A DNA stretch of 64,000 bases from Octopus sinensis. Lineage: Eukaryota. Location: NCBI RefSeq assembly GCF_006345805.1, contig NC_043002.1, positions 47,554,001 to 47,618,000 on the forward strand, read 5' to 3'. The position numbers were made by a program, and so were the translations under genes. The notes under the pieces are model-generated. The model was not told where the DNA came from. It did not search any database and saw only the letters and a program-made list of their open reading frames with translations. Shown one piece after another: positions 1-64,000 of this stretch. Within the stretch, counting starts at the first letter, position 1; every line of letters begins with the position of its first letter.

Positions 1-583
1 TCTCCCTCTCTATCTATCTATATATCTATCTATCTGTCCATCTATATATCTATTTATCTATGTACAAATAAATGCCAGAATAAAGCATGTAACATGGTTC
101 TAGTGTTTATACTCATATATTTGTATTATCAGCTTGACTGAAAGTGTCTCACACAGAAGTGCTTTTTTCATTTCATGAAACTTTAAATAAGACAAATTCG
201 AGTCAAACTTTCAGTATGTGTGCGCGTACACACACATATAGGTGCACACAGGGGTAACCCTCCACTTTATTGTAGCATAATGTTCATGAAAATCAGGAGT
301 TTCCTAATGTAAAATAAATTTTCTCAATGACTTCTAAGTTCATTAACCAACTTGTAACATGGAGGTCAATGGAAAATAAGTTTTGCATTCCTATATCATA
401 AAATTTTCAGGAGCACAAATGCTGATGGCATTTTTCAAACTTTGATTATATAAAGCACCAGGCAAAACTTGAAGTCCCCATTAAAATAAATTTCTAAATA
501 AATTTGACTCTAATTTTCATACTGAGTATTCTCACAATTTCCTCAAAAGACATACACACATGTATATATGTGTATGCATGTGG

Positions 584-627
<44 letters not shown>

Positions 628-675
628 GTATATATATACACATACCTACACATACATTATATATATATATACATC

Positions 676-1053
676 GAGCCACAATGAACCAGTGGTTAGG
701 GCAGCGGACTTGCAGTTATAATATCACAGTTTTGATTCCCAGACCGAGCACTGTCAGCGTTAACTGAGTGAAAACACCTACAGCTTCATGAGGCTCTGGC
801 AGTAGGTGGTGGCGAACCCTACTGCACTCTTTCACCACAACTTTCTCTCACTCTTTCTTCCTTTTTCTGTTGTACCTGTATTTCAAAGGGCCAGTCTTGT
901 CACACTCTGTGTCACACTGAATCTCCCCGAGAACTATGTTAATGGTATATGTGTCTGTGGAATACTCAGCCACTTGCATGTTAATTTCATGAGCAGGCTG
1001 TTCCTTTGATCGGATCAACTGGAACCTTCGTCATCATAACTGACAAAGTGCAC
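676..1053 (+). mobile_element. tRNA-head SINE (~380 bp)
   Basis: A-box-like AGTGGTTAGGGC and B-box-like GTTTGATTCCC at the 5' end, GC-richer body, flanked on both sides by (TA)/(CA) tracts. Boundaries approximate. Confidence 0.6.
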
Positions 1054-1133
1054 AATACGTACATACACACATACACATATACATATGCATACATATATAT
1101 ATATATATATATGTGTGTATGTATATGTGTGGG

Positions 1134-1189
<56 letters not shown>

Positions 1190-2307
1190 CAACCACCCCA
1201 TACACTTATATTTGTACTACATATGTTAAGCATAAACAATAAAGGCGATTATTCTTTATGGAAAATAATTGAATTTTGTATAGATCATTAAATGCTTGTT
1301 TTTTTTCTATCAAGAAATTTTCTAAATTAAATGGCATATTTTAAAAATGTATAAACTGTTTATTTATACAATTTAGTATAATTTAATTTAATAAAACAAT
1401 TTTATTTTAGCTAAGAATACATAAGAAAATGTTAGATAAAGAATCATTTAAGGTTTAGTTTTTATATAGGCATAAAAGCTTAAATTTATAGATTTATAGC
1501 TGATGGGAACTAGAAAGTTAAGGTCATATTTTTCCAAATAATTTTAACAGTGTAAATTAGGTTAAGAATTGAAATTAAGCCATGTGCCTAAAACATTAAT
1601 TAAAAATTAATTATAATTTTGAGAGAATAAATCACTTATGTTTTCTAGTTTTATAAATGATTTATAGGGCTACATTATAAAAAATATAATCATTGCAAGT
1701 TTTTGAGAGTTTAATTTTAGACAACAAATTTGTATCATTAGACAAGAAGATTAAAGCATTAAGCAAGTAGTAATAGCCAGTATTAAAGCTATATTTTAAG
1801 AAAATTGCAGTGATTTCATTGAGAAGATGGTATAATTTTATTTTTAAAAAAATTGAAAGTTTTAGAAAGGAAATTCTAAGAATACAGAGATTGAAGTTTT
1901 AGTGAGAAAACTAGAGGATTAAGTAGACAGAAGAAGGATGTAAGTCAAAGTGAATAAGCAGAAGAGGACATTTATTTGAGCTCAAAGAGCAGAAGATGGA
2001 AGAAAGTGGAATAATTTAGCAGCATTGAATGAAAGTCTGTTGGGTTTCCACTGTCAAGAAACAGGACTAGTAAAAATGGATCTTAATAATATAATAATGA
2101 TGTCAAATAATATAGGTATGTATTAAGTAATGTATTGCTTGCATTAACAAAACTGAGTTTAAAATATTAAGTTTGTTTTAAACATTTCATAACCATCATT
2201 TTATTATCATATGAATATTAATAAAAAGGAATGATAAATTGTTAAGTATGGCTGACACTGATAGTATAAGTAGTTTTGGCTTTTTGTATTTTTTCAGGTC
2301 GTCTTAC

Positions 2308-2520
2308 CACAAGGTCCTCTCTGCTTTAGAATGATAGGGAGTTCGTTTTGGCAGGCATCTTTCTGAAGTTGGCATTCATTGTCGTATGTTACTCCATCAC
2401 TCCCACATATAGGGCGCAGCACCGGCTCACAAGAGGTGGGACACACACACTCCGCTACCCCCTGTCGATTGATGTTGCATCTTTCGTACTTTCTGCACTT
2501 GTTCGCACAAGGGTTGGTGC
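2308..2520 (-). CDS. Internal exon encoding a follistatin-like/Kazal module (FOLN+Kazal), agrin-like extracellular matrix protein
   Basis: Translation (G)TNPCANKCRKYERCNINRQGVAECVCPTSCEPVLRPICGSDGVTYDNECQLQKDAC-QNELPIILKQRGPC has all 10 Cys and the CGSDGxTYxNxC signature. Minus-strand acceptor is ...gttttgtcAG (plus 2521-2522 ct) and donor is GTAAGA (plus 2303-2307 cttac). Length 213 nt with symmetric phase 1-1, typical of one-domain-per-exon modular proteins. Agrin is the best guess; other FS/Kazal-repeat proteins are not excluded. Confidence 0.9.
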
Positions 2521-3592
2521 CTGACAAAACGTAAGGCAACATACGTACAGTTATCATCATTACTGTGGTAACCAAATATGATAGAGAGATAGAGAGAGGA
2601 TGGGAGGAACTGAGGCAAGAAAATATATATAGATAGATAGAGGTTTTAGAATATAGAGAAAAGACAGAGTGTGTGGACAGGAAGTTTGATTGGGATGGAC
2701 ATATTTTTCAGGCAACAACATTTGGAATTAACACTAGTTGTAGTTGTAGACAAATTAAGCAAAGAGAAAGAAGGAAACTTATGGACCAACAGAAAGATAT
2801 CATTCCTGTAAGTCAAGTCTCCCTCTATACAGCTTAAGATTCTTTGGTTTTGGACATAAAAAGGAAAAATTGATATCTTTTTTTCATCTCTTCTTCTGCT
2901 TCTTAATAATGTTTACATATTTCATGAAGATTATTAATTTTAAAATTTTTAGCATTATTTTTCAGCAATAATTTTTCTTAAATATTAATGTTTTTTTTTT
3001 TCACCTATTGCAAAAATATGGACACATTTTCTAAAGGAGAAATTATGAGTTTTTGTAGAGTAGAGAGTAAAATGGAAGTAAAATAATGCGAGAATTAAAA
3101 GAAAACAAATCATTATTAATTATTATCATTCTCTGTATTTTAATTATGTATATACGTATGATTACATATATGTGTGTGTATGTGTGTGCAAGCATATTTA
3201 TATATACATTTATATATATATATATATATACTTACACATGCACATATATATACACACATACATACATATTTATGTGAATATACATTTACACATATTATAT
3301 ATATACACATATATATATATATATAAAGGAAATGTTTAACATTGTGTGCCACATTAAGAACTCAACCAATATAAGCTTCTTTCCGTCTGAAACTCTGCTC
3401 CAAAGTATCAGATTCCAAATTCTGGATTCTACTCCACTTGAAAACATTGCAAATGAAATAATGAAAATATTTAAAAAAAAGTAAGAGTTAAAAAATATCA
3501 AGGAAGGCTTGTAATCCAAACTATCCTGATTAATATTTCTGTCATAAAAATCCACATTATTTTCCTATACATGTATATACTGAATATATATA

Positions 3593-3623
<31 letters not shown>

Positions 3624-4249
3624 TTGTGTGTGTGCATGTGTGTGTGTATGCAAGAACAGGTTCGCACTTTATGTTTTGCACAAAAACTTAAGAATGCATT
3701 TTGATACTGGATAACACCTAATCATGTTTCATATGCATGTGTGCTTGAGAGAGAGAGAGTGGGAGGGAAAACAAGGCTGTCAATTTCACATTACAATTTC
3801 GTACAGTGTTTCGTGTTTTATTAGTTTTGATACTATATTCACAGCAATGCCCTGTTGTAGCATTGTACATGATAGAAGCTAGAAACTTTAGTTATTTCCA
3901 CATGCATACAAATGCTTTACTAAATATTGTAAGTGTTATGTATGATTTGGAATGTTTAAGGATAAAGGCTTTAATGATACTTTTATAATATCGTATTTAA
4001 TATTGAATAAAATTAGTGAATAAAAAATGGATTTTTCTGTGCGGAAGAGCTTGGTGTGTCTCAATCTATGTCTAAATGGTGTGAATAGTAAAAGAGTTGG
4101 TAACAGAGAGCTTTTTTCTCCATAATCAAGAAGACTGTCTGAATAATAATTTAGAAGTATAGCATGGTAGTGAGACACAGGGTGCTGAATGCATAAGCTT
4201 TGTGGTTGGAGGAGAGAAATTGTTTGAATATGATGCACTGATAGATGCA

Positions 4250-4400
4250 AAAATAGCTGTGTGGTTAAAAAGTTCACTTCATAACCACATGAATCCAGGT
4301 TCGATCTGTGGGACATCCTGGGCAAATGTTTTCTACCATAATCTTGGACTGACTCATGAGAGAAAATCTGGTAAGTAGAATCAATGGATAATGTGTGTGT
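4250..4400 (+). mobile_element. tRNA-head SINE, head portion (microsatellite-containing family)
   Basis: GTGTGGTTAAAAAGTTCACTTCATAACCACATG...GGTTCGATC...GGGCAAATGTTTTCTAC is homologous to the copies at 19.8, 21.9, 32.4 and 49.2 kb. Confidence 0.6.
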
Positions 4401-4977
4401 GTGTATGTGTGTGCATTTGCATGTTTCATATATACATTAATGTATACGATTCTTTTATAGTGTGCATATGCAATGTGGACTCTGGCAAACAATATACACA
4501 TCTGCATCTCAAAAGGACTTAGTTAATTACTGCTGTAGAAATAAATTGAATTTCTGAGTAAAACAAAAGCAAACCACCACTGTAATGAGACTTGAAACTC
4601 TTATGGACATATATGTTTCACAGGGCCACCAGAATTCAAAGTTGATTTGTGAGTTCCATCTGTTCATGATCTATTGCTTGTGCAATCTTCACATACAGAA
4701 AACAAGGAAGCTTAGAAAGAAACTGAGCATTAAAGAAATCAGCTTATGTGTGCAGGACAGACAGTCATACTACTGTGGACACCTAATGTGAATGAGAAAT
4801 ACTTACTGAAGAATAAAAATATGTTCTAATAAGGTAGACATAAAGAAAAGTTGTAAGGTCTGGTCTCAAGATTTGGGCCATTAAGGACATAAAGAAAGAA
4901 AATTAAGGAGAATGGGAATATATCGAAGTGTAGAGTTATCCAGTGTATGCTTGAATTGATAAATAGACATTTAAATT

Positions 4978-5058
4978 GTTATGATGACGATGAAGATGAC
5001 GATGAAGATGATGATGAAGATGATGATGACAGTGATGATGATGGTGATAATAATGAGG
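4978..5058. repeat. Imperfect (GAT)n trinucleotide tract
   Basis: gatgacgatgaagatgac... read directly. Confidence 0.85.
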
Positions 5059-5931
5059 ATTGTTTTTTCAGTTTAATTGAAAATATTTCTCAGTTTTGTG
5101 TTATATTTCAGAATAGTGTTAGATTGAACTAATAATATATAAGTTACCAAATTTTACATGCTGGTAAATGCTATCCTGCTGAATTGGTCATCTTTGGCAA
5201 CAATTCTGATACATTAGATGATGACTATTTTTTTTTAAAGATATCTTTAATGCAGTGGCAAAGTTTGAATTTGTAGATGTTGTACTTTGTACCCTGTGTC
5301 TTAAGATCTGTTAAAAATTCTTGCTAATTATAGTATTTGGGAGTGCTGGTAAGTTTGGTCACATATGTAGTTTAGTTTATATATTGCTTTATTAAATAAA
5401 CTGTGAAACCAAGGTCTTGTAAAGCTGTAAGAAACTGAAATTTGGGATTGAAAGTCCATTTCACACACAGACAAAAACACGTGCATGCTCCCATACATAA
5501 GTGTTTATCATTTATACATAATTTTTGATCACATGTATAAAAACACACAGAGATGTATACATAACAATTATGTATACATACATTTGCAGGATATTTATAA
5601 TTTTAAAAATATACCTAAATACTTATATGAGTATATATCTATATCTGTGTGAGTGTGTTCACCTTTCTCTTTCTTTCTTTTTCCTCAAATACATATATAT
5701 ATATATCAGTTATTGCATATGTGTGTTTGTCTGTGAAGTCACAAAGATTACAAAATGGTAATTGTAGTTTAATGCTGCTGGTCTTATTTAGATGACTGTA
5801 CTCAAATCTTCAATATTAAAGAAAACAGTTCCTAGTTACCACATGTAAGTCTTTTTTATTCTTGATTTGAGCATTTGTATGTTTTCGCTTAACAAAACAT
5901 GAAAAAACATGTATGTATGCATGTGTGTATA

Positions 5932-5991
<60 letters not shown>

Positions 5992-6044
5992 TAAGCAGAT
6001 ATATATATATACATACTTATATATAAAGATATATATAGATAAAT

Positions 6045-6085
<41 letters not shown>

Positions 6086-7029
6086 TGAACTCATCTTAAA
6101 GCTAAATATTGTATTGAGTGTGTATTAATTAAATATTAAAGCAATTTACATAAAATTTTATAATAATAAATTTTATTGTAGTTATTCATTAGCTTTTGGG
6201 AAATACTTTCATCATTGTACAACACATAAACAAGAATTGTAAAATTGATCTAAAAAGTAATTTCAACAGTTTGTTATATTCAACAGTTTAAACCTTTTAT
6301 CTTATTGTAGATATGTCAGCCTTTATAGGAAAATGAGCATCATAAAATATACTGTACAAATTTGAGTTGCATGAATTGGTAAAATATTTTAACGTTTGCG
6401 CTCAAATTTGTATCAATAAGTTAATTACAAATAAATGTGAGTTAATGAAATATCATTTTTTGTTAACTTAAATTCAGCAATAAAATTGTTGCTGACTAAA
6501 TATTAGTGAGAAAAAAGATTCATTACTAATAATACAGATATTTAATGTTCTTGTTTAAATTTACCTGACCATTAATTGAAAGAAAAGCCAAGTAAAATAT
6601 AGAATATTCCTATCCATTTAATCTCTTGTAAAGTATACCATAGTTTATTTGGATTAATGTGAATGAAGTAATATATTTCCTTAAGCACTCAAATGCAGTA
6701 TTTAACACTTAATTGAATATTTTTTCAGAATTTGGCAGCTGAATAAATGTATAATTATCAGTGAATGTTTACTCTGTTTTGGCATTAAATTTCTTTTCAA
6801 ATAATTTTCTTGGTCTCCATTGGCAATTAGAAGCTATAACTGTTAATATTCTTCATAATGGTTTTGACATTTTAAGCACAATTATCTAAATTTTATGTAC
6901 CTTATAATATTTATAATAATGTTTGGTATCTGCTAGAACATAAAATGTTTTGTGCTTTAAAATCAAGTATTTAAATTTGGTCTGAACTTATTTGATAATA
7001 CTGGGGCAAACCATTACAGTTGCAGACTG

Positions 7030-7045
7030 AGCATATATACATACA

Positions 7046-7118
<73 letters not shown>

Positions 7119-7187
7119 AATGTATGTATGTATGTATGTATGTATGTATGTATGTATGTATGTATGTATGTATGTATGTATGTATAA
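7030..7187. repeat. Compound (CA)n/(TA)n/(TATG)n microsatellite
   Basis: Read directly. Confidence 0.9.
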
Positions 7188-7634
7188 AATATTAACAATT
7201 GGGGTAGTGATTTTTATCAACTACTTCCATTTATATAGAAAGGCAAAACAGAATGTAGTTTCTGCAGAGGACCAGAGACCCAGTTCCTTAAATATCTACA
7301 ACCTATTGTACCATATAATACTTTCAAATACTGAGTAGGCAACTACATTTTAACCAGAACAGATGAAATAAAATCATACTCTAGAAATATACATGAAATC
7401 TTCTCAGACTGTACAATGTTAACACAGAATTTGTCTTCGACAGGCAATCAGATACATACTCACAGAACAAACTAAAAACTAAAGCACATATATGTATCAA
7501 TATGATCATCTTTATCAGCACTGGTATATCTTAGTTAAGTGTGAACTTATAAAAACTCACTTGGATTTTTCAACTCTGATGTTTGAGTATTAAATACACT
7601 CATGTTAACCACTTTATCACAAAAGAATATTACT

Positions 7635-7684
<50 letters not shown>

Positions 7685-8799
7685 TGTGTGTGTATGTGTA
7701 AACCAAAACCCCATTCATCTTAAAAGCTAAGAGTTGATAGCTACTGTTTTGGTACTCTTGAATAAATAAGACTCACTAGAACCAACATTCCTTCTGGTCA
7801 AACCAGTGGAAAGAACTGAAACCACAATTGCAAGCATGGAAGCACAGATACTTTAACAGTGCTATGGCTACTTACAGAAATCTACACTGCAATATGATAC
7901 CTACTTACAACAAGCTAATTAGGGCAATCATTGACTAAGTGTCTTAGACATGGATGCAACACAATGAAAGCGATACAAAAAGTAAACAAAATATTTATAC
8001 TAATTCTCTTGGGTACCATAATAACATGACTATTGCATTGTTTGCTTACCTGTTTGTCTGTTTATCAACCTTTCCCCACTCCTCTCTCTGTCACACATAT
8101 CTACACATATCTACACACCATGCACATACATTTTTATACAAACATATCAGATATACAAGTATACGATCACAAATGCATATGTACACACTCACACATGTGC
8201 ACATACACATGCGTATAGACACACACACACGTTTGTAGGGACATCGACCATTTAATTTTAGATGCTAAAATAGTGTTAGAAAAATTTAATTCCCAGAGAA
8301 TTTGATGTTATGATCATCATTCGTTACATGGATTCATTTGCAATTTAATCTAGACTACTTCACTGTTAAATAGCCCTAATAATAATAATATTGTTATGTA
8401 AAATATCTGAAAAAGCTATTAAAAAATCAGAGGCCTCTAAGAAACCACCCTTTTAGAAAACATCTAGCAATGCACTGAAACAAGGTGTTCAATGCCAATG
8501 TTTGTTGTATTTCACAGAATGTTGCTTATTTTTCTCTTTGCTACTAAAAGCTTGTGAGAGTGAAGAGAAACAATAATTTTCATTTGTCTGATATACAATA
8601 GAAGCTGGAGAACTAGGTGCAGTAAATACAGTTAGTGGATATTCATTTTTTTCCTTCTGAAATATGAAAGGATGCGGTTGCTTGGTTCTAAATTTTCCTT
8701 TAATCAATATAAGATGTCTATGCACACATACACAAGCACGCACACACACAAAATTTTTATTGATGAACAAAATTGTATTTTCAATAATAATCCTTTCTT

Positions 8800-9034
8800 A
8801 TTTTGGTACAAGGCCAGCAATTTTGGGGGTGGAAAAGTCAATTTATTTCGATTGCAGAGCTCAGTTGGTACATATTTCATTGATGCAAAAGGATGAAAGG
8901 CAAGGATGATGTCAGTGGGATTTGAACTGAGAACCTAAAGATGAACAAAATGCTGGTAAGCATTTTGTCTGTCATGTTAACCGTTTTGTCATCTAGCCAC
9001 CAAAATTAATTCCAATAATAAAATTATAATAATG

Positions 9035-9069
<35 letters not shown>

Positions 9070-9500
9070 TACTTCCAATATAATTGCAATACTTGAACTT
9101 AGTTGGGAGCAGCTTAGTTAATAAAATCAACACGAGTTCTTGATTTGGACTTTATTTTATTGAGCTGACAGGATGAAAAGCAATGATGATCTTGGCATGA
9201 TTTGAACTGAGAACTGGAACAATTATCACAAGGCATTTTTAAGATTTTAATGTATCTGCCCATTCACTACTCTAAATGTTCCAACAACCCTCTTACATAG
9301 ACACAAAATCTCAAATTTTGGGGAAAGGGAGTCATTAATTTAAACCAACGCCAGAACATGACTGGTACTTTAATATATATCAACTTTGGAAAGATGAAAG
9401 GTAAAGTGAACCTCAGAAGAATTTGAACCCAGAATGTAAAAAGCCAGAAGAAATACTGCTTTTTGTCATACATTTTAATGATTCTGCCAATCAAACACCC
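8800..9500 (-). mobile_element. Three head-to-tail degenerate copies of a tRNA-head SINE with (TAA)n tails
   Basis: GGATGAAA(A)GG/GC...GATTTGAAC(T/C)(G/C)AGAA recurs near 8890-8935, 9170-9215 and 9390-9435. On the minus strand this is a B-box (GTTCAAAT) followed by a CTTTCATC-containing central domain resembling the MetaSINE-type domain (inference). An (AAT)n tract lies at 9025-9068. Confidence 0.6.
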
Positions 9501-12500
9501 TTATAATAACTAATAATAATGATGATGATAATATGCAAATATTCAACTGCTAAAAGAAACTAAAATATATTTGGAACAAAGTTTAACTAAACCTACATTA
9601 ACTACATAAAAAGTAGTAAGTAATATAATTCAACCATTTTATAAAAACATAATGTTAAAATGAGAGTATTCATACTGTGGATATAATAAACAGTGTCTAG
9701 AGATAATCTTCTTTGCTTTAATGTAAAACAATTAACAGGTAAAAATGAGATAAAACAATGAAATAACACAGTAATTAATAGGAGTATATCACAAAATGTA
9801 CAAACCTATCGACTAACAGAAACTAGATATTGATAAGACTATGAATAGGCATTAGTTCTCATATGAGATTTAAGTTATCTCCAATGAAGAAAACCTGCAA
9901 GTAATATCTGGAATCCTCAGCTAGTGTTTTAAGGGAAATTGCAAAGAGATGACATGTGAAATCAAATTTTGTTGAGCCTCATACTGAACAAATAAATTAG
10001 TTCATTGGTTATAGCAGTTAGATGTTATATTAGCTTCATCATGAAGTAAATGCTCAATATTGAGATAACAGTAGCAACAGAAAGACAAATATTAAACACA
10101 TCAAAATGAAATAAAGAATTTATACAAAAGAATACACAAATAATGGATCTTAAAACTGGACATGTTCTACTCACTGAAGTGATTTGACAAAATTATTCAG
10201 TCATATAGTTTATCACAAAAGGTGTAACTGCTCAGATTGGGTTAAAGTAATAAATTTTAAACTTTTGCAATGGCAGCAAAGATTGAATATAAGGAGCATA
10301 TTCTAGAAGGATGTATCAGAAATGGCTACAGCAGTCATTAAACATATAAAATAGAGAGTATTCTATTTATTCTTAATAGACAGAATTTTGAGATGGATGG
10401 AATGGTTTTCCTGAACTGGAACCAATATTTCATGAGATGTCTGGCACGTTTTAGTAAGCTAACAATTGATAATTAGAATGTATAGCTAAAGCGGAAATTT
10501 AATTCAGGCAATAGCAGTTGAACTGTTACATAGAGTAAAAATATATTCTGGTCAAAATAATACTTAAATAAAAATCAATAAAACAACTTGGAATCTTGTT
10601 TTCCAATCATGTATAAATCAGATACTTAATAAAAATGATATTTTCTCTAAAACATTCAAGTAAAGAAGATCTATATGTGAAAGTTGGAATTTATTTTGTT
10701 AAAAATGTCAAGAATTTTAAAAGATTTGAGTCATTTCAACATGAAGTTGCAATAAATTTCCATTATTAGTAACTTAAAGAATCTGATATTCTTTATTCAA
10801 AGTATGACTATCGACTTTAGTCCTTTCTGTTTCCAAAATGAGATTCTACCTTAATTATCTTCTTCATATCAGACCTGTTTGTGCTAAATGACTAGGCTGA
10901 AGTACAATTTCAAATTCTGACACTATTTGTTAACCTAGTTCTTTCCATCTGGTCTTTGAATTTTGTTTTAGTAAATGGATGACACATTGTTAATCTCCAG
11001 CCAAATCTTAATGGAACTGGATTCTCATGAAACTTCTTAGAGGGAAGCCATGTGTATCAATATAGAAGAAACCAGTTGAACTAGATCCAGTTACAGCTGT
11101 TACATAAATCAAAATTAAATAATTTCACTCTCTTTTACTCAGTAGGGAACAATTACATGTATAAAACCTCCAGCTGGTAATAAAATCTACATAATTCTTG
11201 TTGAAAACATATCCAGTTTTATCAAAACACAATGAATGTATTTTATGAAAATCTTTCACAAAGATACACATAGTGATATTAAGTTCTCAAATTCATATTC
11301 CATTTCACCTCTAGTTTAAACACTACATCCTCAAATTATTATCAAATTATGTCCTGTCTCTTTCATGACTGTGGCAATGATAATTTCACCTTAAAATTGT
11401 TGACTGTGAATTCACTGCTTCAAACAATATTGATTTCTCTTGCTATTTTAGCAAGTACCTTTTTCAGCGGGGCATTTCTCTGGACTCCATCTCATGCCTA
11501 TGTTTCTCTCTTTAACTTATAACCTTCAAGACTTCACATTACTCATTAACTGTATTAAACTTTTGCATCTTTTGCCTATCTGTTAGTCATGGTGAGCGTG
11601 AAGATTCAAGGGTGTACCAGGCATTCAATTCAGATTGAATTAAAAAAATAATGTCTTAACTGAACCTAATATAACAACACAGTATTTTACAGGTCTATTA
11701 AATTTATGTATTAAAGTGAATTTTGAAAACATATCTTTTAAGTATGGTTGACATGCAGGGAATGCCATCATATATATCATATACAATCAGATATTGTGGA
11801 ATAAAACTGCATGAACATTAGTTAATGTTCTTTAGACAGTTATGTACATGAACGTATACTTGATTACTCAAACATAAAAATGTTACAGTATAGTAAGACG
11901 CAATAAAAAAAGTTTGATAGTTAATATTTTAAACTGGTGAATAAGAAAGACAACTTCAGATTGTCATTTTTATAATTATTCATGAGAGAAAAGTAGCTAC
12001 TGCATAATTTGTTGAAATATTAGCAACCAAATTGCTATGTAATCATGGGATTTTACATTTGCTTCCATAGACTTCAAAAAAATGCTGACAAATTAATTTC
12101 GTTTTGGATGTCGTTCACGTGATAATTGAACAGTCATATAAGAAAAAGCATATCTAATTATAAGGACATTAAAAAGTTAAAGTATATTCAGATATGTGGC
12201 AAAAGGAAAATGTTAACTTATGACAAATACTTTTTAAACTCATTTAACTCTGACTACATTCATAAATTTAGCAGGTGAGTTAGAAGAATTAACTACTTTT
12301 GTTTCAAATCTGGACTTATATAACTGATAATAGAATTTCTTACATAGACTACATAATTGGATCTAAAGAAGTTGCAGCATTCATGAATTTTTCAACAATT
12401 GCAATATTACAAGTGAAACGCGAAAATCTACCCTGTTGTCATTTGTTAATATCTTATCAGACTACCATAACACATATAGAAGACATGTACGACACTACAA

Positions 12501-12846
12501 ATCTTCTTGGAAGATTATGCAAAGATTAGGATGATTTTAATAAGAAACAAATACTAAAAGAATTGATAAACTTTTTAAAATCAAATGCATATTAGACAAT
12601 AGAAAAGTGACAATTTTTGCAGGGAAACTTTGTAAATAAATATACTTTATAAAATGTTTAATTAATATACCTCAGGTTAATGTCATGCTGAAGATTTTTA
12701 AAAAGAATGAAATAGTACCATACATGATTACCACTCACAAGAAATTTAAGAACTTCATAATAAGTAAAAAAAATAAATATGTGTATTCTATGCATCTTTT
12801 TCCTTACTTCTTAACTCCAAATTCCAACTTCTAAGTCCACCAAATA

Positions 12847-13440
12847 TTAGGTCGTCAAGTATGAAATTTTTAGAAAAGAAAAAAGTTTGCTAATGTATTA
12901 TAAATACAAGGAATAGATTTATTCATCAAAGTATGCACCCATATTGTCAATACACTTTTGCCATTTCAGCAGTAGCTTGTCCAGCCTAGAACTGTAAAAG
13001 CCTGGCAATCTAGAGTCAGTAAAATCTTGGAAGGCCTGTTTTACAGCATCGTTGGAATTAAATTTTTTTCTTATCAAAAAGTTATCCAAATTCTGGAAGA
13101 AGTAGTAGTCAGTGGGGGCAAGATCAGGTGAGTATGGAGGATGATGGAGAACTTCCAACTCCAACTCCTGTAGTTTCACCAATGTTTGGTGTTGTCTTGC
13201 AGTAAAATAGGAGTGGATCTGCTGACTAATCTGAGATGTTTTTTGTATGTTTCTGCATCATTTAGTCCAGTTGGCTGCAGTATACTTTATAAGGCACAAA
13301 ATGAGTTAGAATAAAGAAATAGTTGTGTCAGCTTTCAACCAAAAAAATAAAGATTGTCAAAATATAATAACGATGCAAAATGAGCAGCTGTCAAAGTTTA
13401 CCATATACCTTACTACCAAATTTCATACTTGATGACCTAA
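12847..13440 (-). mobile_element. Internally deleted mariner DNA transposon (594 bp) with transposase C-terminal fragment
   Basis: 23-bp TIRs TTAGGTCGTCAAGTATGAAATTT (12847-12869) and AAATTTCATACTTGATGACCTAA (13418-13440), 1 mismatch. TA on both sides (12845-46, 13441-42). ORF 12919-13182(-) has LHHPPYSPDLAPTDYYFF and W.KCI...GAYFDE, the mariner YSPDLAPxD motif. Confidence 0.92.
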
Positions 13441-15619
13441 TATTATGAAGATATGCTTTCTATCTTATAATAACTGCCTGCTAGGGGAAACTACATATAC
13501 CAAATTCTTAAATCAGTATAGTCATTGTTAAGTAAGTTCTATTTCACTGGACTTCTGGTATGCATTCTGTTGTCTGAGCAAAGCATTGCTAAATGTGCCA
13601 AATATTGTATTTATCATGGAGCTTATACTCTAAACTTAAGACTTGAAATATTTCTTAAAATAGGACCGTTTTAAAGATATTAAGGAATTGCTATAGGAGA
13701 TTTGACTGCTAGATTGGCAAAATGATTGATTAAGTAGAAGCTCCTTTGTTGACATAAAAGGAAGCAATAAGACTGTAACAATAAACAGCTTTCAAGGGTC
13801 TATATTATGGCAGAAAGACTAATTTAATAGCCTAAAATAGATGAATAAATGGGGATCATATGTTATATACAGAATCATTCGATTGATTAGCTGTTAAAGA
13901 ATGTTATTATACTAGAATAGACATGCTTTAGAAAATGGAGGCTTGTATAATGAAGCTACAAACTTTATTTTTACTCCATAGAATAAATATAGACATGATG
14001 GTATCTTGTATCTTAAAAGATTAATATAAGTAGCTATTTATGTGAAAAGATTTTGATGAAAAGTGTCAATAAAATTTCCAGTAATCATTTAATAAGAAAA
14101 ATATTCTAAACAAAGATAAAGACCCAAATATAAAGGAATAATAATAAATTGAGAAAAAACTTAAATGTGAAATTTTTGAATATAATGACACAGGACCCTG
14201 CTTAGTGCCTGAAGATAAGAAAGTCAATTAAAGAACTAAAGAAAGAAATATTGCAAAATAATCTCATACAAAAGAGGAATTTTTGAAATGATTTCAAGTG
14301 AAAAGATAAACCATTATTCATTTGTTAAATTTGAAATCTTACTATATTCTGTTATTCTAATGCTCAAATGATTAATATTAAAACTTTGATAACATTCAGT
14401 ATTCTGTTGTTGCTAGCAAATAGGTATTAGTTCAATTACCAAATAGTTGCAAATCCCTGCTAATGTGCATTATATTTAATCTGAAAATTTTCCTCTCAAC
14501 AATTTGAATTGAACTTACTTCAAACCATTGAGAACAGCTTGCATCATTTTAACATTTAGGAATTAAAATATAACTACCAGCAAGAGCATATTTACTCTTA
14601 CTTTTAAATAATGTAAATATATTTTGTAAGTCCATTACTTTGATTATAGCCTGATATAATATGATACTGCAAACTTTAGTGGGGTGAAAGTAGGGTTTTT
14701 ATAAAAATTCAGAATGTTCGTTAGTTGAAAATAAGAATGTATACTAATATGAAGGTAAATAATAGGACCATTTATATTTGGGAAGAATTGATGAGATACC
14801 TTTTGTATATAAATTTATATAAAGTATAATTTGGAGTAGTACTTTTTGTCAATTCACTTGAAATGTGACAATCTGTTAAAATTGAAGTACTTACAATGTG
14901 GAAGAGTCATTCTAGCCATTTAAGAATACTCAAAACTGAAATATTCACTTTCCATTTATTTTTTCATTGATAGCATATCATGAAGTATTATCAACCCACC
15001 TGAAACCACTTCTGTTTCAATGATACAAAACTTCTGTCTTAAACCTTCTATCAAAATTCTGTGTTAATTTATGTTCCATACACTAGCTTAATTTGATGAA
15101 GTTTATTTATTATATTCTTCCTTATCTTCAAAATTAATTGAAACAATGACAATGCATTTCAACAAAGAAATGGTAACAGAAGAATTAAAATATTTCATTG
15201 CACTTTGACTTCTTGTCACTAACATAATTCCATTGTATGCATTTAAGTCACAGAAGTCTAATGAAACTATTTGGTGTTTCATAACAGATAGTACTATGGG
15301 CAAATAAATAGAAAGTGACCATAGCAGTTTTGATAAAAGGAGTTTTAATTCTTCAATACTGGTTGTTGCTGTTGTTGTTTTGACCTAGCAGAATTATAAT
15401 CAAAGTTATTCCAGCCAAACTATCATTGTTAAAACAATAGGGTGTGAATTGGATATTTGACTGCTAATATTAGCACAGCAAGCAACCATACAGAAGCAAC
15501 ATTTCCAGATACCACATGTTACAAGAAAGAAATATTGCTGATTGAAAAAATTGAATGATTCTGATTGGCTAGAAGGTCTATTATTTTAAATATTGATACT
15601 ACATCTTCTATTCAAAACT

Positions 15620-16026
15620 AAATCCTTTGTGAGCCGCTCTCCGGCTATCTATCTGTGGCTTTATATAGATATAGCTATGGTAAGACCTCACCTGGAATTT
15701 GCATCACCGGTCTGGAACCCCTATCTTGCCCAGGATATCAATAGTCTGGAAGCTGTTCTGCGACGTGCAACCAAAAGAATACCCTCCATCAGGCATTTGC
15801 CATATCCTGAACGCCTTACTTCCCTGGGCATGAACACATTGAAACTCCGACATCTGGCAGCTGACTTGGCAGACACCCATAAAATTATCAACCATCGTAC
15901 AAACAATAACTCTGAGCACCTTTTCAAACTCCACCCATCTAACACCCGTGGACATATTTACAAAGTAAGAAAACAGCACAGCTCCCATGACTTCAGGAAA
16001 CATTTTTTCATGCTGAGAGTTGCTGT
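15620..16026 (+). mobile_element. CR1/L2-group LINE ORF2 3' fragment
   Basis: MVRPHLEFASPVWNPYLAQDINSLEAVLRRATKRIPSIRHLPYPERLTSLGMNTL...TRGHIYKV...FRKHFF matches the post-RT region of CR1-group LINEs. No RT core or endonuclease is present. Confidence 0.85.
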
Positions 16027-17944
16027 GGGTATACTCCACTGTTTTGAGATAGTGTAGTCATGTGATAAGCAAAAGTTCAATCTCTACTCAAAACAGTTTA
16101 TGAACTATAGTTATCATTTGACAAGTAAGAATTTTCTTAAATTATTATTCAATCTTCGTAGATATTTCTAGTATAGCAAACAGATATTTCTTTGAAATAT
16201 TATCTGTAATGCTTTATTGCTTTAAAAGGAACTAAGTTGGAGATTTTGAACATTTCTGAAAACTGAGGAAATAGAATAATAAAACTTGAGTCTTAAATGG
16301 ATTCTGTTATATATAGGGCTTTAATGTAAGCAAATATTTAATTCAAGTGTGTATTTGAAATCTAAACACTGCGATCCATAAAAATCTGATCTGCAGCTTA
16401 AGAAATTTTTTTATTGATTTTCTTCTTTTGACATACCAATATTTGTTATCTTGTATTTTTCATATTCTTTTATTCTTTAATTTATTGCAGTCATGTGGCT
16501 GCGGTCATGCTGGAGCAGCACTTCAGAATTCCATCAATGTATACTTTATGTGAATACAATAATCAATGATTTTAATTGATTAATATAATAGACACTGTAT
16601 TTAATGTAATTATATGTAAAGAATTATGTTCTTACATTTAAATGCAATTAAATAGATTAACATATATTTTCAAATACAAAAACACATATGAATATATCAT
16701 ATAAGATTAAAACATGAGTGCATACTAAATTGTGTTTTCAGAGTAATTTTTAATATATACCAGTGGTAATATCTGAAAAAAAAATCAGAAAATTCTGCCA
16801 AAATTATAAAATGCTACGTTAATTTTGATGTGCATTTTGTAGAAATATTGAGTCTTTCCCCTCCATATATGCAAAGAGTCTCAAACCAACAGAGGTCCAT
16901 TGAAATATTTAGAAACTAAAATTCAGTGTTATATTTCTTTATACATGGCTATAATGTGAGAACATATTGACATGTTAATTAATCATAATGGAGAGATTAT
17001 GATAAAACAATGAGAAATAAAATACACTTTGTGAATCTTGGTTGGAAATCTATTATGAACTCAGTAATATCAAATATGGAATTAAAAAGAAAGGAAACAA
17101 AGAAAAAAATATTAAAAAAAATAACAATATTAAAGGAAATTTTTATACTTTCTGTTTTGCAAGTAATTTATTAGAAAGTTCTTATCAGGATTGTTAGAAA
17201 CTCTCTAAATACTTTAAATATATTTGAGGTATAGATTTTTCAAAATACAAATTCTAAAACATGTAATACTTTTAAAATACATATTTTTTCAATCATTGCT
17301 GTATGTAAGAGGATTAGATGTGAAATGTTTTAGCTTTATGTCTAAACTAATATGGAGATCTTTCTACTCACACTGTTTGCACTATTTAACTAAAATATGA
17401 TTTTGTAATATAATCATAATAAAAAGCATCAGTTACATTATTTTATGAAAATAATACTGAAGTTTCAAAATAATAGTTAAGTTTCAAGTAGGTAAAAAAC
17501 TGAATTTTCTGATCAATGAAAACACTGAAAGGTTATATGCCAATTGGTGGAAAAATTTAATTTTTGATGAATCAGTACATATTCATATAATCTTTTGCAG
17601 AGTTCTTGATGAGGCACTTAAAAAATATATAAGCATATTTCATATATTTAAGCATTTGATGTTATAAAAGTACACAAAATCTCATGAAAAAATCACAATA
17701 AAAGTTATTAACTAAAATATAAAAAAAAGAGAGTAGGAATTATACAAAGAAAAAATAGAAAACCATTTATCACATGATTTCTAGCATAACTGTTTAAAAT
17801 GCAGAAACATTCTGGTGTCTTTATCTCACTGGTATATTCATAGATGGAAAACAAACATTGCTGATAATGTATTTATAAATATAAGGATAGTTCAATTTAT
17901 CTAAACATATATCTTTCTTCTCCACCCAAATAAATGGTTGCACA

Positions 17945-18008
<64 letters not shown>

Positions 18009-18314
18009 ATGAGTACAGGTTAAAGCTGCTCATTACAAAATACAGAAACTTGTAACACTAGCTGATGATTCTACAAAAATATAATTGTAAGTGGTATGTT
18101 TGACTCTGGAAAGAAGGCAAGTAATTTTTCTCTAAAATCTAGTAGCTTTTTCTTTGGCTACATTAAGCAACACAAAAAAGTACGATAATAAAGACACAAT
18201 GATGTGCTTTCCAGCAATTCAATACAAACTAATAATACTTTTCTCTTTAAGGCAAAAGCTTGCACACACATACACACACAGACATGCACACATGCATGCA
18301 GGCATGCACACACA

Positions 18315-18362
<48 letters not shown>

Positions 18363-18679
18363 ACATTAATGATTATTTATGAGGTGAAGCTGATTTAAAT
18401 TATTTATATACCTATAGATCAAAAAATATATATTCATCTTTGGTAAGTTGACTGCTCTTAAATATCTTCGTTCAGACTCTGGCTGAGTTTGCAATTCAGT
18501 TTTTTATTTCTGCTTAGTACGGTTTCACACCCATTCTCTCAAGAACAACCAGTTCTCTATTTGTCTATCCATTCATTCATCTGTCTGCCCATCAATTCCT
18601 TTGTCTACCATCTGCTCATTCATCCATCCATCCATCCACCTCATCATCACTATCATCACCTACATCATCATCATCAATA

Positions 18680-18870
18680 CCACCACTACCACCTTTCCAT
18701 GCTTACATAAGTTAAAGCGGTTGTGGCTGATTTTCTACAGTCACATGCCATTCCTGTCACCAACCCTCTCCTGCTTTCAAGCAAGGTATTTTTCGCATTG
18801 CTGGACACATTTCCACAGAATATTGGAAAGAGCCAACATCACTTGTATGGTGGTGATGTTGGTTCAAAAC
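18680..18870 (-). mobile_element. RTE-LINE 3'-end-derived element, degenerate
   Basis: Similar to the cleaner copies at 30890-31053 and 43960-44168, with a (CAT)n tail at the left end. Confidence 0.5.
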
Positions 18871-19117
18871 TATTGTGTGATGTTAAGACTAGGATAAACA
18901 AATACACACATGAACACATGCACAAGCACACAAATAGACATACAAATACACATACACAAACATAAATACATACATATATGTATATAATATATATACACAT
19001 ACATATGTATATATGTAAATATATATATATATATATGTGTAAATATATATATATATACATATATATTTACATATATACATATATATACTTATACATATAT
19101 ATACATATACATATAAT

Positions 19118-19158
<41 letters not shown>

Positions 19159-19329
19159 GTCTCAAATGGAAAGTGGTTGCTCTTTCTCAGGAATGTATTT
19201 CATCCAAGTATACACTAGTTTAGCTCTATATCGATTAATTTTCCTGGAATTTGTTAACCTGTGTTAGTATTTGTGCTTATTAACGGTTCTTCTTCGACTT
19301 CAGTATTTTACACTTATAAAGTTGCAGTT

Positions 19330-19505
19330 GTTATTATAGATGTTTTGTCAAGCCTCTTTCAATTTCCAAGTACCAAAAACGCTCACAAGGCTTTGATTGG
19401 CTTTGGGCTACAGGAGGAGATACTTAAGTTTCCAACCAGTAGAACTAAACCTGAAACTATCTAGTATGAAAGCAATCTTCTCAACTAAGGCCATATCTGC
19501 ACCTA
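19330..19505 (-). mobile_element. tRNA-head SINE head
   Basis: Reverse complement of the 19.8/21.9 kb head (GAACTAAACCTGAAAC...AAGCAATCTTCTCAAC). Confidence 0.55.
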
Positions 19506-19814
19506 AGTTATATTATGATTGTATCAGATTGAAAATATCCTTCGTTGAAGTCTACTATAGAAATTTTCCAGCATCACTCAACACACACACACACACATAC
19601 TCACACATACATACATGCACACACACACGTACATACACACATGTGTAAATACACAGAGGTATACATGCTCACACATGCATACATACTCATACATACAGCC
19701 CTCTCTCTCTCATGAACAAAATGAAACAGAGTTTATAAACTGAAAAGTACTGAAAAAGATTTTTCATTTATATAATGTTTAAGTATTGCATTATTAAGAC
19801 TATTTTAGAATAGT

Positions 19815-19975
19815 GTGCCTGTGTAGTTGAGAAGATTGTTTCCATACTACATGGTTTCAGGTTCAGTCCCACTGCATGACACCTTTGGCAAGTGTCTTCA
19901 GGAATAACCCCATACTAACCAAAACCTTGTAAATGGAACTAGTAGACAGAAGCAAAAGAAAGGCCATCATATATA
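19815..19975 (+). mobile_element. tRNA-head SINE head
   Basis: GGTTTCAGGTTCAGTCCCACTGCATGACACCTTTGGCAAGTGTCTTC: B-box-like GGTTCAGTCCC and the family body. Confidence 0.65.
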
Positions 19976-20040
19976 TATGATGGCCTTTATATCTAACTAT
20001 CTATCTATCTATTTATATATTTCTTTTTTTTTTTTGAGAA

Positions 20041-20198
20041 GTTAAATGTTACGGCCGGTCATTGAGTGATCATTGCTTTTGCACCCATAAAGTGCTTAGC
20101 AGTATAGGTGACTTGTTAAACACACAATTGTCTGTACTGCTAAGTGCTTTATATGCATGAAACCAATGGTCACTCTATGGCAGACCATAACATTCAAC
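20041..20198. repeat. Diverged long inverted repeat (MITE-like foldback or hairpin-RNA candidate)
   Basis: Arms 20041-20107 and 20132-20198 pair over ~65 nt with several G-U pairs and small internal loops. Confidence 0.7.
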
Positions 20199-22059
20199 TC
20201 ACTAAAAATAAAATATTTATTACTGCTCTGATGCTCTAGAGTATGCTTCAGCTTCTTTTCTGGATATATGAACTATTGAGGATATGCATGTATGTGTACA
20301 CATGCGTGTGTGTATGTTTGTTTGTGTCTATCTTGATCTGGACATCACATGATGGTTGTAAATGAGCATCTTAATCATACAAGTGAGATTGTTGATTTCT
20401 TGCCTTCCTTGAAAAACATGTTTAGGTGTGGGAAAATATTACCTTGCTTGTAAACAGGCAAGGGTTGGTAACAAGAAGGGTATCCAGCAAAGAAGAATCT
20501 GCTTCAACAGATCTCATCTGATCCATACAAACACGAAAAAGGGAATGTTAAATAGTTGCATATATATATATATATATAATTACATATATATATGCCACAC
20601 ATTACTCATTACATACAATAAAAAAATTCCTCTTGAAGATACACAACCATGAGTCAAGTATTCATGTTTTCTTTCATAACTTTTATTTGTTTTTTTTTTT
20701 AAAGCAAAATCATGAATATTTAGAACGTAGTTATTTCATGAATTTTTAAAAATGCATTTTCTCAAATGTTGAAATATATAATAATAATCTGGCATGATGA
20801 CTATGTGATGTATCCATAAACATGAGGCAAATACTCAGGTCAATTTATAGACTAAAATCCTTCAAAGTAATACCCTGGCATGGCTTTGGTCCAATGACTG
20901 AAGCCAATAAAGGAACTTGCAAAATTTTGCTCTGAATATTTCAATATTTTTTCACATCTCTTTAAATCACACATGTATGTATGTATTTGTGTATGCATGA
21001 ATATCTAATACATGCATTTTCATGACTTTACATTAAAAAATTCTAGAGTGCATTTGCAGGGAAATGTGTAGATTTTGTTGGTTATGTATTCATAGTTCAA
21101 TAACTAAACCATTAAATCCTTATCATGGCTTAATGACAGTATCTGGCTCCAATTCATATCCACTGAGAATCACCAACATCTACTTGGATTAACATCCATT
21201 TGAATAGTGGCATAAAACCAGGCTATGAACTTAATGGTATAGATGGTATAGTTACTGTTGCTGTTGTTGTTGTTGTGTGTGTGTATGTGTGTGCGTGTAT
21301 GTATATGTGTGTATATATATAAATATTTATATAGATGCATACACTCATACACACACATTTAGTAGTATCATTTTTGCATTATCTATATCATTTTGTGTTT
21401 ATCTTGTATTAATAGAATTGCAAATGTTATTTAATATTTGAAGTATCATATTGACTCTATTTCAGATAAAATAAGGATAATGTAATTGCTATTTCAGAAA
21501 ACTAGATCTTTCACAATGATGGCTTCCTAGTGCACTTGATTATATCAACTAAATATTGTTTTAGTTTTCAATTTTACTCTTACAAGTAAAATATATTTTG
21601 ACAGAAAATTTGGCATTTTACTAGTTAGATAAGGACCCTTAATGCAATTATATTTATTTATTTTACTAGGAGTAATATCTTTTATATTATGATTATGGGA
21701 ATAAAAGGGCAAATAAGTGATTTCAAATGTGAATGGGAACAGTGTTAATGTTCAAGCTTAAAATTGCTTAACTTATGTTGCTACTACCATTAGGAAAGAA
21801 TCTTGAATATCAAAACTTCCCATATTTTTAGGAAACTGAAGGCAAGGTTTGAACTCACTTTCATTTGAACAAATTTATAGTACTTGTGGAATTTATATAC
21901 ATATACACATAGGTGCTGACATCACTGTGTGGTTAAGAAGCATATTTTGCAACCACATAGTTTTGTCTTCAGTCCCAATACATGGCACCTACTGTAACTC
22001 TGAGCAAACCAAACCAATGCCTAGTAAGTGAATTTGGTGTTCAGAAACTGTGTGAGAGT

Positions 22060-22139
<80 letters not shown>

Positions 22140-22140
<1 letters not shown>

Positions 22141-22388
22141 AATTAAAATAAGCAACAGGATATGAAGAAGTGATGCAGTACGATCGTTTCAAGTGGCTCC
22201 ATTCAATTGAACAAAGTAATCATTACATCAATTTAAATGCAAGGCTATCAGCTGCACTTATTTATTTGTGCAGCTGATGATAGCTTTGCATTTAAATTGA
22301 TGTAATGATTGCTTTGTTCAATTGAATGGAGCCACTTGAAACGATCGTACTGCATCACTTCTTGATATCCTGTTGCTTATTTTGATTT
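22140..22388. repeat. Near-perfect foldback, arms 22140-22257 and 22268-22388, 10-nt loop
   Basis: The arms are reverse complements apart from about 4 substitutions and one 3-nt indel. Loop is TTATTTATTT. Confidence 0.95.
22268..22355 (+). ncRNA. Hammerhead-ribozyme-like motif (type I topology, atypical helix II)
   Basis: GUGCAG-CUGAUGA-[57 nt]-GAAA-C-GAUC-GU-A/CUGCAU. Helix I is 6 bp, the core is canonical, helix III ACGAUCGU is palindromic and the triplet is GUA. No canonical 10.1-11.1 closing pair is visible for helix II. Confidence 0.5.
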
Positions 22389-22471
22389 TATTCACCTTAC
22401 TTCGAGTTGTGTGGATAATACCAGACTGACTTGGTGCTTTAATTTAAGTACCTAATTCAACTGAGTCTCAA

Positions 22472-22525
<54 letters not shown>

Positions 22526-25500
22526 TTGTATGTGTATCTTTGTGTTTGTTGCCCCCACCTCACCATTTGACAACTGGTATTGGTTTCTTTACATTCCTAT
22601 AATTTGGTGGTTTGGCAAAGAGATCAAAAGAATAAGTACCAGACTTGAAAAAATAATTACAGAGGTTGATTTGTTTGAATACCTTATAGGGATATATGAG
22701 GCCATTAAAAGATGTATTTTAAGAAGAGGCCTTAAGACATGTCAGTATTTCCAGAAAACTAGCTTAAAAAACACATTTATTTTCCTTACTTATCTGCAAA
22801 ATGAATTGAAATATCTATGTATTTTCCATATCTGCGAGACAAATCAATTCACACTGAATAAATGTTACAGAAAGATGCCATATATGATAGATACTAGATT
22901 CCACAACCTCAAAATTAAGCTCATTGTTTTCAATCAAGAGATAAATATTACTGAATCACAAGAGGAAAACAATTTATATTGACAAAGATCTAATATTACA
23001 TAACTGATAGTAAAGAAAAAAAAACAATATTGCTGATTTGTATAGACCATTTATTGAAATACGAAGGGACACTATAAGTCAAAATGCTGTTTATATAATA
23101 GATTGAGAAATATTCTAGACATGAATTTTGACAAAATGTTTTAGTAAAGCAATGACGACCAAGAATTCAACATTGATAAAGTATATCTAAAAAGTGCATG
23201 AACTGAATACAGACATAACAAACAATATAGCAATTTACACTTTTAGCCAACAATATATTGTCTGCTTGAGCTAAGGTTATTGGGACTATGCCAACCAATG
23301 AATTGACATATCTAGACTAACCATTTGAAAATATATATGTTGAGAAGGTAACCATAAGAAATCTGATGACAGACCAACCATAAATGTTTAAGTTCTTTAA
23401 GCAGAGTACTACTGGTTTGTTACTTAAAACCACAAATAGAGATGTTACCTACTCATCTGGTTAATTCTAGTGGAAGGATGGAACTAAAAAATTAAGAATG
23501 AAAGCAAATGCTTGGAAAAACGATTATAAGCTGTTTAACATCAATTTCAAATTATACACGAACTTTCATAAACATTGTAGACATAAGCAAAGAATTGCAG
23601 ATGAGCATGTGAAAAAAAAAAGGAACAAAAGAAAAACAAAAAACATCACTTTTTATTTGCCATGAAAAACCTTAAATAAATTCTTTTCTGATGTGAAACA
23701 ATAACAACAGAACCTTAAACACAACCTAGTTGATATATATTTATAAAACAATTTGGATTATGTTCAGCACTTTGTCTTGCAAAAAGAATCAATGAAAAAA
23801 CCAACAAAATTCTCATTGGCTGTTACCATGAATACAGAAACTGCAATAAAATTTAAACAATATGCATGTTAACATGTGACAATAGATATTCTAGAAAATC
23901 TACAAATTAAAGAAAACTTCAATATATCTTCCACTCTGTTCTGGCCAACATAAGTTATAAATATCGTAGAATAGAAAATAATAGTGTGACAGCAGTAATG
24001 CAAACAAATCTCAATGAAGCAGAGAATATTACACCAGTTTGAAAAAAAAATTGCAATTTGAACTTTTATAATACAAAAAAATAAATAAAACTGATATCTC
24101 ATAATGTACTGCAGTATCAGTATTGGTGTGAACATTTAGATATTTTATTTATCAGTTGAGAAGATCTCTTCCATTGACAGAACAAAGAAAATATTAACAA
24201 TTGCTGGCAGTCTCCACAGCAACAGTGACATGATAAATTTTATCTGAAAAGGAAACATGGTGTGCAAAGTATCTGATCAGGTTACTAAGTTTGTGTTTTG
24301 TTGCATAGCCATATTATGACTATTGTTAGGAATGCTGGAATATATTTTAGATTCATTAACATTAATAACAATTTAGTTTATAAGAAATTTCCATTAATTT
24401 TCTTTAATTATAGTAGCATTTGCTGTAATATTTACAATTTCGTCAACCACTAACTTCTATAAATCTTTCATTCAGTAAGCACCATTACAGAATTTGTACA
24501 TCTTAATTAAATACAACTTGGCCAGTACCAAAAATCATAGAAGTTTGAATCCCTTTGTCATATATGTGAGGCAGATGCTTCTGATCTCAGTCCCATTGAT
24601 TTTAAGATGGTGGAAGCAATTTTTATCAGCAATCTAATTTGATACTTTATTTCACCTTCTCCTCTCTCTTTCATCTTTGAACTTAAACCACCAAAATATA
24701 TATCTATAGGTGATATACCTCCTTATATATATGACACACAAGACTTATTCAATAAAAGTAAAGCCTTTGACAAAGCACAACAGAAAAATCTCTTAGCAAA
24801 ATTTCTTTCTCCTGGCTTATACTAAGAATTAATCTACTGATCGAAACCTTCCTTTTTTTTATATTCTGCTAATCAATCCACTCAACAGTAAGCTCCTTGA
24901 CCCTTAATCTCTTCAATAATATGGTAACATACATCAGTCCCATTGCTTCCATTTCTCTTTTATCCAACGTTCTGTGTATTGATAACATTAGCTTCTACTA
25001 TCAGACATCTACTTCATCTAGCTATAAGAATCTTCACTACTTTCTCAATAAACTGATAATGTTTAATGACAACACAAGTCATATACTTTATTTCAAATGA
25101 ATAAAATTGTATCAGTTGCAAACGTTTCAGAAGAAGTTCATAACTTCTCAGGTTTCTCTCTCTATATATGCTTGGACCCACAACTTTCAGTATCTCATCT
25201 TGAAAAATCCTCTTTGTCTTGATGTCACTTCATAAAGTGCCCAATAAAAAGATACTCTTCCATCTAAAACAGAAATGTCAATATCAGAAATGTTATCTGA
25301 TAAACTTTTTCTGTTGTTGCCTCTCTGTGTGGCAGAAAAATATTTCATCTAACATTTTTAACTCTTTATCAAGTCCTTAAATCAATACAACAAAGCTTCT
25401 TTTACATGCAATGTTATTACAGACAAGAAGCTATTTTTGTAGCTTTCTGCTTCAATTCATTTATCTTCAGAGCAGGTTAATCATGTTAAAATCTATCAGT

Positions 25501-27539
25501 GTTTTCTCATATGGTTTTAACAATGATGTTATATCAGTTATAGTTAGCTGTAATGTTGGAAGTCTTCTTACTGACAAAAACAATGGCAAGTGTTAGAGTT
25601 ACAAGTAGCATGGCAACCTAATAATTAAATAAAAACTATTTAGACTAGAACTTAATCATTGCTATAAAAATTTACCAAAAATGACAGATGAGAGAAGAGC
25701 AAGACAGAACAATTTTAAGTCATCCACCAAGTAAGAAAGTATGGAAGAACAAACACAAATTCCTTGCTGTTTTAGTCAAAAGATGAATTATCTCAGTCTA
25801 AAGAGAATTGATGAGAATTAAAATTTTACTTAAAATATAATTATCGACCTTTATACATTACAGAATTAATTATACTAAGATGACAGTGGTGAGCAAAGAT
25901 AACCTTCTCAGCTGCCTGAAATTTATGGATGGACAGTGTTACACCCCTAATAGAAGAATAGGAGAATTTTGATATTCAAAATAAGAATTCTCTTCCTGCA
26001 CAAAACAATGTTTGGTCATATCTTCCTTAAAATAAAACCAGCAGAAATAAAGAACATATGATGAAAAGAGATATATAACACTTGCAAAAGAGTTAAGATA
26101 TATAAGAGTAAAACAAAACACCAGTTTTTTCAATTCCAACAAAAGGAATAGAAATGAATATATTTGTGTTAACAGATGTGTGACAACAGGAAGCTATCGA
26201 AATATATTACAATAAGGTAAGCTTTACTACTCATAAACAAAATACACATCAGTACGTAGTTTAAACTCTTAACCTTATTTGGAAAACGTTTCCTATCTGT
26301 ATCTCATTCTGCCAAGATATCACGAAATAAATGTAGAATCATGATTTGGAGACACACTATGTGACATGTAAACCAAACTTGGTGGATTTAATGATGTATA
26401 TATATTATCTATATACATTTTAAAGACAATCAAACGTATAACATATGGTGAAATATCCATTAATTTTCGTAAAAGTATAACTAACAAATGACAGCTTTAT
26501 GTAAATCAATACAGGAGGAAGCAGTTAGAATTAATGTGAGTTTATGTCATTTATTTAAAGGAGAATTAAATCCCTTAAAAAAGAGAAAAACTATTGCTTC
26601 TCATAAGTCACACATTATCACCTACTATTTGCATGCACTAATGCATGCACAACTCAGAAATGATGTTTCACAAGCATTGCAAATCATGCGGTGGGCAAAA
26701 CAGTAATAACCTATAAGCATTCAGTACTTTTGATTTTTTAAAGTTTTAATAGAGAAAATCGAAAAGAAAAAAACACAGAAACAATCACCAGAAGAGCTAC
26801 CCTAAATCAGAAGTTGGAAAGAGGAATTGATATGAATTCATATGGATATTGGAACTCAAAACTACATATCTTTTTAAGAATATATCGAAATTTCAATCAG
26901 TTTTTTTTATCAAAATTTAAAGTGGATTTGCAATAAATGATAAATATTTGCAACTTTTCCAGAAAATAAAGCATAAATTCTTAGTGAAATATAGTTTACT
27001 TACAACGTCACTTATTAATACCTATTTTATATATGCATATAAGATAAGGAAAAAGTGATATTCCTCAAAGTTTTTCCCATTTTTTTTACAGTTTGATATT
27101 TATGTAGATACATGACATGACTTAAAGATGTCATATTTAAGAAAACTCGATCTTATTTTGGCCTCAGTATAAGGAAATAAATATAATAGATATTGCATAA
27201 AAACCTAAGCATTAAAAACTAAACATGTTAGAAATATTTATGCTCTTTCATTTTTTAATTGATAGTAGATATAGAAAGATATAATAAAATCAAGTCTTGG
27301 GGAGAGAATGTGAATAAAAAGTCAGCTACAAAACATTTATTGTTATGTGTGTATTCATACTCATGTGTGTGTGTGTGTGTGTGTGTGCATGTGCACGCAA
27401 GTGAGTATGTGTGTGTGTATGAGTGTGTGTAGTAAGCCAATAGGTTAGTCTGAAAGGACAGCAAAAAAACCCAAATTGCATCAACATTTTATCATTACAA
27501 GTTAGAAGGTTTCTAATATAGGATGCAACATTCAGTAAC

Positions 27540-27830
27540 ACTTTTAATAGCAATCTTGTGAAATTGGCATTATATACAATTTTGTCACCCAACAAGCCAT
27601 GGACCACAAGATGACTGCTCCATGATAGGTTTCTTTTGAGATCCTTATTGGTGGAAACTTCCTGTATCTTGGGGTGCTCAAACCACCTTCATACTTAGTG
27701 TGAGTTAAGATAATCAACTGAATGATGTACCTCACAAGGATATAATAGCTCCTTCAGCATCCCTTTGGTTCAGTAAAGGCTTTCACCATTTTGTCTCTCC
27801 ACGTAGCTATGTACTTGCCTAAATCACTTG
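27540..27830 (-). mobile_element. Possible ancient LINE ORF2 remnant
   Basis: Minus ORF contains THTKYEGGLSTP, reminiscent of the post-RT GGLG motif; heavily degraded. Confidence 0.3.
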
Positions 27831-30534
27831 TGATATAATAAAGTATTTTCTTAAAGTAACTGTCAAAAAAATTTATCAAGTTATTTAAATGACATCATAT
27901 TTTCTAAAAACCATCACACTGCATTTTAACAACATGTTTCCTGACTCAAATACAATGACTACGTATATGAAATCAAATAGGCTTAAGAAAGTTCATAAAT
28001 TAGAAAATATTCTGTGATATTAGTCTCCTAGCAAAGCAGGAATGATTTAATTTGGGTAACTTTGCATCATACCTTAAACGTTTCATACCTATAATTAGTA
28101 GTTTTACATTCTATGGAAGCTCTATAGGCTACTAATAATTTTTCTTTTTTATTAGGGAAGAATTGGAATTGCAGTGAAATATATAGTCTTTAGAGAGAAA
28201 ATAAAATAAAGTATTAACAATCAGAAAACAGATTTGAAATGTATTAATTTAAATGAGACCAGCACAGAAAAGTAATTCCTTAGTATAAATCAATGTAGTG
28301 GGATATGCCGTTCTGATATTTAGAGTGTAAATACTGTGGTCTCAATTTGGAAGACAGAAAGTGGATTGTTAAAAGTACATTTAATTTCTATATTATCAAA
28401 GGGACTATGTAGAAGTTGCTTTGATAGCTCCTAAAAGTTTAGCTGGTATGATAGCTAGAAATAAGTTAACTTCTTTTCTAACAATATAATAAATTAAAAC
28501 ATAATTAACTAAGAAGCCATTTAAAATGACTTAAAAAAAGTTTTTAGCAAGAGACTCATTTAAAACTAGGGAATTTATAAAAAATTAGCTAAAGATAAAT
28601 TTAATATACAATAAATTATGGTTAAAGTGGTATATTGTATGCAATGGAATAATGCAAATTTATAATGGTAAAAATGTTCAAGGCTTTCTGTTACAGACAT
28701 TAATTTAAACTTTAAATATATGTGATATAACAGTAATTAAGGCTTCAAAATATTGTTGCTAAATTACTTCTTTAACTATAAAAAAGAATATAATGTAAAT
28801 GAATTATTATTTAATGCAATAGGTTGTATGTTAATACATTATGGATAAGTCATTGCAGGTTCATCTATATGCACTTTCAATAAATGATATAAGGAAATTA
28901 TATAATTGAAATATATTTACCAATATATAATATTTCATAAATAAGTTGTATTATAATTAATATATGAGTTTGTTTCATGATTAAATTAATTGAAATTTGT
29001 ATTTTCTCTCTGAGTTTCTATATCCTTTAATAAGAGGTATACTTTATTTTCTGATAAAATATATTTGTCATTCAAATATTTAAGTAGATAAATTATATAA
29101 CTTTTAATTATTTTAAGCAATATTAAAAATATAAAATACTGTTAAATAAACAGAAACGAAAATTATGAGAAAACTCAAATCAAAGTTAGACTATATGATT
29201 TTATATAAATCAATTCATATATTAATTAATTTGGTGCAGGATATGTATTTTCAGGTCTCCCTTGATTAAGATAACTGGGTTATGATAAATGGCTAATCGC
29301 TCAACGGGAAAGGTTACAGAGAAAATATTGGCAGAGAGGGGTAAGAAAGCTTGGGCAAAACCATTTTTGTAGTAAGATGATAGTCCCAAAACTGAGCATC
29401 AATGTCATATGCTATTACAGATTGTCTCAGAGTGGTGTGGTTAATACAGTTGATTGAGACACAGTAGTGATGATATGAGGAGAGATGCATCTATTCTATT
29501 AAAAGGGTTTGTTGTTAGTGTTTAACTCAAGCCAGCTCTGCTTAAATGGGTCCTATGATCAAAGGCATTCAAGCCATAACCACCCCATTGCTTTTTTTTC
29601 ATGGATAGTTTGCTCTGAACTACAATATCCAATCTGTTCTTTCAATTTTAAAGTGTTATGGTGTAGTTTGAGGGAACATTGGTTGCTATGTTGAGTGGCC
29701 ATGTACATAATCCCTCCTTAGTTCCTAACGGATAAAAACGGTTTAAATAGGTTAAGTATACCATCAGCAACTTCAGGAGTGAAAACTGTTTAAGTATAGT
29801 AAAAGATACAAAGGAAATGCATCACTCAGCTTTAAACCAAAGTTTAAAGGATTTTATCAAGTGACTGCTTTCATTTCAAGTAGATGGCAATTGTTTTGGA
29901 TGTTGAATAATGATGGCGAGAAAGCACAAAACAAAATTTCTAGGTATTTCTATTACAAAGGGATAAATTTAAAGCCCTAAATATACTTGACAATAAATTA
30001 ATTAAATTATAGAAAGTGGATAAGTTGCTGGGTTTTTATTATAGAGACTAAAGAAGCAAGTTTAGTTTGCATGCGAGGTAGGAATAGTGAAATTGTACAA
30101 TATCAAGGAATAGAGAAGGTATAGTAATGTAAAAATACTACAATGATACTTTTTGGATTCTTGAATTTGTAAATTGTGAATGAAACTATTTCTTGGAGGG
30201 TAAGCTTATATCTATAAAGCAATAACCATATGTGTAACTGAGACTTATCTGATGAAAATGGGTGTGAAGTGGAAAATGGGGTGTATATGTTGGAGTCTAT
30301 ATGTGAGAAGAAGGATATCAGAATAGGGGTTGTTGATCCTGACAAAGTAGAAGGGAATAGTTATATTATTTAATTATGGGTTGGAAAGGGCTTTGCTGAC
30401 AAAGTTATTTGATAACAAAATCCACTTAAATTATTTTCTGCTAGACAAAACCATTGATGGCTATTTCCATTTTAACTATTTTATGTTATTTTACTGTATT
30501 CTTAAGTTATAAATTTATAACACACGCACACTCA

Positions 30535-30567
<33 letters not shown>

Positions 30568-30569
30568 CT

Positions 30570-30806
30570 TTTATCTTCTATCTTTTACTTGTTTCAGTCA
30601 TTAGACTGCAGCCATACTGGGACACCACCTTTGAATTTGTTTAGTTGAATGAATCAACCGCCGTACTTTTTTTTAAACCTGATACTTATTCTATCACTCT
30701 CTTTTGCTGAACCACTAGGTTATGGGGACATAACACATCAACAGTGGTTGTCAATCAGTGGTGGGAGACAAACACAAACACAAAGACACCTACACACAGA
30801 CATATA

Positions 30807-30810
<4 letters not shown>
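30570..30810 (-). mobile_element. Bipartite SINE tail
   Basis: TCTTTTACTTGTTTCAGTCATTAGACTGCAGCCATACTGG...GGGAGACAAACACAAACAC is homologous to 48915-49140 and, in reverse, to 22530-22730. Confidence 0.7.
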
Positions 30811-30870
<60 letters not shown>

Positions 30871-30889
30871 CTCACAACACTCACAGCAC

Positions 30890-31053
30890 TCACAACACTC
30901 ACGGAGTGGTTGGCGTTAGGAAGGGCATCCAGCTTTAGAAACATTGCCAGATCAGACTGGAGCCTGGTGCAGCCTTCTGGCTTCCCAGACCCCAGTCGAA
31001 CCGTCCAACCCATGCAAGCATGGAAAGCAGACGTTAAACGATGATGATGATGA
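30890..31053 (+). mobile_element. RTE-LINE 3'-end-derived element, young copy
   Basis: GTGGTTGGCGTTAGGAAGGGCATCCAGC...CATGGAAAGCAGACGTTAAACGATGATGATGATGAT, CpG-retaining with a (GAT)n tail. RTE assignment is from recalled family resemblance. Confidence 0.7.
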
Positions 31054-31067
31054 TATATATATACACA

Positions 31068-32310
31068 CAGAGTGTGATGGTTAAATTTATATTTTATACT
31101 TTTAATTTGGCACATGTTCATTGTTTTTGATTTTGTTGGCTACACAGTATGGTAGAGTCAGTTGGGCACCAACTCTGAGAAAAACAGCACTATGATGCAG
31201 TTCACTCTGCCAGAAACTTGGAAACAACATGCTGTACTGCCTGGTATTCATGATGGAAGCTCCAATATGAACATTTCAGATTGTTTGGGTGTCAATCTGA
31301 GGTCAGTGCAGAGGATTCGAAAAGAGTTGGATGAAACTAATGATTATGAAGGTATGGCAGCTTGGAAAACTCACTCTGATTGTTCTGATGAGAAAAGAAC
31401 TCACTTCTGAATTTGTTGGTGAGATCCAGGCCATGATTGACAATGATCCCTCCAAGTCAATGAGGTCCATCACCAGGGACATGGAAGTGTCTGAGTTTCT
31501 TATCAGGCAGGTAATGCATGAATACATTCGGTATTCCTCATACAAGATGAGAAAGGGCCAATTTTTATATCAAACCATCAAGGACAAGGAGAAAACCATG
31601 CTACGAAGCTTTTGAACAAACTCAAGCATCCCCTCCAATCGAACATGCTTTGGGTTTTCTCAGATGAGAAAAATTTCTGCCATGATCAGATGGTGAACAC
31701 ACAGAACAATCGTTGGTTTGTCGTGTTCTCAAAACATGTACCGAGAGTGATGAAAATAAAATATTCACTCAACATCATGGTGTTTGGAGTGATCATTAGT
31801 GATGGCGATGTTATGTCTCCATTCATCTTCCCACATGGCCTCAGACTCCAACACAGTGGCTTGCATTAAGTGTCTGGAGGAGGTAGAGCTGCCCTGGGTG
31901 AAGAGGGTGGATGCTGGAAGATCCTATGTCTGGCAACAAAACTCTGCACCATGCCACACAAGCAGGAGAACCCAGTCATAGCTGTCAGACCACATCACCC
32001 CTAACATCTAGCCACCAAACTCCCCAGATTGCAATCCCCTTGATTATTATGTGTGGGCTGCAATTGAGCGAGAGATGATCAAAACTCTTTGTAACACCAA
32101 AGATGAACTGAAGACAAGGATTATGGCAGCATTCATCAACTTAAACAAGGAGACCACCCAGAAGAGTTGCTGGAGATTTTATTGAATAAATTTACTCTTT
32201 GGTATTTCAAGATTTTCATGTAATTATGGTAAATATATCTATTAAAATGAGATGTGAGTGTTATTTTCATTTTTACATAATTTAGATGACAATTTATTCA
32301 TCACACCCTG
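31068..32310 (+). mobile_element. Near full-length defective Tc1/mariner-superfamily transposon (maT/DD37D-like)
   Basis: Imperfect 20-bp TIRs CAGAGTGTGATGGTTAAATT and AATTTATTCATCACACCCTG followed by TA. Frameshifted transposase pieces: HTH (LGVNLRSVQRIRKEL; SMRSITRDMEVS), FSDEKNF, YVWQQ(N)SAPCHTS and (W)PPNSPDCNPLDYYVW. The second catalytic D is mutated to N and there are two TAG stops. Spacing to the third D is 33 in this copy, so DD37D would require a 4-codon deletion (inference). Confidence 0.88.
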
Positions 32311-32312
32311 TA

Positions 32313-32350
<38 letters not shown>

Positions 32351-32360
<10 letters not shown>

Positions 32361-32537
32361 CATATGTATATATATGATGGGTTTCTTTCAGTTTCCATCT
32401 ACCAGATCCACTCACAAGTCTTCAGTTAGCGTGAGGCTATAGCATAAGATAGTTGCCCAAGGTGACACAGAGTGGAATTGAACCTGGAACCATGTGGTTG
32501 GGAAGCAAGCTTCTTACCACACACCCACATCTGCACC

Positions 32538-32575
<38 letters not shown>

Positions 32576-32762
32576 ATATGTATGTATGCATATGTATATA
32601 TATGATGGGTTCTTTCAGTTTCCATCTACCAGATCCACTCACAAGTCTTCAGTTAGCGTGAGGCTATAGCATAAGATAGTTGCCCAAGGTGACACAGAGT
32701 GGAATTGAACCTGGAACCATGTGGTTGGGAAGCAAGCTTCTTACCACACACCCACATCTGCA

Positions 32763-32765
<3 letters not shown>
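32351..32765 (-). mobile_element. Tandemly duplicated tRNA-head SINE head (32351-32538 and 32579-32765)
   Basis: The two copies are identical except for one T. Minus strand reads GTGTGGTAAGAAGCTTGCTTCCCAACCACATGGTTCCAGGTTCAATTCC, with B-box GGTTCAATTCC. Confidence 0.85.
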
Positions 32766-32803
<38 letters not shown>

Positions 32804-35800
32804 TAATTTACTTTTGATGAGAGGTGTTCAACATGTTTCTAAATATAAGCAACATGTATTTTTTAATAATTACTCTCTGTATTTTCATGATTGCCAACAT
32901 CTTGGTGACTACTGAACTTCCCTTGTCAAATATGTGCGAGTTTATAAATATAATAATTTCATGTTTAAAATCCTATTTTTACATCTCCTTGAATTACACA
33001 CAGATAGCAAATGTCCATGATCAGTAATTGCTATATCAGTCAACGAGATTAAAAGACTAATTGAAAACAACATTGGATATAAGATTTGGAGTGTACATAC
33101 ATACATACATACACACACGCATATATACGCTTAAGTAGTGGAAATAACATATAATTAAAAAATGAGACTTATTCCATCATTAATGATGGAGAAAAACGAT
33201 GGATTGGCTGAATCAAATCAAACATCATGTATGCATTTGTCATTTTGTCTGCTTATAAGTGTGTTATTTTGTGTAAATATCTTGCCTGATTTAAGACTAT
33301 AAAAGTGAGTTAGCACATTAGAGATGTAACTTATGTGAACTCAGTAATTTGTTGCCTAGGTATTGATAAATTGAACTCCAGCCAAGGTACTGGAGTTGGT
33401 ACAACTTACTAAAACCCTAGGATGTGGTGTGCCAGCATGTCTGCAGTCTGATGACTGAAACCAGTAAAAGAATAAATGAATATTAATAGCACTCAGACTG
33501 CAAGAAACTTTCAAGATACTTATTAACTTTCTGTTTCTATCTAAATGAAATCAATAATATATTCCATTCTCCTATTTTTCTTCTGTGATTCTACATTAGT
33601 GATGATTATTTTAATTATGAGTACTTGCCATATTTCTTTCACAGTATGTAAACTCTATTGTCAGTGAAGTATATTTAGGTGTTAATTTTATATTTTATTC
33701 TCATTGATTTTCTAGAGATTCTATATTAGTGTTGATTGTTTTAATCATAAATGCTTGTCATGTTTTCTTTCCAGATTACAACTATTCTACTCATGCATTG
33801 GAATCAGGTATTATTTTCAATAATAGGACAAAATATATATTACAGTTGAGTAAGCTTGTTTTTTACCATAAAGTAAACTATTGTTTTACAAATTTCTTTA
33901 GATTATCTTTTCTCTACTAAACACAGTCATACCATAATCTACTTCAATATCACTTGAAAATTATAATCTTGTTTTTTGTATGATAAAACTGAATTTGGTT
34001 TCAGCCAATATTCCAATATAGCCCACAAACCATATCTGACAGAATGTACTAATCTGAATTTAGTCTATGCAGCCACCATAAATAAATTATCATCAACACT
34101 GTAGTCATTCCCTTCAATCTTAGATTGATTTCATTCACATAACATTGCTTTGTCTATGAATATTTTGTCTTCATTTTTGGTCAATAATTACTAGCCTTTA
34201 ACAATTGTTTATACAAACCCCTTGATTCATCTATCATACATACATTTTGTTATCACAGCTGCCTTGTTAGAACATATTGATCGCTAGCTTATTATATAAA
34301 TGGTGTTGTTAATTATTCAAACTATTGATATTTCTACTTTCAAACTGTAAGTTAGTAAATCAAACCAAAAATAATAAAAAAACTAATGAAAAGAAAAAAA
34401 TTGTCTCTCATTCATTCCAAAGCATAATGTATAAGCATCCTTCAAAACTTTTATGCATACCAACAATTTATCTCTGGTTTTTAAGGATGAATTACTGTTA
34501 TTTGATGTGACTCAGTGAACTATGAAGAGTTTGAATAATTTAAAAACACCATTGATTGTGTAGCTAGTGAACAAAAAGTGCCTGCTAAAAGGATCTTTAT
34601 TTTTTATAGAGTTCATACTGTTAAATGTAGATTTATAAACAACCATGTGTTTATTATCTACAAAACACTTTTACCTACTTCACTCAAAAATATTTTAAGC
34701 ATAATTGGTAATAGAAGAGTTCTGTCTAAATTTACCATAATTTGATTGTGTGGGATTATGTTAGTTTCATTATTCCATTAATGTTCTTTGTTCAACATGC
34801 TTTCCTTTCAAAATATTTCAAAACAAGCAATCAACTTTACTTTGCTTTCAGTAACATAAATCTACTGAGTATATAAATATTTTTGCTAATTCTCATCAAT
34901 CATTTCCTTTTGATATTATTTTATTAAATACTGACTAGTCAATCCCAGAACTCCAATAGCATGTTTAACATTGAAGAATGGTTTGTGTAAAAATTTCGTC
35001 AGAGGTATACTGTAATTCCCCTTATAAGAAAATTTCGTTATCCATAACTACATTAGATAATGCATTTTTTTGTCTATCCTCAGTAAATGTATTTCTTTGC
35101 TTTAGTTGCAATGGTCTGATAGCTACATTAATTTCTTTTAGCTTGTACACTTCAACATGAGTTAGATTTTATATTGTTTGTGTTATGTTAGAAACTCTCA
35201 GTACATTTTGAAGAGCCCATTCTTCAACATCACTACACTGTTAGATATCATGTGAACTAAAATGACGTTTAAACAAATGCTTTCAGTATATTGGAAAGAT
35301 AAAGAAAGAATAGAGTTATTCAATGCATTTTTAAATAAGTTCTTATAATACATTTTTGTAAATTCATGAAATTTTGTAGCTTAATAAATAATAACATTTG
35401 TATAAAGCGAAATAAATTAATTTATAAACAGCACTAAAAAAAGCAAATAATACACAAAGAAATTGCCAAAATTACTTTGTAGTTAATTTAATTAACATAA
35501 ATGTAGAGACTGTTGAAAAACCTTTAGCAGGCCAATTAAATAATGGAAAATTAAATTTTGTTGATTAACAAATGAAATCTTGATATTAAAAGAAAGGTTA
35601 TTGGGCATCTTAATATCTCTGCTTTCTCTTAGTCAATTTTTCTCTCTTTCTCTCTCCATCTCTATGTTTCTCTCTCTTTTTAACATACATGAACACAAAT
35701 ACAAATACACACAGTGAACATACATACATTTCAACTTCAGGTTTGCCTGAATACTCTGTCATTTACATTAAACAACTAAAGTAGCAGTAATGCTAATTCA

Positions 35801-37384
35801 CACTTTGTTTGCAAGAAGTACCATTGCCTAGTTGCTTCAATATTCCTTTTTTTGCCTAATAGTTACATTCACACTTCATTTAGCATAATTAGTTTGCAAA
35901 CATTTCAACATTTCTTTTTATTATGCAACTCACAATCACTTTAGAGAACGTATTTGATCTCAGACTCATCGATATTTTGAACACAAGGTATATTTGTTTA
36001 AATGAAAATTCCTATTTCATAACAATAAATTTTAAAAATTTAGATTTATTGTTGAGAAAAATTAAAACAAAGAAGTTATTTCTGACAATTGCAGTATATT
36101 TTTTGTTATATTTCATAAGTATTTTTACTTTTTGTTACATTTATGCTTTCCTTCTACAATTAAGCAAGATGATAAACTTCATATGAGCACACAATGCCAG
36201 TGCCAGTTTTGAAGTAATATCTGTGGTCTTACTAATTTCATTAATACTAGTGTTATCTAGCTTACTTAGGTAACAATGAATTGTTTCTGATTTCAGTTGG
36301 CTCTTTATAGAATAACCCTTGGTTCTTTTCACAACAGTTACTGCAATAGTGCATTTACTGTCGCAAAAACAGAGGTAATGTTTTTCTTTTTATATCATCT
36401 TAGATTAAATCACAGTGGTATCTGGACGAAGGAAAATTTGGTTTTGAATTGTAGTGCACTAATGCTTGGAGAAAAGCATAACATAAAGAAGGTTCAAGTT
36501 CAGATTAAGAGTTATTATGTGTTTATTAGGGATTCTAGAAAGAGAAGACAGTTTATAACTGACAATTTATATTGCAATAATTAAAAAAAAAATCTAGTTA
36601 AAGATTGACTTATGTATTATGTCAGAATTTTGTTATGATTAACATGAAAAATAATTTTTGAAATTTCTTTCATTACTTAGCATTGGTACAACAAAATGAG
36701 TCATTATCTTTAAATAAAGTGTTCAGTTTTGGGTGCCATTTTTATGAAACACAGTGAGAAAATATATTCATAAAAATTTGTTGAATAAAAGAAACAATAG
36801 GCTATTGGTTTAGATAATCTGTTACAAAAACTGAGCTTCAAGTAGCACATAGATTCTAATATCTGTAATATCTTCAAATAAGAATCATAAAGAGCCAAAA
36901 CAGATTCAAGGATGGCTGAAAAATAGAGCACATAATCTTCTCCAAATATCAAATTCAGAAAAAAGTGCAATAAAAAGTAGAAGCTACTACACATGATGTT
37001 TATCAATTCAAGGTAAATAAGATGTGTAATTGATAATATGGCTACTGCAAAACTTGCTTTCAATGACTATTGAAAAGAGCACTCTTGAAATCATGGTATA
37101 GACAATAAGCATCTTGTAAGATCTGGTTTATAAACTTCTGTAACCAGATGATTCCAATACACAAGTTTCATTGAACAATAGGAATTATTTCTTTTGACTT
37201 GGCACAAGAAGACTGAAGGAAGTAGAGTTGATTAAGCTGGCTTTAGTTTCTTACTATTGCATAGTTTAATCAACCATATAAAAGTTAGAATACTGTAGTA
37301 TCTGATATCAAACTAGACACAATAAAGCATCTAATCTGTCAATATCATTTAGGCCAATTTATTTGTCCCTAATGAGACGATGAC

Positions 37385-37610
37385 AATGATGATAATGGTT
37401 TCAAATTTTGATACCAGTAATTTCAGAAGTGGGGTAAGTTACTTACAATGACCCTCAGTTCTCAACTAGTACCTATCTTATCGACCTTGAAAGGATGAAA
37501 GGCAAAGTTGACCTCAGTAGAATTTGAATTCAGAATGTGAAGACAGACAAAATACCACTAAACACTTTGCCTGGCATGCTAACGATTCTGCTAGCTTGCT
37601 GCCACAATGA
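37385..37610 (-). mobile_element. tRNA-head SINE (same family as 8.8-9.5 kb)
   Basis: GAAAGGATGAAAGGCAAAGTTGACCTCAGTAGAATTTGAATTCAGAA...CTGGCATGCTAACGATTCTGC. Confidence 0.7.
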
Positions 37611-37849
37611 TGGAGACAGCTAGGATTTTGAGGCTGGTACCTTGGGTTGAATGCCTTCCACAATAATTAACAGCCACTTATCAAAGCTTATGATGTGTGG
37701 AAAGAGACCCTGTGAGACCTCTGTCAACAGGCTGCTATCTGCTCTCACAAAATCAATCAGAGCAAACATTTTGAGAAGTAAAACAACAATAATAATAATA
37801 ATGACAATAAGGCTAGCTGATGAACACCAAGATGGAGGAGAAAATTTCT

Positions 37850-39025
37850 TCTGAATATACCAGAAGAGTTAAAAAGCTATGTAGATCTAAGTTGACTGAA
37901 AGAACCTGATTAGAGGCATCAATGCATATGACAGTCGGTGTGATACATTACTGTGCAGGAATTGTGGAATGTACAAAGGTTAACATGAGTAGAAAAATTA
38001 GGAAGGTAATTGCTACATTGAAAGGTTTTACTTAGGAAGGAAGATGGAAGAAGACTGGATGGAACAGAGGCTAGTTTGTGAAGGAGACCAAGTACTTGCA
38101 TGCTTATCTGAGGAATAGTGATGAAAGAATGTTGCAGGCTGCCCTGAGTGAGATGGTGATCAGTGACTATGGTTAGACCTGCCAGGAGTACAATATGAGA
38201 TCTAATAGAGAAAAGATCATCAACTGGAAAGAGGAAGTCCTTCACAGAGAGTTTTCTCAGCAAACATCAAATGAAGAATACAGATAGTAAAGGCATAACT
38301 TTTTTTTTCAAAGAAGTTGACAAAAGGACTGATTCTTCCTGTTCAAGAACAAGCTTTACGAACCAACTCAATCAAGTGTAACATTGATAAGACAGCAGTT
38401 TCATCATTGTGTAGACCATGTGGAAAATCATCTGAGACAGTTAGACATATAATTAGTGGATGCTCAAAACTGATCCAAAAGGAGTACAAAAACAAAGACA
38501 TGACAAAATGGCAATGTGAATACATTGGAAGTTGTGCAAGAAGTATGGGTTTAAATGTTCCAATAAGTGGTATGAGCCAATCTTTGCCAGTAGCAGAAAA
38601 CGATCAGGTGAAACTTACATGGGATATGCTAATGTATACAGACAAGAAGCTGTTGCATAACTGACCAGATATCACCCTCCTATGGAAAAAGTCCAAAGTT
38701 ATCCTTGCAGAATAGAGCATTGTAAAAGCAGAGGGCAAGAAAATTGGAAAGTACCAAGGTCTAGCACTGGAAGTGAAACGAATTGACAGAGCTGCAAAAG
38801 TGAGTGTGATATGTATTATGATTGATGCACTTGGAACCATCTCAAAGAGATAGGAGCAATATTCTGACTTCAAAAACTGCATATACCAGACTTCATAGGA
38901 AGTATTCAGTTGATAACATTACTTAAAACAGCTCAATTGTTGAGAAAAGTGTTACTTCTCTAAGCTGTACGATGAAGCTGAGATGTGACATAAGTAACTC
39001 AAGAAACGTTAAGTGAATAAATGAA
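37850..39025 (+). mobile_element. 5'-truncated, frameshifted R4/Dong-like (restriction-like endonuclease) LINE
   Basis: YTRRVKKL..SKL..IRGINA...GVIHYCAGIV, then QEQALRTN...CRPCGKSSETVRHIISGC (CCHC knuckle), then PDITLL (REL PD motif)...KYQGLALEV, then TAQLLRKVL-stop at 38961-63, ending in an AAT-repeat tail. Confidence 0.8.
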
Positions 39026-39269
39026 TAATAATAAAAATTGCTTCTAACATAGGCACAAGACCTGAAATTTTGAGGGAGGAAGTTATTTGATACTATCAAC
39101 TCCAGAACTTCACTTGCGCTTTAGTTTACCAGTCAAGTACTGGAATGAATAGCATTAGCTAACTCCTTCCCAAATTTTGGGCCTTGTGCTTATGTTTCAG
39201 ACAACAACAACAACAATAATAATGATAATAATGGTTTCAAATTTTGACATAAGGCCAGCATGAATAATT

Positions 39270-39470
39270 GGCTGAGAGATGGGAGCAGAAATCTCTGTAT
39301 GGTAAATATGTGGCCTGTTCCAAACAAGCTGATGTTGATGAAAAGCACACTCATCAGTGGCTACAAAGCTTGAGGTTAAAGGCAGGGACCAAAGGCTTCA
39401 TCTTTGTTGTTCGAGATCAAAGCTTATTTACTCAGGACTACCAAGCCAATGTGATGAAAAATGGAGTAGA
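39270..39470 (+). mobile_element. Second R4/Dong-like LINE fragment
   Basis: RWEQKSLYGKY...DVDEKHTHQWLQSLRLKAGTKGFIFVVRDQSLFT corresponds to the pre-CCHC region of the neighbouring element. Confidence 0.7.
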
Positions 39471-42400
39471 TGTAACTCCTTTGGATAAAAACAAAATGAT
39501 CTGGTACAAATTTCTCAAGACTGGAATGAACAAGTTTGAAAATTCTTTGAAGAATTTCTTCATATCTTTGATCGTCATTGCCAGTTAATGTTGCATTTTT
39601 TTTAGTATATCACTCCACATCTTTTGACAACCATTGTAGGCTTATTAGGAAAATCTCTAGGGCCACTAGTCTAGATTCCAGTCTTCAGTCTCATCTGCAA
39701 AGTGATCTTGGAAACATTTGGTGAATTGCTTTGGGTCTTGTATCATAAATGCTTTTCACTTGCTAAAAGACCTTGTTGAGATATTAATGAATAAATGGTA
39801 AAAAAAAAAGCACTAATCAAGCATCCTCTTTTAGCTTCAGTCTAACTTGACTTGATTGATCAATATTTTGTGCATGGAATAGATCATGACTTTAAACTGT
39901 GAATAGCTGGCTAATTAACCATTGGTCTAACAAATATTATATTCAAATAATATCTGTTACTTTCACCTTTATCAGAAATCCTTACTGATTTCCTCAGATG
40001 CAAGCTGTAACCAGCCAGCCAGTGTACAGAGATTCAGTTTATACAGGTTAAACAAGCTCTTATTGCAGAATTTTCCAGAGTAAATTGCCATGGTTTCTTA
40101 ATATTTATGCCTTCCTTTCTGATGTGTTTGTGCTTAAAAAAGCACTGCTTCTCCACAAGCTTGTGAAATCTGTTGCTGATCAAATAATATTAATAACCTT
40201 TTAGTGTCTGTCATATTTTACATATGTATGTCATTAATTTATTCATTTAACATCCATTTATCCATGCTAGTACAGCTTGGATAGAAATTGATTTTAAGGC
40301 AAGATTTTATAGTTGGATGTTCTTCCTGTTGTTCACCCTCAAAAGTCTTTCAAGCAAGGGATTTATATATTCCAAAGGTTCATAACCACACACACAGTGC
40401 TTGCTTATTCCATATAACTGTGTAATTAGTAAACAAGGGTACAACTCAAAATACATTTCTAATTATGAGTTACTGTATATTTATATTTATTACTTTAGTC
40501 ATTATATTTATAGTTAGAAAGCGTAGTGACAATTTTTAAGGAAAACACTTATTTAACCTTTACACTGTACTGTGTACACTGTGTAAATGCATACACAAGC
40601 ACAAACACACATACACAAATATGCAGACATATGCTCAAGGCTGTTTTCATTATAAAATTTATAAGATAAAAAGAGTTGCAAGATATTTCATATCACTTGC
40701 TATGAGAATATTTACAAATAAGAAAGGTAAATAATTCCAATATAACCATAAGCTCCATTCTTCAAGATTAAGTAAATCACCCAAACTATCTTTCATATAT
40801 AATTGAATAGTATAGTACAAGATAGATTTTTTCTCTTTTCTAAAGTACTGAAGTTTTATGTAATCAAAATAATGACAACATTTCTTAGATCTTGAGCACT
40901 TAGCAATCAATTATTTTCATAAACATAATTGCAAATGTAATATCATCAGATAAATAAAGACAAGCCAAATCACTCAACAGGCTGTATAAGGACATCAATA
41001 AAAAACCTACCATAGATTCCTATCTTAAAAATAACCTAAAGCTAAATAGAAATATTTAACCAGCTACAGTAAAATTTTAGTAATCTAAAACAGTTTATCA
41101 TAATATTTTTAAAGTAAACAAATGTACAGTGTTATGATAATGATAATGGTAATTAGTGATACCTGTGGTGTTTAATCATAGACCAAAAATAACCAGTTTC
41201 AATGAATTACATAAACACTGCTTTTGGAAATGCTCCTCAGCCAATACAATATAAAATTAATAGAATTAGAGTTTGACAATCAGTACAGTTTAAATTAAGG
41301 AAGGTAAAAACTATTTCTTGTAAGCTTCTTTAATCTGATCAGAAAATTTCCTATAATAAATAAAATAGGTTGGTGCCATGCAGTGCTTGTTCATTCTCTG
41401 GCTAATGAGGAAGAAAAAGTCGACAGAATAATTTTTTCTTTTTTTTTGTAAATACAATAATAAAATCTGGCATTTTTGTCAGTGTTTCAGCTGTTTCACA
41501 ATACTAGATATCATGGGAATTAAATTTATAATGATATTTCATTACTTTTGCCTCCAAATTCAGAATGAATATTAAAAATGAATAGAACAAAAATAAAATT
41601 ATAGAAGTGTCAAGATACCATTTCTAACAATGAATGAATGAAAGAAACTAAATATCATGTACATATGCAAATCCATGCTGAAAAGTAATTATAGTTACAT
41701 ACTAAAATCGTCTTTAAACAACATAACTTTTATATTGCACTCAGTAAGAGTTATCAAACAGAAATGCATATAGTTCATTCAGGACATAATACAAAAACAA
41801 AATATTTATAAGTATAAAATAGAATTTCAAATTTCTACAACTAATGGAAAAGGTAACTATCATATCTACGAAAGCATCCAAACTAATGCTATTATATTTT
41901 CTTCAAAGAGATGGACGTGTATGACATGAAATTTGAATAATTCTTTTCAATGCATCACAAGGTCATGAAATCCAGATATTGATTTCCTAAAGAGGTTAAT
42001 GGCTTCAGTTTCAAGGATGGATGCTATCCACCATTGAATATTGTGAGATATTCATATCTTTTCCAAAGTCATTACCAATGTAAGTAAAGGGAAATGCAAA
42101 TTAGCTGCTGTGAACTTTGATTACTAGAATTTACCTCTGATGTAGAGTATTGCTCCAGTAAATTAAATTATTCAATAGCATAATATTAGTTGTATATTCA
42201 AGACTTATATAATATTCATTCATCATTGGACTGTAGTTTATATCAATCTTTCATTTAAATGACATCCTTGGAGGTATAGTTTAGTGGGAAAGGAACCCAA
42301 TTCATGCTTAATTGATCAGTTAGCTATGAACCACTTCTTTTATTTCTCTCTCTCATATGATACACTCTTCATGGCAACTAAATTTATCCAACACGTCTAT

Positions 42401-43019
42401 GAATTTTACTATTGATTAATTGTTGTCAATACAAGCTGCTACTGGTTTCTTTAGATTTGAGATTTTACTCTACTTTAATTGAATATGTTATTTTTAATAG
42501 ATGTTTCTATAAAATTTATTCAGGAAAAATGTTTAAGATCCTGCTTCAGTTATTTCTTTTCAATTTTAAATTTATTAATCTGGTCTATCATAATTTAGAG
42601 CCATCAAAGTAATTATGCACTAATTAGTTAGTTAAATAATATTTCATGTAGAAAATGGTTTACTATTTATCATATATTTTCAATTCTTATGGAAAAATTT
42701 ATGACTATTAAAATTAATAGAAGAATTCAAAGAAATAAAATCTTTGGGAAAATATTTTAAACTAATATATTTTTGTTCTGGTAGCCGAAAAGGTTTAAAA
42801 ATTTAAATTCTTATGAAATGTGATGCTGATGTACTCTGTATTAATTTTTAAAATCAAACCTAAAGCCATACATTTTATAATTGGAAATAAGATCAAGCAT
42901 TTTCATGATTTTCTCAAAGTATGAAAACTGTAGTAAAGCTTTTAATAAAATGATTTATACACAACACCATAACAAGTGTTGTTAGGCTACTTTTCCAGCT
43001 AAAACAAGGGTTGACCTTA

Positions 43020-43330
43020 CATAGAGAAAACTATCACAGACTCTGTAAGATCCATGACAGTCTTCTCCACTGCTCAATATATGTCACTTCACCACTTTCC
43101 TTGCCCTCATTTTCTTCTCTATTATCATTAGCCATGTCTTTCTCAGTCTTTGCTCACCTCTACATTCATTACTTTCGCTCTTCTCAACTGGTTACTTTTA
43201 TTCATCCTAGCACATGATCCTACCAGCTCATCCTATTTCTCTTCTCAATATTCATTTCCTTCCAGTCTATACAATTCATTTGAGTTTACAAATCTCTTAT
43301 TGAGGTGTTCTCTTACAGCTGGAGGTCTTT
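43020..43330 (-). mobile_element. Degenerate RTE-like LINE 3' coding remnant
   Basis: Across frames on the minus strand: RMSW*DHVL, RLRKTW and EQWRRL, echoing the RLRWxGHV / GRPRKTW / DRxxWR motifs. Confidence 0.45.
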
Positions 43331-43959
43331 CTGTCTCTAACTCATATCTGTTTCTCAAGTAGGGAACGTTTTTTTTACTCCATTTAACTTCAGAAGCACA
43401 GAGCTAGCAAATGATTAGTTCATAAATTGTTAGACTGTGTCAACAAATGTATATGTATGTCTATGTTTATAGCTCAACACTTATCTAAACAAAGTGCAAA
43501 TGTCAACATTTACTCAGATACACACACACACACATTTGTTTTGACCTTTTGATATGGTGGTGAATCAAAAGTTTTGCAATATTTTGGTAACTTATTTGCT
43601 TTAATTGTCAAGTTACAATAAACACTACCTAACATTCAAAGTAAATGCCATCATGCTACACTGTCTGAAGCTACCTTCCTGCATTTGCGATGCTTCATCA
43701 GTCAAGAGGATATGTAAGCATCAGTGAAGGATTTCTTCACCTCAAAGGATAGAAACCGGTAATAGCATAGGATAAAAAACTGACAGAAATACGGCTTTAG
43801 ATGGTGCAACACGTCGACCTCTACTTTGAATACTTTTTATTGTAACTTAACAAATAAAGCAAAAAAGTTACCAAAATATTGGTATAAATTTTGACTCAAC
43901 ACTTTATATTCAGCAGAATGTGTGTGTGCGTGTGTGTGCGTGTGTGCAAGTATGTATAT

Positions 43960-44363
<404 letters not shown>

Positions 44364-44518
44364 TAGTTATCGCCATACTAATATGGCATTCTTATAAAAA
44401 TAAGAATAAAGCTGACCGCTTATTAGCTCCATGAGGCCATCGCCTTAAGTTAGCTATTTGATACACAAACTGTATCCATATAACCTTTGAACAAGGGAGG
44501 TCAGTCGCTCCACACTAC

Positions 44519-44578
44519 TTGGCCGGCAGCTACAGACGCGTTTCGGGTTATTGCCCCTTTTCAATGCAGCGTAGCCAA
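44519..44578 (-). ncRNA. Minimal type I hammerhead ribozyme, copy A
   Basis: UUGGCU-AC-GCUGCA-UUGAAAA-GGG-GCAAUAA-CCC-GAAA-C-GC-GU-C/UGUAGC-UGCC-GGCCAA. Predicted cleavage between 44535 and 44534. Confidence 0.8.
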
Positions 44579-44881
44579 ACCAGTAGGTGTCGCTTCCGAC
44601 AATCTCTGTTCAAAGGTTTTATTTACCTAGCTTCGGTGGAATACATCCACTTGTTTTCAATAATAGAAATATTAAAATTACTAAGTCTCTCTAAAAGAGA
44701 ACAACGGCAGCGTTCCCGGAAAATATTAGTTATCGCCATACTAATATGGCATTCTTATAAAAATAAGAATAAAGCTGACCGCTTATTAGCTCCATGAGGC
44801 CATCGCCTTAAGTTAGCTATTTGATACACAAACTGTATCCATATAACCTTTGAACAAGGGAGGTCAGTCGCTCCACACTAC

Positions 44882-44941
44882 TTGGCTGGCAGCTACAGAC
44901 GCGTTTCGGGGTATTGCCCCTTTTCAATGCAGCGTAGCCAA
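44882..44941 (-). ncRNA. Minimal type I hammerhead ribozyme, copy B
   Basis: UUGGCU-AC-GCUGCA-UUGAAAA-GGGG-CAAUA-CCCC-GAAA-C-GC-GU-C/UGUAGC-UGCC-AGCCAA. Predicted cleavage between 44898 and 44897. Confidence 0.85.
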
Positions 44942-46796
44942 ACCAGTAGGTGTCGCTTCCGACAATCTCTGTTCAAAGGTTTTATTTACCTAGCTTCGGT
45001 GGAATACATCCACTTGTTTTCAATAATAGAAATATTAAAATTACTAAGTCTCTCTAAAAGAGAACAACGGCAGCGTTCCCGGAAAATATTAGTTATTAGT
45101 ATGGCGATAACTAATATTTTCCGGGAATGCTGCCGTTGTTCTCTTTTAGAGAGACTTAGTAATTTTAATATTTCTATTATATGTATATAGTCTTCTCTAT
45201 GTAACAGTAAATATATATATACATATATATATCCACACACACACATGTATATACATATATGCATATATGTGTGTGTATATTTAATGACTGTCATATGAGA
45301 TTCCTTTAGCTGAAAGAAATTCTATGGATCTTTAATATAGTTATCCTATTATATAGTTATCTTATTATAATTTTCTTCATCTATTCAAGTTACATTTATA
45401 TATGTTTATGTTATATAAAGTGCAACATTTTGAAAATACATTTGATGTTTACTTAAAAAGATTTCTATATTTTTCTCAACTATAAGCTTTACTACTATGT
45501 TCATTAGATATTACATTTATTTCAGTATGTGAACCTAAGTTGTTGTTGTTGACATATTCTAGTCATAATCATTCTATCTGATTCTTTCACAAAATATATC
45601 CAAGATTACATTATCCGATGTACTCTTACTTTTTCATGATGGTAAGGTGTGGTTTTAGTGAATTTAGTTGCTATCTCCAATAAATTGAGCAACTGTATAC
45701 AGGCATGTTTGCTAGTTTGTGAAATTGCACTATTTTGTGTTGTGGTTGTTATAAATATGAACCTGTGGAAACTATTTTATATGAGGGTTGTCAAGGAGGG
45801 AAAGGGTCAAGTACCTACTTATATGTTTATTTCTTCAGTGCTCCTGAGAATGTTAGAAGGGAAAAAGCTATTCCAAACTATAAATCTGGTCCAATGCTTG
45901 TAGTAGAGCTGGATTTATTAAATGTACTCCAAGACCAAGTGGTTGTTTTAGACAAACTGATTGAGTCAGATATGCAAGAGCTCAGAATGCAACATACTGG
46001 AACAAATATCAAAAGAGATCTTGGCTGAGACACTAATTCCCCTAATCCACTGTCCTGGATTGCTACTTTATTTCATTAATCTTTAATGGATGAAAGACAA
46101 AGTTAACTTCAGTGGGATTGAAATACAGAGCACACTGAGCCAGAACAGATACTGCAAGGTATTTTGTCCTAAGTCTAAACTTCATCTTTGTCATATTAAT
46201 GTCCATTTTTCAATACTTGCATGAGTTGGACAGTATATTAAGACCAATTTTCCTACAGCCAGATGAATTTCTTGTTACTAGTCATCACTTGTTTCTAAGA
46301 CACGTAGAGAATATTGAAAATAAATTACACTGCTTGCACGACTCCACTAATTTGCTACCAAATTGTCTAAGCTCTAATTCCACTGGGATTGACTTAGTGT
46401 TTCATTTTACGGTATCTCAATAAAATAAGCATAAGTAATAACATACAAGGTGTCAAATTCAGTCAGATGCTTTCTCCATAAATTAGTGGTCTTGTACCAC
46501 AGTATAACAAAATCAATGTAATTCCCTACTCATAATGAAAATGGAACGGAAATCTAAAGACAACAACCTCCGCTTTGATAGTAATATATATAAAAAATTC
46601 TTGCACACAAATCTAACTGACATTGTTACCAACCAAACAACCAGCAAGCAGTATAATAGTAACATAACACAAGAGAAAAAAATAATGATTCCATCAGTCA
46701 CATTTGAAGTATATCAATACTGTTAATAAATATCCTTTGAAAATGAGTAATAAAATGTTGAGAAAGAAAAGATATTGCTGGCTTTAATCTTTAATA

Positions 46797-46835
<39 letters not shown>

Positions 46836-47594
46836 TATATATATGTTTGTATGTATAGATAAATCTATAGATATGTATGTATTTATTTATGTAGATATAC
46901 ACATTATATATTACACACATACACACATTTACAAACTATCAGTTGTCAGAAAACATTAATAAATTAACTGGCCATATAGTTAATCATGTTTTCAACATTA
47001 AATGTATAAAAGGTCAACTTCAATGTACATATATTTGGGAATAAAATCTACTCATTTAGACAGTTGAGCAAAAATTTAATGACGGAATGTTCAAAGGTTT
47101 GCATATTGCTAATAATGCTGCAGCATGGTAAAGACATATAAATCTTAATAGCTCAGTTCACCTAGCTATATAATGTTTGCATGCAATGGCATATGTCTTC
47201 ACCATAAGCAATGGCAGCAGCAATGTAAGTGGTATTTTGTTGGTGTCAAAGTCTGTTAAAATATTTCCATAAGGACAGCTTGGAGAAAGTTTGGTTGGAA
47301 GAGTCTTGCTTTTTAACTTTAAAATGAGATTTTTTTTATTCTTGTACTAGTTACGCTTATTAGAGTGAAACATTAATAGAACACCTTTCTCAGGTGTTTT
47401 AGTCAATAAAATTGGTCCTGGTACTTATTTCAGTTTCGTACCTATTTTACCAATTTCTGCATATTAAATTGCAAATTCTTACTACTTCAACATAAACTGT
47501 TTTGCATCGCTAAACAAAACCATAATCACAAGCACATGATCTAATGGCTTATGAGACCACATGTATATATATAACTATATATATAACACATGTG

Positions 47595-47704
47595 ATCATG
47601 TGACCGACCAGACTATCAGATGTTGTTACACATCGCTGGTCAGAACGTGTTTTGTATTGTTTTAGCCTTCAAATGATGTGACCCTTCTGGCTAGGTGAGC
47701 AGGC

Positions 47705-47705
<1 letters not shown>
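47595..47705 (-). mobile_element. SINE tail fragment
   Basis: Reverse homolog of 51860-51960 (CCAGCGATGT.TAACAACATCTGATAG). Confidence 0.6.
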
Positions 47706-47741
<36 letters not shown>

Positions 47742-47818
47742 ATATTTCAGGATTAAATAAAAATGCAGCAAACGGACAATATGACATACCTGTGTATGTA
47801 TGTATGTATGTATATATA

Positions 47819-47877
<59 letters not shown>

Positions 47878-48914
47878 TATTCAAAAAAGCATGTAGTAAA
47901 TAAACATACCTAGATGGAAAAGGAAAGAGTCAATCAAGAGAAAAATGAAAGCAGAATGTGTATGTCTGTATAACGACTTTGTCTAGTTGATGAGTATATG
48001 TTTGTGTGCGTGTGTGCATGTGTGTGTGTGTGTGTGTGTGGTATGTGTGTACAATAGCAAGAATATGTAGTTTAACTATTCAAACACTTTATGTAAGGAA
48101 AGAAACTCAGGAAGTGATAAGTTCAATTAGGGCTATTGGTTGGCAGTTATCACTGATACAATGAAACTTGGCAAAATACCAAAGTCTTTTGATGAACAGA
48201 GAAAACAATTTGAAACAATGACAGAGGAGTAACAATTATTTTAAAATATTATATTTAGAAATATTGTTGAATTGTTATCAGTGTCATAATGACAGTAATA
48301 TGTAACAGCTACATCATTTGAATACTCTTATGAAGTTTGTAGCAGAGGTTTTAGATGTGTTTAATTAGTCCAGTTATCAGGAGTAGGATCTAGCATTCCA
48401 GACTGTGAGTGAAGGTAGAGAAAGGAGGTGTGGTTGTCACTCTGGCTGCAATCCAGTAAAAGAAAATAATAAAGAAAACAATTGTTTCTAATTTGCAACC
48501 AAGCAACTTCACTTTCTCTTCTTTTCTTACTCTGAAATGAAGTGCAAGGACATAAAAATTGTGAGTTTTTTTATTCTTCATGATAATCAACTGAAAGGAT
48601 TTTTCTATGGCTCCTCTTATAGACTTAGTACCAGTTTCCCTAGGTTCTGGATTTTATTCTGTGAAGTTTGTAGATTACTCAATAAGGATTGCCAGTTTTG
48701 CTGCCAAAATTTGATAACACAATTAAAATACTACCAATCACACTCCTTCTATGTAGTAATTATATTGTTTGTTAAATGCAAATCTGTACTGAAAAATTAC
48801 AAGTTTTAACAGGTGTGTTAATGTGTAAATATTTAATATATACATAGACAACTATAAAAATATATCTTCTTCTACATGCTTCTCCATGTATTTCTCTAAT
48901 TCATTTTCTGTATC

Positions 48915-49335
48915 TTTTATCTTTTAGTTGTTTTAGTCATTGGACTGCAGCCAGTTTGGAGCGTTGCCTTGAAAGGTTTAGCTGAACAAATTGACCCCAA
49001 AGCTTATTATTTTTTTAAAGTCTGGTACTTATTCTATTGGTCTCTTTTGCTGAAATCACTAAGCTATAAGGACGTAAATAAACTAACAATGATTGTTAAT
49101 TGGTGGTGATAGTAAGTTGGGGACAAACAGGCAAAAAAGACACACACATACATGCACTTGCACACACACATATGTGTGTGTGAGGAGCTTTTGCATAGTT
49201 TCTGTTTACTAAATTCACTCATAAGTCATTGGCCAACCCAGGAGTGTTATAAAAGACACTTATTCAAGGTTCCATACAGTGGGACTGATTCTGAAACTAC
49301 ATGGATACTAAGCAAACTTCTTAATCCTACAGCCA
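48915..49335 (-). mobile_element. Full-length bipartite tRNA-head SINE with short internal (CA)/(TG) microsatellite
   Basis: Tail (TTTTAGTCATTGGACTGCAGCC...GGGGACAAAC), short microsatellite and head (GTTTCTGTTTACTAAATTCACTC...GTGGGACTGATTC...AAGCAAACTTCTT) are contiguous. Confidence 0.65.
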
Positions 49336-51164
49336 TGTCAACAATTTATTTGTTACTATTGTTGTTTAACATCATGTCAACCCAGACTCAATAGATTTAT
49401 GATCATAACATTCAACTCATGACTATCCAATCTATTGCTAACCCTCTAGGATTACATTAGACAATGTGTTTTGCTTTTTATTTGATGATAGAATATGAAC
49501 TGAAGGAACATGGTTGCCATTTTCAGCTGGTTGAGTAACTGCATAAATGTTGGATTATGTTATTTATTGATAAGTTGTCTTGTTCTATGAATTAGCTTAA
49601 AGTAACATATATTTCTATATTGTGTGTGGTTGTTGTTCTTGTTGAACTCCCAGACTAACTCTAATTGGGTAGAACTATGATCAAAAGTATTTCAACAATG
49701 ACCAAGCAATATTTTTTCCACATGCCTATTAATCAATATTACTCAATTTGATGACACTGAAGCCTGATGCAACCTTACAGCTTGATGGTTCCTTGTCAAA
49801 CAATCCTACTTATACCAGAATGGAAAGTAGATGTTAAATGATGATGATGATGATGATGTGTATTTCCTTATTTTTTGAAGACAATAAAGTGAGATTCAAG
49901 GGGATTTGGTTGCTTATTTTCCAAATTCAGTAATTATAGAGCATCTGCCTAATGACTGTAATTGTTGGTGCAATGTTGCTTAAAGTTTACTAATAAATTT
50001 CCTTTCATTTTATCGAAAATATTCATCTTATTCAGTCAAGTTTCCCATCTATTTAATATTCAAGTATGTTATGTATGCAAAATATGAAGTGTATATACAG
50101 TGTCCCTTCTAGTTGCATTTTTAGGAATATATTTAAACTTGTACAAGTTTTATGATTTGCATCTGTCACATGAATATGTAAATTTGTATAGAGGTAAGAA
50201 TCAGATTGAAACAAATCATTACCATAATGACATAAGAAATTTCAAAGATAAAAACATTAAATCAAAGGTTTCTACCATAACTAATGAAAGAACAAAACTA
50301 CAGATAAAATGTACAGTCACAAAAGATATTATACAAAGTATAACACAACTTATATAATGGACGTGATTTTTCAACACAAATGTTACATAAAACGCAAAGT
50401 AACTATATCATAGTCATGAATTAAAACTCAACACTAACTGCAAATTCTTAGAAATTAACACGGCATTTAAATCACACAACTAATTTGATAAAGGGTAAGA
50501 AGTTAAGTCCTTATGAACATAACTTGATACACTGAGTAGTTTTCCAAGAATAAACATAGTAAATGAGATTAAATCTTAATTAGCACAGTTCTGAGATAAC
50601 TCCAAGATTCATTTTCATGTTGAATAGCCAATTATCAACCAAAGAACTACAAACGACTAATAAAGAATTAGTTAATAAACCATAAATCAATACAACTAGT
50701 TTATAAGCAATATAATGCAAAAATGTGACAGCTTATAGTAACTAAAAATGAACTAAATGAATTTATTTTATTAACTAACACATCACACCTTACTCCATTT
50801 ATAGGCGAATATATTCCCAACACCATTATAAAAACATGAAATCTTAATAAAAATTACCACACGCACACATTGTCAGGAATTTGCAAAAATTATTTTCTCT
50901 ATTAAAGTAGTAAAGCATTTCACTATCATAGGCAACTATATCATTAATATTGAGTTGAAAGTTACATACAATCATTCAAACACATCGCCAATATCCATTT
51001 CCAGCATTACCCTAAAAGTGGTACTTAAAATCTACATTATCACAAAAAAAACCCCTCATTTGTTGATAATTCCAACATATTCTGAGTAGTATTTTACCTG
51101 TGGTACAAAGTTTTCCCAAATTACTTTATGCCTGAAGATCAAAAGTACTTATCATTTGTGATCT

Positions 51165-51166
51165 CA

Positions 51167-51203
<37 letters not shown>

Positions 51204-51331
51204 CACATATATATACATACATACATACACATATATATACATACATACATACACATACATACATACATATATATATACACACATACATACATACATATAT
51301 ATACATACATACATATATATACACACATATG

Positions 51332-51366
<35 letters not shown>

Positions 51367-51410
51367 TACTTATACATATATATATAGCTATACATATACA
51401 CATACTTATA

Positions 51411-51480
<70 letters not shown>

Positions 51481-51505
51481 TACATGTATATATAGGTATG
51501 AATAT
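51165..51505. repeat. Long compound (TA)n/(TACA)n microsatellite
   Basis: Read directly. Confidence 0.95.
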
Positions 51506-51714
51506 ACATATATAAAAGATCGATACTAATATAGAATTTACAGTTATATAACCTATACATAAAGAAAATATAATACAACAGCCATCGTTTTAAATTATAT
51601 ACAAATGGGTATCAGCAATAAAATTTTACTTCTAGCCTTATATCTCAGCCCATGTAAGAACACATACCATACCAGTTTACATTATACTCAAGCACACACA
51701 CACACACACACACA

Positions 51715-51960
51715 TAGCCTAGTTGTTAGAGTATTGAACTTATAATAGCTAGATCATTAGTTTGATTCCTGGACCAGGCAACACATTGTATTTTTGAGCA
51801 AAACACTTTGTTTAACATTGTTCCAGTTCACTCAAATGTAAATGATTAGGGAAATATTGGCCTGCTTGCCTACCCAGTGGGGTGGCATCATTCACATTGT
51901 GAAACACTTTGTAACCAGCGATGTATAACAACATCTGATAGCCTAGTTGATACCATGATA
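51715..51960 (+). mobile_element. tRNA-head SINE with CORE-like centre
   Basis: TAGTTGTTAGAG...AGTTTGATTCCTGG head, then TTGAGCAAAACACTT...CCAGTTCACTCA. Tail shared with 47.6 kb. Confidence 0.5.
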
Positions 51961-54900
51961 CTGTGATATATATTTATATACAGTATACAATAAAGAATTC
52001 GCAATAAAATTCATATTAAAATGAGCAGATACATTGCAATAGCATTTCATGATATATGAGAAATACAAATAAGTGCTTATACATAATGCTAACTATGGAA
52101 AATATCAATAAAAATGAAATAAAAATTCATATAACATATACTATAGTTACTGGAAAAAACCAGAGCCACTTATGATATTAATTCCAAAAATATTCTAGGT
52201 ATAAAATATCATCTGAACTTATCTCTTTGCCAAAATACTATTACAATACTATTTTGTATGATATATGAAACATATCTGGTAGTTTTCTGTAAAAAGTATT
52301 GAAAATAACATAAAATTTATTTTAAAAAAAATCAGACATTTATTTCCCACATGACAGCAGCAAATGTCATAATGTGTTATATATTGGTGAAATTTACACA
52401 ATTCTAAGCAGACTCTTAACAATTCAATTCTAGCAAAGACTACCTTATATTTTTATAAAGTTCTCAAATGCAAACTATGAATAGTTTGGAAAACTATATA
52501 ACTATTTCACACAAAATCATTTAAAAAAAATAGATAAAAAATATTAAAGTAGTAAAAATTGAATTCTAGTCCTTAAAAATCCTAATAGCTGAGAAATGAA
52601 CTACAACTTACATGGAATAACAGTAAAACTATAACTCCATACATTACAAAATTATTTGACTTGTTACACATGACTTGTGCCTTTATAGTTTTTACATGCA
52701 CCCAGAAAATATGTGAATGCCATTAGAGTGATAGAGAAAAATAAAAATTTCCTATTTTTAAATCCAGAATATATGCACACATATATGTTCATGTGTAAGT
52801 GAACATATTTACACTCACAGTTAAATGTATTGCATTGAAAGTAAATAAACTGGACAAAATGCTGAAGCTTCAGTACCCCAATAAGAGCTTCTATACAATG
52901 GTTTCTACAAGCACAATAGGGAAGGTTTGTAATAATACATTGTAAATATAAATGTTGTATACAGTTTGTATAAAACATAATATGTTGTATAACATATAAA
53001 TAAAAATTGTTATCTGAAAGTGAAAATTCAAGTTTTTCAGAACATTAATAGAGTTATGAAGGTTATGATGTGCTATGGTTTAATATATAAAAGTCAGAAT
53101 GAAATTAAAACAATATCACATCAATAAAACAGGGAAAATTAAAACAGGTAAATTCTTAATGAGACCCAGTTAAGTATAATGAATTTACATGTGGTTCCCT
53201 CTGTCTGTGGCTGTTAATAACAGAGAGATTACCGTCCCCTCACAAAACAAGACAAAATCCAAAATTTAAATTTGAAATTAAGGAATGGAAAGAAGATGCA
53301 TAGAGTTCATGTATTTAATTTCTTTACCCATTACAAAGCTCTTAGAATTTCCATTTAGAGGTTATCATGAATAGAACTATTTCATTCTTTTAAAAACATC
53401 TTCTGTATGATTTAATCTATAACTTATTAATTACAAAAAGAAACATTTCTTTATAATTCAAGATGAAATTAATTACAATCCGGGGAAATTCTTTGAATGT
53501 ATTTTTTGTTCTTCATAGAGCATAGGTAGTTTAGGAAGCAAAGGAAAGAGAGAACATTCTTAGTGTTTAGCTACAAAATAATAGCTGCTTCCAGAGGGAA
53601 CTTGATATTGAGAAAGTTCAGTTGTCCAAGAAAATCTAGTCACCACAATCTTGAAAATTATAAAAGATTTGGAACTTTGTACCAAATCTTTCTCTCTCAT
53701 TGCCTAAAATTTCATCTTATGCTCTCAATTTCTCCCCTTTAATATCTTTAATGCTTCAAAATAACAGATTCTGTATTTGTCTCGGTCTTACATTAAGTAT
53801 CCTTATATCACTTCCTTTTGTTATTTGCTTCCTATACTCCCTCCCTTTTCATTGTTGTCTTCTACATTGGTTTATTGAATTAATCTGGTGATGAGCACTA
53901 GAATCTGCTGAGTTAAATGAGCATATATTTATTAATATACTTGTGTATAGATATATGCATAAAAATATGCAATAAACATTTCCATGATTTTCTGTATAAA
54001 ATCATAAACACACATACAACACACACACACACACATACACACACACACACCCTGCTTCCATCTCTTAAATTCAATATAATAATGAGTTGGGATCTACTTC
54101 TTACAAAATAACTCTGGCTCTATCTATAATATTACTCTTCCAAGTTTCTTAACAGAAAATAATATCTATTGTATGAGTTAAGAGAATACTTTTAAAATGG
54201 TCTCTAAATTTTAAGAGATTTACATTAGGTAATTATATAAATGATACTAAATATCTCTGGTATCATCTGTTATCTAGCTACATTGAAGTATATTAAAGGA
54301 TTAAACACACAGAGCATTATGCTAGTTAGCTCTTTGACCAGTTAATTACACTGCATTTCTTATCTGGTTATTTAAATCTATTCTCTGAATCAATCTTTTA
54401 TTGCTTTTCACAGGAAATTAAGAAACAAATTTTGCATTAGAAACCTTTGATTCTAAGATAATCATAAGATCAATAATAATACCATTGCCTTGTGGTTGTG
54501 TATGTATATGTGTATGCAGGCTAAGTGAGTAAATGGATAAGATATTGGAGAAATAGTACATGTTTTGAGACTTAAAATCCATTACAAACATAATGACTTG
54601 CCTTCATTCACATAGTTGTTTGGAATAAGCGGGCTGATTTTTTAGGAGTATTACCTGTACATTGTATTGAAAGAAACTGGAGAAGTTATTTAATTTAGTT
54701 CATTTAATGCCAATGAGTCCAGTGGTAAGAACTTTTATAAAATTGGATCTTTATAGACAATACACACACACGCGATATATATATATATATATCAAAATGT
54801 ACACATTAAGGCAGACACATCATCATCATCATCATCATTTAACATTTGTTGTCATGCTGGCATGGACACAGCAACAAATATTTATAAATTAACAAAATAG

Positions 54901-55199
54901 AACATTTTTGAAATGATGAACAATGTTATTGTTTAGTCAAAGCTGGTTTATGATAAAAAGTTTTCTAAGTATGGCTATACCAGCATTTATTTTTCAGGCA
55001 GAGTATCTCCCATATATATATCCTGTGTATCCTTCCTTTTTTAAAAGAGGGTAGTATGTGACTGAGGGGTAATTTTGCTATTATTTCTAACAGGCTCAGT
55101 GACCATGTAAAGGATACCTCAATGGCACATGAAATGAACATATATTTAAGATGGTATTTCAAATAGGTTATTAAAACAAATTTAAGGTAAGTATATTTC

Positions 55200-55457
55200 G
55201 ATATTGACTACTGGAAATGCCACAGGAAAGAATTGCAAAACAGATTTTTCAAGTTGAGCCAACTGGCAAGGGACCTAGAGGTAGACCATAAGAAAGATGG
55301 TCGCATAATAACCATAGTCTCACTTGGTCATGCTTGGGAAACAAGTAGGAAACTTTAAAGACAGATAGTTCTGATAGGATCCTATGGAGAGGTGCCTGAG
55401 AGCTCTACTCCCATGACCCTCCCATGAACAGCGAGTAGTAAAAATGGATGGATGGAA
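55200..55457 (+). mobile_element. RTE-clade LINE 3' end fragment
   Basis: ERIAKQIFQVEPTGKGPRGRP*ERW...DRILWRG and an (ATGG)n tail. Confidence 0.65.
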
Positions 55458-58400
55458 CTAGTAAGTAAATAATTTCATGAGTGCATTCAATTTTCTGTAT
55501 CAGTTTATAAATTCGAATTTTGTAATTTCCAAATATGTTGAAGTAGAATTACTTTGTTAACTGAAGATATTGCTATTCATCTATTTCGATAACGACAATA
55601 ATTTTTTATGTCTTTTATATAATGCTATTTTATGATGCAGATGATGATTATGATAAACATTTTCATTGCTGAGATTCTGTTCTTTCATCCAGTCAGAAGC
55701 TGGTGCCAGTATTCTCAGTAGCAACACAGGGTAGTAAAAGCAAATTATTGTTATTACACACTCCATTATTAGTAGCAAAGAAATCCTGGCAAACAGAGCA
55801 GAATTATTTTACAGCTTTTAATTTGTGATGCTTTTTCAAAGGCCATGAGAGGAGGAGTGACTTACAACAGTTAACTTTAGAGATGACAATAGAGTCAACA
55901 ACAATATTAGTCTGATACTGTGAGAGAAATATTCTGTTTCTTAAAAAAGACAAAACAGAATAAACAAATATCACTTCTGGCATACATGAATGATTGATCA
56001 ACTGATTGATATGCTGGCTAAAGGCCATGTATTTATGTAATATAACACTTATAGGCTATATGAAAGTCTCTACCACAAAGATAGATCTTCCAATAATAGA
56101 TTCAGTATGGTCCCAAGAGGAAAACAACAAAATTATAGCAAATTTTGTCAGATTTAGTTGGAGACAGCAATTATATTTCCATTTATTGATAACTTTAATA
56201 ATGACTGGAAAATTACTATTGAATTTTGTGCAGATGTGAAGATGTGGAATGTATCAATGACTTGATAGCTGTCAGTGTTAATGTGCAAATTGAAACACAA
56301 ATATTAATGCTACAGAATGTAATGGAAAAAATGAGTATCAAAGAGGATTGGTTCCCAATGCTAAACCTTAATGTACACCATGCAATATAGTTAGTGTTTG
56401 TGATGTGGTCTCATTTAATAACAATTTGAGTGATATTTTAGATAAAAGGTGATTAATTCTGATAGTAAATTGGTCAGTCATTCAAAAGAATCTCACAATC
56501 AACTGAATAGTAATCAACATAGTAGATTGATACCTTGTTGTTGCTGTGCCAGCCCTGATGAAGCAGGCACAAGACCAAGGGGTTGTAGATAGATGTAATG
56601 TATCTATGACTGCATTATCTAATATGTCCTTTTTTAAGGCCCAAGGGCAATATTTGACAGTGATTTGGTTGACATTTCTAGTAGGTCAAGTGTCTACAGA
56701 GAAGCTCCATCATTGGGTCAGGTAGATTGATATTATAGGATATTTAGATCTCTTTATAAGTGCTGCTACTACTTAACTCCAGATTAACTTAACTTGGCTG
56801 AGAAGCCTTATAAGCCATGATAGGGCATTGCACAACTTGGATCACATTATTGAATGTTTTGAAGACTCTGGCAGTGAAATTTGATATAGATTTGGCTGCT
56901 AGTTCAAGTAGTTCAACTAGCTACATATAGGTTCTGTTGCAAAACTTGTGTAGCAATGACTTTATTAAAGGTTATTCTTCATAATTATTTTTATAAACAT
57001 TGGCATATAATGTTAGTGATACAACCTTATTAATCAGACTAAGGACCTGTTATTCTAAATACTTTTTTGATTTGATGATTTGCAGCCTTCACAATCAACC
57101 AATATATAAGAAATTCAATATTAGCTAAAATTTCCCAAATGTGTTTTATCATTTGGTAAATTATATTAATTATAGGAACTTTTGGCCCCCACTAATATGT
57201 TTTAGTAAATAAATCCATAATTCCAACAAAACAAGCAATATAGCAGGCATTAAAGTTTTGAAAAGAGGTGAATGAAATTTATATAGGAGTTAGTAAATAC
57301 CATTTTTTACTAACATGAAGACAACTTTCTTTTAACTTTTATGAAGCATTTGACTCAAATGAAAACAAAAAGTCAGCGAAATATGAATACCAATAACGAT
57401 TATTTAAATAAATTTGGTCATAGCTGCCCAATTTCTGACAGAAAGCTGGTACAAAGAGTTAATGGTGATGAACACTTATGGTGAAAGTAGACAAAAAAAT
57501 AACTTGCGAGGAGAGGGGATTTGGTCAAGGTATGAAAATGTTAAATCACAAAGATGAGATGGTGGAAATTGAAGATAGGCAGAAAGATTCAGCCTTATTA
57601 ATCGATCCAAACAACAATAATGAAGATGATAGTATAATAATAATTACACAGAAAGATTGAATCATTTGATATCAGTGATAACTGATAAACTTTTATACTA
57701 ATTAAAACAATAACTTGTTCAATATGCAGCAGATGTTTCTCCATGATATTGTTAACCTATTTGTTAATATCAAAACCAACTTTCACATTAATCTACCATT
57801 GCTATGGTGGTTATAACTGATGATTGTTTCTCTATAATAGACATATTTTGAGACATTTGAAGAACAAAATATTTCAAGGCAAAATGTAAAATATGGATGC
57901 TTCTGATCAACTGAAAGAACTTTCAATAATTGGTGCTTACTTCTCACTTCATTGAATGAGATGGATCAGACATAAGTATCATTCAGGATAGGATGCCTGT
58001 CTACCAAGGGAAAAAGAAATCCTAGGTATAAGAGGTACACAATTTTGACAGCTAAGTGAAGTGAGGCAATTTAGAATAAGACAATGTTTTGCTTGCCTAT
58101 AATAAATTTGAATTTATGACCTATGAGTAACTAGTTCAATATTTTCTTCATTCAGCTTTTCTGCTGCAACAATATTTCTATATTGCAGTATTCATTGTAA
58201 TCTCATCTGTAATATCAAATTTACATGATCTAATATAATCACTTTATTCCAAAGATTCATTCAACTACTTCATACTATCATATAGTACTTTAAAAGTTGT
58301 ATTGCATCATTCATGACCATAAATATAAAATGTCTGACTCATTAGTTTGTTTCATATTGCAACTTTCAAAGTTGTTTAATTGTTTGTCTTATTTGTTAGA

Positions 58401-59829
58401 AATATCACATCTCTAGTACAAAACATCTTCATATGTGGTTATAGTTTATTTCACAAAGCAAATTCCAAAGTTCTTCAGTTGTTTCTTGTGTTTATTAAAA
58501 ATTGCAATACTCAGTTCTACCTTTTAATACGAAACAAAATAATATTGTAGCTAGTGACTATGATCATTTTTTTTCACTCTCTAGTCAGAATAAAGTCAAT
58601 ACAACTCTTAATTCACATGATTTGCTTTAATGGCTTTCTGAATTGGTGTCAAAAACATTTCTTTTGTTATGGATATAACTTCTCGGTTTATTATAGAACC
58701 ACTTTGACATTTACACATATACATACTGGAATTTCTATTTGTGATTATGATTTTTATTTAATTTACTCTTGTGTAACTTTTCATAGTTTTCTTGAGTTTT
58801 AGGCTTTTTGCAAGTCTAACTTGGTATGTATCAAGTGTATGAAATTATTGTAGTCAACATTGTATACCAATAACCTAAGCAATATTATTCTATTTGCAAT
58901 TACTTCTATCTATTTCTCTGTTACTACTAAATCTTCACACCTTCATTATTATATTTATATCCCTTAGAACAGGAAATGGAATCGTTTATTTATCAGACTA
59001 AATGTTTTATAATAACTGATTTTATATCTGTGTTTGAAGTTCAAATTTTGCTCGGTTTTGACTCTGTCACACATCTACCTAGATTTTATAAAATACAAGG
59101 CAACCCATGACCTGTTGGGTCACCAATAATTCAAGATACTGGGAAAGTCTGAGATTCTCAGCAATAGGGTTTCATTTCATGTGCTTTTCTTCTTTCCAGG
59201 TTATTTTGCATGCTTTCAACGAATGTGACATCAAAATCACACGTAAAGGAAAGATTTGGTTGTTATTTCTTGCATGTAACAAGTATTTTGGATCCTTTAT
59301 CGCAACTAGCTGTGGTAGCAGGGTGTGCTTGAAGAAGCAACCAAATCTTTGGAGGTGAGATACGTTAAATGCACTTGAAAGAAACCTATAGAAGAAACTA
59401 TTTCACACCAAGGCTATGAACAGGTCCTTTACAAAATGTTTACTGTAATTTTCACTTAAAAATATTTTGCCCATCATAATGTGTCAAATGGAAAGGTTAG
59501 AGTTTCTTCCCTTCTAGGGTTAAGTTATTTTCAGAGTATTTTCCCATTATGCACTGTTTTGGGTATTTATACCCTCAATCTCTTAATAACCACTAGTTCG
59601 ATTTACACGAAACTTGGTTTATTCTATTTGTATTCAGATTTCAGGTTTTAGATCAATGTGAAAGGTCAATATCCATTCTTCAAAATATCTATTTAAAGTA
59701 TTTTATTCAAATGCTTCTTGCTATTGTTCATCTGCATTTCAGCTCTTGCTCATTGACAACAGTTACAAGTGTTCTAACATTCATAATAATCTGTGTTGCA
59801 ATGCTTCCTTTTCCTATATAATATTCCTG

Positions 59830-60000
59830 GTACTGGTGCCACAAAAAGAGGCCCCCAATACAGTCTGTAAAGTGGTTGGTTTTAGAAAGGCCATCCAACT
59901 GTGGAAATCATGCTAAAGCAGACAGAACAGTATAGCACAGTCCTTTTGCTTGCCAACTCCTGTCAAGCTGTACAACTCATTCTAGCATGGAAGGCAAAAA
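59830..60000 (+). mobile_element. RTE 3'-end-derived element, degenerate
   Basis: GTGGTTGGTTTTAGAAAGGCCATCCAACTGTGGAAATC...TCTAGCATGGAAGG. Confidence 0.55.
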
Positions 60001-63000
60001 TTGGACAAAATGCCTTATGATATTGGTTCTGGGTTTTACACTCTGAGTTAAAATCCTGCCTGGGTTAAATTTGGTTTTTGTCCTACCAGAGTCAAATAAA
60101 CTATCAGCTCAGGGGTGTGGACTGATATAATTGTTTGAGCACTGGACAAAATGCTCTTTGCATTCTGAGTCCCCAGACAGGTATGGTGAAGTTGTCCTTA
60201 CTTTAGCTATACTCATCCTAGAAATGATTTTTATAGTGAAAAATTCTGTAAAGGTTATCCAGACCTTCCTAGAGGGCACCAATTTTAAAGGCAAAGTTGA
60301 AACATTATTTTCAGTTATTTAATCTCAAGTCATCCTGGATCATCCTATCTTTTTATAGATCAGGGACCACATTACTTGATAAGTACTTGCTTTTTTAAAT
60401 GATACTAAGGTATGATTTGTTTCATATATGCCTGCTATCAATGGCTGGTTGATCATCTAAATAGAGGTGCCTGTTTGGTTCATTTTCTAAACATTTCCTC
60501 TCTATCAATGTAAATTTCATATTTACAGAGTCATTGCAATGTTTAAAAGCAGTTCTAAACCCTTTCTCCAATATAATTTAAAACACTTTAAACTGAATTA
60601 GATTACTCTCAGTTAAAGCTAATGACACATCTCATCATATGTTACCTCTAAGTATATTTAAGTATAATATCATATGTCTTATAACAAAAGTTTTTGGTAG
60701 AAATTTTGATACATAATTTTTTTTATAGTAATGGATGCACTTCTCTACACTATAATGAACCAGAGTTGTCAGTGGCTGTCTTTCAAAATTTTCAGGCAAA
60801 TTGAAATACATGTCTTGTCTCCTTATTACTTTTTACAATCTACTGAATAATTCATTTCAAAACCTATTTTGAATAGCAATGTATGTATTTGTTATATTCA
60901 GAACATAAATTTAAATCACACAAAAGCATATCAACTGATGAGAACTTGCAGCTAAATGATATACTTTGGAGAATTTTCAACCTATAGTGCCCCAAAATAT
61001 TGATGGTATCAACATAGGGTGTTCTATTCTGTCTTTGCTTCAAGATATATTGCATGCTACATGACAGGTAACTTTCCTTTGAGATCAAATATTTGTAGGA
61101 TCATATTATCTTGGCTTGCACAACCAAGAGATCTAGTCCCAAGACATTCCCCATTACTTTCAAAATAGGAATGAAAGGTTAAAAGGGGAAAAAATCAAAG
61201 TCATTGACAAACATCAAATCAATGTATTGAAATAGAAAGGTTCTTAGGCTGACTTCGCACTATACTACAAATAAGTATAAGAAACAGGAAAAAATTCCTA
61301 GAAAATTAACAGATTCAGATGAGCACAACTTTCTGCAGGATAAGTCAAAGTAAAAATAAAATCTAAAAGCATGAATGAATCTTCTGAAGAGATGACAGCA
61401 TCATGGAGAACTTGTGAAATAAGTATATGCTTGAAGAATATATTGGGCGCATATATTATAATGGAATGAACTAGAATTACCTCTTGTTAGAAGGTTTTAT
61501 GTGTTGTTGTGTATGTCAGATGAAGAGTCACAATGGTTGAGACCAGTGAACATATGATGGCATAGAAAAACAAATATAAAATGGTGAGAAAGATGTTGAA
61601 TACACACACACACATATATATAGGGGCATGATGATCTCACTAATTTTGGTGCTTTGATAAAAGACATCTAGTACACTCTTTAAAATGGTTGGTATTAAAA
61701 ATGGTATCTAGCTGTAGAAATTAATGGGAATATATGAGCAAGATGTATTCTGACCTGCCTAAGAGGATAGTAACTCTGAATGAGAAATGACTCTGAGTGT
61801 AACAACTCATCTAACCTATACCAGCAAAGGAAGTGCACTTGAAAATAATGATGATATATTATCTGCAAGTAGTACTACAAACAAAAATAAGAATACTAAA
61901 TATATCTTGTAGATAAATGATGTTATCAATGTTGATTACTTTTCTGTTAAGTTCCTTGCTGAGTTAGCCATCCTCAAAGGAGAAACTTGAAGTGAAAGAA
62001 AAACAATCACCTTCACCAACAATATGTGTGTGTATGTGTCTATGTGTATGTTGCCCTTAATGAATGTCAGGGGAAAAATATTGTTTTGAAGAATTTATAA
62101 TTTGTTATGATTTGTAACTGAGAATTTCAGTCTAATCTGTAATTTTTGTAAGCTAAATCCATGTTTTCCATATTTTAGTGAAATGATAAATTGGTCTGCT
62201 AGAGTGTTTACTTGTTTCTGTGCTTCATTAATAAACATTGTATTTTGTGAATGGCATTAACAAGTTGAATGTGGTGTCTAGAATGTTAGTGTTTAATATC
62301 TGATGGCTTTATTGAGCTTCACATATAATAGTTTTCAAACTAGATTCTGAAGAAGTGTTAATTTTTACAAGAACTTGATAAGATTTCCTATGGGATTGAG
62401 CAGATGACTACTGAAGAGAAATAGCATATAACCTTATTCATTTAATAGCATTCATTAAGCTAATTCAGTGGTGATATTAAATATTAAATGTATGTTGTAG
62501 TCCAGATCCTTAAATAAGCTGCAATTTATGAAACTATGGCACAGGTAAATTTCTGTTGATAAATGATATATTAGCCAAATTTCCTGAAAATAGAGAGCCA
62601 GTCATGAAATCATGTCTTTTGTGTTGTGATTTGTCAATGTGTATGTATGAGTGCATATATATAAATATAGTATTTATATATGCGCTATCTATAATCATCC
62701 CATCTTTAGTATAGACCTACTTTAGGATGTTAAAAGAAACCAGCCATCATTGTAAAGATAATAGGGAGTGTTAGTAGTGGATTTGACAGCTACATCTATT
62801 CAAGTCTAAAAGACAATACAGATATGTTACTAACTCTTAAATATACTGCTTCTAAAGGTTTAATAAGGTTGATATCCAAATTATGATTTAGAGTTTTGGT
62901 TTTTATTACAAAATAAATTACTGAGATAAACTGTGACAAAAGAGTAATAAAAACATGTTTTCCTTTTGTTATTTACTCCTTAATATAACCTAAGTGCTTT

Positions 63001-64000
63001 AGCTTGTCTATTATAATCAATGATGTAGAAAAAAATTTTAATATTACTGTTTTTTGAGAATATAATTAATTAGGGTTTAGGAATATGTTGCAGCTGTTTT
63101 ACATAGTTGAAGTAGTTAGTAAAAAAGCTTATTTTATTTTATATAAAAATACATATCAGGCTGTGTCATAATTTGATTATATTTCATTTATCAACACGAA
63201 ACATCATTATATATATGACAATGATGATGATAAGAAGGAGAAAAGAGTAGAGAGATGGGAAGAGAAATATAGTGTATGACTGAACAGCTGAAGCAAGATA
63301 CAATGAGGAAACAGAGCAAAAGAAATAAGAAGAAGAAAAAATAATGAAAGTTAATGATACTATAGAACTATACATAACACACACACACACACAAATACAT
63401 ACATGTGCCTACATGCACATATGTATATAAATAAAAGCACACTCATCTAAGTGGATAGAATAAACTACCAGCAACAGAATTCAGCTGTTCATGTTCTATT
63501 ATTGGCTCTGTGTTTTGATAACCAAGGCCACATTATTTAGCATTGAAATGGCTCAGTTCACTCATCTGGGAACTGGTATAGCAGAAGGAACAAGTAACAG
63601 CTATGAACAGCAGGAGCATTGTAAAATGGATAAATGTCTCATTATATCGTAGGCTCCTGTCGGTCTAGAGAAACAACTCCAATACTCATCCCTAGACCAA
63701 AGTTCTCTGATCGTTTTAACCTCTCTTGCCATTGGATTCATCATTCACAGACACTCGCTACCAAACTGACACCATATCAGGGACTGATCGGTTCTCAAGT
63801 GATACAACACCTTTTGTTGCATTCATTATTTGAATAAAACATGTGAACACTTTGTTTTAATACTCTGAGTTCTGAAAGTTACCTCACCTCTGAATAGGTA
63901 ACCTTAGGATTTATATATATATATTTATATACATGTGTGTGTGTGTTGTGTATGCGTATATGAGAGATATGTGTGAATACATATATGATGTTTATATACA

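What the first reader, a model, noticed from the sequence alone, without database searches (positions are those of the whole stretch)
44535..44897. Host-sense orientation: the agrin-like pre-mRNA could release a 363-nt self-cleaved (circularisable) RNA
Seen: the two cleavage sites are exactly 363 nt apart and lie on the same (minus) strand as the Kazal exon, upstream of it. Established: non-LTR retrozymes are tandem units of a few hundred nt whose transcripts are cut to monomers and ligated into small circRNAs. Inference: host intron transcription could supply the precursor without an own promoter and would sever the intron co-transcriptionally, possibly affecting host splicing. This assumes the region lies inside the host transcription unit.
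Basis: partly seen in the sequence, partly recalled or inferred. Interest (0 to 1): 0.82.

Follow-up and report, generated by a model that had tools for sequence, protein, structure and literature searches.

The report
Two-copy hammerhead retrozyme insertion
A 363-base repeat present twice in a row carries a slightly unusual self-cutting hammerhead RNA motif in each copy, so it is an ordinary small "retrozyme" mobile element, and nothing in the window shows that it lies inside the neighbouring agrin-like gene.

Summary
The geometry is real. A 363-bp unit is repeated 2.03 times (44360-45096, 99% identical). On the minus strand each copy carries a type-I hammerhead-like motif. The predicted cuts fall after C44898 and C44535, which gives exactly the 363-nt RNA 44897..44535.

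The motif is not canonical. Its core reads UUGAAAA, a U3-A8 pair in place of C3-G8, and Rfam does not detect it. All other core positions fit. The layout also copies the Schistosoma extended hammerhead: a UAC bulge 6 bp from the core, a 4-bp helix II, a CAAUA loop and GAAACGCGUC. Helix III is the palindrome ACGCGU, so the ribozyme should work only as a dimer of two copies.

The excised RNA folds very stably (z about -6). An inverted 87-nt fragment at the 5' end, the partial-tandem layout and the neighbouring (TA)n tract match insertions made by Penelope-like elements.

Best reading: a non-LTR retrozyme, a new member of a known kind.

The host-intron idea is untested. The only recognisable exon, a Kazal exon at 2308-2520 on the minus strand, lies 42 kb downstream, and no exon was found upstream. 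Cleavage, circularisation and family copy number could not be tested.

The parts
44360..45096 (-). Direct tandem array of the 363-nt unit, 2.03 copies. Numbering from the cleavage site, it runs through unit positions 165-363, then 1-363, then 1-175.
   Evidence: TRF; the repeat finder D2; blastn of the unit against the window; base-by-base comparison with 2 differences.
44535..44897 (-). Predicted excised monomer: 363 nt, from U1.1 just after the upstream cut to C17 of the downstream hammerhead. This RNA is the candidate for circularisation.
   Evidence: Descriptor hits. Linear fold -122.4 kcal/mol, z=-6.7, with helix I closing the structure. Circular fold -117.4 kcal/mol, 63% paired, z=-6.0, 9 G-U pairs.
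44888..44939 (-). Hammerhead copy 1: GGC-UAC-GCUGCA-UUGAAAA-GGGG-CAAUA-CCCC-GAAA-CGCG-UC^UGUAGC-U-GCC. Helix I is 6 bp, helix II is 4 bp, and helix III is the palindrome ACGCGU. The cut falls between 44898 and 44897.
   Evidence: Comparison with the S. mansoni hammerhead sequences.
44525..44576 (-). Hammerhead copy 2: the same motif, but helix II is reduced to 3 bp by the C-to-A change at 44548. The cut falls between 44535 and 44534.
45094..45180 (+). Inverted 87-nt fragment of the unit (unit positions 152-238) abutting the 5' end of the array. With the first direct copy it forms a near-perfect hairpin of about 78 bp (45023-45180).
   Evidence: the repeat finder I1 and I9; blastn; hairpin fold -112.8 kcal/mol. 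Rfam mir-8 sub-threshold hit at 45066-45137.
45181..45189 (-). Upstream copy of the candidate target-site duplication TATATACAT (6-9 bp).
   Evidence: The sequence is low-complexity, so the evidence is weak.
44354..44362 (-). Downstream copy of the candidate target-site duplication TATATACAT. It overlaps the last 3 bases of the array.
44171..44363 (.). (TA)n microsatellite directly 3' of the element in the minus sense. It is the probable insertion target.
   Evidence: TRF. Microsatellite insertion bias of Penelope-like elements, Craig et al. 2021.
2308..2520 (-). Kazal/follistatin-type exon of the neighbouring gene: 213 nt, phase-symmetric, flanked by cag|...|gtaag. It is context only, 42 kb downstream of the element.
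   Evidence: Best solved-structure match is agrin 8s9p_A.

Best explanation
The locus is a young insertion of a non-autonomous 'non-LTR retrozyme'. This is a short non-coding retroelement thought to be mobilised by the reverse transcriptase and endonuclease of Penelope-like elements (PLEs).

Read on the minus strand, the insertion consists of:
- an inverted, 5'-truncated 87-nt fragment;
- two head-to-tail 363-nt units plus 11 nt;
- a position at the edge of a (TA)n tract.

Each unit encodes a type-I hammerhead of the extended Schistosoma/newt class. Its core carries the compensated pair U3-A8 instead of C3-G8. Its helix III is only the 6-nt palindrome ACGCGU.

The proposed mechanism is inferred from the sequence, not shown:
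1. A minus-strand transcript that spans both copies lets the two hammerheads pair through ACGCGU into a double hammerhead.
2. Both sites are cut, after C44898 and after C44535.
3. This releases one 363-nt RNA with 5'-OH and 2',3'-cyclic phosphate ends.
4. Helix I holds the ends side by side within a compact, 63%-paired fold.
5. A host RtcB-type tRNA ligase can close the RNA into a circle.
6. The monomeric circle cannot form helix III on its own, so it stays uncut.

Which promoter makes the precursor is unknown. It could be an internal promoter, read-through transcription, or a host gene.
For: **Tandem array.** 363 bp, 2.03 copies, 99% identical.

**Hammerhead topology.** The only two hits of a type-I descriptor in the window fall at equivalent positions of the two copies; 0.025 hits are expected by chance.

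**Core.** Every core position fits (U4 G5 A6 N7 A9, G10.1-C11.1, G12 A13 A14, A15.1-U16.1, C17) except positions 3 and 8. These changed together to U-A, which keeps the base pair. Perreault et al. 2011 report this covariation in natural hammerheads and cite in vitro activity (PMC3088659). Cervera & de la Pena 2014 found about 1,300 such motifs linked to PLEs in S. mansoni (PMC4209133).

**Features not in the descriptor that match the S. mansoni extended hammerhead**:
- the UAC bulge exactly 6 bp from the core, with a single U opposite it;
- a 4-bp helix II;
- loop 2 CAAUA versus CAAAUA;
- an identical GAAACGCGUC.

**Dimer.** Cofolding gives the intermolecular ACGCGU helix at -31.9 kcal/mol, against 2 x -12.9 for two monomers. 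The literature describes short palindromic helix III as the mark of dimer-dependent metazoan hammerheads.

**Monomer RNA fold.**
- z=-6.7 linear and -6.0 circular.
- The minus strand is 16-18 kcal/mol more stable than the plus strand.
- The fold contains 9 G-U pairs.
- The A/G difference at 44887/44524 keeps its pair with U.

**Insertion layout.** Inverted 5'-truncated copy, partial tandem and microsatellite target together match the PLE insertion signature (Craig et al. 2021).

**Other properties.** Unit size, GC content (40%) and lack of coding capacity fit published non-LTR retrozymes; the mussel family has 350-390 bp units.
Against: - No Rfam hammerhead model reports the motif, even at E<=10 on 101 bases.
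- Only two near-identical copies are available, so there is no covariation evidence for any helix.
- No related copy was found in the window, in two protein searches, or in metagenome, viral and prokaryote DNA scans. These collections are poor in animal genomes, so the negatives are weak.
- Helix II of copy 2 has only 3 bp.
- PLE-type minimal hammerheads cleaved poorly in vitro.
- The target-site duplication is low-complexity.
- No PLE reverse transcriptase was seen in the window.
- No expression data exist.
Confidence: 0.7

Rival explanations
1. The element sits in sense orientation inside a long intron of the agrin-like gene. The host pre-mRNA is the precursor. The intron is severed as it is made, a 363-nt circle is released, and host splicing or mRNA output is affected.
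For: - The element is on the same strand as the Kazal exon and upstream of it.
- The exon has an acceptor site, so at least one exon lies further upstream.
- None was detected in the 42 kb between the exon and the element (the last 3.7 kb, 40.7-44.3 kb, was only read by eye), which leaves room for a very long intron that spans the element.
- Intronic retrozyme copies are common in Xenopus.
- Sense intronic hammerheads exist in amniote genes such as RECK and C10orf118.
Against: - No exon or Pfam domain was found on the minus strand from 45200 to 64000, so nothing places the element within the gene.
- A single Kazal/follistatin module is not enough to call the gene agrin.
- The hammerhead depends on a dimer, so cleavage must wait for the second copy and may be slow.
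- Retrozymes are depleted from introns relative to intergenic DNA.
- From my own knowledge, not tested here: ribozyme cuts inside introns do not necessarily prevent splicing, because exons stay tethered to the polymerase.
Confidence: 0.3
2. The element is an inert relic. It derives from a retrozyme, but the U3-A8 core, the 3-bp helix II in copy 2 and the small copy number make this locus catalytically and transcriptionally silent. It would then be simply a decaying repeat.
For: - Rfam models do not score the motif.
- Copy 2 has lost one helix II pair.
- No other copy is present in 64 kb.
- Low in vitro activity was reported for PLE-type minimal hammerheads.
Against: - The two core changes compensate each other rather than looking like random damage.
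- Every other invariant position and the tertiary-contact elements are intact.
- The copies differ by only 0.55%, so the insertion is young.
- The U3-A8 variant is documented as natural and active.
Confidence: 0.25
3. The hammerhead look-alike is a chance occurrence within an ordinary local tandem duplication or satellite and has no relation to ribozymes.
For: - The descriptor was written after the motif had been seen.
- The core deviates from the consensus.
- Rfam is negative.
Against: - The chance expectation is 0.025 per window for the descriptor alone.
- Several features outside the descriptor match the Schistosoma ribozyme: the UAC/U bulge at 6 bp, the CAAUA loop and an identical GAAACGCGUC.
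- The fold z-score is -6 and closes on helix I.
- The insertion architecture is of the PLE type.
Confidence: 0.03

Closest known systems
Metazoan non-LTR retrozymes (Cervera & de la Pena 2020, NAR, PMC7229834), for example the Mytilus galloprovincialis family with 350-390 bp units
   Same: - Short tandem units of a few hundred bp with no LTR, primer-binding site or polypurine tract.
- No coding capacity and GC content below 50%.
- One type-I hammerhead per unit.
- A strongly self-paired monomer RNA whose ends are closed by helix I.
- Unit size (363 bp) within the mussel range.
   Different: - Only 2.03 copies are present here.
- The core is U3-A8, not C3-G8.
- Family copy number and expression as linear and circular RNA are unknown.
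- The host is unidentified.
Schistosoma mansoni Sm-alpha satellite hammerhead, the extended 'full-length' type-I hammerhead used for crystal structures
   Same: - Same order and sizes of parts: a distal helix I segment beyond the bulge, UAC bulge, 6-bp helix I, 7-nt core strand, 4-bp helix II, CAA(A)UA loop, GAAA.
- The same CGCGUC helix III and cleavage-site string.
   Different: - U3 and A8 replace C3 and G8, and position 7 is A rather than U.
- Loop 2 is one A shorter.
- The helix I and II sequences are unrelated.
- The surrounding repeat is unrelated.
Minimal hammerheads in the pseudo-LTRs of Penelope-like elements, including the U3-A8 variant family of the S. mansoni Cercyon element (Cervera & de la Pena 2014, PMC4209133)
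   Same: - U3-A8 covariation in the core.
- Palindromic helix III, which implies action as a dimer.
- Association with tandem and inverted insertion structures.
   Different: - Those motifs have a long helix II (7-8 bp), a short helix I (4-5 bp) and usually an extra nucleotide after A9.
- This motif has the canonical 6-bp and 4-bp helices, no extra nucleotide, and canonical tertiary-contact elements.
- No reverse transcriptase or endonuclease ORF lies between these repeats.
Newt satellite 2 and axolotl retrozyme hammerheads
   Same: - An unstable, short helix III that requires a double-hammerhead conformation in multimeric transcripts.
- The monomeric circle is protected from re-cleavage.
   Different: These are vertebrate families with a canonical C3-G8 core and very high copy numbers.
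Intronic hammerheads of amniote genes (RECK, C10orf118; Perreault et al. 2011, PMC3088659)
   Same: A hammerhead in sense orientation within, or possibly within, a host transcription unit.
   Different: - Those are single-copy, conserved monomeric ribozymes that are not parts of tandem retroelements.
- Intronic location is unproven here.

Membership tests
Hammerhead ribozyme, type I | Three helices around a junction, with helix I open (5' strand, core, helix II hairpin, GAAA, helix III, cleavage site, 3' strand) | tested here: met
   Descriptor hits at 44933-44892 and 44570-44529. The minimum-energy folds of 42-81-nt pieces and of the whole 363-nt monomer form helices I and II in this register.
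Hammerhead ribozyme, type I | Invariant core C3 U4 G5 A6 N7 G8 A9, then G12 A13 A14, then A15.1-U16.1 and H17 | tested here: inconclusive
   All positions fit except 3 and 8, which are U and A (core UUGAAAA). The change keeps the 3-8 base pair. It is documented as a natural covariation, and ribozymes with covarying 3-8 nucleotides were cited as active in vitro (PMC3088659; PMC4209133). The strict consensus is still not met.
Hammerhead ribozyme, type I | G10.1-C11.1 pair closing helix II at the core | tested here: met
   GGGG...CCCC in copy 1 and GGG...CCC in copy 2. The first pair is G-C in both copies.
Hammerhead ribozyme, type I | Elements for the helix I-loop 2 tertiary contact in the canonical metazoan form (bulge about 6 bp from the core; loop 2 of the CAAAUA type) | tested here: met
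   UAC bulge with a single U opposite it, exactly 6 bp from the core; loop 2 is CAAUA. S. mansoni has UAC + UACCAG + CUGAUGA + GUCC-CAAAUA-GGAC. The substrate-side single-U bulge of S. mansoni is recalled from memory.
Hammerhead ribozyme, type I | Score at or above the Rfam gathering threshold for a hammerhead covariance model | tested here: not met
   No hammerhead match at gathering score. None at E<=10 on 2.5 kb or on 101 bases.
Hammerhead ribozyme, type I | Site-specific self-cleavage | not testable with these tools
   This needs in vitro transcription of the dimeric unit.
Non-LTR retrozyme | Head-to-tail repeats of 150-450 bp, each with a type-I hammerhead | tested here: met
   363 bp, 2.03 copies, two hammerheads exactly 363 nt apart.
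Non-LTR retrozyme | Non-coding, no LTR, primer-binding site or polypurine tract, GC below 50% | tested here: met
   The unit ORF has no Pfam hit and no homologue. GC is 40.5%. There are no terminal repeats other than the tandem itself. Primer-binding and polypurine motifs were not searched for specifically.
Non-LTR retrozyme | Compact, highly self-paired monomer RNA | tested here: met
   z=-6.7 linear and -6.0 circular; 63% of bases paired.
Non-LTR retrozyme | Multicopy family dispersed in the host genome | not testable with these tools
   No other copy in the 64-kb window. The host genome cannot be searched. Public prokaryote, viral and metagenome scans were empty.
Non-LTR retrozyme | Accumulation of unit-length linear and circular RNA | not testable with these tools
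   No transcriptome data are available.
Insertion mobilised by a Penelope-like element | Partial tandem (pseudo-LTR) with an inverted 5'-truncated copy adjacent at the 5' end | tested here: met
   An inverted 87-nt fragment at 45094-45180 abuts the array, which starts at unit position 165 and ends at 175. The pattern is described in Craig et al. 2021.
Insertion mobilised by a Penelope-like element | Target-site duplication and microsatellite target | tested here: inconclusive
   TATATACAT (6-9 bp) is present at both edges, next to (TA)n. The sequence is low-complexity, so chance cannot be excluded.
Insertion mobilised by a Penelope-like element | Sequence relationship of the unit to the pseudo-LTR of an autonomous element with reverse transcriptase and GIY-YIG endonuclease in the same genome | not testable with these tools
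   No PLE ORF was recognised in the window. The host genome is unavailable.

The most novel reading that the evidence does not exclude
A canonical-architecture, extended type-I hammerhead that naturally uses a U3-A8 core pair is active in a mollusc-like genome. Because this two-copy retrozyme sits in sense orientation in a giant 5' intron of an agrin-like gene, host Pol II transcription is its precursor source. The gene would then produce a 363-nt ribozyme-made circular RNA, and its output would be modulated by intron self-cleavage.
Probability: 0.12. Interest if true: 0.55.

Novelty: new member of a known kind. Interest (0 to 1): 0.3.

Why it matters
It adds one more animal locus to the known class of hammerhead-bearing retrozymes. 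It is also a clean natural example of the U3-A8 core covariation set in an otherwise canonical extended hammerhead. Previously this variant was noted mainly in minimal PLE motifs and a few other cases. If the family is abundant and expressed in the host, it would be a convenient natural test of how the 3-8 pair affects catalysis and dimer-dependent processing. The suggested effect on the neighbouring gene would matter only if the element proves to be intronic and transcribed. Nothing here shows that.

Tried and rejected
**Rfam.** I searched at gathering score on the whole window, and at E<=10 on 2.5 kb and on 101 bases. There was no hammerhead or other ribozyme family. The only near-threshold hit was mir-8 at 45066-45137 on both strands. 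I rejected it as a real microRNA because it is the perfect palindrome at the head-to-head junction and the miR-8/200 seed is not matched.

**Alternative register.** I rejected a reading with helix I GGCUACG/UGUAGCU and core 'CUGCAUUGA'. It needs insertions inside the invariant core, and the folds choose the other register.

**Looking for related copies.** All searches were empty:
- protein-space search with the unit's 111-aa reading frame;
- protein-space search with the Kazal exon;
- exact and degenerate hammerhead patterns in metagenome, viral and prokaryote contig collections;
- blastn and nhmmer of the unit against the window.

**Looking for host exons.**
- Pfam scans of minus-strand reading frames (at least 30-35 aa, low-complexity ones removed) covered about 1-40.7 kb and 45.2-64 kb; 40.7-44.3 kb was only read by eye. 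They found only the Kazal exon.
- GC peaks upstream of the element correspond to no recognisable coding sequence.

**Other attempts.**
- Pfam on ten other long frames gave nothing above cut-off.
- Literature searches for the neighbouring SINE-like sequence, meant to identify the host, found nothing.
- The agrin chain could not be fetched for a tblastn against the window.
- The bacterial promoter/terminator scanner was not used because it does not apply to an animal genome.

Full report
**1. The observation**

The region holds a genuine tandem repeat. Tandem Repeats Finder reports 44360-45096, period 363, 2.0 copies, 99% matches and no indels. The repeat finder gives two copies spaced 363 nt apart. 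Compared base by base, the copies differ at only two positions: 44911 C versus 44548 A, and 44887 A versus 44524 G.

I wrote a generic type-I hammerhead descriptor. It requires:
- helix I of at least 5 bp;
- a core of CUGANGA, or UUGANAA with the 3-8 pair kept;
- helix II of at least 3 bp;
- GAAA;
- a hairpin or palindromic helix III;
- U-H at the cleavage site.

I ran it on both strands of the whole window. It hits only twice, both on the minus strand, at 44933-44892 and 44570-44529, with C17 at 44898 and 44535. First-order random sequences of the same composition give 0.025 hits per 64 kb.

The Kazal exon is also real and lies on the minus strand at 2308-2520. It is 213 nt, flanked by cag|...|gtaag, and scores Kazal_2 E=1.9e-12. 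It is downstream of the repeat in the minus sense, but 42,015 nt away.

**2. Anatomy of the ribozyme motif**

On the minus strand each unit reads:

GGC-UAC-GCUGCA-UUGAAAA-GGGG-CAAUA-CCCC-GAAA-CGCG-UC^UGUAGC-U-GCC

- Helix I is GCUGCA/UGUAGC, 6 bp including one G-U pair.
- Beyond it lie an internal loop (UAC on one side, a single U on the other) and further pairing (GGC/GCC and onward).
- Helix II is 4 bp in copy 1. The C-to-A change at 44548 reduces it to 3 bp in copy 2.
- Local and whole-monomer minimum-energy folds recover helices I and II in this register.

The core is not canonical: it is U3 U4 G5 A6 A7 A8 A9. Positions 3 and 8 pair with each other in the active structure, and both have changed here (C-G to U-A), which keeps the pair. 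All other invariant positions fit: U4, G5, A6, A9, G10.1-C11.1, G12, A13, A14, A15.1-U16.1 and C17.

This covariation is documented. Perreault et al. 2011 state that C3 and G8 covary to U3 and A8 in several natural hammerheads, and that such ribozymes had already been shown to be active in vitro (PMC3088659). Cervera & de la Pena 2014 retrieved about 1,300 U3-A8 motifs associated with Penelope-like elements in Schistosoma mansoni (PMC4209133).

Helix III is only A-C[GC]G-U, the 6-nt palindrome ACGCGU. A 2-nt loop cannot close a hairpin. Two copies, however, can pair through the palindrome. Cofolding two 42-nt motifs gives that intermolecular helix at -31.9 kcal/mol, against 2 x -12.9 for the monomers. 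The literature describes this as the hallmark of metazoan type-I hammerheads that act as dimers in multimeric transcripts.

**3. Is it homologous to known hammerheads?**

Rfam says no. No hammerhead family is reported at gathering score on the window. None appears at E<=10 on 2.5 kb or on 101 bases around copy 1. I count this as real evidence against simple membership.

Several features that were not part of my descriptor nevertheless match the extended S. mansoni hammerhead. Its enzyme strand, rebuilt from the primers printed in PMC3245953, is:

GGAUG-UAC-UACCAG-CUGAUGA-GUCC-CAAAUA-GGAC-GAAA-CGCC

A natural Sm-alpha copy (AF036740, printed in PMC5666329) ends ...GUCC-CAAAUA-GGAC-GAAACGCGUC.

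The window motif shares with these sequences:
- the same UAC bulge exactly 6 bp from the core;
- a 4-bp helix II;
- a CAAUA loop, one A shorter than CAAAUA;
- the identical ten bases GAAACGCGUC.

That the Schistosoma substrate strand also has a single bulged U is my recollection, not a tool result. Taken together, I regard derivation from the canonical metazoan type-I hammerhead as very likely. Present-day catalytic competence is plausible but unproven.

**4. The RNA product**

- The 363-nt monomer folds at -122.4 kcal/mol, with z=-6.7 against dinucleotide shuffles.
- As a circle it folds at -117.4 kcal/mol, z=-6.0, with 63% of bases paired and 9 G-U pairs.
- The minimum-energy structure closes on helix I, so the two cleavage ends lie side by side.
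- The plus strand is 16-18 kcal/mol less stable, although its z-score is similar.
- The A/G difference at 44887/44524 pairs with a U in both copies (A-U versus G-U). It is neutral for the minus-strand RNA but would be an A-C mismatch on the plus strand. This is a single observation and counts only as a hint.

**5. Architecture of the insertion**

blastn of the unit against the window shows that the array runs through unit positions 165-363, 1-363 and 1-175, which is two units plus 11 nt. An 87-nt piece (unit positions 152-238) lies in inverted orientation at 45094-45180, directly 5' of the array in the minus sense.

With the first direct copy this inverted piece makes a near-perfect hairpin of about 78 bp (-112.8 kcal/mol). 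That hairpin explains the sub-threshold Rfam mir-8 hits on both strands (45.5 and 43.5 bits against a threshold of 47). The miR-8 seed is not matched.

The 3' end abuts a (TA)n microsatellite at 44171-44363. Both edges carry TATATACAT, of which 6-9 bp could be a target-site duplication, but the sequence is low-complexity.

Craig et al. [quoted passage not shown] The unit has no coding signal:
- no Pfam hit;
- no homologue;
- GC content of 40%.

The 0.55% divergence between copies suggests a young insertion.

**6. Most likely mechanism**

What is shown: the sequence, the repeat structure, the predicted folds and the matches to published motifs.

What is inferred:
1. A minus-strand transcript crossing both copies forms a double hammerhead through ACGCGU.
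2. It cuts after C44898 and C44535.
3. It releases one 363-nt RNA with 5'-OH and 2',3'-cyclic phosphate ends.
4. A host tRNA ligase of the RtcB type circularises it. Cervera & de la Pena 2020 conclude this for animal retrozymes (PMC7229834).
5. The monomeric circle lacks a partner for helix III and is spared re-cleavage.
6. A PLE reverse transcriptase copying such RNA for more than one unit length would explain the 2.03-copy tandem and the inverted fragment.

The promoter is unknown.

**7. The host-gene idea**

Only one coding exon is recognisable in the window. Pfam scans of minus-strand reading frames (at least 30-35 aa) gave only the Kazal hit in about 1-40.7 kb and nothing between 45.2 and 64 kb. 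The stretch 40.7-44.3 kb was only read by eye.

The exon's best solved-structure match is agrin (8s9p_A). That score sums nine follistatin-like repeats, and follistatin and ovomucoid also match. 'Agrin-like' is therefore reasonable but not established.

The exon has an acceptor site, so an upstream exon must exist. Whether it lies beyond 45.2 kb, which would make the element intronic, or between 2.5 and 44.3 kb cannot be told.

Intronic retrozymes would not be exceptional. In Xenopus 42-44% of copies overlap introns, although they are depleted there relative to intergenic DNA. Because the ribozyme depends on a dimer, prompt co-transcriptional severing is not assured.

**8. Comparison, novelty and verdict**

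The locus works like a metazoan non-LTR retrozyme and passes most of the retrozyme tests that could be run here; Rfam recognition failed, and the strict core and the target-site duplication were inconclusive. Three tests could not be run: multicopy family, circular RNA and cleavage. Its distinguishing detail is the U3-A8 core in an otherwise canonical extended hammerhead, a combination that Rfam misses.

I found no report of retrozymes with this core. I also found no record of the host lineage: the SINE-like neighbour and the base composition remind me of cephalopod genomes, but that is memory only and untested.

Verdict: a new member of a known kind, of modest interest.

Noticed in passing
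window 45023-45180: The head-to-head junction of the inverted fragment and the first direct copy forms a near-perfect hairpin of about 78 bp (-112.8 kcal/mol). Rfam mir-8 scores 45.5 and 43.5 bits on the two strands, just under the 47-bit threshold, but the miR-8 seed is not matched. If transcribed, such long double-stranded RNA would be a substrate for Dicer or ADAR.
   Followed up: partly
window 43986-44170; also 30885-31041 and 61658-61720: A GC-rich SINE-like dispersed repeat (...GGCATCCAGCTGTAGAAAC...CCATGCTAGCATGGAAAGCGGACG...) followed by a GAT/GAA-rich tail. It lies immediately beyond the (TA)n tract next to the retrozyme. The second copy is 84% identical and on the opposite strand. 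From memory it resembles abundant cephalopod SINEs; a literature search for the sequence found nothing.
   Followed up: partly
window 44981-44990 and 44618-44627 (minus strand): Each unit contains AG|GUAAAU, which resembles a 5' splice site, overlapping an AAUAAA poly(A) hexamer. If the element were intronic, these could matter as much for host RNA processing as the ribozyme does. Such strings are common in AT-rich DNA.
   Followed up: no
window 12922-13257 (minus strand): A remnant of a mariner/Tc1-type transposase (...HHPPYSPDLAPTDYYFF...). DDE_3 scores 21.3 bits, below the Pfam cut-off of 28.6.
   Followed up: partly
window 15590-16054 (+); 38299-38661 (+); 39268-39585 (+): Reading frames that look like C-terminal parts of LINE-type reverse transcriptase proteins (for example ...PHLEFASPVWNPY...). 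They have no Pfam hit above threshold and are probably decayed non-LTR retrotransposon fragments. None looks like a Penelope-like element.
   Followed up: partly
window 2308-2520 (minus strand): The Kazal/follistatin exon is 213 nt with symmetric phase (1-1), as is typical of shuffled extracellular modules. It is the only Pfam-recognisable exon among the minus-strand frames scanned, which implies very long introns or a gene edge.
   Followed up: yes
whole window: GC content is 30.5%, with very many (TA)n, (CA)n and (TATG)n-type microsatellites that dominate the six-frame ORF lists.
   Followed up: no

What the first reader, a model, noticed from the sequence alone, without database searches (positions are those of the whole stretch)
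44519..44941. Pair of minimal hammerhead ribozymes that must fold as a dimer, with a U3-A8 core covariation
Seen: on the minus strand each unit reads helix I (GCUGCA/UGUAGC), core UUGAAAA, helix II (GGGG/CCCC), GAAA, helix III ACGCGU and cleavage triplet GUC. Helix I continues past a 2x4 internal loop (UUGGCU/AGCCAA). The canonical CUGANGA is changed at exactly the two positions that pair with each other (C3-G8 to U3-A8), a double change unlikely to come from decay. Helix III has only a 2-nt loop, so it cannot close in a monomer, but ACGCGU is palindromic and two tandem copies can pair. Established: Penelope-like elements and metazoan non-LTR retrozymes carry minimal type I hammerheads with palindromic helix III that cleave as dimers, and C3-G8 is a Watson-Crick pair tolerant of compensatory swaps. 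Inference: this is an active self-cleaving motif that a CUGANGA-only search would miss. I cannot say whether this family is already described in cephalopods.
Basis: partly seen in the sequence, partly recalled or inferred. Interest (0 to 1): 0.92.

Follow-up and report, generated by a model that had tools for sequence, protein, structure and literature searches.

The report
Octopus retrozyme with variant hammerhead ribozymes
A small non-coding jumping element in an octopus genome carries two copies of a well-known self-cutting RNA motif with a rare but already documented core variant; it is a genuine, fairly ordinary new member of a known family, and its activity is untested.

Summary
On the minus strand, at 44882-44941 and 44519-44578, lie two type I hammerhead motifs. 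Each has a 6-bp helix I continued by a distal stem, the core UUGAAAA, a GGGG/CCCC helix II, GAAA, the palindrome ACGCGU and a GUC cleavage site. Every invariant core base is present except C3-G8, which is replaced by the Watson-Crick pair U3-A8.

The motifs sit one per unit in a 363-bp tandem repeat of 2.03 copies. An inverted 87-nt partial copy lies upstream, and the whole insertion lies in a (TA)n microsatellite of an Octopus genome. This is the insertion style of Penelope-like elements and matches the definition of metazoan non-LTR retrozymes.

The unconstrained minimum-energy fold of the two-unit transcript is the double hammerhead, with a shared 6-bp helix III. A strict descriptor matched 0 of 1300 simulated windows. 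Rfam finds nothing, even at E<=10.

The novelty claim fails. Natural U3-A8 hammerheads were reported in 2011, and in Penelope-like elements in 2014. Dimer-dependent type I hammerheads in roughly 330-350-nt repeats are known from amphibians.

I found no other family copies, so conservation and true covariation remain untested, and cleavage is not shown.

Verdict: real feature, new member of a known kind, possibly the first noted in cephalopods. Interest is modest.

The parts
44360..45096 (-). Tandem array of 2.03 units of a 363-bp non-coding repeat. Unit 1 is 44734-45096, unit 2 is 44371-44733, and 11 nt of a third unit occupy 44360-44370. GC content is 40%.
   Evidence: TRF reports period 363, 2.0 copies, 99% matches. 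The units differ at only 2 positions. No tRNA is present. ORFs of at most 102 aa have no homologues.
44882..44941 (-). Hammerhead copy 1, type I. It has a distal stem, an internal loop, a 6-bp helix I, core U3-UGAA-A8-A, a 4-bp G-C helix II with loop CAAUA, GAA, the helix III palindrome ACGCGU, and C17.
44519..44578 (-). Hammerhead copy 2. It is the same motif, except that 11.4 is A (44548), giving a 3-bp helix II, and the distal helix I pair U-A is replaced by U-G (44524).
44897..44898 (-). Predicted cleavage site 1, between C17 (44898) and U1.1 (44897). The equivalent site 2 is between 44535 and 44534.
   Evidence: from the position of GUC|UGUAGC. Inferred, not measured.
44535..44897 (-). 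The 363-nt RNA monomer that double cleavage would release. It is predicted to be highly self-paired (63% of bases paired as a circle, -117.4 kcal/mol).
44840..44990 (-). Long interrupted stem that extends helix I of copy 1, a 151-nt arm. The same arm exists for copy 2 at 44477-44627.
   Evidence: MFE is -63.9 kcal/mol with z = -6.57 on the minus strand, against -55.7 and z = -5.53 on the plus strand. The arm has 52 pairs, 4 of them G-U.
45094..45180 (+). Inverted partial copy of 87 nt, corresponding to unit positions 351-363 plus 1-74. It is joined head-to-head to the upstream end of the array with a 3-nt overlap, and it forms a hairpin with 74-nt arms (45023-45096 / 45107-45180).
   Evidence: Inverted repeats I1 and I9, 99% complementary; blastn.
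44171..44359 (.). The (TA)n microsatellite into which the element is inserted, on the downstream side in the element's sense orientation. The other flank, from 45181 to about 45285, is also TA/CA-rich.
   Evidence: TRF reports (TA)98.5 at 44171-44363; flank sequences.
44351..44362 (.). Candidate target-site duplication TATATGTATATA, repeated at 45178-45189. It is ambiguous because the same string also occurs inside the microsatellite.

Best explanation
The locus is a young insertion of a non-autonomous element related to Penelope-like elements (PLEs), of the metazoan 'non-LTR retrozyme' type, in an Octopus genome.

Proposed mechanism:
1. The minus strand is transcribed through the two 363-nt units.
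2. Each unit carries a type I hammerhead whose helix III is too weak to close alone. In the two-unit transcript the palindromes ACGCGU of the two copies pair, and the helix I strands swap, giving a double hammerhead with two complete active sites.
3. [quoted passage not shown]
4. A host RtcB-type ligase could circularise this RNA. In the monomeric circle the hammerhead cannot complete helix III, so the circle is stable.
5. A PLE reverse transcriptase/GIY-YIG endonuclease supplied in trans would copy the circle. More than one turn of copying gives tandem units, and integration is into (TA)n.

The U3-A8 pair replaces C3-G8 isosterically and should keep the core fold.

Shown here: sequence anatomy, tandem and inverted architecture, the (TA)n site, and the predicted double-hammerhead fold. 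Inferred: transcription, cleavage, circularisation and mobilisation by a PLE.
For: Motif and coordinates are confirmed.

Core. U4, G5, A6, A9, G12, A13, A14, A15.1-U16.1, C17 and G10.1-C11.1 are all present, and position 3-8 is a Watson-Crick U-A pair.

Chance. The strict descriptor gave 0 hits in 1300 simulated windows. These are the only descriptor hits in the 64-kb window.

Fold. The MFE of the two-unit transcript equals the double hammerhead, and constrained and unconstrained energies are the same at -195.2 kcal/mol. The trans dimer is 6.1 kcal/mol better than two monomers. Monomeric helix III is unfavourable by +5.6 kcal/mol.

Repeat. The array is 363 bp x 2.03, GC 40%, with no coding capacity. 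This fits the retrozyme definition in PMC7229834 and PMC7761336.

Insertion style. An inverted truncated copy upstream plus a (TA)n target matches the PLE insertion structure in PMC8557442.

Template. The array ends at unit positions 1 and about 10, not at the cleavage site (position 204/205). That fits a circular or multimeric template.

Host. The host is Octopus, and O. vulgaris carries Penelope families listed among its putatively active elements (PMC13282606).

Precedent. U3-A8 is a documented natural variant, and covarying 3-8 pairs are active in vitro (PMC3088659; PMC4209133). Animal retrozymes are reported to derive from PLE pLTRs (bioRxiv 10.64898/2026.07.22.740005).
Against: - No second, independent copy of the family was found in the rest of the window, in 60 kb of sampled Octopus DNA, in the protein collection using ORF handles, or in metagenome and viral contigs. 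Family-wide conservation and covariation are therefore untested.
- Rfam hammerhead models give no hit at E<=10.
- PLE-associated dimeric hammerheads showed only low activity in vitro (PMC4209133), so real cleavage may be weak.
- Copy 2 has a weakened helix II.
- The strand asymmetry of the fold is modest: only 4 G-U pairs, and the plus strand also folds well.
- No PLE ORF is present in the window.
- The tandem duplication could have arisen at the DNA level rather than by rolling-circle reverse transcription.
Confidence: 0.72

Rival explanations
1. The hammerhead-bearing element is genuine but catalytically dead, or is an orphan relic. The motif descends from a PLE or retrozyme hammerhead, but U3-A8, the 1-bp helix III and the weakened helix II of copy 2 leave it with negligible cleavage, and the locus is just a fossil insertion.
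For: PLE dimeric hammerheads cleave poorly in vitro, mostly at non-physiological Mg2+ (PMC4209133). Copy 2 has a G.A mismatch at 10.4-11.4. No other copies were detected. Rfam models score the motif below E=10.
Against: The insertion is young: 2 differences in 363 nt between units and 1 in 87 nt in the inverted fragment. All invariant core bases are intact. Both unit differences keep a foldable motif (U-A to U-G, and a top helix II pair that only enlarges the loop). Amphibian motifs with the same helix III design cleave efficiently as dimers (PMC7229834). U3-A8 variants are active (PMC3088659).
Confidence: 0.17
2. The match is a chance hammerhead look-alike inside an unrelated hairpin-rich tandem repeat or foldback element. 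The long palindromic arm supplies 'helix I', and AT-rich sequence supplies UUGAAAA and GAAA by accident.
For: A relaxed U3-A8 descriptor matches by chance in about 4% of simulated AT-rich 64-kb windows, 13 times more often than the C3-G8 version. The two copies are one independent event. The plus strand folds nearly as well. There is no Rfam support.
Against: The strict descriptor gave 0 hits in 1300 windows. The GC-rich helix II and the CG-rich palindrome sit at exactly the right spacing in a 30% GC window. The one-motif-per-unit tandem arrangement, the unit size, the inverted truncated copy and the (TA)n target are independent features that all point to the PLE/retrozyme class. The dimer MFE is the double hammerhead without any constraint.
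Confidence: 0.06
3. The ribozyme is active but does not need to dimerise. Loop-loop tertiary contacts between the helix I internal loop and loop 2, or a protein chaperone, stabilise the A15.1-U16.1 pair plus CGCG tetraloop well enough for monomeric cleavage.
For: Most invertebrate retrozyme hammerheads cleave as monomers (PMC7229834 and PMC7761336). The motif has the canonical 6-bp helix I, internal loop, 4-bp helix II and 5-nt loop 2 layout that supports tertiary contacts. Axolotl monomers still cleave weakly.
Against: Invertebrate monomer-active motifs owe this to a stable helix III, which is absent here. The nearest-neighbour cost of the monomeric helix III is +5.6 kcal/mol, whereas the dimer gains 6.1 kcal/mol. 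The helix III sequence is a perfect 6-nt palindrome, the signature of dimer-acting motifs (PMC4209133).
Confidence: 0.15

Closest known systems
Amphibian satellite-2 / axolotl retrozyme hammerheads (HHR_Amex1; PMC7229834)
   Same: Both are type I topology. Both have a 6-bp helix I followed by an internal loop, a 4-bp helix II, and a helix III reduced to one base pair capped by a palindromic tetraloop. Both have one motif per unit of a roughly 330-350-nt low-GC tandem repeat, and both are weak as monomers but efficient as dimers.
   Different: The amphibian core is the canonical C3-G8, whereas here it is U3-A8. Amphibian families have about 60,000 copies each in long arrays. Here only a 2.03-unit array was seen, with a PLE-style inverted fragment, in an invertebrate, where published retrozyme hammerheads usually have a stable helix III.
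U3-A8 min-HHRs of Schistosoma mansoni Cercyon Penelope-like elements (PMC4209133)
   Same: Both carry the same core covariation (U3-A8 instead of C3-G8), are associated with PLEs, and are presumed to act as dimers through a palindromic 15.x-16.x segment.
   Different: The min-HHRs lack helix III and loop 3 nucleotides, have a longer helix II with an extra nucleotide between A9 and 10.1, and lie in pLTRs flanking an RT-EN ORF or as dispersed single motifs. The octopus motif has the canonical architecture and sits in an ORF-less 363-bp tandem unit.
Invertebrate non-LTR retrozymes (coral Acropora, mussel Mytilus; PMC7229834, PMC7761336)
   Same: Both are non-coding tandem repeats of 170-400 bp, with low GC and one type I hammerhead per unit. 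The monomer RNA is predicted to be highly self-paired, and the host phylum Mollusca is already represented.
   Different: The published invertebrate motifs form a stable helix III and cleave as monomers with a canonical core. Expression as circRNA is shown for them and is untested here.
Penelope-like element insertion architecture (Neptune/Naiad-type; PMC8557442)
   Same: Both show partial tandem copies, an inverted truncated copy adjacent to the upstream repeat forming an inverted-repeat structure, insertion into (TA)n microsatellites, and unclear TSDs.
   Different: No RT or GIY-YIG ORF is present. The unit is only 363 bp, and the ends of the direct and inverted copies fall at different unit positions, as expected for a template without fixed ends.
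Natural U3-A8 hammerheads reported by Perreault et al. 2011 (PMC3088659)
   Same: Both replace the C3-G8 core pair with a compensatory U3-A8 pair. That paper describes such covarying variants as active in vitro.
   Different: Those examples come from a broad comparative survey across the domains of life, not from a cephalopod retrozyme.

Membership tests
Hammerhead ribozyme, type I | Three helices around the core, with helix I open and helices II and III closed (order: I-5', core, II, GAA, III, H17, I-3') | tested here: met
   Direct reading; own descriptor scan; structure evaluation. Helix III closes only as 1 bp plus a tetraloop in cis, or as 6 bp in the dimer.
Hammerhead ribozyme, type I | Invariant core bases U4 G5 A6 A9, G12 A13 A14, A15.1-U16.1, H17 (not G), G10.1-C11.1 | tested here: met
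   All are present in both copies.
Hammerhead ribozyme, type I | C3-G8 tertiary Watson-Crick pair (consensus CUGANGA) | tested here: inconclusive
   The consensus bases are not present. They are replaced by U3-A8, which keeps a Watson-Crick pair. This swap is documented in natural hammerheads and is reported active in vitro (PMC3088659; PMC4209133). No homologues with C3-G8 were available to show covariation within this family.
Hammerhead ribozyme, type I | Match to Rfam hammerhead covariance models at the gathering score | tested here: not met
   No hammerhead hit at the gathering score on the window, nor at E<=10 on 901 nt or on 91 nt.
Hammerhead ribozyme, type I | [quoted passage not shown] | not testable with these tools
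   Needs in vitro transcription or RNA end mapping.
Metazoan non-LTR retrozyme | Tandem repeats of about 150-450 bp, each unit with a type I hammerhead, from dimers to long multimers | tested here: met
   363 bp x 2.03 copies, with one motif per unit. Definition in PMC7229834.
Metazoan non-LTR retrozyme | Low GC (<45-50%), and no LTR, PBS, PPT or coding capacity | tested here: met
   GC 40.5%. Only short ORFs without homologues. No tRNA-like part.
Metazoan non-LTR retrozyme | Multi-copy dispersed family in the host genome | tested here: inconclusive
   No other copy in the 64-kb window or in 60 kb of sampled Octopus loci. Whole octopus genomes cannot be searched by DNA with these tools.
Metazoan non-LTR retrozyme | Expression as linear and circular monomer RNAs | not testable with these tools
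   No transcriptome access.
Penelope-like element (autonomous) | ORF with telomerase-like RT and GIY-YIG endonuclease between pLTRs | tested here: not met
   No such ORF in or near the array, or among the larger ORFs of the window. The element can only be a non-autonomous derivative.
Penelope-like element (insertion signature) | Partial tandem copies plus an inverted truncated copy upstream, with a microsatellite (TA)n target | tested here: met
   compared with the description in PMC8557442.
PLE min-HHR (Cervera and de la Pena 2014) | No helix III or loop 3 nucleotides, a long helix II (about 6 bp), and an extra nucleotide between A9 and 10.1 | tested here: not met
   Helix II is 4 bp with no bulge after A9, and a CGCG insert is present between A15.1 and U16.1. 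The motif fits that paper's 'canonical' metazoan type I description instead.

The most novel reading that the evidence does not exclude
This could be the founding example of an active retrozyme family in cephalopods. The family would use a U3-A8 hammerhead of the amphibian, dimer-dependent design, which is unusual for an invertebrate. It would be expressed as 363-nt circular RNA and currently mobilised by an octopus Penelope/Neptune-type element into (TA)n microsatellites by rolling-circle reverse transcription. If so, standard CUGANGA or Rfam-based annotation has systematically missed a whole class of ribozyme-bearing repeats in cephalopod genomes.
Probability: 0.3. Interest if true: 0.45.

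Novelty: new member of a known kind. Interest (0 to 1): 0.3.

Why it matters
If active, the locus extends circRNA-producing retrozymes to cephalopods. It would also show that the dimer-regulated hammerhead design known from amphibians occurs in an invertebrate, here with the U3-A8 core. In practice it is a concrete case where Rfam and consensus-core searches return nothing for a structurally complete hammerhead, so ribozyme and retrozyme censuses in AT-rich animal genomes probably undercount such variants. It does not change the understanding of hammerhead catalysis or of Penelope-like elements, because each individual feature is already published.

Tried and rejected
- **Rfam cmscan.** Run on the window at gathering thresholds, on 901 nt and on 91 nt at E<=10. 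There was no hammerhead or other ribozyme hit. The only strong sub-threshold hits (mir-8 at 45.5 bits, MIR444 and others at 45023-45183) come from the perfect head-to-head palindrome and were rejected as real miRNAs.
- **ORFs as handles for other copies.** I searched the protein collection with the 92-aa plus-strand ORF and with a six-frame concatenate of the unit. Neither gave a hit.
- **Pattern scans of public contigs.** The pattern TGAANRAGGGGN{3,8}CCCGAAACGCGTC gave 2 hits in metagenome contigs. Both lie in GC-rich sequence that reads like a bacterial S9-type peptidase gene (my reading of the sequence, not searched) and are chance matches. Viral contigs gave 0 hits.
- **Sampling octopus DNA.** Three 20-kb loci around LINE proteins from O. 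vulgaris and O. sinensis contain no copy of the unit.
- **blastn of the unit against the window.** Only the array and the inverted fragment matched.
- **tRNA-derived SINE head.** None found.
- **PLE ORFs in the window.** None among the ORFs tested.
- **Literature.** Searches joining retrozyme or hammerhead ribozyme with octopus or cephalopod found only Craig et al. 2021, in another context. One broader query was swamped by cephalopod-only papers. A search for the literal string GAAACGCGUC returned only unrelated primers. Supplement look-ups found nothing. Lunse et al. 2017 (PMC5785218) is not held.
- **Position of the unit differences.** Both differences between the units fall inside the hammerhead. 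I considered this as evidence of selection or hypervariability, but at p of about 0.03 from two events it is too weak to use.

Full report
**1. What is in the sequence**

On the minus strand, both copies read UUGGCU-AC-GCUGCA-UUGAAAA-GGGG-CAAUA-CCCC-GAAA-CGCG-UC|UGUAGC-UGCC-AGCCAA.
- A 42-nt pattern search finds exactly two sites, 44892-44933 (0 mismatches) and 44529-44570 (1 mismatch). None are expected in shuffles.
- In standard hammerhead numbering, copy 1 has U3 at 44927, A8 at 44922 and G12-A14 at 44907-44905.
- A15.1-CGCG-U16.1 lies at 44904-44899 and C17 at 44898.
- Predicted cleavage is between 44898|44897, and between 44535|44534 in copy 2.
- U4, G5, A6, A9, G12, A13, A14, A15.1-U16.1, C17 and G10.1-C11.1 are all present. 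The only departure from the consensus core is U3-A8 instead of C3-G8.

**2. Context**

- The two motifs are one per unit of a 363-bp tandem repeat of 2.03 copies at 44360-45096, 99% identical.
- The units differ at two bases only, both inside the hammerhead.
  - 44911 versus 44548 is C/A at position 11.4, the top pair of helix II.
  - 44887 versus 44524 is A/G in the distal helix I, giving U-A versus U-G.
- On the sense (minus) strand, an inverted 87-nt partial copy (45094-45180) is fused head-to-head upstream of the array. It creates a hairpin with 74-nt arms.
- The whole insertion lies in a (TA)n microsatellite (44171-44363), and the other flank is also TA-rich.
- A possible 9-12-bp duplication, TATATGTATATA, borders both ends, but it also occurs within the microsatellite.
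- The unit has 40% GC, no tRNA-like part and only short ORFs without homologues.

The window is from an Octopus genome.
- A LINE ORF at 15593-16057 is 87-93% identical to Octopus vulgaris proteins.
- Window repeats match O. vulgaris and O. sinensis loci at 88-97%.

**3. More than chance?**

I wrote a type I descriptor with any Watson-Crick 3-8 pair, helix I of 5 bp, helix II of at least 3 bp, and 0-12 nt inside helix III.
- It hits only these two sites in the 64-kb window, on either strand.
- In simulated windows of the same dinucleotide make-up, the U3-A8 version arises in 13 of 300 windows and the C3-G8 version in 1 of 300. A relaxed U3-A8 match alone is therefore weak evidence in AT-rich DNA.
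- The descriptor that reflects what is actually present (6-bp helix I, 4-bp helix II, palindromic helix III insert) gave 0 hits in 1300 simulated windows.
- The tandem one-per-unit arrangement and the insertion architecture are independent of the descriptor and point the same way.

**4. Folding**

- A monomeric helix III with a 2-nt loop is sterically impossible. The alternative, A15.1-U16.1 closing a CGCG tetraloop, costs +5.6 kcal/mol in the nearest-neighbour model.
- The unconstrained MFE of a 531-nt transcript spanning both motifs is the classical double hammerhead.
  - The 5' strand of helix I in copy A pairs with the 3' strand in copy B, and vice versa.
  - Each helix II forms locally.
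  - ACGCGU of A pairs with ACGCGU of B as a 6-bp helix III.
  - Enforcing that helix gives the same energy, -195.2 kcal/mol.
- Two separate 66-nt hammerhead RNAs cofold into the same structure at -54.9 kcal/mol, against 2 x -24.4 for the monomers.
- Helix I is extended by a long interrupted stem. The 151-nt arm folds at -63.9 kcal/mol with z = -6.57, against -55.7 and z = -5.53 for the plus strand.
- The 363-nt monomer is predicted to be 63% paired as a circle.
- The distal helix I has two possible registers.

**5. What it most likely is and does**

The insertion style matches what Craig et al. describe for PLEs: partial tandem copies, an inverted truncated copy at the upstream end, and a (TA)n target (PMC8557442). 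[quoted passage not shown] O. vulgaris carries Penelope families listed among its putatively active elements (PMC13282606).

The proposed mechanism is as follows.
1. Read-through transcription of the minus strand.
2. Double-hammerhead cleavage of the two-unit transcript, releasing the 363-nt RNA (44897 to 44535).
3. Circularisation by a host ligase.
4. Reverse transcription and integration by a PLE RT/EN supplied in trans.

Two inferences follow from the ends of the insertion.
- The array begins at unit position 1 and ends at about position 10, roughly 160-200 nt from the cleavage site. This fits a circular or multimeric template copied for just over two turns better than a cleaved linear monomer.
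- Both outer ends lie in AU-rich stretches that could anneal to (TA)n, and the inverted fragment joins with a 3-nt overlap. This is compatible with priming from both nicked strands.

Only the anatomy and the predicted folds are shown here. Transcription, cleavage, circularisation and mobilisation are inferred.

**6. Comparison with what is known**

- **U3-A8.** Perreault et al. 2011 state that C3 and G8 covary to U3 and A8 in several natural hammerheads, and that such variants were already known to be active in vitro (PMC3088659). Cervera and de la Pena 2014 found U3-A8 in Schistosoma Cercyon PLE hammerheads, with about 1,300 hits (PMC4209133). The C3-G8 pair itself was confirmed by Przybilski and Hammann 2007 and by Nelson and Uhlenbeck 2008, as cited in PMC3884650.
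- **Architecture.** The 2014 paper calls this layout canonical for metazoan type I motifs: helix I 6 bp, helix II 4 bp, and helix III of 1-2 bp capped by a 2-4-nt palindromic loop. The octopus motif lacks the min-HHR features (no helix III, long helix II, a bulge after A9). 'Minimal' is therefore not the best label.
- **Closest match.** The nearest structural match is the amphibian HHR_Amex1 type. It has a single base pair capped by a palindromic tetraloop, is weak as a monomer and efficient as a dimer, and sits in roughly 330-350-nt repeats. Published invertebrate retrozyme hammerheads mostly have a stable helix III and act as monomers. An amphibian-style design in a mollusc is therefore a small point of interest.

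**7. What could not be established**

- I found no second independent copy anywhere I could look. Family-wide conservation, helix covariation and the existence of C3-G8 relatives are all untested.
- Rfam hammerhead models do not report the motif even at E<=10 on 91 nt.
- PLE-associated dimeric hammerheads cleaved poorly in vitro, so real activity may be low.
- In the searchable library, no paper links hammerhead ribozymes or retrozymes with cephalopods, apart from an unrelated mention in Craig et al. 2021. That library is incomplete.

**8. Verdict**

The feature is a real hammerhead-bearing retrozyme or PLE-derived insertion. It is a new member of a known kind, because each notable feature has published precedent: the U3-A8 core, the palindromic helix III with dimer dependence, the tandem 363-nt unit, and the (TA)n PLE-style insertion.

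Interest is about 0.3. The value lies in a likely first cephalopod example, and in a documented blind spot of consensus-based ribozyme annotation.

Noticed in passing
window 45023-45180 (centre about 45101): The head-to-head junction between the inverted 87-nt fragment and the array forms a near-perfect hairpin with 74-nt arms. It scores 45.5 and 43.5 bits against Rfam mir-8 (gathering score 47) on both strands, and also hits several plant MIR families. This looks like an artefact of a perfect palindrome, because the mir-8 seed is not matched. Such a hairpin could still be a source of small RNAs or an ADAR substrate.
   Followed up: partly
window 44911/44548 and 44887/44524: The only two differences between the 363-nt units both fall inside the roughly 60-nt hammerhead (p of about 0.03 by position alone). 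One is a CpG/CpA difference that changes a U-G pair to U-A. The single difference in the inverted fragment is also CpG to TpG.
   Followed up: partly
window 44351-44362 and 45178-45189: The same 12-nt string TATATGTATATA borders both ends of the insertion. It may be a target-site duplication, but it also occurs at 44219 and 44319 inside the (TA)n tract, so this is ambiguous.
   Followed up: partly
window 2297-2707 (-): An open frame encodes a Kazal-type domain (Pfam Kazal_2, E=3.8e-12). It is probably an exon of a host follistatin-, agrin- or SPARC-like gene.
   Followed up: partly
window 15593-16057 (+), 38299-38661 (+), 39268-39585 (+): These are LINE remnants. The first ORF is 87-93% identical to Octopus vulgaris 'jockey-like RNA-directed DNA polymerase' proteins, which identified the host. 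The other two look like LINE C-terminal pieces by eye, and Pfam gave no significant hit for them.
   Followed up: partly
window 12922-13257 (-), 31156-31866 (+): These appear to be Tc1/mariner-type transposase remnants. The first has a weak, sub-threshold match to Pfam DDE_3 (E=2.6e-4).
   Followed up: partly
window 30885-31054: A repeat of about 170 bp has multiple 88-94% identical copies on both strands in the sampled O. vulgaris and O. sinensis loci L004 and L005. It is probably an abundant octopus SINE.
   Followed up: no
window 51126-51578 and many other sites: Long TA/CA-type microsatellites are frequent throughout the window, which has 30.5% GC. They generate spurious long ORFs rich in Y, I, C and H.
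   Followed up: no
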